Shown: positions 1-64,000 of the stretch, in pieces
Layout of the letters: each line of letters opens with the position of its first letter
Position numbering within the stretch: position 1 is the stretch's first letter
Assembly: GCA_010405405.1 (NCBI GenBank)
Contig: MU004236.1
Coordinates: 1,990,070 to 2,054,069, forward strand
Length of the DNA stretch: 64,000 nucleotides
Reading direction: 5' to 3'
From: Microthyrium microscopicum
Lineage: Eukaryota
The notes under the pieces: generated by a model
What the model was told of the DNA's origin: nothing
Databases searched by the model: none
What the model saw: only the letters and a program-made list of their open reading frames with translations
Position numbers and translations under genes: made by a program

Positions 1-368
1 GGGTATGTAAAATCTATCTATCCTCGATTATCGATACTATTCAAGTCTACTCTGGAAGCATCATAGCCATCACAGGGCTAGCTTCGAACCTTGGGATTCA
101 ACAAATCCATTCGTAGTGCAGGAAACAAGACGAGTTGCCACGTTCCTACGCCACCGGATATTCATAGAATCTTCAACATTGTCGTGGGTGGCAAACAGAG
201 CATTTAGCAAGGTGTATTTTTAACGAAGGCCCGCAATCCATGGCAGTATACAATCCATTAGCGATCCTCGTGGACTGTAACATTCAAAGTTCGGCTTCGC
301 ACTCGTGCAGTCAAGTCAAGACAACTCAAAAGACTCTGCAGCTAAACAAGAAAGCCTACTTCAAACGA

Positions 369-2929
369 CTAAGGGCGAGGGAATGGCGCACCATAATAAT
401 GGGCTTGAGGCATGGCAGTTCCGGCAGGCGAAGCAGAACCATGAGGACTACCCGCATTGGCATTTGGAGGATTGGCCGAACGTGCAGGGAAGGGTGGAGC
501 TTGAGGCATGACACCATTATTTGCTCGCTGGAAGGAAACTCCATTGTGCGGAACTTGAGATGTGGCAGCACCTAGAGGTAAAGCCAAGTTTTGTAGCATC
601 GGGTTATGAGTTGCAGCCTGACGAACTGCGACTCCGGACTGCTGTGCTTGTCGAACTCCAGCAATATTTTGAGCTTGGGAATTCGCGAGACCGAAAGTTC
701 GAGTTTGAGGGATCGCTTGGCCGCGAGGCCGAACTGAAAGCAGAGATACGCCAGCACCAGAAGCTGCCAGTCGTTCAGTGAGAACACTAATTTGGCCTAA
801 TTTCGGATGGGCAGAGCTGGCGAACTGAAATTGAGGATTGAAATGTCCAGTAGGTAGACTCAGATCACGGATACCGAAGGAAACAGGACCTTGAGCATTG
901 GCTGAGGTAACAGATTCTTGAGCATTGAGTGAAGAGGTGGCCTGTGTGGTTTGTTGAAGACATGGCATTCGTGCCAATGCTCTCAATCTGAAGCGATGAC
1001 CACGATGGCTAACTGATTGAATCTCATACTCCAATTGTCGTTGAGATGCTAGGGTCATAATCAGCTCGAGCTGTTCGATGTCTTTGACTACGCCAGATCC
1101 GGAATGTGCCAATTGTCGAGCACGATTCCAAACATCATTTTGAGAATAGCAGCCAAGGAAAAAGCGCGTATCGCTAACCTGATCGTCTATATCTTCCAGC
1201 ATTGACTGGACGAATTTCTGGTAGGCCACTTCCACTCCTGTCAAATCATAGTTTCTCACGATCTGTGGAAGTTTTTGTGGTCCCTTGATCACTGTTGCGC
1301 GAAAGTCAAAATATTCCGTCAGAGGTCCGAATGGTTCTTGACTGTCTGGAGAATATATCAAGGGGTATCGATAACGAGGCCGGGATCCTTGAATACGCAG
1401 TATCTACAAGGAGTTAGAAAATCGACTTCAAGAAGATAGGAAAAGCGTGAAGATCCAGGTAGAACACTTACCTTGGAGTGAAGCTTTGGTAGAGTCACAA
1501 AGAGAACAAAGTCGTTCTCTGTGAATTGTTTGGTGGCTTTGTCGGTGGCAATGTATGGCACAAATATACCAAATGGTAATAACATGTTGCCATGTAGGTC
1601 GAGGTGCTGAAATTTGATATATGTCGGATCGATTGCGCGTCGGAACTTTAACACATCAATAAGTTCTGACTGATGCTTTGCTAACTGCTCGATGCTGCAT
1701 GTTCTTCGGAATGAGCGATGCTGGGTGATAAAGGAAATCGAGACCCCTGTGAATTGGCATTGCGCAACGAATGCACGACTTAGAGCTCGTAGACCCTCAA
1801 GCAGGGAGTAGAATTCGACGTCCCAAGCTATGTCCAGGGATGGGGTATAGTTGACCAGCTTGACCATCAGGTTAACATGACGTGCTTGTGTCATTGCATA
1901 AGGCAGCGTCATCGTTGAATCAGAATAAATAGCCGCGCGCCGAAGATCCTGTTGAGCTATGTCTACCGGAAAGCTATACATGTTACCACAAAACCGGAAG
2001 CCATAGCTGTCAATAAGAATCTCGAAAGGGCGTGCTGCTGTTTGATACAGAAGTACCTCCACCTTGAACATGTCAGCATCACTATAGTAGCATGGAACGA
2101 ATGAACTTACATCGGCCTTGAATTGGCGGCTTACTAGCAACATAGCAAAGAGGTTGCATTCCTTTTGTGCTAACGGCATAACCAGGTATTGATAGCCATT
2201 CTTTGGGGATCGTAAACTAGCCTTCTTTTCGTGAGCAGTGATAGGGCGGTCTGGAAGATTCATAGAAAGGATGAGCTGGCGTATCTCCGTAGGCAAGCAT
2301 GAGAAGCGATCTGGACAGGCCTCCTGAGAACTGAGATCGAAAACTTTATGGTCAGGACAGATTTCGAAATGATGTGGATCCCAATGGAAGATCTTGTTGC
2401 ACGCTTGTCCGTTATCGACATATTTGCAATGACCCGCGAGAAGCTTGACGTGGGAGTGGCTTTGACACACCGGCAGGTAAATGCCGCTTCGAGACTTTTT
2501 GGGGGCGTTTGTGCAAGGTAGACCCTTTACCATATGATAGGCATGGCACTTTTGTGGATGGTAGTCGGGTAGAGGTAGACGAACGCGGGAAGGGAACCAA
2601 TTAGACTTCCGCACTTCTGCGATATTCAGGGCATTGGAGATGATGTGGAGCTTTTGAAGACGTGCGATGTTGTTGTTTAGCTTAACTCGTGCATCTCGAT
2701 CCATTCGATCTCGAGCCTGCGATATCAGCGCCATATGAAGGTGAACGAGAGTAAGAGGCATGGCGATAATTGCTGGTGTGGTAGTATTGGTCAATGAGCT
2801 TGATGCATCTGCCATGACAACATCCGTCGACTCTCTAGGCCCGGTAGAATTGCTTAGACTGCCAGTCATGAGGGCATTAGCGAGTTCACGAACACCGTCA
2901 GGCTGGTCCGCAACATTGGCCATGGCCAT
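369..2929 (-). CDS. Fungal protein with Cys/His-rich (zinc-finger-like) region followed by an F-box-like motif and a Gln/Ala/Pro-rich C-terminal tail; 3 exons
   Basis: ORFs 1358..3106 and 369..1361 join in frame through intron 1404..1471 (GTAAGT..CTAAC..TAG). An in-frame 48-nt intron is predicted at 2063..2110 (GTAAGT..GCTGAC..AAG). Likely ATG at 2929. Motifs CHAYH..C..YLPVCQSH..AGHCKY..CNKIFHW..ICPDH, then DRFSCLPTEIRQLILSMNLP (F-box-like LPxEIxxxI). Confidence 0.75.
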
Positions 2930-4324
2930 GAGTTGGTCGTCAGAACAGACAGTGTCTGCTACACGATATGAGGGGAAAAAGATTGTGATTATTGAAATCG
3001 TCGTTGAAGTGCTGAAATGATGAATCGGTTGGTGGGATAAGCGGTGGGTGGAAGGGAAAAAGTAATTGATTGTCGAAAAACCCCGAAGGTTTAAGTACCA
3101 ATTCATGGGGACTCGAAGGACCAGTTACTGAGGGAACTAGTTCAAGATAGTCTAGATCAACGGGGTTCTATGGCAGGGAAAATGGCGATGGGCAGGCACA
3201 GTCGATTTGATAGAGGCGTGCCAGAGGCAGGAAAGGTGAAATTGACGAGACGGAGGTAGTAATCCCAGCGATGAGATCGCCATGGCTTCAGATCCTCGCA
3301 GCTAGAGGCTGAAAATGGTAATGGTGGGCAAGAGCCAACGATCTGGACGAACGGGGATGCGAGCTAGCATGAAGAGGAATTTCACCGGTGAAGATTTGCT
3401 TAGAGATATCGTTACTGGTTGTTTGCGACGAGGGTATGGCGCTCAGTACGCGGAGAAAGGTAGAATGATCACTGGCAGCATGAAAGTTCATCCCTTCATT
3501 GGAGGTAAGCTGAAGTGAGTAGACAGAGGCAGAGCAAAGCGGTCATTCGCGCGGATACTCGCTTGAAATCTCGGCGCATTCATTATATTCTCCAGATAAA
3601 CAAAGCAAACCCCACGCGCGTGGCGAAGTTGTCTATGAAAGATTGATTGTTTCTGCGTTTGGCATAGTTCTACCACTTTTAGAGAAGGGGTCGGGGACTA
3701 CCAAACCATAAGTGTATTGAGAGTAGTATCAGGATCTGGATGACCCTTTTTATGTTTGTGCGTCCACAAATCTAATTCAAGATACAGCATACCTTGAGGA
3801 ATCATTATTGACTCCTATAAGCCATGTGAGAGTGTGTATGACTTGAAGCCAGATTAGAATCCTTCCAGTGAGCCTTGAAGTATATGTGAACATGGTTACC
3901 TCAGGTCAATCGCGAGAGATACGAAACTCTTGTGTTGCGTGTCCAATCGAGGTTTATGAATTGAAGAGTGTCAACCTCAAAAGAAGATGTTGTGCGGGCA
4001 TTGGACATGCTGTGTTGTGTCATTGATCGAAAAAGGGCAAAGTTCTTAGTCTCTATGGTGTTCGTACCAGACTAAAACAAGATGAAGGTAGCAAACGAAG
4101 AGAACAGAGGCAGACCAGGACTGTCTTCTTTGCACGCTTCATACTCAAGTGTTGGTTAGATGTGTCAAAGCCAACCATGTGTTACCTCGTAGGTACTTTG
4201 GATAAAACAGCTTAAGATATAAACCTCAACTTTCCTGTTTCCAGAACATCACTTTTCATACTCCCATTAAATTGGCGGTTGATTCGACTTTGCAGTTCTG
4301 GAAGCTGGATGGTTTTTGACTATA

Positions 4325-5818
4325 ATGTCCAAGCGAGCAGCGCCCAAATACACCACAGTACAGCTGAAGATAATCGAGGAAGCTACCCACATATTCGAGT
4401 TGAGGCGCGACAAACACTTCCCAAAATACGTCGTGCCCCTGCCACTCCGCATTGTCAAAGAAAACAGCTGCAACGCGTGGCACAAAACAAATAATACCTT
4501 CTGCACAAGATCACCGTCCGTGAATACTCGAACTATTGGATATCTCCCAGTTTGTCCCAGCCATATGAATACATACAAGCTGATAGCCGGCCGCTGTCGA
4601 TACACCAATGCTGGAGTGCGTTGTAACAAATTACTCCACTGGGCACCGCCGGAGCCTGAGTTATGCTCCAGTCATAGAGGATGGGATGGACTACCAGATC
4701 GACTGACACAACTGCCTGCAGAGGTCAGGCAGATGATTCTGGGATACATCCTGCCCAACACGACGATATGTGCGTCGAGTATATGGGAAATGGAAATGAG
4801 TTGTCTAAGTGCTGTGCTTCAAGTCAACAAGCAGCTGAATGCCGATGCTACTACGCTACTCTACCTGAATCCATTTGAGTTGGTTATATCCCTAGACGGC
4901 TTCGACTTTTGCGGAAAAAGCTTTGCTTTTCCTCGATCTGGTCCACTCAAGTGTGATCCTCGCCGCTCTTGGCCCAGAGAGTTGACCATACCAGAGCACC
5001 TGTTACGAGTTCGTAAATTGAATCTAACGATTCAGTTTATGGAGTTCCAACTCGGAGACTTTGCATGCTTACTGGAGGGTGTGCGAGCAATGACTCTATT
5101 CCTGAAAGGTTATTGGGACAATTGGAAAAGTTCAGCGAGTTCAGACAGGTCGGACGATCCCGTCCTCAGTGAGATCAATATTTCTTTTATCACTCGAAAC
5201 CGCCCATGGCGCTCCGATCTATATCAAAAGAGCAACAGGACAGATGTCGAACTCAAGCGATACTAAAATAAGGTAATTGCAGCGCTGGAACTGCCCACTA
5301 CTACCACAAACGTCAACTTCACCCACAGCCATCATGAAGAGAATGGCGCCAGTCATAAGACGTGGGAGATTGAAAACTCACGATTTCTCGACGTGAAAAA
5401 AGTCCTAGAAGACAGAGCAGCAAGTTCGCTGAGATCCAGGAGTAGTCTCCAAGTCGCCTTCGAACGCTTTACCACCGTCGCAGCCAGTTTACATGAAAGC
5501 GGATATTTGCCATCTAAGCTGTTCCCTGGCATTGGGAATCCAAAGGACCACTGGCGTCAGGCTCGAGGGCTTACATCTGTGAGCGCAATAGATAGGTTGA
5601 CTCGCAAGGTACTGAAAGCAGCCGAGCTATTGCAGATTGAGGACGTTGCTAAAGCGAAGGTACGGGCGGACCGGTATACCGACACAAAAGCCTGGTTCAT
5701 GGAACAAGCAGATGGGAGGAAACGTACCGAGTTGACAGACTCAGATACGAAAGGCGTGAATGATCAGACGGAGGGCTTGAAACGCAAGAGATCAAGATCG
5801 GATGTATCAGACAATTGA
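4325..5818 (+). pseudogene. Paralog of the 369..2929 gene (Cys/His finger + F-box-like), interrupted by one in-frame TAA at 5264..5266
   Basis: ORFs 4316..5266 and 5393..5818 are in the same frame with only one stop between them (LKRY*NKVIAALEL). Shares CNAWH..C..YLPVCPSH..AGRCRY..CNKLLHW..LCSSH, DRLTQLPAEVRQMIL, FxFCG, LLEGxRA and ISFIT motifs with the neighbour. Confidence 0.65.
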
Positions 5819-6116
5819 CTGGTGAATGCGCACCTCATCGGAGTGAAATCTATAGGCACTGGTCAATCATGCGGTACGTAATGAGTTGTATTTTGGGGTC
5901 AATGATACCAGACTAGGCTAGAAGCATTGTTACAGGGCATAGTAACGTGGAGAAATAAAGGATTCGAAATCCATGTTTTCGAGAACTTCCACTAAAAGTT
6001 GGTGTATTGCGTTCTATATCTAAGTTAGCAGAAACTTAATTCTGATTTACTGTAAGAGACTGAGTTCAGAAAGTGTGATCTCAAATTGCCGTTCGTCCCG
6101 AGAAATGGTTCATCAA

Positions 6117-7750
6117 TCAGTTCCTCGTGGTACCGCCCAACGTCTTCCACATACTAATTAAGGCAGTGCCAAACATCCTTTTACGGTTCGCGATATCATC
6201 ACCTCTGCCTAAGAAAACCGCCACCACCGCAACAGCCAACGTCAAGCCAAATGCAGCCGGTCGTCTCCATCGCCAAGCAGTCTTGCTCACACTCATATAT
6301 AGGGCATGCATACGCGCCTGCCGATCCGCCTGGCGCGTCTGTTCTGCCAGCCAAGCCTCCCCATCCTCAAGGCTCTGAGCAACAACATCAGGCGCGCCAA
6401 CCATAACAGTCTTGAGCGCGCTCTTACTAGACACTGCGCGCCAAGCGCGTCCCAGACTCGACGGTGGATGCCGCTTTAGCAGCACGCACGCGTCCTCGAT
6501 AAGGTCGTCCATGTCCAGCTGGCGATGGGCAGGCAGTTTAGTGAGCGTAACATGCAGCATATCATGATCGCCCGGATCGATATCAAGCAAGTCATCGCGA
6601 CGCGCCCGCACGACAGCGGTGAAGAGGTACAGGGAAGCAGTGGCAGGAGCGGCTAGTATAAAGTCAAAGAGACGGGTGATGTGAGTGTAGCTCTGAACAT
6701 CGTGGGCGTAGAGGGTGAGGAGGGCGGATATAGCCCAAAAGGGGTTTGGGGGGAGGTAGGGGGCTAGTGCAGGGTCGGCTGCGCGCAGGAGCGCAGGCAG
6801 GAGGTGCAGCTGCGTTACTGCACCTGACAGGCTCGGGAGCATGAAATCCCGGATGCGCAGAAGGGAGAGTCTGGCTAGTGCTGGAGGAGAGGATGATGGG
6901 CCGAGGACTAGGAGGAGTACTTGTGCGATGTCATGGTAGCCTTGGAAGTAGGAGAGTGATGGATGAGTCCGTAGAACGGACAAGATTAATGTTGATAGTT
7001 GTCCTCTTAATGTGTCTAGTGGTAGAGAAGACGAATCTGCATGAACCGGAAATTAGTTGGAAAGAGGTAAGATAATTTGGGAGAAATTCGGAGGGGAGAG
7101 AAAACAACGGGTTGTACGAAACCGAGATATCGATAAGAGATCAGGCCAAGATTGGCGCGAATCTAGCTACGATGCGCGGCTTCCAACTGAAAGGCTTGAG
7201 TTATATTAAGGCGGCAGAGCAAGGTGCAGCAGTTTGCAGCATTCAAACTTACCGTTAGGATAATAGACGAATGAACGGTCGACATCAAGCCCAACTTGGG
7301 CTTCGTCTTTATGAGCTGGGAGCGACTTCCATTCTCCGCCCACTTCAGCTCCAACTTCATCGAATTCTGATTCATTTGATGACCTAGAACCCAGCAGAAT
7401 TGGCCCTGTATAAAACAGTCAGATATTGCAAAAATGGTGTGCATGATTAAAAAGGTAGAAAATTCTACGATTGGACATTGAAAAGATGGGTCGGATCGGG
7501 ACTAATTATTACAGGAGGGTAACTTACATGCAGCCTTCCTAAGGTCATCATTTAAAAGTCCACCATTGGAGCTTGCAAGCGCCACCAACAATGAGACATC
7601 TGCATCACCACAGGCGTCGCGAATCTCTTGGGCTTTCGGTGATTCCGGGGTAGCTGGTTGTTGGTCCTCGGCCGGCGATGAATCTACTTTGGGAGTTTGA
7701 TGCTGGGGATCTATGGCAATCTGGGAATGTTTGGGTTGTTGCGGATCCAT
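6117..7750 (-). CDS. GYP8: TBC-domain Rab GTPase-activating protein, Gyp8/TBC1D20-like, with C-terminal hydrophobic anchor; 3 exons
   Basis: Spliced product has GGLLNDDLRKAAW-PILLG, HKDEAQVGLDVDRSF and LSYFQGYHDIAQV, all typical of TBC1D20/Gyp8. Introns 7406..7527 and 7037..7252 have GTAAGT donors and CAG acceptors and restore the frame. Confidence 0.85.
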
Positions 7751-9068
7751 GGTATGGCGCTGGACAGCATGATACCAGTTCGTACCATGTAAAACTGCCA
7801 GCCAAGAGTGGAGAGCAGGACTAGCAGCGCCTAATGGATGAAAAAGACCGAGATGTGTCTTGTTGGAAAGACAAGGCAGCAATTCTTGGAGATTGCAGGA
7901 CTAGGCGGCAGAATGCAGTGATGATTTGTGGGAGTTTACATGAAGGGTGAGCACAAAGAAGATAGTAAAGAGAGAGAAAGCGCAAGAACAGTAGTACAGT
8001 TTGATATTGGAAAGACCGTATTGGGGAGAAAGGGTGATGAGACTTGAGTGTGACCTGATCAGATTTGATGCATGGCAATGGATTGACCACTTGTAGTTGG
8101 ATGAGAAAAGAGACACCTTCCATAGCCCCCATTAGCTGACACTAAACTGTTAGCGGCATCAGCAGCCCCATCTCACTCCAGATGCAGACTCCAAGACTCC
8201 AAGAAACCAAGAAACCAACCACAATCACATTACTGCTGCTGTGCTCGACGTCTTTTCCTTTTTACGAGCTTTAGTTTGCATCTGTCCAATCCTACGCGCG
8301 TGAATTGTCACAAATCGTCTTTTCTCGCCTATTTCTCCTCTTATTTTACAACCCGCTACAAATGTGGTTACTCTACGCGAAAGACAACCTTCAATTGTGA
8401 CGAGTCGAGTATCTCTGCTTTAAGGCATATTGCAATTCCAGTCTTAGCCTCCTTTGGCCTCTTTGGCTGCTTCTACTTCAAGTACATTGCTGCAAAAATC
8501 AAGGGCACTCTTGCAGACCCAGTAGCACGGCTTCGTGAGTCGGTCCTGTCAATTCGGCCACTTGTTCGGAGCATGCACCGCTGTCGTACAGTCACCACTC
8601 TTCTCGAATTCTTCCAATTTGAGCTTACTTGGTCGAGTTCGTACTCGTCCTCCTCTCACTTTATAGAGTGATCCATCTGTTGCGCTCAGTTGGCTGACAC
8701 GGATTCCGGGGAAGCAGTGTCTCGAGACATACCCTCCTTGGTATCTCTTCCGGGCATCACTGGGAACATACAGTTGCATATTGTCAACTATCTTGTCTAA
8801 GCCCCGGTTCTTTTCTCCGCCACTATCCTTAGAGACCTATAACATGGTTTTGAACTAGTATTGACATATGCGCATACAATCAACCTGATTGCGCAGCTAC
8901 AAGGTTGACTTGTTCTATTCGTGTTCCACAATGCGCAATAGCGTTGCATTTGCGAATCCAACAAGTACAGAACGTCTACCACTATCATTTAGCCCATCCT
9001 GCTGCGATTGAAGCAGACATCTCGAATTCGTCCGGCGCCTTGAGCTCAATTTTCTTTTGTCTATTCCA

Positions 9069-12000
9069 ATGGATGGACAGGTTCCTTCTGGACGTCTAGG
9101 TCGAATTTCCATTCAGGACATCATCAACCAACCTAGTCGCTCAAATGTCTCCAAGACCTTCCCTCGCATTGGTCTTTTTCACAGGACACTGGTGAATAGT
9201 CCGTGTACCCGACAGATACTTACCGCAAGGATCCGCCATCGTCACCTCAACGATCTCATATTTGTTGGCGAAAACTTTATAACTATAAAGACCGTAGATC
9301 CATCAGATACCACTCCCCGTCTCGTAACGGTTGGAACCAAAAACGATTTTCGTTCCAGAATCCGAGCTGCCGCCATAATTGGTGAACAATATGTGCCAAA
9401 ACAGGGCCTGGCCACGAAAGTTACGGCACCATTAGACGATGTCTTTCCACCGAACATTTTGATTCTGTCTCTAGAAAACTCAGAGATTCTATTTCTCGTG
9501 GCCGACAAGAAACTTGAGAATGGTAATCTACAATTTTATCAAAGCTGTGTGTATGGAACTCCCGTGCGCAATACCCTTTTCAACGAGCCTGGGGCTTACA
9601 TTGCTGTCGATAACCGATGCAATGTCATTGCTGTTGCTGCGCTCGGTGGCCTTGTAGAAATTGTGCTATTGAAAAGCTGGGCTGAAATTGCTGAAGAGTT
9701 TCAAAGAAACAGGAAGAACTGGTGCGCAGTCAGACGGTCTCGTTCTCTTTCAGATACTCCCTTGAATGGAACAATTCTGAAAATAGCTTTCCTCAACTCA
9801 GGGGAGAAAGATGAGAACGGTTCTCTACTTGCGGTTGTCCAGCGAGTTAGGGACCACACTCGACTTTCTTGCTGGCAAGGAGACCTCTTCGTTGGTCCGC
9901 AAACGGCACATCCGTTTCTCATTGAATTTCCCCTGGAGTCTAAACTTCCTACACAAGGCTTCAAAAATGGTCAGTACTCTGCCCTTGTGAGATACATTGA
10001 TTGACTCTTCTAGGGATATCGTGCCCAGATTTGATGATTCCTTATGAATGTTCTCCTCGCTTTATATTAGCATGCTCCAGTACTCTTCATATCTTCAAAA
10101 TCGAAGCCGGCGAGGTGAAGCACGAATTTGTAGAAACTCATCCTGAGCATGACGAGCAATTCAAACCACGACATCCAGAGACTTACGAGATATTTCCCGC
10201 TTTCACCTCATATTCTCATTGTTTCAGAGCGGCTTCTGCCAAGAGAAAGAAAGCGGAATTCCACTTACTTCGAGAAGACGGGTTTTTGGTTTCCGTACAA
10301 GATTTAAAAAGTAACGGACGAGCAGGAATAACACTAACACGCTGTGCAGAGTTCGCCTGCAAAGGATCTACTGCCGTCAGCGACTTTCTCACCACCGGAT
10401 ATCTGATTGATCCAGATAGTGTCATCGTTGGAGGATGCTTGAGTGATGGCCGTTCAATGAGTGTCGGGGGGTATGAAGTCCCATCAGGGTCAAATGTTCT
10501 CAACCGTGGAGACGCCATGACTGCCAAAACTATTCAGTCGTTTCCAAACTGGGCCCCGATTCTGGATCTTCAATTCACTCAAGCACAGCCAGCAAATATC
10601 GCCACGGAAACGAGCCTCTACGTAACATCTGGTCAGCAACCATATGGATGTTTGACCGAGATGGTATTCGGGGTTAAAGGAGCAGTTGAGATAGTTATCC
10701 CACTACCAGGCATTGCTGACGCCGGAACCGCTACAGCGATGTGGATAGTGAAAAATTGGTCGAAGACCGAAGGGAAACTCTACTTCATTTCTTATGCATC
10801 TACGACACTCTTACTATACGGACCGTTGGATGCCCTATCTATTACGGATCTGGATGAGGAGACCATCGGTATAGCACAAGAAGAGGACGTTATCCTGCGC
10901 GTGACACATCGAAGCCTCTCTGTATACAAAGCAGATGTCATATGTGCAAAACCCGAGGATATCTATCACTCGGCCAGTCTTTCGTTCAACGACGCATCTC
11001 ACATCACTGCTGCTTCGGCGATTCCAGGAACCATTCAAGTCATAGTGGCTATCACAGACGAAGATCAACACAACAGACTGGCGTTGTACATGGTCCGAGA
11101 GAAAGCTAGCGATGACCGGCACGCCGATTACGCAATTGAACTTGTTGGTCATGAGCTCAAGAATCTGGGATATACGCCAACTTCTACGACAGTCTTTTTG
11201 TTCAATAACAGGTATTTTGCTGCCATTGGTTCCACCAATGCCTCAGTACACATCGTCTCCATCGATCATGAAACGGGCTTGGCCTCAATTGGCTCTCATA
11301 GTTTCTCTACTATCAATTCCACACAACAAGCCAGAGCAATTCAGTCCGTCGGTATCCTCAGGGATGAGCACAGAGGCACTTACACTATTCTTTGTGGCTG
11401 TCGTGGAGGCAACCTATATACAATTTCGCTCCGTCCAAGTTCTGACCTCGATGATAGTCCACTCCTCGATACCAGTACCTCGCATTCCCTTTCAATCGGT
11501 ATACACCCCGTCACTGTGTATTCAGATCTCTCCATCAACCATCAACCACACGCAGCATATCTTTCATGTTCTTGGAAGACTGTCCGAGTCACTGCCGATG
11601 AAAGCACATACGGCCCAATCAAGCTTGACAACCTATGGCACATCAAAGATGGTGCAGACCAAACTCCCATCAAACAGCCACAGTACCCAGTCATTGGATT
11701 CCCATCAGACCTTCAAACGCCAGAACTCTCTAGGATCTTCACCACTTGCGACGAAGGCATCTTCCTATCTTCAATCGTGAAATCCGGTACCCAAGCCCTA
11801 GAAATCCCGCGCAAAATACCACTATCAGTGCAACTGAGCGACCCAGCCGTGAAATTAGAACCAGGAGAACAGCCCGAGATTGAGGAAGGTGGCTCGCCTT
11901 CCGCTTTACTCTATATCTCTCGACTAAACACAATGTTGGTGGCATCAATTCGAAAGGAAGTGGTTTCTTCTCCACCAAATTCAACAAATACACGACGACT

Positions 12001-13683
12001 CTGGAGACATGCCCTTCAATACGTGCCCCTGGACGAGTCTTCACGTACTGGAGACGACAACTTATCGGAGCATTCGTTTTATCTGAATACTGAGGATCGC
12101 ACCGTGCTGCCTTTGGGTACGTTTGAGCGAGTCTTATGCATGTGCGAATGGAGCTACAAACTGGATAACGAGCCATTTTCACCTGTAACACATCAAATAC
12201 TCGTTTCAACGAGCGTCAAAGAGGCCAATGGTCGAAGTGGAAAGCTATACTTTCTTCATGCCAGCAGACACAAAGGCGGCCGTGGCATTGAAACTACTAT
12301 TCAGAAGGTAAAGACTGTTCGGAAGCCGTTTAAAGCTATGGTTGCTTATAGTGAGAGCAAACTGGCTGTATTGGACAAGGATGAACTGTCGATATACAGT
12401 CTAAATAAAGATGAACACGGGTAAGTTGACTCTCGCTCAATCATGCATGGCTCAGTCATGCGTGGTGATAACATTCTTCATACCCATTTACGTAAGGCTA
12501 ACTTATTTTCAGTGCCATAAAATGGAACCGTTGTGCTGCTATTTCACTACAAGACATCCCAAGGACAATCACAGCGAAAGCTCCAAACCTATACGTAACT
12601 ACCGCTACCAAGTCAATCATGGTATACACATACATTGAAGACACGACTATAGCTGGTAGACCATCCGGAAAGCTAATCAAAGCCTTTGGTGATGAGATGG
12701 GTCGGCCCACAGCCGCTCACCTTGTACTTCCCCTGAACAACACCACAAATTTCTCTCTCTCACATTCACAGCAGCCTCTATCACAGCAGCCATCACTCGC
12801 ATCGGCTTCCATAATCCTCCTCGCCTCCGACGACTCAACCCTCGCCATCATCGACCATCCACCCACACCAGCAAGCGATCATCCTATCCTTCCCCTCGGC
12901 GCCACCACCCTCCTGAAGACAGACGTTCCCCAACCTATCTCCAAACTCGCCATCGCCACCAACCGCCCTCCCTGGCTGCTAGACTCGGCGAATCCACCAG
13001 GTATACTAGGGCCTGACATCTTAGGTACCAGTCCAGACGGCGCATTACGACATATGCGTGTTCTCTCTGCGCCGGCTACGCATTTGCTGCAATTCCTGGC
13101 TGGTCTTTTAGCATATACGCAAATCGGCTACCGTGCCGAATCCTCACTAGACCAAGGGCCAGATGTGAACCTTGGCAGCAGAGAGCAGATACTTGACGCA
13201 CCAACCATAGACCCAGCGCACCAAATCTTGAATGAAAGCTTAGCGACCGAATACGCTGATCCCACATCCACGGGCGCGGGTTTGGCAACAGCAATGACTC
13301 TACCCACACGCACCGACCGCGCCATCGACGGCGACACGCTGGCATGGCTACGCCATGTCGATGGACCAGCTAAATTACGCGAGATGCTAACGCAATTGAC
13401 GTGGGAAGTGCTCGTGGCTGGTACTGCAAAATATGAGGTGACAATGACGGCGAATCGAGTGCTTAATAGCCGGGAAAAGCGAATGGGAAGGTTTATAGCA
13501 CTGGTGAATTTAGTGCTAGGTCCACCCGCCGAGCGAAGACACGGAGCGCAGAGAAACGGGGACGCGAGTGCAGGTGCAGATGAGATGGAAGTAGATCTCG
13601 GAGGAGAAGTGTCGGCTAGGGAATTAGAGGAAGCGATTGAGCGGTGCGTCAAGTGGTTCAGGATGCTCTGGGAGGTTGTCTAA
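9069..13683 (+). CDS. Mms1/DDB1/Rse1-superfamily multi-beta-propeller protein (MMS1_N type); 3 exons
   Basis: ORFs 9057..10004, 10001..12424 and 12619..13683 join in frame through introns 9970..10013 (GTCAGT..TAG) and 12421..12512 (GTAAGT..CTAAC..CAG). Motifs ARIR..NDLIFVGENF, GAYIAVD, FPNWAPILD and LYVTSGQQPYGCLTEM match fungal Mms1-like proteins. Confidence 0.78.
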
Positions 13684-13989
13684 AATTTACGAAAGTGTCA
13701 TGAATAATGGGTTAGAGGATTTGCATGGAGGACAAAGCATGATTCAGTACGGTGGGCATATACACGGGTGAATTGAATGGCCAGGCATGAAGGGCATAAA
13801 AAGCATATGTATGTTCAGGGTATATGGGTATGTTATAATACAATGCGCTCCCGTATGTTCACAGCGTGGCCTCCTCTACTATAAACAAACATCTTCTTTA
13901 CAAAATCGCTGGATGTAATCATTCCTCCTATGCGACGAAGCGGATAAACCTTGGAGCAGAAACGGCACCCGCCCGAAGTAGGGGCTCGC

Positions 13990-16900
13990 TCATTTCCTTT
14001 GGGCCTTACCCTGGGCAGTACGAAGCAGCTTGATAAGACTTTCGTCCTGGGCGTCCAATTCGTCAAGCGAGCGAGGCTGTTTTGGACGATCACCATCAAC
14101 GGATTCTTCGTCTATGATATCCTCAGAATCATCGAGACCAGGCAGAGTGTCGCTGCCCAATTTCGAGTATGTCCGCGTAGGCTCTTTTATGGGTAGCCAT
14201 TTGCGTTTGGGGCCGCGTTCAGCGAGCAACTTGAGCTTTGAGTTGACTTCCTCGGAGCCGGCGTCTCTGCCGTCGAGGCGCCTGATAAGTTGCTTGACTT
14301 GCTCCGCTGTCGCTGGGGCGGCATCTTCGTCAACGTCAAAAAATCCGAGTTCGGGTATGAGAGACTCTGGATGATTGGGAATGCGCCTGAAAGGCTCTCG
14401 CCGATGGTCGCGCCTGGTGACCAACTGGTATTGTTCTCCTGTTGCTGGGGCGGTGTCTTTGTTGGCGTCAGAGACTTCGCATCCGGGTAGCATAGGTTCT
14501 GAATGACCCGGAACGTCTACCACTGAACGTCCCGGCTTGTCTTGTTCTCCTGTCATTGGAGCAGAATCTCTGTAGACGTCAGAGAATTCGGGTTCGCGTA
14601 TCACAGGCTCAGGATGGCCCAGAGTATCTACAACTGCATGATCCGGAATATCTCCCTCTGATTCGTCCGCAAGGTCTTTGTCTGTATTCCAATCCATGAG
14701 TTGGCTGAATGATTCCAACTGATTCGGACCAAAGGCTGATTCACGAGCAAATTCGAGACGCTTGTAAAGGCCCCTTTGCCTTACTATCTTATCATCGCGA
14801 GCATTGATTTCTCTCCGAGTTAGCATGTAATCGCTTTTATGATTGACAAACTTGTCGCCTGTCCATGCTTCTACCGCAGGAGTCAGTTTTGCAGCGACTT
14901 GTTGCAGAACACTGCTGAGAGTAACGGCCGAGGCAAGTCCGTCAAAGTACCGGCCTAGGCGATCCACTGACGATATCTTCGCTGCTTGCAGAATGTTCTT
15001 GAGAATTATCATCGTCCGAGGTTGAATATAGAGAAACTTTGTTCGCAAGCGATATTGAGAGTTAGTGAGCGCCTGGCGTACAAGTTTGGCGTCCTCGTCA
15101 TTGCCGGTGATTTCCTGGTGATATTTACTAAAATCGGGATTGAGGTGTATTTCAGCGGCTCGAAATGCTGCGACGACGTGGCGCGGGGATTCAGACCTGC
15201 AAAGGACTTGGACGTACGTGTTCCACGTGGTGGAAGTTAACTGGAATCCTTTTGTCTGGACTTCGTTCACGACTTCAACGATAGCGTCAAATTCTCGTCG
15301 ATCACCAAGATTGGTGATATACCAATTAAGAGGCCAAGAGAGGAGATGCCGTACATCGTAGCCACCCGGCATCGAGATCTCGCCCAGCCCGTCGATATCC
15401 TCGCCATCTGCATCGTCCGCAATCCATTGAATGCTCTCTCGCATGTCATTCAGCACTTGCTTAGAAGCATATTCGGAGAGCTTGCCGAGTTCATCAGATA
15501 CTGCTCGAACGTGGGCGGACAATTTACGGAGGCACGCCTTCCACAGTATCTCAACCTCATCATGGTTACCCGCAAGCGCATTTGCTTTCAGTAGGCTCTT
15601 GAGTATAGAAAGCGATGGCCCGCCATGAGCTACGTTTATATACCATTTCTGAACATAATTGACCAAGTCCCAAGCGCCAACTTCCGAGAAAGCCTCGAGA
15701 ACTTGATAAAAGTGGACATCAACTGGTCCAGCATGCCATACAGGCGGAAAGTCGGGGTTATATCGCAGATCCATCGAGGTTTGTGACAGGTTCGCTCTTA
15801 GTAGAGCTAGAACATGCCGATCTTCTTCTGCCTCAGGCCTGTTCAAGCGACAGAATGCGGCAAGGCGAAGAGCTCGTGAGGTAACATCCGGTGTTTGACC
15901 AGCTTGCACAAGCTCATCATATGCTTTTAAGCAATCGGTGTATCGGTATTCGTGAAAGTACCCTTGCATCAACAATGCGTAATGCCCAGCATGAGTGGGA
16001 ATATTTGATTTGGGCAAAACCTGGTCGACAATTTTTTGCGCTTGATTGGTGTTCTTGCTTCTGCAATGAAGTCTGACGAGATTCAAATACATGGTCCCAT
16101 CAATTGGAACACCTTTCGCTTCCAAGCCGTTGAAGATTGACATGGCTAGACTATAATCTTTGGCGCTCACTGCAGTGATGAATTTTGTCTTTTCAATACC
16201 ATATTCTCCCGGGTGCTGTACTGGATAATGACCATCCTGAAAGTCCGTTTCTTTTTTAAGCAACGTCTCTGATTTAGCAGCTGCAGGTGTGTCTTCAGAT
16301 CGGATATGTGCCAGCACAACGTGCTTAAGCATGTTTAGATCGATTGGTACGTTTTCTTGTCTTGTTATGCTGATCAGTGTGGTAACTGCTTTTGCGTCGC
16401 CAATCGCGCCACAGATGGCGATCAGTTCTCTCAACGTATGCCGAGTAACATGACATCCAGCTTTTGGCATACGGTCGAACACTATCTCGAAAGCGGCACC
16501 AAATCTTCGTGCACGCGCATGAGACCGGATGACTTCGATCCAGACTTCTTCAATCTGGAGAATCCTTGGAAAGAGTTGTGAGAGTCGAGAGAAGAACTCT
16601 TCTGTACGGTAGAAGTTGCCAGCTACGACGTGAACACGCAGAAGGGAGCAGACCCGTTCCGTATCCTGCTCCATCTCCAGCAAATTTCGATCAATTCCAG
16701 ACAGTTCCCCAATAGTAGGTCTCAAACTTGAATTTAGAGACTGTACAATGGAGAGGTTGCCTTTCCGAGAGAACAGTGTCATCATGGATACGATTGCCGC
16801 ATATGGCAAGTTCATGAAGCTCTGCGAAGCAACGGAACAAATCTCTTCAAGCATTTGTTGAGTCTGTGTAGCGGATACCACATTGATCCGGGAGAAGAAG

Positions 16901-18300
16901 GTGAGTGTGCTCAGGATTTTCTCGATTAAAGACGGGCTGGCTCCTCCGGTCGACTTGGCGGATTTCAGGTATGCGGTCCATAATAGACGGAGCAGATGGA
17001 ATTGACGATGCTTTGACTGGTTTGTCGATTCCTGTATCTTATCACAGAGACTTATTAGGGCATATCTTAAGAGGCGTTTTTCGTTGACATTGGCCCTTTT
17101 CATCATTTCGAGGACTGAGATGATGGAATCGCTGGTCTGCGAAAGGGATGAGAAGGCAGCAAGAAGGAACTGGAAAGACAGGGACTTTACGACGTAGTAC
17201 TGCACATCTAAGCGATTGACGGCATATGTCAAGTACGCGTCTACGATGTCAGTGAGGCCTGGCAGCCTTATTGCCACTCTCCAGAGATCCTGCAGTTGTT
17301 GTCGGGTTCCCTCCAGATCCGAAGATTCCGTCATTCCAGCATAAACTTCAGTCGACACCTGTAGCACCCTCTGCCAATCCTTCGCTCGAATGGCGTGAGC
17401 AAGTAAAACATCAGAACCAATGTATGTGCGAAGGTCTCGCTGTCTTGCAGCTGCATGTAGTTTTGCCGCATTATCAATTCTGCCGGTAAACAAATGAACA
17501 ACGGTTGCTCTCCAAAATGCGTACGTCTCATCGAATCCCGGGCTGTTTGTGATGAAAAACAGCCGAACACTATCTTCTTCACTGTCTGAAAAAGAAAGAA
17601 AATTGGCGAGTTGAATTTTGGCCTCAATCGTCTGCTGCTCAGGAGGAAGGTCTCTGTATAATGCCCATGCGTGGGAATACGAGAGGTTATCCCCTGGTAA
17701 TGGAATAGTCCCTTGAATATGTGAAAGGAAGTCTTTGCGTGCAGATCCGTCCTCGGCCTTAGAAGCACGAAGTGCTTTGATCCAATCCAACTCCTGTAAT
17801 TTGATTTCTTGGAAATTCAATTCGTCGGATTGTTCATTGTGCTCAGCATAATGTGGTGGCGGCTGAGGATTCTCGCCTCCGTCTGCAAGAGTACTCTGTT
17901 TTCGATAGCCAATCGAACCGTGACCCGAGATCTGCACTCTTTTTCTCGCGCTCATCGCCGGACTGCTCATTCGTAGTTCTTTTTTTCGAAAATAGATCGT
18001 GCCAATTGACGTTCTTGACAGCCTCCTCATGAGAGCCAGTGTTTTGGGTGGATATAAGAAGTCTAACATTCCACTTGTTGGTTGATCTGATTTTGGGGAA
18101 CTCCTCGGCTTCGAAAGAGTATCGGTGAAGAGGATACACATTTGATTGAGGAGAGTGTCCCACCATGGAGGAATGGTAGGAGATGGAGCGCCATGGTTCC
18201 AAAAGGAGTGGAGTTCGCGCTGTGAGCGGAAGGGGCGCTTTGGAGACGTGCAAGAGTGAAGAGTCGCAGGATCTGGGCATTTCTTGATCCTCAGGGGCAT
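13990..18300 (-). CDS. Large pentatricopeptide-repeat protein, CYA-5/Pet309-like (mitochondrial COX1 expression factor)
   Basis: Single ~1436-aa ORF from ATG 18300. N-terminal LHSFWNHG..PPWW and LDFLYP motifs as in Pezizomycotina CYA-5 homologues. PPR-like helical repeats (HYALLMQGY, TWNTYVQVLCR, MYLNLVRLHC). Confidence 0.75.
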   Translation of the reverse strand: MPLRIKKCPDPATLHSCTSPKRPFRSQRELHSFWNHGAPSPTIPPWWDTLLNQMCILFTDTLSKPRSSPKSDQPTSGMLDFLYPPKTLALMRRLSRTSIGTIYFRKKELRMSSPAMSARKRVQISGHGSIGYRKQSTLADGGENPQPPPHYAEHNEQSDELNFQEIKLQELDWIKALRASKAEDGSARKDFLSHIQGTIPLPGDNLSYSHAWALYRDLPPEQQTIEAKIQLANFLSFSDSEEDSVRLFFITNSPGFDETYAFWRATVVHLFTGRIDNAAKLHAAARQRDLRTYIGSDVLLAHAIRAKDWQRVLQVSTEVYAGMTESSDLEGTRQQLQDLWRVAIRLPGLTDIVDAYLTYAVNRLDVQYYVVKSLSFQFLLAAFSSLSQTSDSIISVLEMMKRANVNEKRLLRYALISLCDKIQESTNQSKHRQFHLLRLLWTAYLKSAKSTGGASPSLIEKILSTLTFFSRINVVSATQTQQMLEEICSVASQSFMNLPYAAIVSMMTLFSRKGNLSIVQSLNSSLRPTIGELSGIDRNLLEMEQDTERVCSLLRVHVVAGNFYRTEEFFSRLSQLFPRILQIEEVWIEVIRSHARARRFGAAFEIVFDRMPKAGCHVTRHTLRELIAICGAIGDAKAVTTLISITRQENVPIDLNMLKHVVLAHIRSEDTPAAAKSETLLKKETDFQDGHYPVQHPGEYGIEKTKFITAVSAKDYSLAMSIFNGLEAKGVPIDGTMYLNLVRLHCRSKNTNQAQKIVDQVLPKSNIPTHAGHYALLMQGYFHEYRYTDCLKAYDELVQAGQTPDVTSRALRLAAFCRLNRPEAEEDRHVLALLRANLSQTSMDLRYNPDFPPVWHAGPVDVHFYQVLEAFSEVGAWDLVNYVQKWYINVAHGGPSLSILKSLLKANALAGNHDEVEILWKACLRKLSAHVRAVSDELGKLSEYASKQVLNDMRESIQWIADDADGEDIDGLGEISMPGGYDVRHLLSWPLNWYITNLGDRREFDAIVEVVNEVQTKGFQLTSTTWNTYVQVLCRSESPRHVVAAFRAAEIHLNPDFSKYHQEITGNDEDAKLVRQALTNSQYRLRTKFLYIQPRTMIILKNILQAAKISSVDRLGRYFDGLASAVTLSSVLQQVAAKLTPAVEAWTGDKFVNHKSDYMLTRREINARDDKIVRQRGLYKRLEFARESAFGPNQLESFSQLMDWNTDKDLADESEGDIPDHAVVDTLGHPEPVIREPEFSDVYRDSAPMTGEQDKPGRSVVDVPGHSEPMLPGCEVSDANKDTAPATGEQYQLVTRRDHRREPFRRIPNHPESLIPELGFFDVDEDAAPATAEQVKQLIRRLDGRDAGSEEVNSKLKLLAERGPKRKWLPIKEPTRTYSKLGSDTLPGLDDSEDIIDEESVDGDRPKQPRSLDELDAQDESLIKLLRTAQGKAQRK

Positions 18301-18740
18301 AGCCTGGACAATAGAGACGACCACATGTGATGTGGAAGGAGACGGAGAAGATGCTGACTCAAAGTCACCGAATGCTAGAAGAGTGAGTGAGAGGCGACAC
18401 GATAGATAGTCATTACGAACCGGATCAAATGCATTGAGACAGGACTGTTTGAGAGTTGGAGCAGCCCTAGAAGAGAAGAAAGGGATGGGGGGGTCCTAAA
18501 TGAGGTGACGAGAATAATTGAAGAGATTGAAGATGGTCGCAAGAATTCCAAGGTTGAGGACTCAATGAGCCTCACATTCTAAACTTTTTCTCCCGGCAAG
18601 TGGTCAAAGCGCCTCCTGTATATGGATGTCTTGGCATCAATTGATCTCGAATTCAGAGGATTGTGACTCCGAAATCAAACATTAAGCAGCAACTCAATCT
18701 TCAATTACCGATTAAATGCATTATATACAGAGCTCAGGCT

Positions 18741-20724
18741 TTAAACCCGATTATCCAACTCCTTCTCATTCACAGCCTTTCCTCCGTCAGCACCAAGTGT
18801 TGATCTCCTCCTTCCTACCACACTCTCCTTCCTCTTGCGACTCGTATCCAAGGACTGCGCAAACTTCGACTTTTCGCGGATCGCAGGCCCTTTCTTATAG
18901 AACACATATATAGGCACAGTTACAGCCACCGAGATACAAGCCAAGATCGTCGTTGCATATTCCAGTGGTCGACCCGGGATGTTCTCATACATTGGACCAG
19001 CGTACATGGCAGCCACACCAGCCAAAAAGTCTCTGGCAAGATCGTTACCTCCAGTTGCACTAGCTGCGTAAGGTCCGTATGCAGCGGTCATGTAATCAAT
19101 TGAGGATTGGTAAATAGCGTACTGTGGAAGAGATTAGCCAGTATGTCTGATACGAAAGGGGTGGGTGGGTTACATTTGCTATGCCAACGAGGCATGAGAA
19201 TATCATTGGAGCAATCCATGGGATTCCGTAGCTTGGGCCAAGACTTGTCCATGCGAAACCAAACAGCCCGATGGCTTCTAATGGAGCAACTTCGATGTGT
19301 TAGCTAGATCTCACGGGAGTTCTACTTTGTACTCACGGTATAGTAACCACCAGAGACGCGCTTCTGGCTTCAGACGATCTGGATCCTTCCGGCGGATTCC
19401 CCGAAATCTATGTATTGAGGGCAAATACGAGAGGTATGACAGGACATAACCAACGAGGAGCCTTCGAACCTTGGTTAGTGGCCATAGAGTTAAGGGACTG
19501 TTAAACTTACGGTATGAACGCCAAAGTAATTCCAATGGTTCCGAACCCCCATTGCTTATATACGGGAGTGAAACTTTCCAAAAAGGTAAATATCAGAGCG
19601 TCTGAAAACCCACTGAGAAGTGACAACCAAAGAACAATAGGTTCTGTGAAGAACATGTAGAACGGTCGATCTGTAACACATTGTCAATTGCATATCATCT
19701 GGAGTCCTTTAAGAATACTTACACCAGATAGTCCAGACCTCCTTTGCTGTTAATTTCGGTCGAAGCTCATTTGGCCCATAGACATTCGGCTCACTACCAT
19801 TCTTGCGTCGTCGTTTCGCCTCGCGATCCAAAAGGACTGTAGCCCGAGTTTCAGGATTTGCCACGAGATGGATAACTTGTACAATAACCCCAACGATCAA
19901 TTGTGTCCAGAAGATCCAAGAGAGAGGTTTTTGCACTTGGACGAAACCGCCTATGACGGCACCGACAACGCTACCGCCGACAGATGATAGAACCAAGAAT
20001 GCGACCGCGTATTCCTGATCACTGCACTATTATCAGTATGATGTTCGAGATATCATGCGACCGGAGAGTGAACGTACTCGGGCGTCCACATATCAGCAAG
20101 AGTTCCTAGAGTAACCGATCCGCCTAAGTAAAGGTCAGTATACATCGAGCTTGAGCCATGTACTCAGTGCGTATGTACCTGCTGTCGAAAGACCACCAAG
20201 TGTGCGACAAACCACATATGTCCCAAAATTGGGTGCCAGTGCGCATGGTATTTGCCAGATGTTAACCAGAAACAAACTCGCTTGCTGAATAGGCCATCTC
20301 CCAATTTCTTCAGACCAAGGAGCCCAAAGTTCGCATCCTAAAGTATCAACAATTAGCTTGCCCGTTATTTCTCCCTGAAGAAAGTTGAAATACCAAATGC
20401 ATATGCAATAAGAAAAACCGCCTGCGGAACTCTCGCCGCCTGCGTACTAACACCAAACTTTTTCGAAATCCCATCCACACCATTCGAATACATGCTCGCA
20501 TTCAAATTCATTGATATCTGAATCAAAAACACCACACACAAGATCTGCCACTTTCTCCACGTTGGAAACGCGTACCCCAAGACCTCAGGTGCATCCGTGT
20601 CTGTGAGCTCATATTTGCCGTCCTTCTCAATGCGCGTGGGAGTATTACTCGACTTTTCTTCGCGATCGCCTAGATCTCCGTATTTGCCTGGATCTTGCTC
20701 CGTTTCTGGCACAGAAGTCGCCAT
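18741..20724 (-). CDS. Major facilitator superfamily drug:H+ antiporter (DHA1-like), multi-exon
   Basis: Exon ORFs 20365..20724, 19709..19996 and 18741..19091 plus intervening exons give YAFG-CELWAPWSEE.GR, PETRATVLLDREAKRRRK and YGPYAASATGGNDLARDF. First intron 20338..20393, with several further short GT-AG introns. Confidence 0.88.
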
Positions 20725-21399
20725 TTTCTTACGCCCGCGTATACAATGCGATTATATGCGACGAAGATAGCAAAAAGATTGTGTGAATAAAAAGTGGGGT
20801 TTGTCCAAGATCACATTGACATTTGACACCAAGGCTTTGTTTCCTTCTGGGGCTTGGTATGGTCTTGTATGAAGCTTACCCATGCTTGTTGAAGCACGAG
20901 AGTGCGCTAAAGTTACCGCGAAATCCGGGGTATGACGTTGCTTGACGTTGGTCGCATTCTCGTAAACCTCAACACCAAATATGGACACCCAGTTAACAGC
21001 CCCAAAGTGAGCCTTGGCTGCGGACCCATGCTTGGCTACCGTCAGAGACCGCTGTAGGATTCATTGAAGGTGTTGATCTTGACTCAGTTGGGTGTAGTGC
21101 ATCGAGCATCTGATCCCCGCGTTGATCGTAAAGAGCAAGGTGATCAATTTGGCTTTACAGTGCCACCGCAGCTCAGTTGTCCCCCCCCCTAGATTATGAA
21201 ATGGCGCTTCAGGGCGTAATTAGAGGGCAAGAAGATCTAAAGAGTGCGTTAGTATGCAAATTTAGCGGCATAGCCCCTTAGTTCAATCTTACTAACTCTA
21301 TCCTTTTCCTAAATTATAATATTAACTATCCTAAAGCTAAATCTTTATTAAATATCTTAATTTTTAGTATTCTAATACTATAACGAATAACTCTTTAAT

Positions 21400-22480
21400 A
21401 TGCCGCCCTATCTTAATAATTTAGAGTAAAAACAAGTATAGAATATAATTAATCTTAGCTATACTAAGACTGTTATTACTAGGGCTATTAAATACTATCT
21501 ATAAATTATAAAATACTAACGTTAAATACTAAAGATTAGGGGCTCGTTTAAGCCTATAAAGACGTATTTAGGCCCTCTACTAGTATTAGATTATAATATA
21601 CGTATTATATTATTTAAATATCTACTAAATTAACCTAATTTAATATAATTTAAGATATATAAGTTTATTTTAGATATATTTAGATTAGTAATATCTTAAT
21701 AGTAAGTATCTAAAGTCCTAAATAGGCATAATTATACTAAAAAGAAGGTTAGTAATAAAGTAATACTAGTAGACACGTTCTTATATTTTATAGTTAAAAG
21801 TTATTACTACCTAACGCTCTACTAAAACTTATTATAAATATTATCTCTATATATTAAAATATACTTTTAAATAGCTTATCTTTATTAATAAAGTAGGCTA
21901 TAGAATTACTAGCGTCTTAAGAATAAGAAAGTAGAGTAAATTAGGTATTAAACCTAATATTAAAAGCTTCTTAATAGCTAATAAGTAGAAATTAAAGAAT
22001 ATTAATAATACTACTAAATAGTATAATATTCTACTAATATATAGCGTTAATAGCATCTTATTAGTAAATATCTATAAAGCTAATAGTAATAGTAATAGCT
22101 TTACTTAGTAGTATAAGAATAAGCTTTTAGATATCTATTAGCCTTATTTTCTTCCTTAAAGTATTATTATTATAAATAATACGTCCTTTTATTATAGTAA
22201 AGAAGTTTATAAGATATTTAGGACTATAAAAGTATAATTAGAATTCCTACTACTATACTACCTAGATTTTAACCCTATTAAAGAGTTTTTTAGTAATTTA
22301 AAAGCCTAGTTAAAAATAAACAACTACTAGTAATATAGCTATAAGAATTCTTTATCTTTTAAGTAGTTTTTAAGTATTAGAATTAAAGTTTTAGGTAAAG
22401 GAGTACTTAGTAGAAAGCAAGCTAAAGGATATATTTAATATAGTAGTTATATTATAAAGGAAGCTAAAATCCCTTAGGGC
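21400..22480 (+). mobile_element. RIP-inactivated Tc1/mariner (IS630-like, DDE_3) transposase
   Basis: Reads LIFINKVG (=LIFIDE.G, ~21876), SIIIINNTSFY (=SVIVMDNASFH, ~22160) and LLLYYLDFNPIKEFFSNLK (=LPPY.PDFNPIEEFF.DLK, ~22247-22303). ATG at 21400. TIRs not resolved. Confidence 0.88.
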
Positions 22481-23444
22481 TTAGAGTTATATAGAAATAT
22501 CTAGAAAATAGCTTTAATTATTACTTCTAATCCTAACTTCTTTATACTATAATAAAAATTTAATATTAAACTACTACTATTATAAATCTTACTTGCTTAA
22601 CTTAGAACTAGTATTATTAAGAAGAGAAATCTAATATATATAGTACTAATAGAAATTAGTAATAAATTCCTTATAAAGTTTAATTATATCGTCAAAATTC
22701 TATATTATAGCCCTTACTAAAAGATACTTAAACTAAGTATAATCTTTACCTACTACATAGCCTAAATAATATCCTTTATCTTAAAAAGCCTTAATAATAG
22801 CTAAAAATACTAAACGCTATTAGAAACCTAAATTAATATTATACTAGCTATTAAATATATTAAATTTATCCTCTAGATTATATTTTTAGACTAATAGTAG
22901 CTTAGAGATTAAATCTAAAGCTATAGCTAATCTACTACGACGCGGTAAAGAGCTAGAGCGCGTACGCTAACTCTAGCTACTCTAAACCCTACTAGAAGCC
23001 CTACTAAGTAAGTTTAAGCTCTCTTAATTATAATAAATATTAATATAAATAAGTTACGAAGTAGAATTTAATGCTATTATTATTTAATATTAATAGTAAG
23101 CTCTTTAAATAGTAGTGCTTTCTAATAAATTTATTATTATTATATTAAGTAGTATTTTAATAGTATATTTACTCTTTACTATTACTTAAGCTTAATTATT
23201 TAAATCTTTAGCGTTAAGGAAGATATATTTATTATAAGGATCTTTATAATAATACCTTCCGTTAAGATTATTTAGATACTCCTTCTTTTTATAGAGGTAT
23301 TTATCTACTAACTATATAAATTTAGAAGTAGAATTAACACGTTATTAATATTCTTTATAGCATAGATCTGCCTATTCTAATATCTTTGCTACTATTACTA
23401 ACGCTAGAAAAGGACGTTCTAGCTTAGTAATAGTAAATAGAATC

Positions 23445-23671
23445 TATAACGAGCTGTAGAACTTAGAGCGAGCAGATAATTAGATTATATTCTAGAATCT
23501 ACGAATAGGAGAGAGAGAGAAGAAAATCTAGAAGAGCTATAGATCTACGAGGGATATAAGTCTACTTAGTAGATCCTTAGGCGTGCTAACCTCCTTAGGT
23601 CTAGCGCGTAATCTTATAATAAGATCTCTCTTATAATACTACTATAAAGCTTATAAAGAGGAATTATTATA
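23445..23671 (-). repeat. 3' LTR of Gypsy A (227 bp)
   Basis: Begins TATAAC (RIP'd TGTAAC) and ends ATTATA (RIP'd GTTACA). Followed on + by taacttcctccttt, the polypurine tract on the minus strand. First ~62 bp repeated at 39656..39717. Confidence 0.75.
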
Positions 23672-23731
23672 TAACTTCCTCCTTTAGTATAACTCTTTAG
23701 GCTATAGATTACTAATTATAACTACTTTCCT

Positions 23732-23793
23732 AATCTATTCTATTCTAATCTAGTCTAGTTTAGTCTAGTCTAGTCTAGTTTAGTCTAATCTAA
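23732..23793. repeat. Pentanucleotide (TCTAG/TTTAG)n microsatellite in the 3' region of Gypsy A
   Basis: aatctattctattctaatctagtctagtttagtctagtctagtctagtttagtctaatctaa. Confidence 0.7.
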
Positions 23794-26700
23794 TAAACTT
23801 TTAGTAATAAATAATATTTTAATCTTTCTATAGTGTAATACTAACCTTACTAATTATTTAGAGCATCTTAACCTCTAGCCTACTAAGGTAACTATTAAGA
23901 AGTATTAATAAACTTTAAGATATCCTTAGAATACTCTAATTCTTAAGTCCTAGTAGTTTAGTAGTTAGTAATCCTATTAGTATAAAGGAATTAGTAATAT
24001 AATTATTTACTTCTTCTAATTAGTAGAAACACTATTAGAGTTGTAATTAATACTATTGCTAGTAGGCTTTAGTATTAGTAATATTTAGGTAGGATATAGG
24101 TCTAGCTTACTAAGGTACTAAACGTAAAACTTAGTAATAAGCTCTAGTACGTTTTTAATAACTATCTAATTATACTATTTAGCTTTATTATAACTAGTAT
24201 ACTTAATCTTATATTATAGCTTCTTATATTAACTAGTAAAGTAGCTATTAATAATAGCGTTAATAGACTATTTATTATTATTTATAGTTTCTCTAATAAC
24301 TACTAGTAATAGATTAGCGTACTTAAGTAGCTTAGCGTTATTTATAATATAGTAAAGAACCTAAGCGTAAAAGATATTATATATCTTTATAAAAGAGAGG
24401 AAATTAAGTTTATAAGTAATAATATTAATTTTCTTAATTATATAGAAAGAATTTATATTCTTATTATTTAGAGTCTTTAAGAGACGTAAAGTAGAGTAAT
24501 TCTATATATCTAAGTAAACCTAGTTACTTAGTAATAAGTCTAGAGCTACGTAGTAATAGTAATTAGTATATTTTATTTACTAAGCTTATACTTAGATTAA
24601 TTACTTTATTAAGTAATTATATATTTTAGCGTAACCTTTTTATATTATGTTTATATTAATAGCTTCCTTATTAGCAGCTATAGAGATATTTATAGGTTTT
24701 AAGAAGTAATATAAGGACTTAAGGCCTAAATAAGGATTAAATTTATTTTAAGCTTTAAAGAATATAACTCCTATAATAGCGTTTATAGTAGAATTAACTA
24801 TAAATTTAGTAAAAAGTAAAAGAGCTACCTAGTTATCTTAATCCTAATTAATAAACGTATATAAAAATTATTTAAGTATAGTAACTAAGATTTTTATTAT
24901 ACTATTAGTTTTAGGGTAAAATACTATACTAAGATAAAGTATTATACTTACGTATTTATATAAGTACTTCTAAAATATAAAAGTAAATTAGCTACTATAG
25001 TCTAAAAGAATTATTAATAGCTAGCTAATAAGCTTCTATATATAGTTAATAAAAGCTAGTACTATTAAGTCTATAGATAAGTTTAGTAGTAAGATAAAAC
25101 GTTAGGTCTATATATATTAGTTAATAACTATTATAACGTATTAATAGATTATACTTTAATATAAATAGTAAGGTAGTAAGATAGTAAAGTTAATAAAGAT
25201 ATTAGACTACGTACGCTTAAAGAGAGAGAATTAATATAGAAAGCCTTACTTCTTTTAGTAAATAAGTTTAGTAAATATATATTTATAACCTTTAATAAAG
25301 CTTTTAACGTTCTATAATATCTTAGGCTACTAGTAATCTTTCTATAAGTAGTAGTAAGTTATTACTACTTTACTATAACTTATAGCTTTATAACTATATA
25401 TGCTTTATATAGCGCAATATTAAAACTTACCTTAAGGAATAAAGATTTAGTTATAATAGAGGATTATCTTATTAGTAGCTACTATATAGTCTCTAAGCTT
25501 AATTTACTCTTATTCTAAAGTACTAAAGAATAAGAAGAGCTAGTAGTTAGTTTTAGCGTAGTAAATAGTAATTATTATTTTATTATACTTTACTATATTT
25601 ATAATATCTTATAAGAACTAGTTACTATTAAAATCTAGGAATAGATTATCTCTTAAGGAATTAAGTAGCTTACCTTTAAGTATCTTATTATTACTAAGAG
25701 ACTCTTTTATAGAATTAAGTAGCTTACCTATAGAATTAGAAATATCTAACTTATCCTAAGTAATAGTAACTAAGTATAGTATTAAAAAGTAGGTAGGTTT
25801 AATAAGTAATATAGCTAGTTTTACTATATACTTTATATTAAATTAATAGAGGAATAGTAAAAGTTAGACTTATTAAGAGATATAAAGATTATTATTACTT
25901 TATAAGATATCTTATAATTAATAGGTAAGGGTATCTACCTTTCTATTAGCTATACTTAGTTAGTACTTTATTTTAAAGTAAAACTAAAAGAGGAACTTAG
26001 CCTATTTAGCTTATTATTAAGAGAGACGTTTTATTATTATAAACGTCTAAAGGTTATAATAATTAAAGAATACTTAAATAAGGTTAATAGAGCTAAATAG
26101 CTCTAGTTTTTATTCCTTAAATATATAGATAATAGCTAAAAGTTTTTTATTATAAATATTATAATTATATTTTACTAGAGTTATCTTCTTTAAGAAGTAT
26201 ATAACTAGGTAAAGCTTTCTATTATTACTTTTTTAAAAGAAGACTATAGTATAAACTTAATTTAAGATATCTATTTCTAGCTATATTTCTTTAGTATAGT
26301 TAAAGTAGTATAATATCTTAATAGATATAAAGTCTATTTTTAACTTCTTAAACGTACGTTTCTTTAGCTTATTAAGGTTTTAAGGAAAGATTATTATAGC
26401 GTCCTTTTTTATAAGTACTATTAGTAGTACTATAGTCTTTAAGTATTTAAAAATAAACTAGTAATAAAAATTTATAAAGTTAAGAAAAGCTTAAACGTCT
26501 TTTATTAAAGAGAGACGTTATTAGTTAACTATACTTTAAATCTTCTCTAAGTCTATCTTAATACCTTTAGTAGTAATAATTAGGCTAAAGTATTTAACTT
26601 ATTAGGTATTAAATTTATACTTCTAGATATTTAAGTATAATCCTACTTTATTTATTATTTTTAAGATTAAGTAAGTATAAGTAGTATAGCTAGCTTTAGT

Positions 26701-29700
26701 ATTACTAAAGACTAATAGATTGTCTATATAGCCTATAATAAAGTCATTAAGGTAATTAATTAGAATATAATTAAGATAAGCTTAAAAAGTCTTTAAGGCT
26801 CTAATAAGGCTAAAGGATATAACTTTAAATTTATATAACTTATAGTAAGTTAGAAATATAGTTTTATATTTATTACTAAGTTTAATATAAATATATATAA
26901 AGGTAATAATAACGTTAAACTTAGAGAAGTATTTTATATAATAGATATAGGTTAAAGTTTTTAGTAGCTATAGAGAAATATTATAATTCTTTTATATAAT
27001 CTTATTAAGTCTATAGTAATTAATATAAACTTAAATTCCTCTTTCTAATTTATATATATATAATATTAGTATAACGTAATATAATTTACTAGCCTAAACT
27101 TAATCTTAACTAAGTATCTAATTAACGTATTATTTAACTATAAGGAATTCTTAATAACTTAAGCTATTATAGTAACGTTTAGGAATTATAGCGTCTAGAA
27201 TAATATTAATAAAGTAATCTTATTTACTATAGTATAGTATAAGTTTATTACCTAATTTTAGGTTAAAGACGTCTATATAATAATAATATTCTTTTAGTAG
27301 GCGTTTAAGAATCTCTTCTTATAAAAAAGGAGATTTATTATATTTCTCTTACTACTTTTTAAAGTCTTTAAGTAAGATTTTGCCTAAATTAATAGTAATA
27401 TCTTCTTTTAGTATAGGATCTAAATCTAGAAGTTTCTTATCTTTTTTATCTTTAAAATTATTAGGCTAGATTTTACTAAATTACTAGCCTTATTCTAATA
27501 GTTTAATAAAGGTAGTAGTGCTAACTATAATAACGTTCTTAAAGTAAGAGTCTATTAGATTAATTAAATAACCTTTATAATTTACTAAAATTAAATAACT
27601 AGCTAGTAAGTAGTATACTAAGTAGTAGTCTAAATTAAAAAGGATTTACTTCTTTCCTTCTTTAAGAGTAACCTTATAGAGGTTAATCTATAAGTTACTA
27701 AGAATAAGGTTATAGCTAGTAATATTTATAATAAAGTAGTAGATTTATTTAATATATCTTCTTAAATAGATATTAACTATAATAGCTTTATTAACCTTTA
27801 TAATAGCCTTATTATTAGCTAATTATATAATTTAGGAGGTAAAGAGATTAATAGTAGGAATTCTATATTATTTAATAAAGTTAGAATAGATAATTCTTAT
27901 TACTTTATTCTTAGTATCTATAAAGATATTAATTTTTAAGTAGTAGCTTTACTTTAGAGAAAATATAATACTATAAGTAGTCTATTAATTACTTACTATA
28001 AGTATAGTAGCTACTTCTTAAGAGTAAAAATTATATACTATAGAGGTAAGGAATATCTTAATAATAGCTAGTTTAATATTATTAAATATAATAGGCTCTA
28101 AGAATAATACTTATTAGAGATTATCTTTTAGGCATTAAATAGTTTTATTAACCTTATATTAGATTTATTCTTTAAAGAGAACTAGCTTAGGGTTAGGTTT
28201 ATTCTTTTTTTATTACTAGTTATACGCTTCTTACTTATTTAGCTCCTTTACGCGTTTCTATAGAAAAGCTTTTAGTTTTCTATATTATTACTATAATTAT
28301 ATTTATTATAATTATTCTCTATAGTTAGAGACTAAGAAGATTAAGTAGTAATTTAATTATAAATAGTAGTAAACTTTATAATAATAGCTATAACCTTTAG
28401 TTATATCTTAGCGTCTAATAAGATATCTCTATCTTTATATAATACTTTATTTTACTAGTAACTATAACTCTTTTTACTATATTTTATATAGTAGTTATTT
28501 ACTTTTAATATATTATAAATTTCTAAAGGATAGTTATATTTAGGCTTTTATCTACTACTTTTAGCTACTAAATAATTATTATTATTATAGCTATATAGAT
28601 TTATAGAAGGGACGTATTTAATATAATAGGCTATAGTATATAAGCTTTCTATAAAGTTAATAAAGGTCTTTAATTTTATAAAGAGTACTCTTTCTATAAA
28701 CTTTAGAAGTAAGAGGGATTATATTTTAATAATCTTATCTTAATTACTTAGCTTAACTTTACGTAAATTTTCTAAAAAGTAAGCTAGGAACTTTTTAAGT
28801 TTCTTAGTAAGCTTTATTATAACTTCTTAACTCTTAAGCTAAGTTTTAGTAATAATATAGCTATTCTTAATACTATATTTATAATCTAAATTAGACTATA
28901 TTTCTATAATAGATAAATATAGGTTAGTTAACTTATAGTTACTCTACTTATTAATAATACTAAATACCTAGTTCTTTATTACTCCCTAGATAACTTAGAT
29001 CTTAAAGGCTTTAATAAAGTAGACTTAAGTATTATTATCTAAGTAGTTTAGTACCTTACTTTTCTAAGTATAATACTTCTATTTATTCTTTTTAAAGAAA
29101 AATAAAGGCTTATTACTTTATACTTTAAGAAGGAAGGTACTACTAACTAAGTAAAGATTAAAAAAAGAAGTAGTTTAATATAAGTCTAGTACCTTTAAAG
29201 GTATATTTAAGTTAGGTTAGTCTATATCTTAAGCTAGAAAGGTCTAATAGAATAGATTATTATTTACTAACTTATTATAATTAAGATAAGAATTAGTTAC
29301 CTTAATAGCTAAGAGTTTCTTTTAAAGGGCGTTAACCTAAGCTTAAAGAATAGTAGCTTTATTTACTTTCTCTTATAGAGCCTTATAATATTTACTAATC
29401 TTATTAACGTAAGTAGTAAGTACTTCCTTAAGTAAATTATTATTATATTATAGCTTCTATACTTTTTAGTAAGTAATTACTATTTTCTTAAAAGTAATAG
29501 TATTATCTTAAATCTATATTTTAAAGTAAGTAATCTACTTTATACGTTTATTATTAGTTTTAGCTAAGTCCTATATTTCTTTCTAAGCTTCTAAGGCTTC
29601 TTCCTAAAGAGTATAGATTAAGTCTATATTATAAGTATTTATATTCTACTTAATTTTAAAAAAGTAGATTATAGTTTAAGAAACTAATAATAAGACGTAG

Positions 29701-30686
29701 AGCTATATAACTAAGTTATCTAGTATAATCTTTCTTATTAATAAATATTCTAAGTCTATACCTAATTTAATTAGGTAGTAAGAGTAATAGTAAAGGTTTA
29801 ATTACTTTTCTTTATAATAGAGGTATACTTCTACATCTTTTAGCTTATTACCTTTTTTATTAAGTATCTTTTATACTTAAGTAGCTTAAAAGATTAGAGA
29901 GTTTTTATTAATAGTTAAAGTAACTAGTTAATTAAGGTTTACTACTATAAAGTAGTAAGATATTAATATAGATAGTACTCTAAGGCCTTTAATTTACTAG
30001 CGTAGTTTTATTAGCTATTTATATATTCTAAGAAATAGTTTAGTATTATTATTAGGTTAAAAAGAAGCTAGTAACTAGTTATCTCCTATATTTATTTAGT
30101 TTAGTAAAGTTATTTAACTAGTATTTTAAGGGACGTCTTCTAACGCTTTAGTCTTTTTATCTTTATAGCTTTATTCTAATAAATAATTATCTTCTAACTT
30201 ATTTTTATCTTTTAATAACGCTCTTAAGTCTAGTTCTAGTAGTTTTAATAGTCCTAAGACGCTCTCTACTAAATCTACTACTTTCTAAGTAGTATTTAAT
30301 TATATTATATTCTAAGTATTAAGTCTACTTTAATACTTAGTATATATAGTAAAGAGGTAATATAATAAAGATAAATAACGTAAGTATATAAAAGATAGAG
30401 ATAGGTACTAATTATTAAGCTAAGTATAAGTAATTAAGGATAGTAAGTAAGCTATATAGCTATTAACTTAGGTTTATTAGTTAGAAGCTTTATTAACTAT
30501 AATTATAAATAATAAAAAAGGATACTAGAAGGGAATGCTTATTTATTTAGCGCGTTTTAATAGTAAGTATATTAAGTATAATTATAAATATTTAGTAGTA
30601 ATATAGAAGATAAACTTTAGTATTCTATAGAACTAAGAATAAGAGGTAATTAATGCTTAGATTATTAATAAGTTAAAGAGTATTAG

Positions 30687-30954
30687 TATTAGAAATGAGT
30701 CGTTCTAAGTAAGTAAAGACTATAATTATTATAGTTCTAGTAAATATATAAAAATAGAGACAAGAGTAATTACTAAGGAGTTACTTAAACCTTTATAATT
30801 CTTCTTCTTTATTACTTAGAGCTATAAGGACTCTACTAAGCTATCTATATTTATAATAAGTTATTATTAGTTAACCTAATTAATAATACTTTATTCTACG
30901 TAGATGTATCCTATTAGTAGTTATCTTAAACTAGAGGTGTCTTAGTTCTTAATA
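30687..30954 (-). repeat. 3' LTR of Gypsy B (268 bp)
   Basis: Colinear with 39198..39465 and differs from it mainly by transitions. TAT...ATA ends are RIP'd TGT...ACA. Confidence 0.92.
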
Positions 30955-33900
30955 TTATCCTCTTTCTTAAGACTATTTATTCTAAAGAGTATATTTAAAA
31001 GTTCTAATAAATATTTCTTATACTTATATATAGTTTTTAACTATACCTTATTATACTAAAACTTAAAAAAGAATAAGGCTTAACTAAATATATAAGATTA
31101 AGCTACCTATACTTTAAAGAGTTTTTTATAACTTAGTAATATTCTTATTCTTTAGCTTTAGTATATTACTTATTTAAGATAGATAGTTCTTTATTTTTTA
31201 CCTACTCTAGATAGATAGCTTTCTATTTTTTACTAGTCTTAGGCTATAATTAACTATATTAACTTAAACTTAAAGGAGTTTAATTATTAAGGTTTAGTAT
31301 ATTAATAGAATATCTAATAAGTAGTTACTAACTTTATTAGAGTCTTAATTAGTTAATACTAGCTTTATAAGAGCTAAATTAACCTATTTATAAACGTAGC
31401 GTAGTACTATAGTTTATATTTAATTAGATCTTATTAAAATACTACTAAATAGTTATTCTATATATAGTATAGGTTATTTAGCTATTAAAATATATATAGC
31501 TTAACTTAATTAGTTATACTATATTAGATATACTAGATTTATATTAGTTTAGTATACTTAGCTTTATAGTAGGTTAAGTAGCTATAATTTATATATAAAA
31601 CTACTTTATAAGCCTTATTTAGCTCTAGATTAGAGATATATTTTAACTCTATTTTATATTAAAAAAGGTTCTTAAAAAGGTACTCCTTATATATATATTT
31701 TAATACTTCTTATGTCTAATTAAAAATCCTTTTATATTATTTATAGTAAGGCATTTAAATTCTTACTTAAAAGTTTAAAGACTCTAAGGCTTAGATTATA
31801 CCTTTCTATTTAGAAAGTTATAACCTCTCTAAGTACTTACTATACTATATATAACTTTTTTTTATTATAAGAAGCTTATATAAGTCTTTACTAAGTGCTA
31901 TTATATTAATACTTAGCTATTTTAGAAAGGTAGAGAGATTTAAGTATAAAATAACTTTTCTTACTCTAAATCCTCTATTTCTTATTCTTTATACTCTAAA
32001 TCTTAAGGTAAGTAGAAATTTTATAGTTTTATAAATATATATAAAGATTATTATTATTAATCTATTTTATATTATAAGCCCCTCTCTAATAACTATAACT
32101 TTTCTTTTCTTAGTTATTAGGTTACTTAGTACCTTCTTAAGTTCCTTTAACCTATTTTAGTATACTTTATATCTTTCTAACTTTTAATAATATATCTTAA
32201 CTAATCTATATACTTTTAAACTTATCTTTATTTAAAGTAGGTATTAATATAAATAAGTTACTTAAAGATTCTATTAAAGGCTCTTAAGTTTTTATTAAAA
32301 GCAACTTTAACTTTAGTAAGACTATAGTAATTATTCCTACTAGTAATAATATTAATACGTCTTATAATAACTAAATCTTAACTACTAATATTATAAACCT
32401 TACTAAAGTAGTCTCTAAGAATAAAATAAAGTAGGAATATACTAATAAGAGTATTATAGCTTTACTTAGTTTATTATAGTACTACTTAATCTTAAATCTT
32501 TATTAGCGTTATATAGAGGTCTATATAGTATATTTTTCTCCTTTTTTAACTACTAAACTCTACCTTATTCCTAACTTAGACTATTATTATACTTAGTAAG
32601 TTAGTTTAGATAAGTACTTTATTAAATACTTTAATATAAAGTTAACTAAGAATTATCTAGAGATAATATTTTATTCTAGCTTATTTTATATTATATTATA
32701 CTAATATAGATAGGTTATTTCTTATTAGGACCTTTATAATAAGGCTAAGCTTATCTTAGTTTACGTTACTATTAATAAGATTATTTATATTCTTAAGAAT
32801 AGTTCTTAGAATAAATTATCTTATAAGAATAAGTATATACTTTATAATAATATTTAGTATACTTATAAGTACGTAGTAACTCTTTATAAGTTATAAGTAC
32901 TTATTTTAATTAATTCTAGTTTAGTTTTATATATTTAAATACTAATTAGTTTATAGTTATATATCTAAGTAGCTAGTAGTTAACTTTTTTTTATTATACT
33001 TTAGTATTACTAAAAATAGCTTCTATATAACCTATGTACTTATTAATTACTATATAGGTACTAAAGCTACTTAAAAGATAATAAATAATAGTCCTTTAGA
33101 GTTAGAGAAGTATATTATAGCTTATCTAGCTTTCTTAGGTACTAATATCTAATTCTATTTTCCTAAGCGCTTTAAGTATTATAATATATTATATTCCTAG
33201 CATATAGACTTCTATTATATTATTAGTCCTTAAAAACCTAATATATCTTAAATAAGTCTTTTTATATTTATACTAAATTACTTTATATCTAACTATCTTA
33301 TAGTAACTTACTAATACTAAGAATAATCTAGCTAGTATCTTTTTAAACTCTTAAGTACTTCTTAAGTGCTATAAGGCTTATCTTAGCGCTTCTAAGTATT
33401 AAAAAGTTAAAAGCTATATTAAAAAAGCTACTAAGGCTTTCTATAAAGATAGTTATACTAATAAGGATTATTCTAAGGTTAAGGCTATAGCTCTTACTAC
33501 GAAAAAGCGTAAGATAAGCTAAGTAGCTTCTTCTTAAGTTAAAATAAAGTTAGATAAATTATCTTAGGTCTTTTAGAATTTAGTATTATTTATACTTAGC
33601 CTTAATTAGCTAAGTAGGGCTATTTCTTATTATATTAAGTTATTTTATATCTTTTAAGGATAAGTTAGTTAGTAAATACTCTTCTAGAACTTCCTAAAGA
33701 TAGGTTTATTAGTAGATACTTTTATAAAACTATTATATAGCTAATTTAACTCTTAGTTAGAAATTACTTATTCTTTTATATATTTTCTAATATATATTTT
33801 AACCCTATTTTATATTAAAAAAAGTTCTTAAAGGAGTACTCTTTCTATACGTATAGTAACTTATTTTATATATTATTTTAAGTTATTTTATATATTTATA

Positions 33901-36900
33901 ACTTAGTAGTTTTTTCTATATACTTATTATTTAATACTATTTTTAAGTTACTTTAAATTAATTTATTATAATATATATATAAGAAAGTTAATTTAGGTTC
34001 TAATTAGTAAAAAAATTATAAAGTAACTATTCTTTTTCTTTAAAAGCTTATCTTAAGTCTTTTAAGTCTTTTTTAGCCTTTTTAGCTATTTTTTTAGTCT
34101 TATAGAGTTAAAATCTATTAATCTATTTATAATATTATCTAGATATATTATTTTATATTTAACTACTCTTTTAATTATACTTATTATTAGTATAATATTC
34201 TTTTTAGCTAACTTTATATAATAGTACTTTAAAGTAGTTAAAAAAAGGTTAGCTATAAGCTCTTAGGTTAATTCTAACTCTAAGTAACCTTTCTATTTTA
34301 TAAAGTAGTAATATTTACTCCTTTTATTTACTATATACTTTATTACTCTCTCTATATTATATATATCTAAGTCTTCTAAGTTTAAAGAATTTTATAGTAA
34401 TATAAACTTTTATAAAAAGTAAAGGTTTAGTTTATATAGCTCTAATAGAGAGATATAGAATATATTATAAACTTATATATTCTTTAGAAAGTTAAGCTAA
34501 TAAGTATTAGCGTTTATAATCTTTATAATCTTAAAAGAGCTTATATACTTAATATTAAGCTTCTTCTTAATATAAGTAGTCTAAATATTCTTTATATTAA
34601 GTAAAACTTAGTTATTAATATTTAAATAAATATCTTTCTTTCCTTTATTATATTAGTTAGCTTAGTATAGCTATACTTTAGCTAATTTATTCTTTATTAT
34701 ACGCTATAAGGATAAAATATAGTTTACTATTTCTTTAGCGTTAGGTATAATATTTTTTAATAGTATTTTAGCTAATTTAGAAGTATAGGAGTTTCTTCTA
34801 GTATATATAATAAAAGGAATAACCTTAGTTAATAAGTAAATACTATTATTATAGTTAAACTTAGCTAAACTAAGCTATCTTACTTAATTATTCTATTCTT
34901 AATATTTATAAATCTATAAGTAGTGCTTAACCTCTTAGTTTAAGTACTCTATTTAACTATTAATCTATAGGTAGAATACTATTAAAAGCTTTCTAAGGAT
35001 AGAAAAGTAATAAAAGAATATTTTCTAGTACTTAAAAATAAAGAGAAGTTCTTAATTAAATATAATAATATAAAGTACGCTATATAGGTATATAATCTTT
35101 TATAAGAAAATCTTAGTAAAGTCTTTTATATCTATATTTTTTCTTATTAAGATATAGTAAGCTATTTTAGTTAGTTTATTAATAACTACTATAATAAAGT
35201 TATAAGTTTAATTATTATAGATACTTAGAGGTAAATTTATAATAAAATCTATAGTAATATTCTCTTATAGCGCTTTTAGGACTAATAAGGCTATTAGTAA
35301 TCTTTTCTAAGCTTATCTAATAGATTTATTATATTAGTAGTTAAGGCAAGCTTTATAATAGTTCTTAACGTCCTTTTAGACGTAGTCTTAAGTATAATAG
35401 CGCTTAATCTTCTTAAGTATCTTTTTTAATTCTTTATAACTACCTTCTATAGTATTATTATAGAACCTTTATAGAATTTTCTTTTTTTATAACTTTTTTT
35501 TAATAAAAATAAGATTTCTACTTATCTATTTAGCTTTATTTAAGTTATTTTTAGCTAGAGGGGGTTTATTAATAGCTAAAATCTTACTAGAGCTTATTTT
35601 TAGATACTTTTAGGTCTTAGTAGGCTTATCTTAACCTTTCTTAAGTTAGTTTATAGTAAGATACTATATATTAATACTAACATACGTAATAATAAAGTCT
35701 ATAAGTTTAATAGTATTAGTTTTAGCTATAAAAGCATTATTAAGCTATAACTTATTATAAAATAAGTTAAGTAATACTTCTATAGTCTTTTTCTATTCTT
35801 TTTAGCCTTTTTTAATATAGTCTAGACGTCTAGAGGATTTATTAACTAGATTTATCTTACTTAGGTAGTACTTAATATTAAAATTATATTCTAAAAGTAA
35901 ATTTACCTACTTTATATATATTAATAATATTTTTAGTATTATTTTAAGTAATTTAAAGTTTATATAGTTTATTAAGACCTAAAATTAGTCTAGTAAGCCT
36001 TATAAGTATTTTCTAAATACTTTTAAGGAATCTATAATTACTAAGAATTCTTATTATAAAGTCTTATAGTAGCTTTCTAGTAGAGATAATTTCTAAGAAT
36101 AAAATATAATAAGTTTTTATAGGCTATCTTAGTTTTTATTGCACTATTTCTAACTTAATATTTTATAAATTACTCTTTTAAAGATATTAGTTTCTAACTA
36201 TATAGGAAGTATAGGATTAAAATAGGCTAAAATTAGCATATTTATAAAAGAATTTTTTAGTTTATTAAAAGAATCTAAGGCGTCTAATAGTAATTTAATA
36301 TCTATAGACTCCTCTTATTATAGCTTTAGGCCTTTTAGAGCCTAACTTAGTTCTTTTTAGGTTAAGGCGTTTAGTAGTATAGTAATATAGGAGAATCTAA
36401 TAATAAACTAATAATAGTAGTTTATAAAGCTAATAAATTCCTTTACTTAATATACGTTATATAGTTTTAGCTAATCTAGGCATATATTAACTTATAATTA
36501 ATTTATAGTAATACTATCTAGAGTTATAATATAACCTAAATACTCTATATTACTAGTATAAAACTTATACTTAAATAGTTTTATATATAAATAGTACTCT
36601 ATAAGTTATTATAGAACTTCTTAGACGTTTTTAATATATTACTTCTTAATTTTAGAGTAAATAAGAATATTATTAAAGTAAATAATATATATTATATTTA
36701 CTAAGCCTTTTAATACTTAGTTAATATATACTTAGAAGGCTATAAAAGTATTTATAAGTTTAAATAAGACTACTATATACTTAAATATCTTATATTTAGT
36801 CCTAAACGTAGTTTTTTACTTATTACTATCTTTAATACGTAAATAGTAGTAAGCTTTATATAAGTTAAAGCTAATAAAGAACTTAACGCCTTAAAGTTTA

Positions 36901-39197
36901 TCTAAAAACTTTTTAATAAAAGGTAATATATATTAATCCTTAATAGTAATATTATTTAGGCTTTAGTAGTCTATATAAAGTTATAATATTCTATCTTTTT
37001 TTTTTATAAAGAGAATAGAGGCTTTAGTAAGAAATCTTAACTTTTAAATCTAACTTTTTATAAGGTAAGTATCTAAGTATTTATATAGAATAATTAACTT
37101 AGCTTTTAAGAGACTATAAATAGGTCTATATAGTACTATAGTGCCTAGCTTTAGATTAATCTTAAGGTTTTATAAACTATATTAGGCTAGTTTAAGTATA
37201 TCTTGCTTACTAAAGGCTTTAATAAATTATAAATACTTACTTAAGAGCTTTTTTATAAATAAATTTAGGTCTAGTAACTTAATTAGATAATTAAATAGTT
37301 AGAATAAACTATCTTAAGCTAACTTAGAAAACTTATTAGTATTTACTATCTCTATTTTGCTATAAAAGCTACTAAAAAGTTACTTCTATATAAGAGTCTT
37401 ATTCTTAAAGTCTAGAAAAGAATTCTATTTCTCTAACTAGAGTATTCTTATAATAATAGAGTAATATAGAGAGTTTATAATATAAAATAACCTTATTCTA
37501 GTCTTAGAGAGGCTATTTAAGTTAACTACTATTATTATAGCTTTTATAACTTTATAAATTTATATAGAAATATTATCTAGATATATTATAAGTATTTTAG
37601 AAAGAAGAGTAATATAGAGCTAAAGTTTTTTAGCTAGCTTAACGTCTATAATATTAAAGTATAATTTATAATTAACTATAATATTTAGAGATAAGGCCTC
37701 TTAGCTCTTATTATTTCTTAGACTCCTTTATAAGTATATTTACTTTAACTTTAGTCTTATAAAGTCTACTTTACTAGGTAAGTTATTATTCTTAACCTTT
37801 AATGTCTTTAGGACGTATATAATAATAGTTTTATAAAGCTATTTAGTACTAGGCTAGGCTATTTTATTAATAAGAGAAGCTACTAAGTTCTAGTTTATAA
37901 CTTTATAGCTTTATTTTTTCTTTATAGCTTAAAATATTCTATTTTAAAGTAGAGTTTACTATATTTAAAGTATTTAATCTTTTTTAGGTTAGACTTTAGT
38001 AGAATATCTATATTCTAAGTTATTTTAAATATAGCCTATTTTACTTTACTATTCTTTAAAGAATAGAAGGACTTTCTAAGTATTCTTAGCTCTTTTAAGC
38101 TCTTCTTATACTTATACTTATTTTTTAAGAAATATAAGTATTATTTTAAGAAAAGTTATCTTAAGTTTATTTTTTTAGAAGTAGAATAAGCCTTAGCCTC
38201 TATAGAACTAAGAGTCTAGTATAAATTAGCCTTTTTAAGGGCTTTTTTAACTATAGTAATAGTAAACTTCTTATTAAAAAGAATCTTCTTCTATATATTC
38301 TTAAGAAGGCTTCTATAGAACTAAAAGAGGTAACTCTTCTAGTTATTATATCTCTATTTCTTCTATAACTTAAGGAGATTATTATAGAGCTTCTAAGAGT
38401 AGTATTAACCTAATTTAATTATTTAAGACTTCTTAAAAGTAATATATTCTTACTTTATAAGGTAGCCTAAATAGCTTAGTGTATAGTCTTAGACTATTTA
38501 CTATATTTTTTAAAATTTTAGGTTTTAAGACTCTTTATAGAAAATAAAATTATCTAATCTTATTTATAATAGCTCTTTTTTAAGCTAATTATATTTATAA
38601 ATATACTAATAAAGTTACTAGTTATAAGTATTCTTCTAATAAAAAGGTTTAATAAACTTTTATTTAATATTATTAATTTAGAATATATATTCCTAAAGAC
38701 TTTTTTCTTTATAAGACTCTATTTTAAGTCTATCTTAATTTAAAGGTCTTAAGAAGGTAAGAGCTTAGCTTAAAAGATACTAATTAAGTCTTATTATATT
38801 AACTTAGCTAAAGTTCTTTAATTCTTAGGTAGTTTTAAGCTTACTAGACTAAATTACCTTAGCTTTTACTATTAGCTCTTATACCTTAAGCTTTAGCTTC
38901 TTTTTATTAATAAGTATATTAAGTTTCTCTTTATAGTATATTATAAAGTTATTTTAGGTCTTTCTAGGCCTAAGTAAGTTAGAGTTAGCTATTTTAATAT
39001 TAGATAGGTTTAATAAACTTCTAAATATATTAGTTTAGAGTAGAATAGGTATTAGTAACCCTTAGCCTAATAGTTAAAGCTATTTAAGTTCTATCTAGGC
39101 GCTAAGGTCTAAATATTTACTATTAGATATAGTTTCTAATTAGATAAGAGATAAAAATAATTTCTTTAAGTATTTAAGGATTAAGAAGTAATTACTA

Positions 39198-39465
39198 TAT
39201 TAGAAATAAGTTATTCTAAGTAGGTAAAGACTATAATTATTATAATTCTAGTAGATATATAAAAATAGGAATAAGAGTAATTACTAGGAAGTTACTTAGA
39301 CTCTTATAATCTCTCTTCTTTATTACTTAGAGCTATAAGGACTCTACTAAGCTATCTATGTTTATAATAGGTCATTATTAGTTAACCTAACTAATAACGC
39401 TTTATCCTACGTAGATATGTCCTATTAGTAGTTATCTTAAACTAGAGGTGTCCTAGTTTCTAATA
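39198..39465 (-). repeat. 5' LTR of Gypsy B (268 bp)
   Basis: Direct repeat of 30687..30954, followed by the TSD ATTAG. Confidence 0.92.
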
Positions 39466-39655
39466 ATTAGAGAATTCTAATACTCTAATTAAATAAGGAG
39501 TTAGTAAAGCTAATAGATTTAGTAAATCTATAAAGAATCTTTAATAGGGTCTAAGACTATACGTATAGAATATTAATCTATATAGGCGCTTCTTTAGAAG
39601 TAAATTCTAGGGTACGTAATATAAGCGTATAAGTAGTTAAATAGTTCGTAGATTA

Positions 39656-39717
39656 TATAATAAGCTATAGAACTTAGAGTAAGTAAATAATTAGATTATA
39701 TTTTAGAATCTATAAAC
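39656..39717 (-). repeat. Truncated 5' LTR of Gypsy A (62 bp)
   Basis: tataataagctatagaacttagagtaagtaaataattagattatattttagaatctataaac matches 23445..23506 apart from transitions. Similarity stops at ~39717. Confidence 0.8.
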
Positions 39718-39773
39718 GACATCGTGAAAAAATTATTATACATTGCAAATTGGACTACGTATTATACTAGAAA

Positions 39774-40270
39774 AGTTATATTTAACTTATTATAAAGATA
39801 TCGGATGCGTATAAGATAACTACGTACTTTATTAAAAATATTTTAAAAGTATTTAAAATATTTTAAACTTATTAGGTACATCGTAGTTATTTTAAACTTA
39901 TTATAAAAACATTAGATGCATATAAGATAATATATACTTTATTAGAAATATTATAAAACTATTTAAAATATTTTAAACTTATTAGGTACATTATAGTTAT
40001 TTAAAACTTATTATANNNNNNNNNNTATTAGGTACATTATAGTTATTTAAAACTTGTTATAAAAATATTAGATACGTATAAGATAATATATACTTTATTA
40101 GAAATATTATAAAACTATTTGAAATATTTTAAACTTATTAGGTATATTATAGTTATTTTAAACTTATTATAAAGACATTAAATGCGTATAAGATATTATA
40201 TACTTTATTAGAAATATTATAAAACTATTTAAAATATTTTAAACTTATTAGGTATATCGTAGTTATTTAA
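39774..40270. repeat. 110-bp tandem satellite, at least 4 copies, spanning a 10-N assembly gap (40016..40025)
   Basis: Anchor 'attaggta' at 39871 and 39981, and after the gap at 40027, 40137 and 40247 (period 110). Confidence 0.9.
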
Positions 40271-41182
40271 GTATAGCTTATACTATACTTAAGTAAATTT
40301 ATTATAGCTAGAGCTACGTATAATAGAATATAAATAATGCTTACTAGTAACTTTCTATATATCTAGATATATCTAGACATGTTTAGATATGTCTAGATAT
40401 TAGTATCTAGATATGTCTAGCACTTAGATAAAGTAGTTACGATCTTTAGGTAGAAGATGTAATTTTTAGGAAAAGGGATTAAAGATTACTATATAACTAG
40501 CTACTAAGGCGTAATAGCCTTTTCTAATTAGTTAAGATATTGCTATTTTTATATCTTACGCTTTAAGTAAGCTATGCATCGCCTTTATAGTCTATCCTTC
40601 TTAAACGTTCTAATTAGCCTTTAATATTATTATTCTAGTCCTAACGGGTTATAAGCAGGATATACGACTAGGCTTTTATCTCTTAGACCTAATAGAAAGA
40701 TATATCTCTTATATTCATTATAGCCAACTAAGGAGGTATTTAAGGACTTAGTAGTTACTACTATAAGTAGTTACTAAGGAGTAATAACCTTTTCTTTCTA
40801 GTTAAGATAGCGCTATTCCTATATTTTACGCCCTATTAAGCAAGCTATGTATTACCTTTATAGTCGAATTGAGTAATTACGTTAATAAATGCGTCTATAC
40901 TCCTAACTAGTTAAAGAAATAGCTAAAGATTATCTTAAGCTCTATTTACGGGTAGGTAGATTAGATGCTTAGAGTAATAATAGTTGTTTAGGGGTCGTTA
41001 CTACGTATAGGAACGTCGCTTACTAGTAACCTCTATTATATCTAAATATATTTAGTACTTAGATAAAGTAGTAACGATATTAAGAGCAGGTAAGGCAAGG
41101 TAAGGTAATAGTACCTTTAGCAGTATATTAGTTAACTATAATAATAAGAGTAATAGTAAGTAGTATATAAATTAAGCTAAGT

Positions 41183-41400
41183 CTATGCATAATGCTTCTT
41201 ATTGTCGCAAAGCGCCACTATATCCGCTTTTATCCCACTAGTTTTTAGGACGTAGACCATAATAGTAACTGTCGCCCTAGCACCGTTGTTAATCGTGGTA
41301 TTACTAATGCTCGTACCTAGGACTTCTATCTCTAACTCTATTCTACGCTTTAAGGCACTACTTATCCTATATACTATATAATCCTCTATAATAAGGTCCT
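41183..41400 (+). pseudogene. Argonaute PIWI-domain fragment (QDE-2-like), RIP-mutated
   Basis: Direct translation LCIMLLIVAKRHYIRFYPTSF*DVDHNSNCRPSTVVNRGITNART*DFYL*LYSTL*GTTYPIYYIILYNKV matches the Ago consensus PRITLIIVGKRHHTRFYP..D..GN..PGTVVDRG.T....WDFFLQ.H..LQGTARP.HY.VL.DE. Confidence 0.92.
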
Positions 41401-41543
41401 ATATGCTCACTATATTAAGGGTAAGATATTACTCCTATTAAGCTATAAGTAGCCTAATTATTATTTTAATCGTATAGTGCTACTTATCTCTTTACGTAAC
41501 TAGCAAAGTTAGAGATTTATCTACTATTCCTAGTCTAATAGAG

Positions 41544-42962
41544 ATTAATGTTAAAGACTAATTATAGTATATTAAAGAAGTCTTTCCTACCCTATGCTAC
41601 TCAAAAAGTATTATTAACTTCTTTCTTTCTTGAATTATCTTTCCTATAGGAATAAGAGAGTTTCCTTTGAAAATTTCTATATTTAGTACTATTATATAGC
41701 TATTAAACTAGGTAAGAATACTTAAGCGATACGATAGAGGAAAAACTACCTTAAGCTCTATTTATAGGTAGGTAGATTAGATGCTTAAAGTAATAACTAG
41801 CGTCTATAGTAGTAAATCTATTTAGCGTATCTAATTGCGTCTATAGTATACTCTGAAAATTCTATACGAAGCCTTACAACCTTTAATACTATATATTATC
41901 TAAGGGTCGTTACTACGTATAGGAACGTTACTTACTAGTAACCTTTATTGTATCTAAACATGTCTAATACCTAGATAAAGTAGTAATAATATTAAGAGTA
42001 GGTAAGGTAATAGTACCTTTAGCGGTGTATTAGTTGACTATAATAATAAGAGTAATAATAAGTAGTATATAAATTAAGCTAGAAGTAGTCTAGTTATCGT
42101 TTTAATCATATAGTGTTACTTACTCCTTTACGTAATTAGTAAAGTTAGAGATTTATTTACTATTCCTAATCTAATAGAGATTAATATTAAAAACTAGTTA
42201 TAGTATACTAAAGAAGTCTTTCCTACCTTACGCTACTTAAAGGGCGCTATTAACTTCTTTCTTTCTTAAATTATCTTTCCCGTAGGAATAAGAGAGTTTC
42301 TTTCGAAAATTTCTATATCTAGTACTATTATATAGCCGTTAAACTAGGTAAGAATACTTAAGTAATATGATAGAGAAAGAACTACCTTAAGCTTTATCTA
42401 TAGGTAAGTAAATTAGATACTTAGAGTAATAACTAGCGCCTATAGTAGTAAATCTATTTAGCGTATCTAATTACGCCTATAGTATACTCTAAAAATTCTA
42501 TACGAAGCCTTACGACCCTTAATACTATATATCGTCTAAGGGTCGTTACTACGTATAAAAACGTTGCTTACTAGCAACCTCTATTATATTTAGATATATC
42601 TAGCACCTAGATAAAGTAGTAACGATATTAAGAACAGGCAAGGCAATAGCACCTTTAGTAGTATATTAGTTAACTATAATAATAAAAGTAATAGTAAGTA
42701 GTATATAAATTAAGCTAGAAATAGCCTAGTTGTTATTTTAATCGTATAGTGCTACTTACCCTTTTATATAATTAGTAGAGTTAGAGATTCATCTACTATT
42801 CTTAATCTAATAGAGATTAATATTAAAAACTAGTTATAGTATACTAAAGAAGTTTTTCCTACCCTACGCTACTTAAAGGGCGTTATTAATTTCTTTCTTT
42901 CTTAAATTATCTTTCCTATAGGAATAAGAGAGTTTTCTTCAAAAATTTCTATATTTAGTACT
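41544..42962 (+). pseudogene. Three copies (starting 41544, 42180, 42816; ~145 bp each) of a fragment of a DUF3638/DUF3645-family large fungal protein
   Basis: Consensus of the copies reads INVKD.LQ.TEEVFP.LRYSKGAINFFLSRIIFPVG.REFP.KIS.SS, matching the family motif as I recall it: GINLKD..QC...VFP.LRY.K..IDYFL..IVFPKEMKEFP.KLSASG. Confidence 0.7.
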
Positions 42963-45900
42963 ATTATACGGTCCGTTAAGCTAGACTTAAGGGGCTTCTA
43001 GTAGCGTTCCTAACTTTAGCAGTTTATATACGTATTAGATTTAAAGTCTAAAGAATTCACTAAGTAGAATATATTTCTAACACGATCCTACTTAACGACA
43101 AGAAGAAATATTTAACATACTATAAGCCTCTATAAATGCCTTTAATAAGCCGTTAAACTAGGTAAGGATGCTTAAGTAATGTAGTAAAAAAAGAACTACC
43201 TTAAGCTCTATCTACGGATAGGTAGATTAAATACTTAGAGTAATAATAGTTATCTAGAGGTCATTACTACATATAAGAACGTCGTTTACTAGCAACCTCT
43301 ATTATATCTAGACATATCTAGCACCTAGATAAAATAGTAATAATATTAAGAGTAGGTAAGGTAACAGCATCTTTAGCAGTATATTAGTTAATTATAATAA
43401 TAAGAGTAATAATAAATAGTATATAAATTAAGCTAAAAGCAGCCTAGTTGTTATTTTAATCGTATAATACTACTTACTTCTTTGCGTAACTAGCAGAGTT
43501 AGAGATTTATCTACTATTCCTAGTTTAATAGAGGTACTATTATATAGCCGTTAAACTAGGTAAGGATACTTAAGCAATATAGTAGAGGTATTAAGCAAAT
43601 AAATGTTTCCTTAGTCGTTTTAGTAGCGTCCTATACGAGCTCTTCTTCTAAGACAACGAAAGGGGTTCCCTTATAATAAATATAGTTAAAGAACGCTGTG
43701 CAAAGCTAGGGTCGTATTTAAGAACTTAGTAGTTACTAAAGTAGTTATTAAGGAGTAATAATCTTTCCTTCCTAGTTAAGATAGCGCTATTCCTATATCT
43801 TACGCCCTACTAAGTGAGCAGTGTATTGCCTTTATAGTCAAATTAAGCGATTATGTTAATGAATGCGTCTATACTCCTAACTAGTTAAAGAAATAGCTAA
43901 GGACTACCTTAAGCTCTGTCTGTAGGTAGGTAGATTAAATGCTTAGAGTAATAATAGTCGTCTAGGGGTCGTTACTACGTATAGGAACGTTGCTTACTAG
44001 TAACCTTTATTATATTTAGATATATCTAGCACCTAAATAAAGTAGTAACGATGTTGAGAGTAGGCAAGGCAATAGTACCTTTAGCGGTATATTAGTTAAT
44101 TATAATAATAAGAGTAATAGTAAATAGTATATAAATTAAGCTAAAAGTAGCCTAATTATCATTTTAATTATATAGTACTACTTGCCCCTTTACGCAACTA
44201 GCGGAGTTAGAGATTTATCTACTATTCCTAGTCTAATGGAGGTACTATTACACAGCTATCAAACTAAATAAGGATACTTAAGCAATGCGGTAGAGGCATT
44301 AAGTAGGCAAATGTTTCCTTAGTCGTTTTAGTAGCGTCCTGTACGAGCTCTTCTTCTAAGATAACGAAAAGGGTTCCCTTATAATAGATATAGTCAAAGA
44401 ATACTGTACAAAGCTAAGGTCGTATTTAAGGACTTAGTAGTTACTAAAGTAGTTACTAAGAAGTAATAACCTTTCCTTCCTAGTTAAGATAGCGCTATTC
44501 CTATATTTTACGCCTTACTAAGCGAGCAGTACATCGCCTTTATAGTTGAATTAAGCGATTACGTTAATAAATACGTCTATACTTCTAACTAGTTAAAGAA
44601 GTAGCTAAGGACTACTTTAAGCTCTATCTATAGGTAGGTAGATTAGATACTTAGAGTAATAACAATCGTCTAAGAGTCGTTACTACGTATAAGAACGTCG
44701 CTTACTAGCAACCTCTATTATATCTAGATATATCTAACACCTAGATAAAGTAGTAACGATATTAAGAGCAGGTAAGGTAATAGTACCTTTAGTAGTATAT
44801 TAGTTAACTATAATAATAAGAGTAATAGTAAATAGACTAGATTTTTTTAAATGTTTCCTTAGATATTTTAGTAGCGTCCTATATAGGCTCTTCTTCTAGG
44901 ATAAAAAAAGGGGTTCCCTTATAATAGACGTAGTTAAAGAACGCCATGCAAAGCTAGGGTTAAGGGTTTAGCATCTTTATAATTCTCGTATTAGTAAGGA
45001 CTTAGCAATCTAATAAACATTATTGAGAAAAGTAGCTATCCTTAAGTTAATAAGAGCATACTAATTATTAAGGTAGGAAAGCCTATATCGTAATAATAGG
45101 TGTTTTCCTAATCTAAGGCTAATAAATAAATTAAGTAATAGAGAAGCTTCTATAAAGAAGAGTAGAACATCTAATAATATTAGAGTTATTAACCTACTAA
45201 CGTACTAAAAATAGTTTAATTATAGTACTATAAGAGATTCTTATAAGCTAGGTACTAGTTTTAGTAATAAAGTAATTAAAGAATTTTAAGACTTTAAAGC
45301 GTCTATTAGTAAGTAATGCTTCTAGAATATATATTAGCTAATTACTAACAAATTTCGTATACCTATAGGTTATACCTTCTAAGTTAAGAACTATAAAAAT
45401 TAGTTTATTAACTAAAGTAGTTAAAGAGTCTATATATTCTATACTCTTTACTACTAAATCTATCTCTTATTAACTTTGCTTTCCTTTTAAGTATTTAGCG
45501 TACGCTTTTATAAAGTTAAAGTACGAAACTAAGTAATCGCGTTAATAAATACGTCTATACTCCTAACTTATTAAAGAAGTAGCTAAGGATTACCTTAACT
45601 TCGTTTATAAGTAAGTAGATTAGATGCTTAGAGTAATTATTTATAGTGACGATAATTGCGTTTGCCTTAACTTTAATATAATTAAGATTATTCAAACACT
45701 AGACTTATTTTTAGTATCGTTGCCTAAAGCTTTAGCGACGAGATTATAGCCTTTAAATATTCCTATAGTAAGTATAATAGTTAGTACTTTAAAAGTTTAG
45801 GTAAGTAATGGCGAAGGACGACTTAGTAATTAGACGGCTTCCTAACGTCCTTAGCCTAACTAGCTTTTATAAGCGTGTAAAGAAATTATAGCTATTAAGT

Positions 45901-46015
45901 ATACTCTTAAGAATGAGAAAACAAGCTCCTACTAAAATATCTAAGCTCTTATTATAGATACGGCAAAGCTAAGATAGCTAATTATTAATAGATTACTAAA
46001 TAAGGATAATAATCT

Positions 46016-46737
46016 ATAGATAGTAGGTAGTTGTAGCTTATGCTAAATACGGAAACTTTATATTAGTTCCCTAAGTATAGGATTAGGATTAGGTAGTAAC
46101 TTCTTATTAAAGAAGCAGTTATTATTAACGTTAGCTAAGCTATATATACCCTTCGCTCGTATAACTACCTAGCTAGCTTTATTCTTTCGCTCTTTTAGAT
46201 AGGTTAGTTTTATGTAAATACGAAATAAGAACTAAGCTAATCCGTATATATTAACAGTACCGTAATTACCTTAATAGGATATTATAAGCTTAGGTAATAG
46301 CCTATTAGGGTAGAAAGCTGCTCTACTAACGTTAATATTAACTAATATATAGGAAATCGTAAGTTAAGTACTAGTATAGATAGTAAGTAGTTGTAGCTTA
46401 TACTAAATATAGAAACTTTACGTTAGTTCCCTAAGTATAAGATTAGGATTAGGTAATAACTTCTTATTAGAGGAGTAGCTATTATTAATGTTAGCTAAGC
46501 TATATATACCCTTTACTTATATAACTATCTAGCTAATTTTATTCTTTCGCTTTTTTAGATAGGTTAGTTTTACGCGAATATGAAATAAGAACTAAGCTAA
46601 TCTATATATATTAATAATACTATAATTACCCTAATAGGATATTATGAGCTTAAGTAGTAGCCTACTAAGATAGAAAGCTACCTTACTAACGTTAATATTA
46701 ACTAATATATAGGAAATTATAAGTTAAGTACTAGTGT
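46016..46737. repeat. 360-bp tandem duplication (2 copies) containing Argonaute L1-PAZ sequence
   Basis: 46021 'tagtaggtagttgtagctta' and 46381 'tagtaagtagttgtagctta' are colinear for 360 bp. Confidence 0.92.
46118..46375 (-). pseudogene. Argonaute L1/PAZ fragment, duplicated copy
   Basis: LVNINVSRAAFYPNRLLPKLIISY..YGLA*FLFRIYIKLTYLKERKNKAS*VVIRAKGIYSLANVN corresponds to ILVNVNVS.AAFY..GPL..LM..L..FL.R.RV..THLKE.KNKAG....R.K.I.GLA..ND. Confidence 0.85.
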
Positions 46738-46950
46738 AGTATCCTTAGAGAGCTAATAAGCTGCTATTAAGATAAAGCTATTATAGATTAGCTCTAATAA
46801 ATGGAAAGACTTTTCGTAGTCTAATTGTAGCTACGTTTGTATTAGATTAGTAAAAGTGGTTAAAGAATATATTAAGAGATTAAAAAAGGGTTAGCTAATT
46901 ATTATAGCTAGCGTTAGATGCTATCTTAATTAATATAAACTAAATAGCTA
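46478..46950 (-). pseudogene. Argonaute N/L1/PAZ fragment (~470 bp), RIP-mutated
   Basis: F*SLNIFFNHF..NVATIRLRKVFP..LNSSLLAL*GYYTST*LIISYILVNINVS corresponds to QALNIF.NH..ATIG..K.FP..LGGGL.ALRGY..S.RLAT.RILVNVNVS, and continues into the PAZ start. Confidence 0.88.
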
Positions 46951-48208
46951 CTAAGATATTTATTATAGGGAGTAGTAACTAAAGGTAATTTCTTAGCTCT
47001 TTATAACTTTACTATAATTTGCTAGCCTAATAAAGAATTCTTCTAAGATGAGCTATTTACTTTTCTTTTATAATATAATATAGAGTTAGTTAAATACTTT
47101 ACTTAGTTTACCTAGAAGAGATTATCTTATTAGTAAGTGCTTTCTAGTATTAAGAATCTATATTCTTAATTACTCTACTAAGTTAACTATAATCTAGGAA
47201 TAGTAAACTTACTTAATTAACTTCTAATCTAGGAAGGTATACTTAAAATGCCTCTTTCTATCTATTAGTAATAAATATATTACTAAATTATTTAATATCT
47301 ATAACTTTAATAGTATAAAAGTTATATAGCTATGCTAAATATCTATATATATATTATCTATATGCTATATATAACTAAAACTACTTATTAAGTATATATA
47401 GGTAAAAAATAGTACCTACTTATATAAAACTATATAGTTATTTCTATATCTTAATAAATATAAGCCTATAGAAAGCGGTCTTACTATATATAATAGTATA
47501 ATATTAATTAAATAGTAAATAGGATAGAGCTTTATAACTTTTTTATGCTCTTATAGTAAATAGGTATATAAATATATATAGTCTATTGCTAATTTAAAAA
47601 GATAAGAGTTACTTAGAACTTTATTTATTATGTTTATTATAAAGAAAGAGACTATAAAGTAAGTATACGTTTTACGTAATTAATTTAAAGAAACTAAGTA
47701 AGTATAGAAAATAGAGTAAAGAAGAGAAATAAGCTACCTACGCTTAGCTATTAATTTTTCTTATCTTCTATATAAAGAATGTCTATAATATAAAAAAATA
47801 GAGTTTCTTTTACTTTATATATAAGGTTTAAAGTCTTAAGTAGCTATAAGGAAATATACTTTTTTAAGTATAGTAGTGCTTTAGTATTGCGCTATATAAA
47901 AGCTATTAAAATAACTTTAATAAGCGCTTTCCTTATACTTAAGCTAAGTAGAAAGTAGAATAAAAAGAGAAAGAGGAGGTTAAATTAAGTTAAAGCTAAA
48001 GAAAAGATTTAGGAAGAGTACTATCTTAACTAAGAAGGAAAGGTTATTATGCCTTAGTAATTGCTTTAGTAACTACTAAATCTTTAGATATTTACTATTC
48101 TAATATAGTTAAAAATAATTTTTGCTTAGGGTTTATCTCCTTATTACTTTAACTTCTATATTCTTTAACTTAATAAGCCCTTTATGTCTTATTGTAGTAA
48201 TTATAGTA

Positions 48209-48785
48209 GCTATAGAGGTAAATTTTATGGTGGTTAAGGTGGAGGTAGGTTTAATAGAGAAGGAGGTGGTGGCTATAAAGGCGAATTCTATAGCGGTTAA
48301 GGCAGAGGTAGGTTTAATAGAGAAAGAGGTAGTAGCCATAGAGGTAAATTCTATAGTAGTTAAGGTGGAGGTAGGTTTAATAGAGAAGGAGGCAGTGGCT
48401 ATAGAGGCAAATTTTATGTTAATTGATGTGGAAATAGGTTTAATAGAGAAGGAGATAGTGGTCGTTATTATTATTAATTATACTTCTTCTAGTATCTGCT
48501 TAATAGCTTTAATAATAGCCTAGTTATATCTTTTATTTCTATCTTTTTTCTTCTTACTACTTCTAAACTCTAATATAACTCTACTACTTTACTTATAAAG
48601 CTAACTAAAATATTAGAGGTCTTAGGATATATAGAATATATAGTAGAGGCGAATTCTATAGTAGTTAAAGTGATAATAGAGAAGGAGGTAGTAGTAGTAA
48701 AGGTAAGTTCTATAGTAGTTAAGGTAGAGATATAGAAGGGCTAAGGTAGTAGCTATAGAGGTAACTTTTATAGTAGTAAAAGTAG
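48209..48785 (+). repeat. 63-bp tandem repeat (4 full copies plus later partial copies); RIP relic of an RGG/Gly-rich coding repeat
   Basis: Units start at 48209, 48272, 48335 and 48398. Reversing RIP gives GGC CGT GGA GGC GAA TTC CGT GGC GGT CGA GGC GGA GGT GGG TTT GAT GGA GAA GGA GGT GGT = GRGGEFRGGRGGGGFDGEGGG. Confidence 0.75.
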
Positions 48786-49713
48786 AGTAGTATATTAAGT
48801 ATTATTATAATATCTCTAACTTTTCCTTATATAAAGTAGACCTTATAGAGAATAAAGGATGCTAAGTAGTAAATACTTAAAGTACTTTTTTAGACGTTCC
48901 TAGACTTCTAAGGTGCTTTAAAAGCGCAAGTAAGGAAAGGTAATGTAGCTATATATAGTAGTAATAGCCTCTAGATATAGTGTTTTTTAGGGAAGCTAAG
49001 TAGTAGTAGCTTTCCTTTATAATAATATATATTAAGTTAAAAGTATTACTTCTATGCTAGATATAGTTCCTATGCTAATAAAGAAGTTTAGTAGTTTAAT
49101 ATTATTATAATTACTATCTTAGATAGGTTGGTTAGAATATAGGTAGTAAAGCTAGTTAAAGTTAGTTGTAAAGCCTTACTTAAGTATTTTAAAGAGTAAT
49201 AGTGTTGTTATTAACTTTATAAACTCTAACTTCATGTTTTGGTAGTATAGGTTTATTATAGGATAATATAAGCTAAATAAATAAGGTAAGCGCGTAATTG
49301 CTTTAGTTAAGGGCACTCTTTAGTGGTATATTAATTGTCTATAATAATAAGAGTAATAGTAAAGGACTAGTTTTTAGGCAGTAGGCTTAAGATGAGGGCA
49401 ATCTGTTTAGAAATAACTAAGACTAATAAGTGCGTAAATAATAGCGTAAGTAATGATAAATATTAAGGTAAAGTATAATAAGCGTTAAGTTAATCTCTAT
49501 CGCTATTAAGAATGGTTACGTATTTAAAATCCTCTTTAATATTCTGCTTAATAGTTTAAAAATAGTAGTCCTATTACTAGATACATAATTACCTACTTTA
49601 AGAACCTTATTTAGTATTTATAATTTTTTATAATATATATATCCTATTAGCGTATAACTAAAGTCTTAACCCTTATAATAAATAGCGAGCTACTCTTATA
49701 TAAATATTAAGAG

Positions 49714-49998
49714 GTAATAGTTACCTTTATAGCTAGCATCTTAGAGGCTAGTAAAATAGAAACTATAAGGGCATTTAGCTATAATAATAAGTGTTATACA
49801 TAGAAGGCTTATAGTAGTATTATTAATAGGATAGAGCCCTTTGTATAGTTTGTGGAGTTAAGGAAGTTTGGTATTAAGGGCTATTTCGTATTATTCTTCT
49901 AATATACTATCCTAGTAGGTAATAACGTTAGTAAGGTATCTTTTATGCTTAGAATACTAAAGTATAAGATATTGCTTAGATAGAGTAGTTAGCCTAGT
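49714..49998 (-). pseudogene. Argonaute PIWI fragment including the YRDGVSE catalytic-motif region, RIP-mutated
   Basis: LIL*YSKHKRYLTNVITY*DSILEE*YEIALNTKLP*LHKLYKGLYP..SLLCITLIIIAK corresponds to L.LW..KH..YP.N.I.YRDGVSE.QY..L..ELP.LRK.C..LYP..LPRITLIIV.KR. Confidence 0.88.
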
Positions 49999-50448
49999 TT
50001 TAATTTTATCCTTAACTTTAGAAATTGCTTTAGTAATATAGGTTCGTAATGAGAGTAACTACGTAGTAAGTATAAGATAAAGTAGATATAAGATAATAGT
50101 CGTTTATATACTAATCTATTTTATAAGTAAATATAGGTTTATATATACTTAAAAGTCTAAGAATGTCTATAAAGACTTAATTTAAACTACTAAAGCTGAC
50201 TTTAGTATGTTCTATAGTATAATAAGCTATAGTATAAATATATAACGTTCTGTAAATTAGATTTATAAAGTACATAGTAGTAGTGCTTATTATAATACTG
50301 CTAAGCTCCTAAATAATAGATAAAGATATTAGAGTAGTGACTTTAGAGTAAAATTCTGTTATTTATATAAATTACTATTATTACTAATAAGTCTTTTGCT
50401 TTTTATTTAATATGCCGTTTCTCTTCTATAAGATCTTATTAGAGAAAA

Positions 50449-50850
50449 TATTATATTAATACTGTTTTATTATTAATGTAATGCCGCCTTAAGTATTATA
50501 AGTTGTTGCTTAAACTCGTTTATAGAGGGGAAGGAATCTATACTTTAGTAATATGCTGCTACGCGTTATTATTATTATTGTTATTATATAATTAGTATAT
50601 ACTTGTAGTATAATGCTTATAAAAATATTATTAAAGTAATATAATAATGTTTACCTTAGTGCTAGCGCTGTAATTGCTCTTCTATAGTACTATCCTAAGG
50701 CCGTTCTGCTTTTATAGTAATTATATGTCGACTTTCTAAAAAATAATATTGCGTTAATGCTGTTTTATTGTTAATATAATGCCGCCTTAAGTTCTACAAA
50801 TCGTTGCTTAAACTTATTTAAAGATAGAGAGGAGCCTATACTTTAATAGT
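50449..50850. repeat. Diverged ~100-bp direct repeat (starting ~50449 and ~50748)
   Basis: '..ttaatactgttttattattaatgtaatgccgccttaagt..ttgcttaaact..ctatacttta' occurs twice, ~299 bp apart. Confidence 0.7.
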
Positions 50851-53748
50851 AGGAAATTAAGAAAGTTAGGAAGAGGGTCTAGCTTTAGCGCTTTAGCGCT
50901 CTAATATAGTATTAATAGACGTAAGCTAGAGTATATTAAATAAGGTATTAATAAGTCTAAAAATCTTAATAACCTTCTGCTTTAGTATATAGTTTAGCTT
51001 AATTTTAGTTGTAGGTTTATTACGTATTATAGCTACTATAAATAGCTACTTATTTAATTCGAATAATAGTAATAAGTGCCTAAATATAATATAGGATATA
51101 ATAGCTATAGGTATAAGTAAGAAGGAGTATAGTAAAGTATAAGGAACGTATTAAGAATATTAGCAGAAGATAAGGCGTATAAGAGTTAAGTTTAGTTTAA
51201 TGATAGTAATATTTTAGTAAGTTTTAGTTTAGTCGCGACTTTAGAGATATTCAGCCCTAAACCTATTAATAGTACTATTTAATATTCCTTTTTATTTAGC
51301 TGCTAAAAGCTTTTATAACATTATTATTAAGCTACTAAAGAATAATAACTTCTAAATCTTCTAAAAAAGCTCTTCTTATTAGCTACTAAAAACGAAAACT
51401 ATTTCTCTCTACGTTACTATTAATAAAAAGTCGTAATTAAGCTTATTACGTTAGTTTTATTACTTAAAGAATTAAACGCTTTTTAGTTAGTAACTATTAA
51501 GTTTACTACTAAGAACTAGCTTTATTATAATAAATTAGGCTACGAAAAATTCCTTACTTTATTTATAGCTTTAGGTCTTAATATTATAACGTGCAATAAA
51601 TGTTTCTATTAGATATATATTTAGTATAAGAAAGCTAAACATACTAGGTAAGGTGTTTAGTTATTATATCTTTTTAATAATATAATATAGAAAGATACTT
51701 AAACTTCTAAAATCTCCCATTCTTATTAATAGCTCCTATATCTTATTTTAGGATTACTCTAAATAATAGACACTATCTCTTTAACACGTGCTAAGATATT
51801 ACGATTCTAGACTAATAAGATATAATAACTATCTTAAAGATAAGGCTTTATAAGCTATACTTACACTAGCTACAGAGATAAATTAGTAGCATTGCAACGC
51901 TTATAAATTAATAATTAAACTAGATACTAGCTACTACTATATATAGTAAGCTATGCTTTTTAAGTTTTTGTCTTATATTAATATATTAAAAAATTAGTTA
52001 CAAATATAGTTAATTAGTTCTACTATATTTATAGCGTTAAGTAGAAGAAGTATTACTATCTATAGTAGAATAAGAATTAATTAGTTGCTAAAGCTAACGT
52101 AATTATTAATTAAGAGCTAGCTAGAAGATGACGAGTAGTACTAGTAGAGTAGGTTTAACGTATAAAAGAGGTAAGATAGGAGCTAATTAACTAATATTAA
52201 TATACTTATTTGCGATGACTTAAGAAGATTAGGCGTTAACGTCTAGAATGCACTATGCTAAAAAAAACCTAGCTTTATACCTACTAGGACGCGAAGAATA
52301 GATTTAAAAGCTCTAACTATAAAGTCTTACTTACTTAAAAATAGAGAAATTAAAGATACTTTAATAGGACTATGAATTCTATTAGGCTTATATTGAACTC
52401 TTACCCCTACTTTCCTTAAATAGTGTATTATCTATACCTATATCTCGTCCTTTCTCCCTATCTATTTAAAAAGAGATACTTTATATCTTTATATAATAAC
52501 TATCTCCTTATTACAAGCTTTACTGTTTATGGCTAAGAAGAGAAGATTTTTGCTATACTCTAACTAGACTATAATATAGTATACGTTATATAGATAGCTA
52601 TAGATTTAGCGCCCTATAAATATCTTAATATATATTAAAATACTACGCCTATATTTTCTCTTTCGTTATTAGTACTAGTATTAATAGCCTAACCGCTTTT
52701 AGAAAGACGCTAAGGCTCTACTTAAGAATCTAGTTTTTGCGTATTTATATAGTAACGACTTACTTATCTACTTCTAGGACTGTATCTTACTAAAGAGAGT
52801 CTAGTAATATAGTGTTTATAAGTTAGCTAATAGTCTGTTTAGTAGAATTAAGGTTTTACTAATAAGTAGTATAAGAGTCTAGGTAAACTTTATACTTAAG
52901 TTCAGTTTAATTAGTTTCTAAGGGAGATTCTGTGTCTAAGTCTAGGGCATTATTATTGTTCTCTTCTAGCTTAGGAATTAATTTAGCTAGCATAATAGCT
53001 TTAAGGAGTTAAGGAGTAGTTTAAGATTCTAGATATTCGTAATTTATATTTTTTAGATAGGAGCGTGCTTTAAATAAGGGTACTAAGAGAATTAAGTATA
53101 GTTTTTAGTTATCTTAAAGACTATAATATATAGTTTATAGTAGAATTAAATAAAAGATGCAATAGTATTATGATAAGTAGTAGTAAAGCTATTAATTAAC
53201 TAAGCAAGTTATTATGAATAAAGAAGGTTATTAGAAACTAAGATAATAAAGATATATAACGAAGGTAAATAGCTACTATTTTAATTATTACTATAAATAG
53301 TAGATAATTATTAGGTAACGTTTAGGTCTAGTAATTAGATAAGCTCTTTTTAAAAGCTTAAGGTAAAGTATAGAAAAGATATATATATTAGAAGTAAGAT
53401 AAAGAAGTAAAATAAGTTTAGATTACTATAAATACTAAAGAAAAAAGATTTAAAATTAATAACCTATTATTTTATTTGAAGAATTATGAATTAAAAGCTA
53501 TTAAAAAGAATGAATAATTTTACCTCTTATATATATACTATTCTACGTAAATATATATTCCTAAAGTTCTTAAGTTAATTTATTCTATCGTATTTTATAT
53601 TATACTAACTATTATATTTAAGTCTATAACTAATACTAACGAAACTAAATTACTTAAGAAATAATATTATAATAATAATAATAATACTTAGTAATCTATA
53701 AAATATACGACTCTTAGGTAATAAAACGTTTATTAGACCTTTATTTTA

Positions 53749-56700
53749 CTATATATCTTCGTTATTATTGCTATTATTTTCTTTGCTATTATTGCTAGTT
53801 TCTTCTTTGCTATTTTTGCTAGTCTCCTACTTACCTTCTCTACTACTATCTAGTTTATCTTCTCTATTTTTTACTTCTTTTCTATTACTACGTTTTATTC
53901 TCTTTGCCCTATTAGTAAGCTTCTTAAAATAAACTTTAATCTAGGCTTTATAAAGCTCTCTATTCTTTCTTTCTAGGGCCTTATGTCTTGTTATAGTTTT
54001 AGCCTTAGCTACCTTAATTCCTTATTTACTAAAGATAATTAGGTTATATATTCTAGTATAATTATTATAATTAGAGTATAAATTTAACTAATAATAATTA
54101 AGATACTTTAAGTCTCTATAAGAAACTATATATATAATAATTAATAGTTTGTTTAGTTTATATATTTTCAACTTTATAACTAGCTTAAATAATATAAGAC
54201 CTAATAGCCTATTAAACGTAAGTTTTATAGCTTTTCCTAAAATTAGTATATACTCTTAAACTAAAGCTATAAGAAATCTAGCGTATTTATGTTATAATTT
54301 AAAATCTCTTATTATTTAATTTATATTATATACTATATAAATAATAAGTAGTTATATAGGAAGTTAACCTAAAAGACTAAAATTATTATTAAGCTTTTTC
54401 TTAGATATGGGATAGGCTTAAGCCTATATAAAGTTACGTCGCTAGTAATTCTTAGTTAAGACTTTACTATACTATTAATTATTATCCTTACCTTTCTACT
54501 ATTCCTATTTATAGTAGGCTATAAAGGGTTACGTATTGTTCTTATTATTATCTATTACGTAGGTTATGCTACTATATAATATTATAATAAGGTAACTTAG
54601 CTAGAGAGCGTTAGGATATAATACTTTACTAGAGTATATAAAGTCTAGTCTGTCGTTAATAAAATCTTTATTTAAATATATTTCTTTACTCTATATATAT
54701 AATAGTATTAGCTTTAGAAAAGACTAGTGCTTCTTAAGGTCTTCTTTGTAGCAATTAATTAACTAGCTATATAAATAACTCTTAAGGTTGTTAAGCTTAG
54801 CCTATTTGCTAACATTCCTAGTAAAAAGTATACTAGATTTATAAATACCCTTATTATATAGCTCGTCTATATAATATAATTAGAGTTATAAACTATATTT
54901 AGGTATACTTAATAAAATAATTATAAGATAAGTTCTTTTAGATATAATCTTCTTCTTAGTAATATTATAGACTTAATAGTTATAGTTATTATTATTATTC
55001 TAGATTATATTCTTAATATGATTAGTAAGATAGTAGATTATTTAAACGTGCTAACTAAGTTAAAAGTTAGTCTATTTTGTTGCTAATATAGTATACTCCT
55101 AATATAACTTTTTTATAATATTAGAACTAGTTCTATCTATAGTGCTAAATATATGAATAGATAGTGCAAAGTAGATTAGGTTATAAAACTTAGGGAAATT
55201 AAGCCCTTTAAACCTAGCTTAAGAAGTCTTATATTTATATATTACTATTTTAGTGTATTCTATAATTTATAAATAGACTTATATATATTTAAGTATATTC
55301 TTATTATGTAACTTATAGCTAGAAAGTATAATAATATTTATTAAAGCTTTAATAAATTTTATTATAATTAGGTCCTTTGGGTTTAAAAGTAGAGCTAAGG
55401 TAGCTATAAGTTACTTTGAAAGTATTTATAATTCTAAGCTAGTCTTTTATTAAACGTTATAGTAGCCTTAGGCTATTCTTAGAAAGCCTAGATAAATAGG
55501 ACACTATAGAAACCTATAATTAATTATAGACTTTATTTTTACGCTAAATATAAACTTCTTTTTTTTCCTCTTCTATTTAGTCTTTAGTATATTGCTATTC
55601 TTCCTTTTAGTCTTTAGCGTCTTATAAGTATAAATTTTTTATATAGCTCTATTATTCTTTATTTTAGCTATTAGTACTATAGATATTACTAGTACTCTCT
55701 TTTCTAAAATAATTTAGGCTGTCTAGTCTATTGCTTACTTAACTAGTCTATTTAAAAAGAATATATATAGTAAATTAAAAGTAATTACTATGTGAATATT
55801 TAATAAAGAATAATTCTAAGTAAAATTATAAATTTTATAAACATAGTCTTTGCCTTTAGTATTATTAGTAGTAGTAAGCTACTTAGTATACTCTCTTTTT
55901 TAATTAGTGTAGCGAAGTACTTCCTACTTTAATATATTCTTTTACGAAGTTATATAAGTCTGATAGGCCTATTTGCTAGTAAGGTCTTACTAATATAATT
56001 ATAGTACTAAGTAAATAGGATAGTAATGTTTAGACTAGATACTTGTAATTATAATAAGCTCTTTATAATCCGTACTTACGTAAGTAAGAATTAGAAGATA
56101 TCTTTAAAACTAGCTATTAGTAGTTACTATAACGTAATTACTCTTAGGGACTATTCTAAATTCTATATTTTATTAGTAAATAGCTTTATAATACTTAAAC
56201 GCGTAGTATTAAACTTTTAAATATAATATCTATAGCGTTATAAAATATTTTAAGTTTGTTATTAACGTTTATACCTTTTAACCTAAGGAATACTATAATA
56301 GAAAGAAATCCTAGTCTTTCTATAGCTCTTCTAATACTTCCTAATAGATTAAAAATAGTTATATAGTAAGCCTATATATAGTTGTTACTATGTTATTTAG
56401 ATATTGTAGTCTTATCTAACCCCTAGTAAATAAGGATAAGCATAATACCTAAATTAACCTTATCTTATAATTCTTACTATCTTTCTACTAATTAAGTATT
56501 AGTATAGATATGCTTACTATCTTTATCCTTTTATATTATAGGCTTAAAGTAGAGGTCTTTAGTAAAAGGCTTATAGAAGATAAAGAATTTAATAACCTCT
56601 AAGATACTCTAAAAGTATACTTTGACTTTACTACCTAAAAGATTTTTAATACTTTTTATTTTATTATATAATAGCCTCTTAAGTATTACTTTCTACTAAT

Positions 56701-57700
56701 TAAGTATAAAGCCTTTAAGGTTATTAATATTTTCTATTAGTAATTTGTAATCCTTTGCTTTCTAACTAAGTAAGTTATGTATTTTACTCCTAAAGACTAT
56801 TTCCTAGAATAACTTGTTTACTTTATTCTTTAACGTACTACTAGAAACTACCTAACTAGTAAACTTTAGTTCTTTCTTTAGTTAACTCTATAGCTTTACT
56901 CCTCTATAGAGCTTTTCTTTCTTTAAATAATAATATTAGTACTCTATCTTAATAATATCTTAGGGTAGTAGCTTATACTTATTAATCTAATTGTAGCTTT
57001 CGTTAGTTCTATAGGCTAGTATAGGTATATTTATTAGATATTTTAGATTTTATTATAAGTATATAATAACTTTATTAACTATATATTATATACTACTCTT
57101 AGACTTTTAAGACTTATTAGCCTTATCTATCCTATTTTATAAACTATATTTATACTATATTAAAGTAGTAACTCTTTTTGTAGCTTTAAGGGTAGCTAAA
57201 GATAAAGGTATAGTAAAAAGTGTAATTATTTTATCTTTTATTATAGACGTTTTAGACGTAGTATAGTTATAACTAGGATAAGTAGTAGATCTTATACTAG
57301 TAGAGGGACTATTTATAAAGAGTTCTTTTATTAGAGTTTCTATTACTAGTATTAACCTTTATACTTAATTAAAAGGCCTTTAGAGGCGATTATAAAGGTT
57401 TGCGGTAAAGAGGAACTATATACCATTTAGAAGACTTAATATACCTATATTTAAGAAGATTAGTTTATAAGAATAGTAATATAACTTATTTAGGTTAAAT
57501 ATATACTAGGGGACTAAAACGTATAAGTTAGATAGGTCTATATTTAATTGCCTTTCTTTATTATTATACGCAATACTAGAAGAGTTATACTAGTATATTA
57601 ACTTCTATATCTATTTTATCCTTATTAACTTTTAAAGATATAGGTATATTTTTAGTATATAAGTAGTAAATCTAGTATTAAATTTATACTAGTAATAATT
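53749..57700 (-). mobile_element. Plavaka-type DNA transposase, RIP-inactivated (5' boundary approximate)
   Basis: Reconstruction at ~56280-56640 gives VYFRSILEVIEFFIFHKPF.EDLYFEP..DEDGERIYT....RW.ELQDKV..G..LIPIYWGSDKT.MS.QHGD..AW..YMTIFNL...RRA.ERPG, matching the Plavaka core (Y.D...FL..H.PF..DL...P...G.R.Y..WW..Q...P....SDKT.....GD..AWP.Y.TIGN). C-terminal WRRDF.W.Q motif (~54420) and acidic tail ending at 53749. Confidence 0.82.
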
Positions 57701-60536
57701 AGCGTTTGATTTTACTTAGTATTCTAAGGCTTAAGTAGTAGAGTTAATTTCTAAGAATATTACCTAATAATATTTTATTATATATATAATATACCTTTAC
57801 TTACTAGATATTTCTAAACGTGCTAGATATTTTTAGATATTTTAGATAGCTAGTACTAAGACTAAGTAAGAATACTAGCTAATCTTATATAACTAATAAA
57901 TTATAATATTATACTAGAGATATATTATATAACTTTATATTATTAATTACTAGCTTAGTAAGTTAACTTTTCTAGTAATAGTACTATTCTATCTACCTTT
58001 TTAGTCTAACTCCCTTATATATCCTTTTTTATTAAATTTTTCTACCTATATAATCTCTTTATTCTAAACCTTTTTTCTATTTAGTACTAACTATTATACT
58101 ATCTAAGTTAGTTAATTAATTAGCTAAATGAACTTTACTTTAAACTTAAACCTTCTTACTATCCTTTTCCTTATTACTATTTCTTACTACTAATCTTTAC
58201 TAACTTTACCTTCTTTATTAGCTTTATTAGCTTTAAATTCTTTATTCTTAGGTTTAAAACTATAAAGTAAGGTTAGTTCTATAAGATCTCTAATTACTTC
58301 TAGTTCTTTAAGTATAATAGTTTTAATCTTTTTATGTATATTTAGCTCTTTCTTGTGATAAGAAATTACTCTATTAAAGTTAAGAATATTAAGTTTCTCT
58401 AAATTTTAATAAGAGTAATTATTAATAAATAGTATATACTATATATAGCTATTATTAATAAAATATTTTAGCAATCTACTAAGTATAGATTATTTGAACT
58501 CTTCCTATCTCTTAGCACTAGGGGCTATTATAGTACTATAAAGCTTTAAGTTACTAAAGAATAAGGATAAGTAGCCTTAAGATACTATAGTATTTATTTA
58601 TAGGTTTTCTATAAAGAAACTAGTGTAATCTTTTTGAACGAGATTAATAAGATTCTAATTACGCTTAGTACTAAAGCTGTTGTCGTAGGTAGTTATTAGA
58701 ACCTAGCTAAATTACGAAGGTATATCTTAATAGTCTTACTAGGTATACGTATAATTATCCTAAATATACGTAGTAACTTATTTAAGTAGCTAATCTTTAG
58801 TTTTAGTATAGAGGCTAATTTGCGTAAGGTAAGGAGTAATAACTATAGTATTAACGCTTTTTAATTGTATCTATAGTAGAAGTTTAATCTATATAAAGGC
58901 TATAATATAAGCGTTATGAGTATTAGAACTTAAACTAATGACGTCCTTTTTAACTTTACTATCTTTAATATTTATAAATATTGTGAGTAGCGTGTCTTTT
59001 CTGTGTTCTAAGAATAGGAAGAGCTAGCTTATAATATATTATAGTTAGTTAAATTTAAGGTTATTATTGTTAATATATTTAAGAATTTTATAGCTTATGT
59101 TATTAAGGAAATTATAGTGTGATAAATTAAATCTAAATACCCGTTTTAGTATAGTTTAGCTAAAGCTATTTACTATAGCGTTATATATTAATAGTGCTTA
59201 AGAACTGTTACGAAATGTAGCTTTTTTATATTTAAGATTATAGATAGGTCTAAGCTAGAATAGATCTCTAGTCTATATAATTATTTAAGGTCTATATAGA
59301 GATATAATAGCTATTATCTATAATCTATATAATGCTACTATTTTATTATAAATTTATAAGTTAATACCTATAAAATTTGCTTAGAAAAGCTCTTATAGGG
59401 CGTTATAGTTTATAAAACTAAGAAGAGTGATTATTAATTATAAATAATATTACTTTATATCTAATAATAGTTTGCTATAATTAGCGCTCTCTAACTTTAA
59501 GAGCTTCTTCTCGCTATAATACTTTTCATTAAGAATTTAGAGGTTAAAAGTATAATTAAGCGACTTTTTAATAACTATATCTATATCGTATTTTTGCTTT
59601 CCTATTACTAAGTTAATTATGCTAATTATCTTACTAGCTTAATCTATGAATTCCCTAAATGAGTATTTAAAACGTTTAATATAACGATTATGGATACTTT
59701 TAAAGTCTTAATGTTTAGTATTTATGTGGAGTTACTATAAATAGTAAGCACTATGCTATTTAGTAAGTAATACTATTTTAGTATCTAAAATATTAGTGCT
59801 GTAGTTATCTATGTCGTCTATGTTCTACTATTGCGTACTAGGACCTTAATTTTAGTAGACTTAGATTTGTGCCTCTTTTGATTTCTTTAAAACAATAGAT
59901 TTCTCTATCTTAATTAAGTATCCTTAGATAGCAAAAAATTGTAAAAGGTTCATAGGATTAACTTCTATGTAGATATTTATATACTTAGTAATAAGGTTAT
60001 TTAATTATGTGTTTATAGTATATGTAGCCAAAATCTTTATCTTAAAATTAAGATAAAATATTATAAGGGCGATTAATATTGCTATTATAGCTTTTATAGT
60101 TTTAGTCTTGCCGTATTCTAGCCTAATATAGTAAATATTAAGTCTACCCTTACTGCCTTTTAAAAGAACAATATTAATGAACTCTTTTTGATCCTTATAA
60201 AGAGCCTTTATAATACTAATCTATTCTACCTTTTTTATAAGATTTTGAATCTCTTTTAAGGTAATTCTAAAGTTAGTCTTTAGTAATTATGTAGAAGTAG
60301 CTATACCTAGTCCTATAAAAGTACTTAGTAACTAGTACTAATTATTATTAATATTAGTATTATTAATATTAGTAGTATTATTATTATTATTATTATTATT
60401 AATATTACTATTATTAGTATTATTAGTATTTTTTATAGGCGTAATCTTGTTGTCTAACTATTTATTAGAATTAAAAATATCTTTAGGTATATCTTTATAG
60501 GTATTATTATTATTATTATTATCGTTATTAGCGTCG

Positions 60537-60640
60537 TTAGCTATATTTAATTACTAACCCTATTTATTATTAGCTACTTTTAATTACTAACTCTATTCGT
60601 TATTAGCTACTTTTAATTACTAACCCTATTCGCTATTAGC
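60537..60640. repeat. 33-bp tandem repeat x3 within the helicase gene
   Basis: 'ttagctacttttaattactaaccctattcgtta' three times; length is a multiple of 3. Confidence 0.75.
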
Positions 60641-60689
60641 TTTAGTAACCTTTAGCTTAGTCTATTAATCCTAAGCTTAAGACTCTGTG

Positions 60690-61095
60690 GAGGGGGAGGT
60701 GCTATTATTAGTAGAATAGAGGGGCGCTGCTGTAGTAGTATTTAGGGATTCTATATTAACGTTGTCTTAGACGGAGGGGGAGGAAGGACGAAAGGTATTG
60801 TTATTAGTAGAATAGAGAGGCGCCGCTGTAGTAGTATCTAGGGATTCTATATTAATGTTATCTTAAATAGAGGGGGAGGAAGGATAAGAAGTATTATCGT
60901 TATTAAGATAGAGGGGCGCCGCTATAGTAGTATCTAGGAATTCTATATTAACGTTGTCTTAGATGGAGGGGCGGGGAGGCTAAGAGGTGCTATTATTAGT
61001 AGAATAGAGGGGCGCTGCTATAGTAGTATCTAGAGATTCTATATTAATATTGTCTTGGACGGAGGGGAAGGGAGAACGAGAAATACTATTATTAT
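60690..61095 (-). repeat. 96-bp (32-codon) Pro/Thr/Asp-rich tandem repeat x4 within the helicase gene
   Basis: Anchor 'ggcgc' at 60723, 60819, 60915 and 61011. Minus-strand unit reads approximately PPPSVQDNVN.ESLDTTTAAPL.STNNSTFRP. Confidence 0.85.
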
Positions 61096-64000
61096 TAGCT
61101 TTAAATTCCTATTTAAACTAAGATTTAGTTATATAGTTAGATAAATCTAGATTAAGTAGCTTATTAATTAGCTTTTATAAAGTAGAACTACTGCTTATTT
61201 TCTTTAAAGTTTCTTTAGTCTAACTAGTTAAAGGTTTTAACGTGTTATTCTTAATATTACTAGAGAATAAGCTACTTAATAGAGTATCCTTTTATACCTT
61301 ATTAACCTTTATAGTTAACTTTTTTAGTGTATTAGTATCTATTAATACTTCTTTAGTACGCTTTAATATAATACTAAACTCTACCTTTCTAAGGAGTAAG
61401 GGTAAGGTATAGATAGTAAGAATCTTCTCTAATAAAGGCTAATGTTCTAAGAAGTCTAGGTATAAGCTAAGTACTATAGTAAAGTAGTAATCTAGGTTAT
61501 ATTCTTTTTGTCTTAACTACGCTTAGTTAAGATTATTTATTTAGCATATAATAGGCTTATCTAAATTATATATATATACCTTAACCTCTAGCCCTTTTAG
61601 TTTAAGGAAGGCCTTGCGTAGATTCTTAATTAATTAGCTATAGTCTAGGGGAATAATAACTTCTTTAAGGATTTAGAATAAAGAGAATTAAGTATTATTA
61701 GTATATTTATTATTAGGTATAATAGAAGGATGATATATAATTATAAGCACGTTATAGGTAGCTTAAATATTATAGTTTTGGTTAATAACTTTAGTAGTAA
61801 ATTAAGAACCCTTAAGTCTAGCTCCTAGCTTAAGTTAGATTATATAGACGTTATTCTCTTAAAAATAAGGATATTTATGTCTATTTACTATAATATAGAA
61901 ATTAAGGCTTACTAGGAATTTATAGTCTTTACCTTCTAGTATTCTAGTAGCACATAATATAGTATTATAGGGAGCCTTATTCTATTTATACGCCTAATAA
62001 AGCTATTCTGCTAGATCTATACTCTAGGCTATAAATAGATGTAGGACTAAAGGATAGACTATGTGTAACAAACTCGTAATTCTGTTATTCTTTGCTTTTA
62101 TAAGATTATTATAATTATCTAGAAAAGTAATATAATCCTTCTATGGGCTAAAGACGCTATTTATAAATAGATAATTAATATTAGTAGGAATAATATCTAG
62201 ATTAGTTTATGTGCCTTAAGAGATTAGCTAAGGAAGATTCTTTTTTATAAGTATAGCTAAGCTGGCATTAACCTTAAAGAACTAGAAGACTATGGGGTAC
62301 TAATTCTAAATAGTATATTAGAGATAGTGGAGAAGTAGATTAAATTTAGTATCCTTGCTGCTAACTATTAAATTGCTAATTATAGTAGAGTAGACTTAAA
62401 AAAAGTTGTTTAATAGGTTAGGGTATATCTTAATAATAAGTATAGTTATATAGCCTATAGCTAATATACTTCTATAATATTTAATGTCTTAATTAATCTT
62501 GTAAGCTAACTAGACGAGTTACTTTTCTAAGATAACTGTAGGAAACTTAATAACTATTTAGTCTATCTTTTTCTTCTTTATAATTAGATTATTTAGTAAG
62601 AAATAAATGGTTTTAACTATTAGAGTTATAATATTTTCTTATATATTATTTTTGTTTTTATTAACTTTAAAAGTATTTCTCTTGTCTTTAAGATATAGGT
62701 AAATAGTTAAGGTTAATATAAACTAAGTAACTTATTTATTATTCTTTATTATAGAGAATTGTGTTTTAATATTAGAAACTATAGCCTATTAATGCTTCTT
62801 TTTTAATCTACGTATATATTTAGGCTTACTAATAGTATTATCTTAATTAACTTTATTATTAATGCTATTACCTAAGTATTAATTTGCTTTATTAATTAGA
62901 TTATCTCTACTAAGAGCTACCTTTAGACCTTTCTTTAGTATATCTTCTAGATAAGGCTTATCTAAATATACTTATAAGCTATAAATTTGCTAGATTAAAG
63001 GCTTGCCGTTAGATAGATTTACTATAAGATTGTAGATAGTGTATTAAGGATTCTTAGGATCTATTTAAGATATTAGTATAAGGGTATATTTAGAGGCTTT
63101 TAAACTATTCTAGACTTTTGCTTTACCTTTGTTCTTAGTTTTAGGATTTTATTTACTTAAGTCTAAGAATATAGGTAAAGGATCCTTTTTAGCTAGGTAG
63201 GCAAAAATAGCTATAGAATCTAGTTTATATAAGTAATTAGCTAAGGATAAGGGAACGAATTTCTTTAAACTTATATTTTAATAACCTTAGAATTATTTAG
63301 CTTACTATCCTTATAAGGAGCGCAAGTTTTACGCTAATTAGGAAGAAGTTTTAGGATTATAATAGCTAGATGGCTAAAGATCTTAGTAGGAATTTCGTCT
63401 TTACCTATATCTTAGCTATAGATTTAGCTATTATAATTATATACTAATTGTTAAGTACGTAAAGTATTATAAGTAGCTATACTTATGATAAGTAGAGTAA
63501 GAATTAAGGAAGAGATAGAAAATATAAAGGATTTAGGTAGTGTTTTCTTTAAGGAAGGAGAAGTATTAAGAAGAGAAGATAAATAATAATAATAAAAGTA
63601 ATAACTTACTTACTATACTAAAGCCTAAAGGCGTAACTACTAAAAGTTAGCTATTTAGCCTAAACTTTAGGTTACTAAGCTATACTATCTATAAAAGAAT
63701 AAACTTAAGGAATTATTTAAAAGGACTTATTTAATTCTTATAATTACGAAAGATAGTAAGAAAGAGAGGTAATAATAAGAAAGAGGTTATAAGAATAAAA
63801 TAAAGAATTGCTCTCTCTACTAGAAACGCGACTAGAAGTTTATCTATTAATAGAGTTATTATAAAGCTATGCTATTCTGTATATAATAACTAAGTATAAG
63901 ATAGATTTAAAAGAACTTATTTAATCTAGTAATTATAGAATAGTAGTAAGAGAATAATAGTAAGAGAGATTTAGTAATAAGAAGATAGAAATATTCCTTC

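Follow-up and report, generated by a model that had tools for sequence, protein, structure and literature searches.

The segment at ~40.5-51.0 kb of the window (that is, of the entire 64-kb stretch of Microthyrium microscopicum DNA analysed here) holds at least seven broken and heavily mutated copies of pieces of an Argonaute (Ago) gene, together with short amplified bits. Judged by sequence comparison, these are derived from the host's own Ago gene, of the type that encodes KAF2670412.1. The segment is probably a graveyard of dead copies of Ago-gene segments, which were duplicated, hit by RIP and are now passive debris. An initial annotation had listed four Ago pieces in this region: all of these are present close to where it had placed them, being recovered by Pfam, tblastn and a RIP-aware scan. 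Its count was too low, with at least three additional pieces and the short amplified bits being found between 40.5 and 51.0 kb. It was correct in that, as seen in the tblastn matches, the pieces lie in two orientations, have a scrambled gene order and form no whole gene.

The RIP-aware scan used strict scoring with the RGG region masked, because a BLOSUM-scored scan was flooded by the RGG low complexity (its control reached 154); the maximum score of the reversed-protein control under the strict scheme is 43. RGG-like matches at 53.4-54.0 kb and 60.3-60.6 kb were no better than the reversed-protein control and were set aside. Pfam searches with 3.7-kaa six-frame translations proved insensitive, returning only ArgoL1 at 22 bits, and shorter tiles were used instead. 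We term a codon RIP-revertible if it returns to the Ago residue by undoing C>T/G>A changes only.

Piece C (41183-41446, + strand; Pfam, phmmer and tblastn) corresponds to aa 867-954 and bears out the earlier reading of a C-terminal Piwi part on this strand: aa 19-98 of the frame from 41102 match Pfam Piwi PF02171 with an E-value of 4.1e-9 and 36.6 bits (cut-off 28.9), and 87 of 88 codons specify the Ago residue or are RIP-revertible. Piece A (46375-46924, - strand; Pfam and tblastn) comprises aa 249-410, running from the last part of ArgoN through L1 into the beginning of the PAZ region, and a tail. Its coding part (46924-46439) has a tblastn E-value of 4e-44 and a RIP-aware score of 658 (control maximum 43); the ArgoL1 profile PF08699 matches it in two stretches (E 1.6e-7, 31.2 bits, cut-off 22), and 160/162 codons are of the Ago or RIP-revertible kind. 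Piece B (46015-46379, - strand) repeats part of piece A in tandem, with a period of 360 bp: it contains aa 311-410, i.e. part of L1 and the PAZ start (coding part 46378-46079; tblastn E 2e-30; 98/100 codons Ago or RIP-revertible), and a 64-nt tail. Both the N/L1/PAZ piece that had been read on the - strand and its duplicate are thus real. The Piwi and ArgoL1 profiles, both above their cut-offs, are recovered again in the tile scan. Piece D (49711-49977, - strand; tblastn and RIP-aware scan) covers aa 809-898 of the Piwi domain with the motif YRDGVSEGQ and has a 3-nt deletion. Although no Pfam match is seen in any of six translations of 49600-50100 at E<=10, this piece, previously noted for its YRDGVSE stretch, is likewise real: tblastn gives an E-value of 4e-18 and the RIP-aware scan scores of 231 and 53 against the reversed-protein control maximum of 43. 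A feeble extension possibly reaches up to 50037. A homologue search of piece D against longer proteins, aimed at a closer paralogue as source, gave no match at E<=0.001.

The additional pieces are shorter or more degraded. Piece E (40550-40715, - strand; tblastn, scan and codon tests) corresponds to aa 590-642 of the MID region, with small indels and a frameshift; its RIP-aware scores are 97 and 40 (control maximum 43), and a gapped alignment scores 108 vs 19 for the control. Piece F (50914-51006, - strand; tblastn and RIP-aware scan) corresponds to aa 150-181 of ArgoN with one frameshift: tblastn by itself gives an E-value of 0.13, the RIP-aware scores are 56 and 48 against the control maximum of 43, and no transversion is required in 29/32 codons. 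An N-terminal piece (48184-48787, + strand; tblastn E 6e-6) covers aa 1 to ~70, an RGG-rich stretch, with the start Met and an amplified 63-nt repeat unit; none of 25 codons requires a transversion vs 79% at random offsets. Finally, short bits of aa 626-637 lie, with Ago sense on the - strand, inside 708-type units of a tandem array at 40734-40873, 43714-43847 and 44422-44555; these score 30-34 apiece, each singly under the threshold.

Across the pieces, the fraction of codons that require a transversion to fit KAF2670412.1 is 0-12.5%, as against 76-80% at random offsets, which excludes chance matching. The RIP-aware scan of the window did not find aa 70-150, 181-249, 410-590, 642-809 and 954-1037. 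Every piece contains stop codons; with these, the scrambled order and the use of two strands, a continuous frame with ordered domains, as expected of a functional Ago gene, is absent. The reality of the sequence is confirmed by unitigs from public DNA runs of a single sample, which is probably that of the assembly: they cover 30/30 bins and extend across the two junctions of piece C, with 382-nt unitigs from two runs of the sample spanning 41153-41534 with zero differences.

The source is identified with a wide margin. KAF2670412.1 is a 1037-aa Piwi-domain Ago of M. microscopicum with all six Ago domains, and is predicted to be intact. In a phmmer search of piece C against 1.84 billion proteins it is the best match (E 1.1e-24, 103 bits, 60% identity), the runner-up protein having 69.7 bits and 43% identity. 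Each of the five pieces compared (A, C, D, E and F) scores far higher with it than with 149 other Ago representatives (e.g. 658 vs 77), and in pieces A, B and C 98-99% of the codons specify its residue or are RIP-revertible to it. This agrees with the proposal of the initial annotation that the fragments come from the host's own silencing gene. The gene for KAF2670412.1 is on a contig of 2,777,148 bp, whereas an ORF neighbouring the mosaic matches, with 99% identity over 96% of its length, an M. microscopicum protein encoded on another contig, of 2,415,436 bp. Hence, the donor appears to be unlinked to the mosaic in the same genome and to be intact, as far as the predicted protein indicates.

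The mosaic lies in AT-rich DNA with the RIP-type signature that had been ascribed to it: over 22-64 kb TpA/ApT is 1.6-1.9 and (CpA+TpG)/(ApC+GpT) is 0.01-0.33, unlike the genic 1-20 kb, where these indices are 0.5-0.8 and 1.2-1.4. The usual thresholds for RIP are TpA/ApT >0.89 and (CpA+TpG)/(ApC+GpT) <1.03. The GC fraction of the Ago pieces is 0.22-0.37 vs 0.47-0.49 for intact ORFs. All differences between tandem copies are transitions, 44/44 between pieces A and B and 112/112 between two array units, and the copies are 99.8-100% identical after merging C/T and G/A; in this merged alphabet, piece B is 100% identical to 46375-46739, with zero transversions in 365 columns. Relative to the donor coding sequence at least 13-22% of the bases in the pieces have changed, a figure that counts only non-synonymous changes as judged from the donor protein, and no more than 8 successive codons keep their residue. 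The base 3' of the surviving C at sites that differ between copies (n=233) is T in 75 cases, A in 70, G in 65 and C in 23. These counts differ from the classical CpA preference; the near exhaustion of CpA in the region may explain this. Its composition, RIP indices and degraded relics of Gypsy and DNA transposons make the region resemble the AT isochores of Dothideomycetes; it differs from them in that the 10.5 kb of the mosaic contain fragments of a single-copy host gene, not transposon sequence.

By age, the pieces separate into an older class (D, E and F) and a younger one that includes A and C. Codons requiring a transversion number 11/169 in D, E and F together vs 3/250 in A and C (Fisher p = 0.004). 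Pieces C and D share aa 867-898, where they are 65% identical; of the 98 columns aligned, 5 have a transversion and 5 a gap. These two observations indicate more than one duplication event, in accordance with the repeated acquisition of Ago pieces that had been proposed earlier. A single duplicated Ago pseudogene, afterwards shattered and rearranged in place, would account for one gene being the source of all the pieces and for their confinement to 10.5 kb, and the heavy local tandem duplication implies that the region rearranges readily. However, C and D represent the same residues with other end points, and differ by transversions and gaps, unlike copies known to be recent, which have zero transversions; nor would a single event account for the unequal transversion load of the two classes. 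We therefore regard such a history as quite improbable and favour the one in which dead Ago copies accumulated in at least two waves.

About four-fifths of the 10.5-kb span of the mosaic is without an assigned origin. Much local amplification is apparent in it, with tandem periods of 63, 270, 360, 636 and 708 bp. A repeat search and merged-alphabet alignment define a tandem array at 40726-44962, composed of 636-bp and 708-bp units of unassigned origin. Every 708-type unit has the short Ago bit (aa 626-637) and an 88-nt tail, which in piece E and the array units follows Ago aa 642. An inverted copy of this tail is found at 48004-48093 on the + strand in a search for inverted repeats; the inverted copies are 81-84% complementary, rising to 92.6-96.6% in the merged alphabet. 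The tail has no significant fit to KAF2670412.1, and an extension of the Ago match past aa 642 does not rise above the control. Ago coding sequence that has diverged, an intron or some other source may have given rise to it. By eye, the tail has a partial likeness to Ago aa 643-654, to which we give no weight.

Piece C interrupts one of the array units. On either side of it, at 41171-41181 and 41437-41447, stands a 10-11-bp direct repeat, ATTAAGCTA(RR). The repeat occurs singly in the sister units; the right-hand copy also reads as Ago aa 952-954. The insert of 255 bp is Ago coding throughout and is without terminal inverted repeats. The direct repeat could be the target-site duplication of a mobile insertion instead of repair microhomology. 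At the flanks of the A/B, D, F and N-terminal blocks only repeats at the level of chance for a two-letter alphabet were found. One exact 13-mer was seen in the block flanks, its right copy within Ago sequence, and is not interpretable.

Two relics of transposable elements (TEs) flank the mosaic. A RIP-degraded Ty3/Gypsy LTR retrotransposon (30686-39465, - strand; RVT_1 32.4, RT_RNaseH_2 42 and SH3_Tf2-1 34.6 bits) ends ~1 kb to its left, outside the mosaic; its LTR-like pair (30686-30954 and 39197-39465) has 88.8% identity, all 30 substitutions within it being transitions. About 5 kb to the right is the relic of a Plavaka (CACTA/KDZ-type) transposase (56207-56641, - strand), matching positions 39-196 of the 325 in PF18759 with 39.7-41.3 bits (E 1.5e-10). 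These relics bear on an account by neutral transduplication, in which Ago fragments would have been captured more than once by a DNA transposon (Pack-type non-autonomous, CACTA/Plavaka, hAT or Helitron-like) that brought them to this place or left them there, after which RIP inactivated everything. Besides the nearby Plavaka relic, this account draws on the direct repeats around piece C, single in the sister units, and on a single locus being common to fragments of two age classes. It also has a documented parallel: in Pseudocercospora fijiensis and its relatives histone H3 has been captured by a hAT transposon, amplified and inactivated by RIP (Dhillon et al., 2019; PMC6710886). As described in that account, there too a Dothideomycete host gene was copied into AT-rich blocks and the copies were destroyed by RIP while the original stayed intact, presumably through purifying selection; the described H3 case, however, has a complete hAT carrier and hundreds of copies, whereas the M. 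microscopicum mosaic has partial and scrambled fragments of a silencing gene and no carrier is seen in the window.

Further observations speak against transduplication. A TE domain (transposase, reverse transcriptase or helicase) is found in none of the 84 translated tiles that cover 39.6-52.2 kb, Piwi and ArgoL1 being the only domains recovered; a hint of a Helitron-type helicase, AAA_12, stays at 13 bits even in finer tiles (cut-off 27) and was rejected. The insert of piece C, being all Ago coding, leaves no space for terminal repeats, and the right-hand flanking repeat is itself Ago sequence. Apart from matches among the mosaic's own array units, the 64-kb window has no long dispersed repeat other than the LTR-like pair, and within the window the Ago blocks have no second copy other than local tandem ones. 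The description of the locus as TE-borne, given in the initial annotation, is accordingly not upheld, the nearest TE relics being outside the mosaic, and we consider transduplication possible but rather unlikely. Two waves of copying within 10 kb are unexpected under random ectopic insertion and may reflect a carrier element or a favoured site.

The pieces had further been interpreted as an anti-RNAi decoy. In such a counter-defence locus, the functional Ago would be the target of small RNAs from the fragments, or of RIP or meiotic silencing provoked by them, and the silencing of a mobile element would thereby be weakened. The gene concerned belongs to the core of silencing, its fragments are present in two orientations and a CACTA-superfamily relic is close by. 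Further, pieces of 264-486 bp would, when first copied, have been long enough to serve as RIP substrates. A precedent is available from rice, where miR820 within CACTA transposons targets OsDRM2 (Nosaka et al., 2012; PMC3459959). The published outline of that system has in common with our locus a relative of a host silencing gene within repeat DNA, as well as the CACTA-type transposase relic near the mosaic. It differs in having a processed hairpin that keeps its pairing and co-evolves with the target, whereas the Ago mosaic has no hairpin, its complementarity is degraded by RIP and there is no TE domain inside it.

The present state of the pieces speaks against the decoy interpretation. With at least 13-22% of bases changed relative to the donor coding sequence, and no more than 8 consecutive codons unchanged, 21-25-mers matching the donor would be rare at best. 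The mosaic has no inverted repeat usable as a foldback for dsRNA: the sole inverted Ago overlap, between C and D, has 65% identity and a longest exact run of 6 nt, and the other inverted pair, of 88 nt, is 82% identical with its arms 3.5-7 kb apart. The donor protein is predicted to be intact with all its domains, the 350 codons of the younger pieces have zero differences of the form expected from non-synonymous RIP changes in the donor, and the analysis revealed no connection with a live element. A counter-defence function is thus extremely unlikely. A historical variant fares only slightly better and is still very doubtful: a mobile or recombination-prone element would have copied Ago pieces to this one heterochromatic place at least twice, and the fresh copies, until eroded by RIP, would have exposed the functional Ago to RIP, quelling or meiotic silencing, a recurrent but transient attack of which the scars remain, making it a fungal counterpart of the action of CACTA-borne miR820 on OsDRM2.

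The history we favour, in which the locus is a graveyard of Ago copies, can be outlined as follows. Segments of the Ago gene were copied into the repeat-rich region in at least two waves, as the age classes indicate, by means of repair-mediated ectopic insertion or a mobile element, either being possible. The copies were then amplified locally in tandem, as the periodicities reveal, and lie on both strands; local rearrangement and inversion probably scrambled their order. From established RIP biology, each duplication would have rendered the copies substrates for RIP in later sexual cycles. Changes of the RIP type (C>T/G>A), now at approximately one-fifth of the bases and with stops throughout, suffice to explain all the differences between tandem copies. 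The relics presumably encode nothing, and their divergence from the donor would preclude pairing with it or the production of matching small RNAs, leaving them as passive heterochromatic debris. The donor gene itself may have survived because RIP-damaged donor copies were selected against.

In these terms, the locus is another case of a known phenomenon, namely the inactivation of host-gene duplicates by RIP. A parallel within genome defence is the dim2 methyltransferase of Zymoseptoria tritici, which was duplicated, its copies being hit by RIP, the original inactivated as well and cytosine methylation lost (2021, PMC8016269; PMC6710886). From these reports, the two cases share the duplication of a genome-defence gene itself with RIP-hit copies; they differ in that the original was inactivated in Z. 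tritici, while the Ago original of M. microscopicum is predicted to be intact. Among the titles and abstract openings covered, we found no paper on Ago relics or RIP in M. microscopicum.

The finding means that a core RNA-silencing gene can, like dim2 of Zymoseptoria, come to be copied into repeat DNA and there undergo RIP, and that in M. microscopicum this happened to Ago more than once with a working copy, as predicted, being kept. If the blocks proved to be element-borne, or the donor to carry RIP scars exactly over the copied intervals, the locus would be evidence that TEs and the silencing machinery of fungi are in conflict. On the present data it is a relic, though a well-characterised one: it offers a concrete and datable example of genome defence endangering genome-defence genes, and can serve as a test case of the way in which an essential single-copy gene is spared by RIP while parts of it are duplicated.

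A mosaic of Argonaute (Ago) fragments lies at about 40.5-51.0 kb, on both strands and out of gene order. Detection depended on the length of the query: as six-frame translations with X at stops, strings of 3.7 kaa matched Pfam only through a weak ArgoL1, while short pieces gave Piwi in the + frame from 41102 (E 4.1e-9, 36.6 bits against a cut-off of 28.9, profile positions 178-255 of 302) and ArgoL1, matched twice, in the - frame from 46999 (E 1.6e-7, 31.2 bits). Queried by phmmer with the Piwi piece, a set of 1.84 billion representative proteins yielded 1379 at E<=0.001, led by KAF2670412.1 (hereafter P0001; 103 bits, 60% identity, residues 869-954), with a runner-up at 69.7 bits and 43% identity. 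P0001 is a 'Piwi-domain-containing protein' of M. microscopicum with ArgoN, ArgoL1, PAZ, ArgoL2, ArgoMid and Piwi domains in that order; it is encoded on a 2,777,148-bp contig other than that of the window, and by this placement the presumed working Ago copy is unlinked to the mosaic.

The window was searched with P0001 by tblastn and by an ungapped, RIP-aware scan (+5 for an identical residue, +3 for one reachable by undoing C>T/G>A, -5 otherwise; RGG region masked; maximum of the reversed-P0001 control 43), and the two concur on the following pieces: A, 46924-46439 (-), aa 249-410, score 658; B, a tandem copy of part of A, 46378-46079 (-), aa 311-410, score 410; C, 41183-41446 (+), aa 867-954, score 360; D, 49977-49771 plus 49761-49711 (-), aa 809-898, scores 231 and 53; E, 40715-40550 (-), aa 590-642, scores 97 and 40 (gapped 108 versus a control of 19); F, 51006-50914 (-), aa 150-181, scores 56 and 48; and N, from 48184 onward (+), the start Met and RGG-rich N-terminus (tblastn E 6e-6), in which 0/25 codons need a transversion to fit P0001. 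A bit of aa 626-637 recurs at homologous positions of repeat units (40873-40838, 43847-43812 and 44555-44520; scores 30-34 each, singly below threshold). The rest of the window has no Ago signal above the reversed-protein control in the RIP-aware scan. The four pieces of the initial annotation are thus all real, including the one corresponding to D, which Pfam missed (0/6 frames of 49600-50100 had a match at E<=10), and the mosaic extends to at least three further pieces. Two stretches were set aside: 53400-53970 (-), of low complexity, with RGG-like scores of 165-166 to P0001 aa 3-198 against a reversed control of 154, and 60500-61100 (+), a ~120-nt tandem repeat with a glycine/arginine-rich translation (e.g. 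GGGGRTKG...RIEGRR), whose resemblance to the Ago N-terminus is indistinguishable from low complexity.

Codons identical to P0001, or reverting to it by C>T/G>A undoing only, number 160/162 in A, 98/100 in B and 87/88 in C; at random offsets the share of codons needing one or more transversions would be 76-80%. In the five pieces tested P0001 scores far above any of 149 other Ago representatives. Hence, the Ago gene lineage from which the pieces come is that of the fungus itself, and the host origin proposed for them stands.

Bases 1-21 kb are genic DNA with a GC of about 0.47-0.50, and bases 21-64 kb are AT-rich (GC 0.19-0.32). The AT-rich and genic parts have TpA/ApT of 1.6-1.9 versus 0.5-0.8, and (CpA+TpG)/(ApC+GpT) of 0.01-0.33 versus 1.2-1.4; by the index thresholds usually applied, the composition of the former is as expected after repeat-induced point mutation (RIP). 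In the genic part, a 1501-codon ORF (13993-18495, -) matches a hypothetical protein on a 2,415,436-bp contig of M. microscopicum at 99% identity across 96% of the ORF, which ties the window to this Dothideomycete; the ORF belongs to a pentatricopeptide-repeat protein gene that shares 99% identity with BT63DRAFT_285592. For a large multi-exon ORF series at 9012-13683 (+), with >1500 codons, the length band searched contained no relative.

Local tandem duplications are abundant, with periods of 63, 110/156, 270, 298, 360, 636 and 708 bp. When C/T and G/A are each treated as one letter, tandem copies are 99.8-100% identical: 43191-44127 versus 43899-44835 (937 nt), B versus A (365 nt) and 41437-42349 versus 42073-42986 (914 nt). 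In unmerged letters B and A differ at 44/365 sites and two array units at 112/937, all by transitions; copying therefore came first and later change was solely of the RIP type. Together with the composition indices, this bears out the RIP-affected setting of the mosaic. The base 3' of the surviving C at sites differing between copies is T in 75, A in 70, G in 65 and C in 23 cases (n=233), counts that do not show the classical CpA preference of RIP; as CpA is nearly exhausted in the region, they may not speak against it. At 48203-48787 a 63-nt unit encoding the RGG-rich Ago start forms about four good copies in tandem, together with more diverged ones; it appears amplified relative to the P0001 N-terminus, and the amplification predates RIP.

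Ago pieces were acquired repeatedly, as the initial annotation had it. C and D both cover aa 867-898; they lie on opposite strands at a distance of 8.3 kb and have different end points. Their identity is 65%, and the 98 columns of their alignment hold 24 transitions, 5 transversions and 5 gap columns. Codons irreconcilable with P0001 short of a transversion are likewise unequally distributed (A+C 3/250 versus D+E+F 11/169; Fisher p = 0.004, on small numbers). The simplest reading of these sequences would be a set of older copies (D, E, F) and one of younger copies (A/B, C, perhaps N). The older set may instead stem from a lost close paralogue; D nevertheless resembles P0001 far more than any of the other Ago proteins, and a search with D for longer homologous proteins had no match at all at E<=0.001.

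Piece C splits a single unit of the 636/708-bp array. Its 255-bp insert is flanked by the unit sequence ATTAAGCTA(RR) at 41171-41181 and 41437-41447, present once in each of four sister units. This pair could be a target-site duplication. However, Ago coding sequence starts with the very first base of the insert, and Ago aa 952-954 can also be read from the right-hand repeat; joining through microhomology, or a deletion ancestral to the sister units, would therefore account for the pair just as well. An 88-nt stretch, with no significant alignment to P0001, directly follows aa 642 in E and in array units and has an inverted copy at 48004-48093, with the Met of piece N 92 nt downstream. For the other Ago blocks, the search for flanking repeats gave nothing interpretable. 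An exact 13-nt direct repeat, TAGCTAATTATTA, lies at 45975-45987, just beyond the lower end of B, and at 46892-46904, within Ago aa 255-259 of A, and may point to one more junction.

Three public DNA runs, all of a single sample from which the assembly probably stems, have short contigs that cover 30/30 bins of 39.5-52 kb, and 382-nt contigs from two of the three runs span 41153-41534 with 0 differences; the local structure is thus no artefact confined to this assembly. Two features make the copy number of the arrays uncertain. One is a 10-N gap at 40016-40025, inside a 110/156-bp tandem repeat (39774-40271) that lies ~450 bp to the left of the first Ago block and is itself of uncertain structure. 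The other is a short contig in which 42176 runs back into 41685 through 2 extra letters, so that the 636-bp array may have another copy number or arrangement than in the assembly.

Transposon domains were sought in six frames of 900-nt tiles over 30.6-63.9 kb. On one side of the mosaic is a RIP-degraded Ty3/Gypsy retrotransposon (30686-39465, -): 60 translations of 30.6-39.6 kb include matches over cut-off to the Gypsy-type domains RVT_1, RT_RNaseH_2 and SH3_Tf2-1, with Integrase_H2C2 narrowly under it, and a 269-nt direct pair (30686-30954 and 39197-39465) flanks these domains and differs by 30 transitions and 0 transversions, as LTRs would. On the other side, the one solid match in 78 translations of 52.2-63.9 kb is a Plavaka (CACTA/KDZ-type) transposase relic at ~56207-56641 (-; 39.7 bits, 41.3 with finer tiles, cut-off 26.3), detected only over profile positions 39-196 of 325 and with no element ends found; an AAA_12 hint from the same scan stays at 13 bits, under cut-off. 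Between them, 84 translations of 39.6-52.2 kb gave only Piwi and ArgoL1 at E<=0.1 and no TE domain, which is weak evidence because RIP lowers the sensitivity of the scan. The mosaic is located between two transposon relics and nothing places it inside either; that it is TE-borne finds no backing here.

Of the earlier interpretation, then, four points stand (the mosaic, RIP, host origin and more than one event); carriage by a TE and function as an anti-RNAi decoy find no support. GC is 0.22-0.37 in the pieces versus 0.47-0.49 for intact ORFs. Counting only RIP changes that are non-synonymous, 13-22% of the bases of the pieces are altered, and no unchanged codon run exceeds 8; judged from these codon changes, the pieces probably now share less than about 80% identity with the donor gene. 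No foldback is present: the longest exact run common to C and D is 6 nt, and the only better inverted pair (88 nt, 82% identity) has arms kilobases apart. The donor Ago is predicted to be intact with all domains, and 350 codons of the younger pieces show no difference in the direction expected from non-synonymous RIP of the donor. Just after each copying event the fragments might, at low probability, have served as a decoy against functional Ago; nothing here supports this. A literature search by title or abstract opening found no paper on Ago relics or RIP in M. microscopicum. The nearest precedent for counter-defence is that of rice CACTA elements carrying miR820 against OsDRM2 (PMC3459959), and the nearest documented case to the Ago mosaic is in Pseudocercospora fijiensis, where a hAT element captured histone H3 and hundreds of copies were RIPed with survival of the original (PMC6710886); for the Z. 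tritici methyltransferase, RIP destroyed the original as well (PMC6710886, PMC8016269).

What the first reader, a model, noticed from the sequence alone, without database searches (positions are those of the whole stretch)
53749..63450. Plavaka transposase directly preceded by a co-oriented large Upf1-like SF1 helicase: possible undescribed large DNA transposon architecture
Seen: both genes are on the minus strand, within roughly 0.5-1 kb of each other, and equally RIP-mutated, so they were probably part of one repeated unit. Established: Plavaka elements are fungal DNA transposons that can carry accessory genes. Upf1-family helicases include RNA-silencing and NMD factors (SAD-3/Hrr1, MOV10/SDE3). 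The motifs here are Upf1-type (GDxxQLxP, ITPY.AQ, NxxxSRxR) rather than Helitron Pif1-type. Inference: the element encodes its own RNA/DNA helicase, possibly interacting with host silencing. I do not know of this pairing being described, but cannot search.
Basis: partly seen in the sequence, partly recalled or inferred. Interest (0 to 1): 0.75.

Follow-up and report, generated by a model that had tools for sequence, protein, structure and literature searches.

The report
Dead helicase plus Plavaka transposase relics
Two neighbouring, same-strand gene wrecks in a mutation-riddled repeat block of a fungal-type genome are a large Upf1-like helicase and a Plavaka cut-and-paste transposase; they may be two genes of one undescribed kind of transposon, but this single dead copy cannot prove it.

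Summary
Window 21-64 kb is AT-rich DNA with strong RIP signatures. On the minus strand, a Plavaka transposase relic passes Pfam's own cut-off (E 1.4e-9). About 0.5 kb upstream lies a roughly 1,700-codon former reading frame. Its core aligns collinearly, motifs I to VI, with an Upf1-like (AAA_11/AAA_12) helicase profile once C>T and G>A damage is modelled: 46.5 bits against at most 34 in 422 null sequences, and first of 414 windows. Standard tools barely see the helicase (AAA_12 E 0.08). Pif1 and UvrD profiles score at noise level and a RecD-like profile is marginal.

Contigs of four runs of one sample show that both relics and the gap between them are multi-copy. The copies differ almost only by transitions, so the helicase is not a single-copy host gene hit by RIP leakage.

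Whether helicase and transposase form one mobile unit stays open. No second copy lies in the window, no termini or target duplications were found, no whole genome is held, and every search for intact relatives failed. One of those searches failed through my own frame error. My literature searches found no Plavaka-helicase pairing; helicase-bearing DDE transposons are known (AcademH, KolobokH). I put the composite-element reading at about 0.45. Interest is moderate.

The parts
58235..63400 (-). Former reading frame of a large helicase gene: about 1,722 codons with 122 stop codons. The start cannot be placed, because RIP turns ATG into ATA.
   Evidence: Stop density is 7.1 per 100 codons in minus frame 0 against 11.1 and 17.1 in the other two frames.
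58576..60121 (-). Upf1-like SF1B helicase core, motifs I to VI, RIP-damaged (40 stops in 515 codons).
   Evidence: RIP-aware alignment to the AAA_11/AAA_12 profile A1 scores 46.5 bits with collinear motifs. Nulls and P values are, and the region ranks 1 of 414 windows. Of 49 aligned conserved columns, 34 are RIP-compatible and 18 identical. Pfam AAA_12 E 0.078. hhalign E 0.12.
60694..61098 (-). Tandem repeat of about 96 bases (32 codons, about 4 copies) inside the helicase frame, upstream of the core.
   Evidence: blastn self-matches at 81-87% identity, a purine/pyrimidine self-match at offset 288, and the repeated peptide visible in the translation.
57701..58234 (.). Gap between the two former reading frames (about 0.5 kb), also multi-copy.
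   Evidence: 13.5 stops per 100 codons in frame 0. Variant letters carried by 2-8 contigs per run (X2-X4) at 57708-58134 (table 3).
56200..57700 (-). Plavaka transposase relic, first part (minus frame 0). The Pfam match lies at 56210-56644.
   Evidence: PF18759 E 1.4e-9, 38.1 bits, above the cut-off of 26.3. 7.0 stops per 100 codons.
53750..56196 (-). Probable continuation of the transposase frame after a shift to minus frame 1 (an intron or an indel near 55.8-56.1 kb). No domain was detected here.
   Evidence: 7.4 stops per 100 codons in frame 1 against 17.8 and 11.0 in the others. Pfam found nothing in this frame. This part is inferred from stop density only.

Best explanation
This is a RIP-inactivated copy of a repeated DNA element that carried two co-oriented genes. 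The first was a large (about 1,700-codon) Upf1-like SF1B helicase with a long N-terminal extension. The second, about 0.5 kb downstream, was a Plavaka-type DDE transposase of about 1,300 codons.

The most likely reading is that the two were genes of one composite cut-and-paste transposon of the Plavaka lineage. The transposase would do excision and integration. The helicase would be an accessory or captured gene, perhaps helping to unwind or repair DNA at the transposon ends, as is assumed for the helicases of AcademH and KolobokH.

Shown: the identity of both relics, their layout, their equal RIP damage and their multi-copy state. Inferred: that they form one mobile unit, and any role of the helicase. 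The family is dead in this copy, with about 7 stops per 100 codons in each frame.
For: - Plavaka passes the Pfam cut-off.
- The helicase is supported by RIP-aware profile alignment at P of about 1e-4 and ranks first of 414 windows.
- The two relics share a strand, lie about 0.5 kb apart and have the same stop density of 7.0-7.4 per 100 codons.
- RIP state is homogeneous along the region, with 1-5 CpA per kb across 53-64 kb.
- The DNA is multi-copy. 2434-2526 contig pieces per run (X2-X4) were laid on 48-64 kb at 80% likeness or more, and only 452-500 of them are 99% alike or more. In X2 the differing places are 2311 transitions against 16 transversions.
- Diverged contigs are listed over the transposase part (57181-57479), the helicase N-terminal part (62170-62507, 62795-63283) and upstream of it (63583-63858). 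Variant letters occur in the gap, 57708-58134.
- No loose end between 56526 and 58641 is among the best-supported ones shown (table 7). This is weak, because 438 rows were not shown.
- From recall, no transposon class is known to carry an Upf1-like helicase by itself. A repeated helicase gene therefore needs a mobilising enzyme, and the nearest one is this transposase.
Against: - Only one copy could be read, and AT-rich RIP blocks are graveyards where unrelated repeats abut.
- Co-orientation has a 1 in 2 chance.
- The flank 48-53 kb is multi-copy as well, so being multi-copy does not delimit a unit.
- No terminal inverted repeat was found. The best purine/pyrimidine match between the two end zones is 29 bases of low-complexity sequence, against a control maximum of 27. 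The published Plavaka termini (TGT..ACA or CATCA..TGATG; PMC12730594) are too short to recognise after RIP.
- The upstream end may lie beyond the window.
- All four runs are one sample, possibly the one the window was assembled from.
- Described Plavaka families carry a transposase with or without a TET/JBP gene; the passages of PMC12730594 that my term searches returned mention no helicase in them.
Confidence: 0.45

Rival explanations
1. Chance neighbours. A Plavaka transposon relic and an unrelated helicase-bearing repeat, or a repeated pseudogene, came to lie side by side through nested or adjacent insertions in a repeat-rich, RIP-degraded block.
For: The whole 21-64 kb is RIP-degraded repeat DNA holding several unrelated tandem arrays and relics. 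No shared termini were found. No copy with the same pairing could be read. Described Plavaka families have no helicase in the passages of PMC12730594 that my term searches returned.
Against: The end of one element and the start of the other would both have to fit into about 0.5 kb. Strand, stop density and RIP state are the same on both sides. From recall, no known transposon class would explain a repeated Upf1-like helicase on its own.
Confidence: 0.3
2. Both relics are passengers of a much larger repeated unit of 15 kb or more. This could be a giant cargo-carrying element or a segmental duplication that was later RIPed. In that case the helicase may be a duplicated host gene and the Plavaka copy an insertion in it.
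For: The flank 48-53 kb is multi-copy with similar numbers of variant contigs. RIP state is uniform over 46-64 kb. An Argonaute-linker relic, which is a host-type gene, lies on the same strand at 46.3-46.8 kb. The better-supported loose ends of diverged contigs lie at 49318 and 63950, not next to the two genes (table 7).
Against: No recombinase or other transposase relic was seen in the six-frame Pfam scan of 45-54 kb (0 of 18 pieces). No inverted repeat was found at 49318/63950.
Confidence: 0.2

Closest known systems
Plavaka DNA transposons (PF18759; PlavakaA and PlavakaB of the CMCT clade; PMC12730594, passages read. Iyer et al. 2014 is cited there but not held.)
   Same: The transposase domain matches the Plavaka profile above Pfam's cut-off. 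The host is a fungal-type eukaryote, and this is a cut-and-paste DDE element that can carry a second gene (TET/JBP in some PlavakaB families).
   Different: The neighbouring gene here is an Upf1-like helicase, not TET/JBP. The host genome shows heavy RIP, whereas the described families come from Agaricomycotina. Termini and target duplication are unknown.
AcademH and KolobokH, helicase-encoding DDE transposons (PMC10799480 and PMC10045372, passages read; Kojima 2020 not held)
   Same: A cut-and-paste transposase plus a separate helicase gene in one element. These occur in fungi.
   Different: The transposase superfamilies differ (Academ, Kolobok). Their helicases are SF2 (DEAD/Helicase_C, per PMC10799480), whereas this one is SF1B Upf1-like.
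Helitrons (Rep HUH nuclease fused to a Pif1-type SF1B helicase)
   Same: A transposon-borne SF1B helicase in a long protein with an N-terminal extension.
   Different: A Pif1 profile scores at noise level here (24.2 bits, P 0.06-0.2). No Helitron_like_N or Rep match appeared in any Pfam scan of the frame. A DDE transposase lies alongside.
Cellular Upf1-like helicases (UPF1/NAM7, SMUBP-2, SEN1, DNA2, ZNFX1, Aquarius; MOV10/SDE3 and SAD-3 from recall)
   Same: The profile that fits the relic best is the one that finds these proteins in the PDB. The relic has the same motif order, with long inserts between motifs Ia-II and II-III.
   Different: This copy is multi-copy, RIP-killed and next to a transposase. 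Its subfamily could not be placed because no eukaryotic reference sequences could be fetched.

Membership tests
Plavaka transposase (PF18759) | Match to the family profile above the curated cut-off. | tested here: met
   38.1 bits against a cut-off of 26.3, E 1.4e-9, profile positions 38-195 of 325.
Plavaka transposase (PF18759) | [quoted passage not shown] | tested here: inconclusive
   The second half of the domain (profile positions 196-325) was not detected in any frame. RIP alters Cys, His, Asp and Glu codons.
Plavaka transposase (PF18759) | Termini TGT..ACA with 2 bp target duplication (PlavakaA), or CATCA..TGATG with 2-3 bp (PlavakaB). | tested here: inconclusive
   No significant inverted repeat was found in purine/pyrimidine-collapsed searches. 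The motifs are too short after RIP, and the upstream end may lie beyond base 64000.
Upf1-like SF1B helicases (AAA_11 PF13086 + AAA_12 PF13087) | Match to the Pfam profiles above their cut-offs. | tested here: not met
   AAA_12 scores 13.0 bits against a cut-off of 27 (E 0.078), and AAA_11 is not reported. This is expected for a frame with 7.8 stops per 100 codons.
Upf1-like SF1B helicases (AAA_11 PF13086 + AAA_12 PF13087) | Helicase motifs I, Ia, II, III, IV, V and VI in order, beyond chance. | tested here: met
   RIP-aware alignment to profile A1 scores 46.5 bits (all 45 of 45 A1 members are AAA_11 + AAA_12). None of 222 AT-rich windows and none of 200 shuffles reach that score. 34 of 49 aligned conserved columns are RIP-compatible, against a maximum of 32 in 80 shuffles aligned the same way.
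Upf1-like SF1B helicases (AAA_11 PF13086 + AAA_12 PF13087) | Better fit than other SF1 families. | tested here: met
   A1 46.5 bits (P 1e-4 to 3e-4); RecD-like 39.3 (P about 0.03); Pif1 24.2 (P 0.06-0.2); UvrD 23.1 (P 0.14-0.33). Caveat: the profiles are all prokaryotic and of unequal depth and diversity.
Helitron | Rep/HUH nuclease domain joined to a Pif1-type helicase. | tested here: not met
   No Helitron_like_N or PIF1 match at E up to 10 in the frame. The Pif1 profile scores at noise level. RIP could hide a Rep domain.
AcademH / KolobokH | Academ or Kolobok transposase with an SF2 (DEAD/Helicase_C) helicase. | tested here: not met
   The transposase matches Plavaka and the helicase fits an SF1B profile. 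The resemblance is in architecture only.
RIP-affected repeat | TpA/ApT above 0.89, (CpA+TpG)/(ApC+GpT) below 1.03 (thresholds recalled), and copies that differ by transitions. | tested here: met
   The indices are 1.44-1.83 per kb window and 0.20-0.27 per 4 kb block over 52-64 kb. In X2, 2311 places show transitions and 16 show transversions.

The most novel reading that the evidence does not exclude
This would be a so far undescribed lineage of Plavaka (CMCT-clade) cut-and-paste transposons whose first gene is a roughly 1,700-codon Upf1-like SF1B helicase. It would be a third, independent recruitment of a helicase by DDE transposons after AcademH and KolobokH, and the first with an SF1B RNA/DNA helicase of the type that cells use in RNA surveillance and silencing. 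A bolder and much less likely extension is that the unit was larger and also carried the Argonaute-like gene whose relic lies at 46.3-46.8 kb, making it a transposon with its own RNA-silencing-type genes.
Probability: 0.4. Interest if true: 0.6.

Novelty: new variant of a known kind. Interest (0 to 1): 0.35.

Why it matters
If the pairing is real, it adds a new accessory-gene type to a poorly known transposon superfamily. It would also give a second, independent example class for asking why some cut-and-paste elements need their own helicase: end processing, repair of the donor site, or interference with host RNA-based defence. It would extend Plavaka into genomes with strong RIP.

There is also a practical point. 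Standard profile and word-based searches fail almost completely on DNA this heavily RIPed. A simple codon-level model of C>T and G>A damage recovered the helicase. Repeat annotation of such genomes may therefore be missing whole gene classes.

If the two relics are only neighbours, the finding is ordinary repeat debris.

Tried and rejected
1. Whole genome: none is held.

2. Word-seeded protein searches, all three used:
- Helicase core: no hit at E 0.01 or better.
- Plavaka region: no hit at E 0.01 or better.
- A 104-residue motif V-VI stretch of the helicase frame: no hit at E 10 or better.
RIP destroys the exact 5-residue words, so these results say nothing about whether relatives exist.

3. 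Exhaustive HMMER search. It returned 0 hits. It works only as an accidental null, and the real query was never run.

5. Metagenome scans with both relics: patterns matched, but none was confirmed by tblastn.

6. Earlier notes of this scan: nothing on this genome. The other Plavaka notes concern Naegleria and do not bear on this finding.

7. Second copy or inverted repeats in the window:
- blastn and purine/pyrimidine-collapsed word matching found no second copy.
- The inverted matches are at chance length.
- The end-zone scan gave 29 bases of low-complexity sequence against a control maximum of 27. I rejected it.

8. Three contig joints that skip 7.6-8.3 kb (54100>61696, 50141>57764, 48819>57080) could have been internal-deletion derivatives. 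Each rests on only 21-22 letters, and these fall in very AT-rich sequence. I rejected them as unreliable.

9. Summed contig depth along the stretch is not a copy number and I did not use it.

10. Loose ends at 49318 and 63950 as unit ends: no inverted repeat was found there.

11. I left out a collection scan with a transition-tolerant (R/Y) pattern derived from the window, because it would have meant typing a changed sequence.

12. Papers: Iyer 2014 and Kojima 2020 are not held. I did not open the supplements of PMC12730594, which hold the Plavaka consensus sequences. They might show longer families with extra genes.
Full report
**Setting.** The window splits at about 21 kb. Bases 1-20 kb have 46-51% GC and ordinary eukaryotic genes (RabGAP-TBC, an RSE1/DDB1/CPSF1-type propeller, PPR repeats). 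Bases 21-64 kb have 20-30% GC. RIP indices are extreme in 24-64 kb: TpA/ApT 1.62-1.81 and (CpA+TpG)/(ApC+GpT) 0.02-0.31, against 0.59-0.75 and 1.23-1.37 in the genic part. In 53749-63450 only 26 CpA remain, against 834 CpT. No ORF of 60 aa or more survives in 52-64 kb. No whole genome is held for this window.

**The transposase.** I read stops as X and scanned the minus strand against Pfam. This gives Plavaka (PF18759) at E 1.4e-9, 38.1 bits, above the cut-off of 26.3, covering profile positions 38-195 of 325 at window 56210-56644. Stop density marks the former reading frame. Minus frame 0 from 57700 to 56200 has 7.0 stops per 100 codons. Minus frame 1 from 56196 to 53750 has 7.4, against 17.8 and 11.0 in the other two frames. 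The frame change near 55.8-56.1 kb may be an intron or an indel. The second half of the Pfam domain was not detected in any frame.

**The helicase, by standard tools.**
- Minus frame 0 from 63400 to 58235 is 1722 codons with 7.1 stops per 100, against 11.1 and 17.1 in the other frames.
- Pfam reports only AAA_12, at E 0.078-0.086 and 13 bits, below the cut-off of 27.
- phmmer against the PDB finds nothing relevant.
- hhalign against my helicase alignment gives E 0.12. It does align RD..*L.P and L..VFRFN to the GD..QLP and L..qYRMH blocks.

**The helicase, with RIP modelled.**
- *Profile.* I fetched 120 prokaryotic loci with a short recalled motif V pattern and cut 52 ORF pieces that also have a Walker A motif. 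I aligned 45 of them as A1; the seven left out were the six longest pieces and the shortest one. All 45 of 45 carry AAA_11 and AAA_12. As a profile, A1 finds SMUBP-2, UPF1/NAM7, DNA2, SEN1, ZNFX1, Aquarius and nsp13 in the PDB.
- *Scoring.* In a script, each observed codon was scored against each profile column. I summed over the ancestral codons that C>T and G>A changes can turn into the observed codon (mutation probability 0.6), relative to a RIPed random protein, and ran a local affine-gap alignment.
- *Gap settings.* With the first settings the helicase frame scored 42.8 bits against 15.7-18.8 for the other five frames, but the C-terminal motifs were misaligned. I lowered the penalty for skipping profile columns once and recomputed every null with the new settings.
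- *Result.* The score is 46.5 bits, with motifs I, Ia, II, III, IV, PY..Q, V and VI in order. The other frames score 16.0-20.8.
- *Nulls.* 222 windows from six frames of 21-58 kb have mean 19.8, sd 3.5 and maximum 34.1. 200 codon shuffles have mean 21.8 and maximum 33.6. Gumbel P is 6e-5 and 3e-4, and is similar with mutation probability 0.4 or 0.75.
- *Rank.* In a scan of the whole window the region ranks first of 414 windows, and second place is an overlapping window.
- *Conserved columns.* Of 49 aligned strongly conserved columns, 18 are identical to the consensus residue and 34 are reachable from it by RIP. Shuffles aligned the same way give 17.9 ± 6.3 with a maximum of 32, so 0 of 80 reach 34.
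- *Caveats.* The scoring scheme is my own. The profile is prokaryotic. Motif V is invariant in A1 by the way the sequences were found.

**Which helicase family.** I built profiles the same way from loci found by the genome search: 21 Pif1, 21 RecD-like (AAA_30) and 25 UvrD sequences.

| Profile | Score (bits) | P |
|---|---|---|
| A1 (Upf1-like) | 46.5 | 1e-4 to 3e-4 |
| RecD-like | 39.3 | about 0.03 |
| Pif1 | 24.2 | 0.06-0.2 |
| UvrD | 23.1 | 0.14-0.33 |

The Upf1-like reading is therefore the best of the four. The Helitron-type (Pif1) reading is not supported. The margin over the RecD-like profile partly reflects a generic SF1 signal and unequal profile quality.

**Is it repeated DNA?** Within the window there is no second copy, by blastn or by purine/pyrimidine-collapsed word matching, which is blind to RIP.

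Four public runs of one sample hold the stretch. That sample may be the one the window was assembled from. Laying their contigs on 48000-64000 at 80% likeness or more placed 382, 2448, 2526 and 2434 pieces. In runs X2-X4 only 452-500 of these are 99% alike or more. In X2 the differing places are 2311 transitions against 16 transversions.

The diverged contigs listed by the tool cover:
- 57181-57479 (34 of 299 letters differ);
- 62170-62507;
- 62795-63283 (46 of 489 differ);
- 63583-63858.

Variant letters carried by 2-8 contigs per run (X2-X4) occur inside the gap, at 57708-58134. So both relics and the spacer are parts of RIP-diverged repeats. The idea of a single-copy host helicase hit by RIP leakage is rejected. 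The 48-53 kb flank is equally multi-copy, however, so this does not delimit a unit. The contigs are far too short to link the two genes.

**One unit or two?** Several points favour one unit:
- the same strand and a 0.5 kb spacer;
- identical stop density;
- uniform RIP state, with 1-5 CpA per kb over 53-64 kb;
- no well-supported loose end of diverged contigs in the spacer (438 rows not shown);
- from recall, no known transposon class that would carry an Upf1-like helicase by itself.

Other points go against it or leave it open:
- Unrelated relics commonly abut in such blocks.
- No termini or target duplications could be found.
- The upstream end may lie beyond base 64000.
- No intact relative was obtained by any route.
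- The one exhaustive search was lost to my frame error.
- Three contig joints skipping 7.6-8.3 kb would fit deletion derivatives, but each rests on 21-22 letters in very AT-rich sequence, and I reject them.

**Literature.** Full-text searches were run for:
- Plavaka with helicase;
- Plavaka with Ascomycota;
- Plavaka with Kyakuja and Zisupton;
- DNA transposons that encode a helicase in fungi;
- AcademH with helicase and transposase;
- transposon with Upf1-like helicase in fungi;
- CACTA/EnSpm with helicase.

None found a description of this pairing. A search for AAA_12 matched unrelated text.

PMC12730594 (passages read) defines PlavakaA (TGT..ACA, 2 bp duplication) and PlavakaB (CATCA..TGATG, 2-3 bp). 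It reports TET/JBP as a second gene in some families, all from Agaricomycotina, and it uses the word helicase once, for Helitrons. PMC10799480 and PMC10045372 (passages read) establish AcademH and KolobokH as DDE transposons with helicase genes, of DEAD/Helicase_C type. PMC13519894 (passages read) extends Plavaka to algae without mentioning a helicase in those passages. Iyer 2014 and Kojima 2020 are not held. I did not open the supplements of PMC12730594.

**Verdict.** My odds are:
- composite Plavaka-type element with a helicase gene: about 0.45;
- chance neighbours: about 0.3;
- parts of a larger repeated unit: about 0.2.

If the composite is real, it is a new variant of a known kind, not a new kind. 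The copy is long dead, so everything about function is inference.

Noticed in passing
window 46310-46765, minus strand: A RIP-degraded Argonaute relic. Pfam ArgoL1 (PF08699) matches at E 1.9e-7, 31 bits, above the cut-off of 22, in two stretches, because it lies inside a 360-base tandem duplication (46015-46739). It is on the same strand as the helicase and the transposase, about 7 kb downstream. No PAZ, Mid or Piwi match was found.
   Followed up: partly
window 40765-45640: Tandem array with a period of about 636-708 bases, several copies at 85-94% identity, inside the AT-rich block. A run of 10 N lies at 40016-40025.
   Followed up: no
window 48200-48500, plus strand: Glycine/arginine-rich (RGG-like) tandem repeat readable on the plus strand, with strong G over C skew (0.33 in 48-50 kb). 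Contigs of the runs show repeat-number variants here.
   Followed up: no
window 53749-63450: Strand asymmetry of the residual RIP targets: 26 CpA against 176 TpG. CpA on the plus strand is nearly exhausted, while its complement is less so.
   Followed up: no
window 57928-58406: At several places (for example 58071, 58366, 58406) every contig laid in one or more runs carries C where the window has T. The window's own version of these letters is not represented in those runs' contigs (table 3).
   Followed up: no
window 30686-30954 and 39197-39465: A 269-base direct repeat at 89% identity, 8.5 kb apart, possibly the two ends of another degraded element.
   Followed up: no
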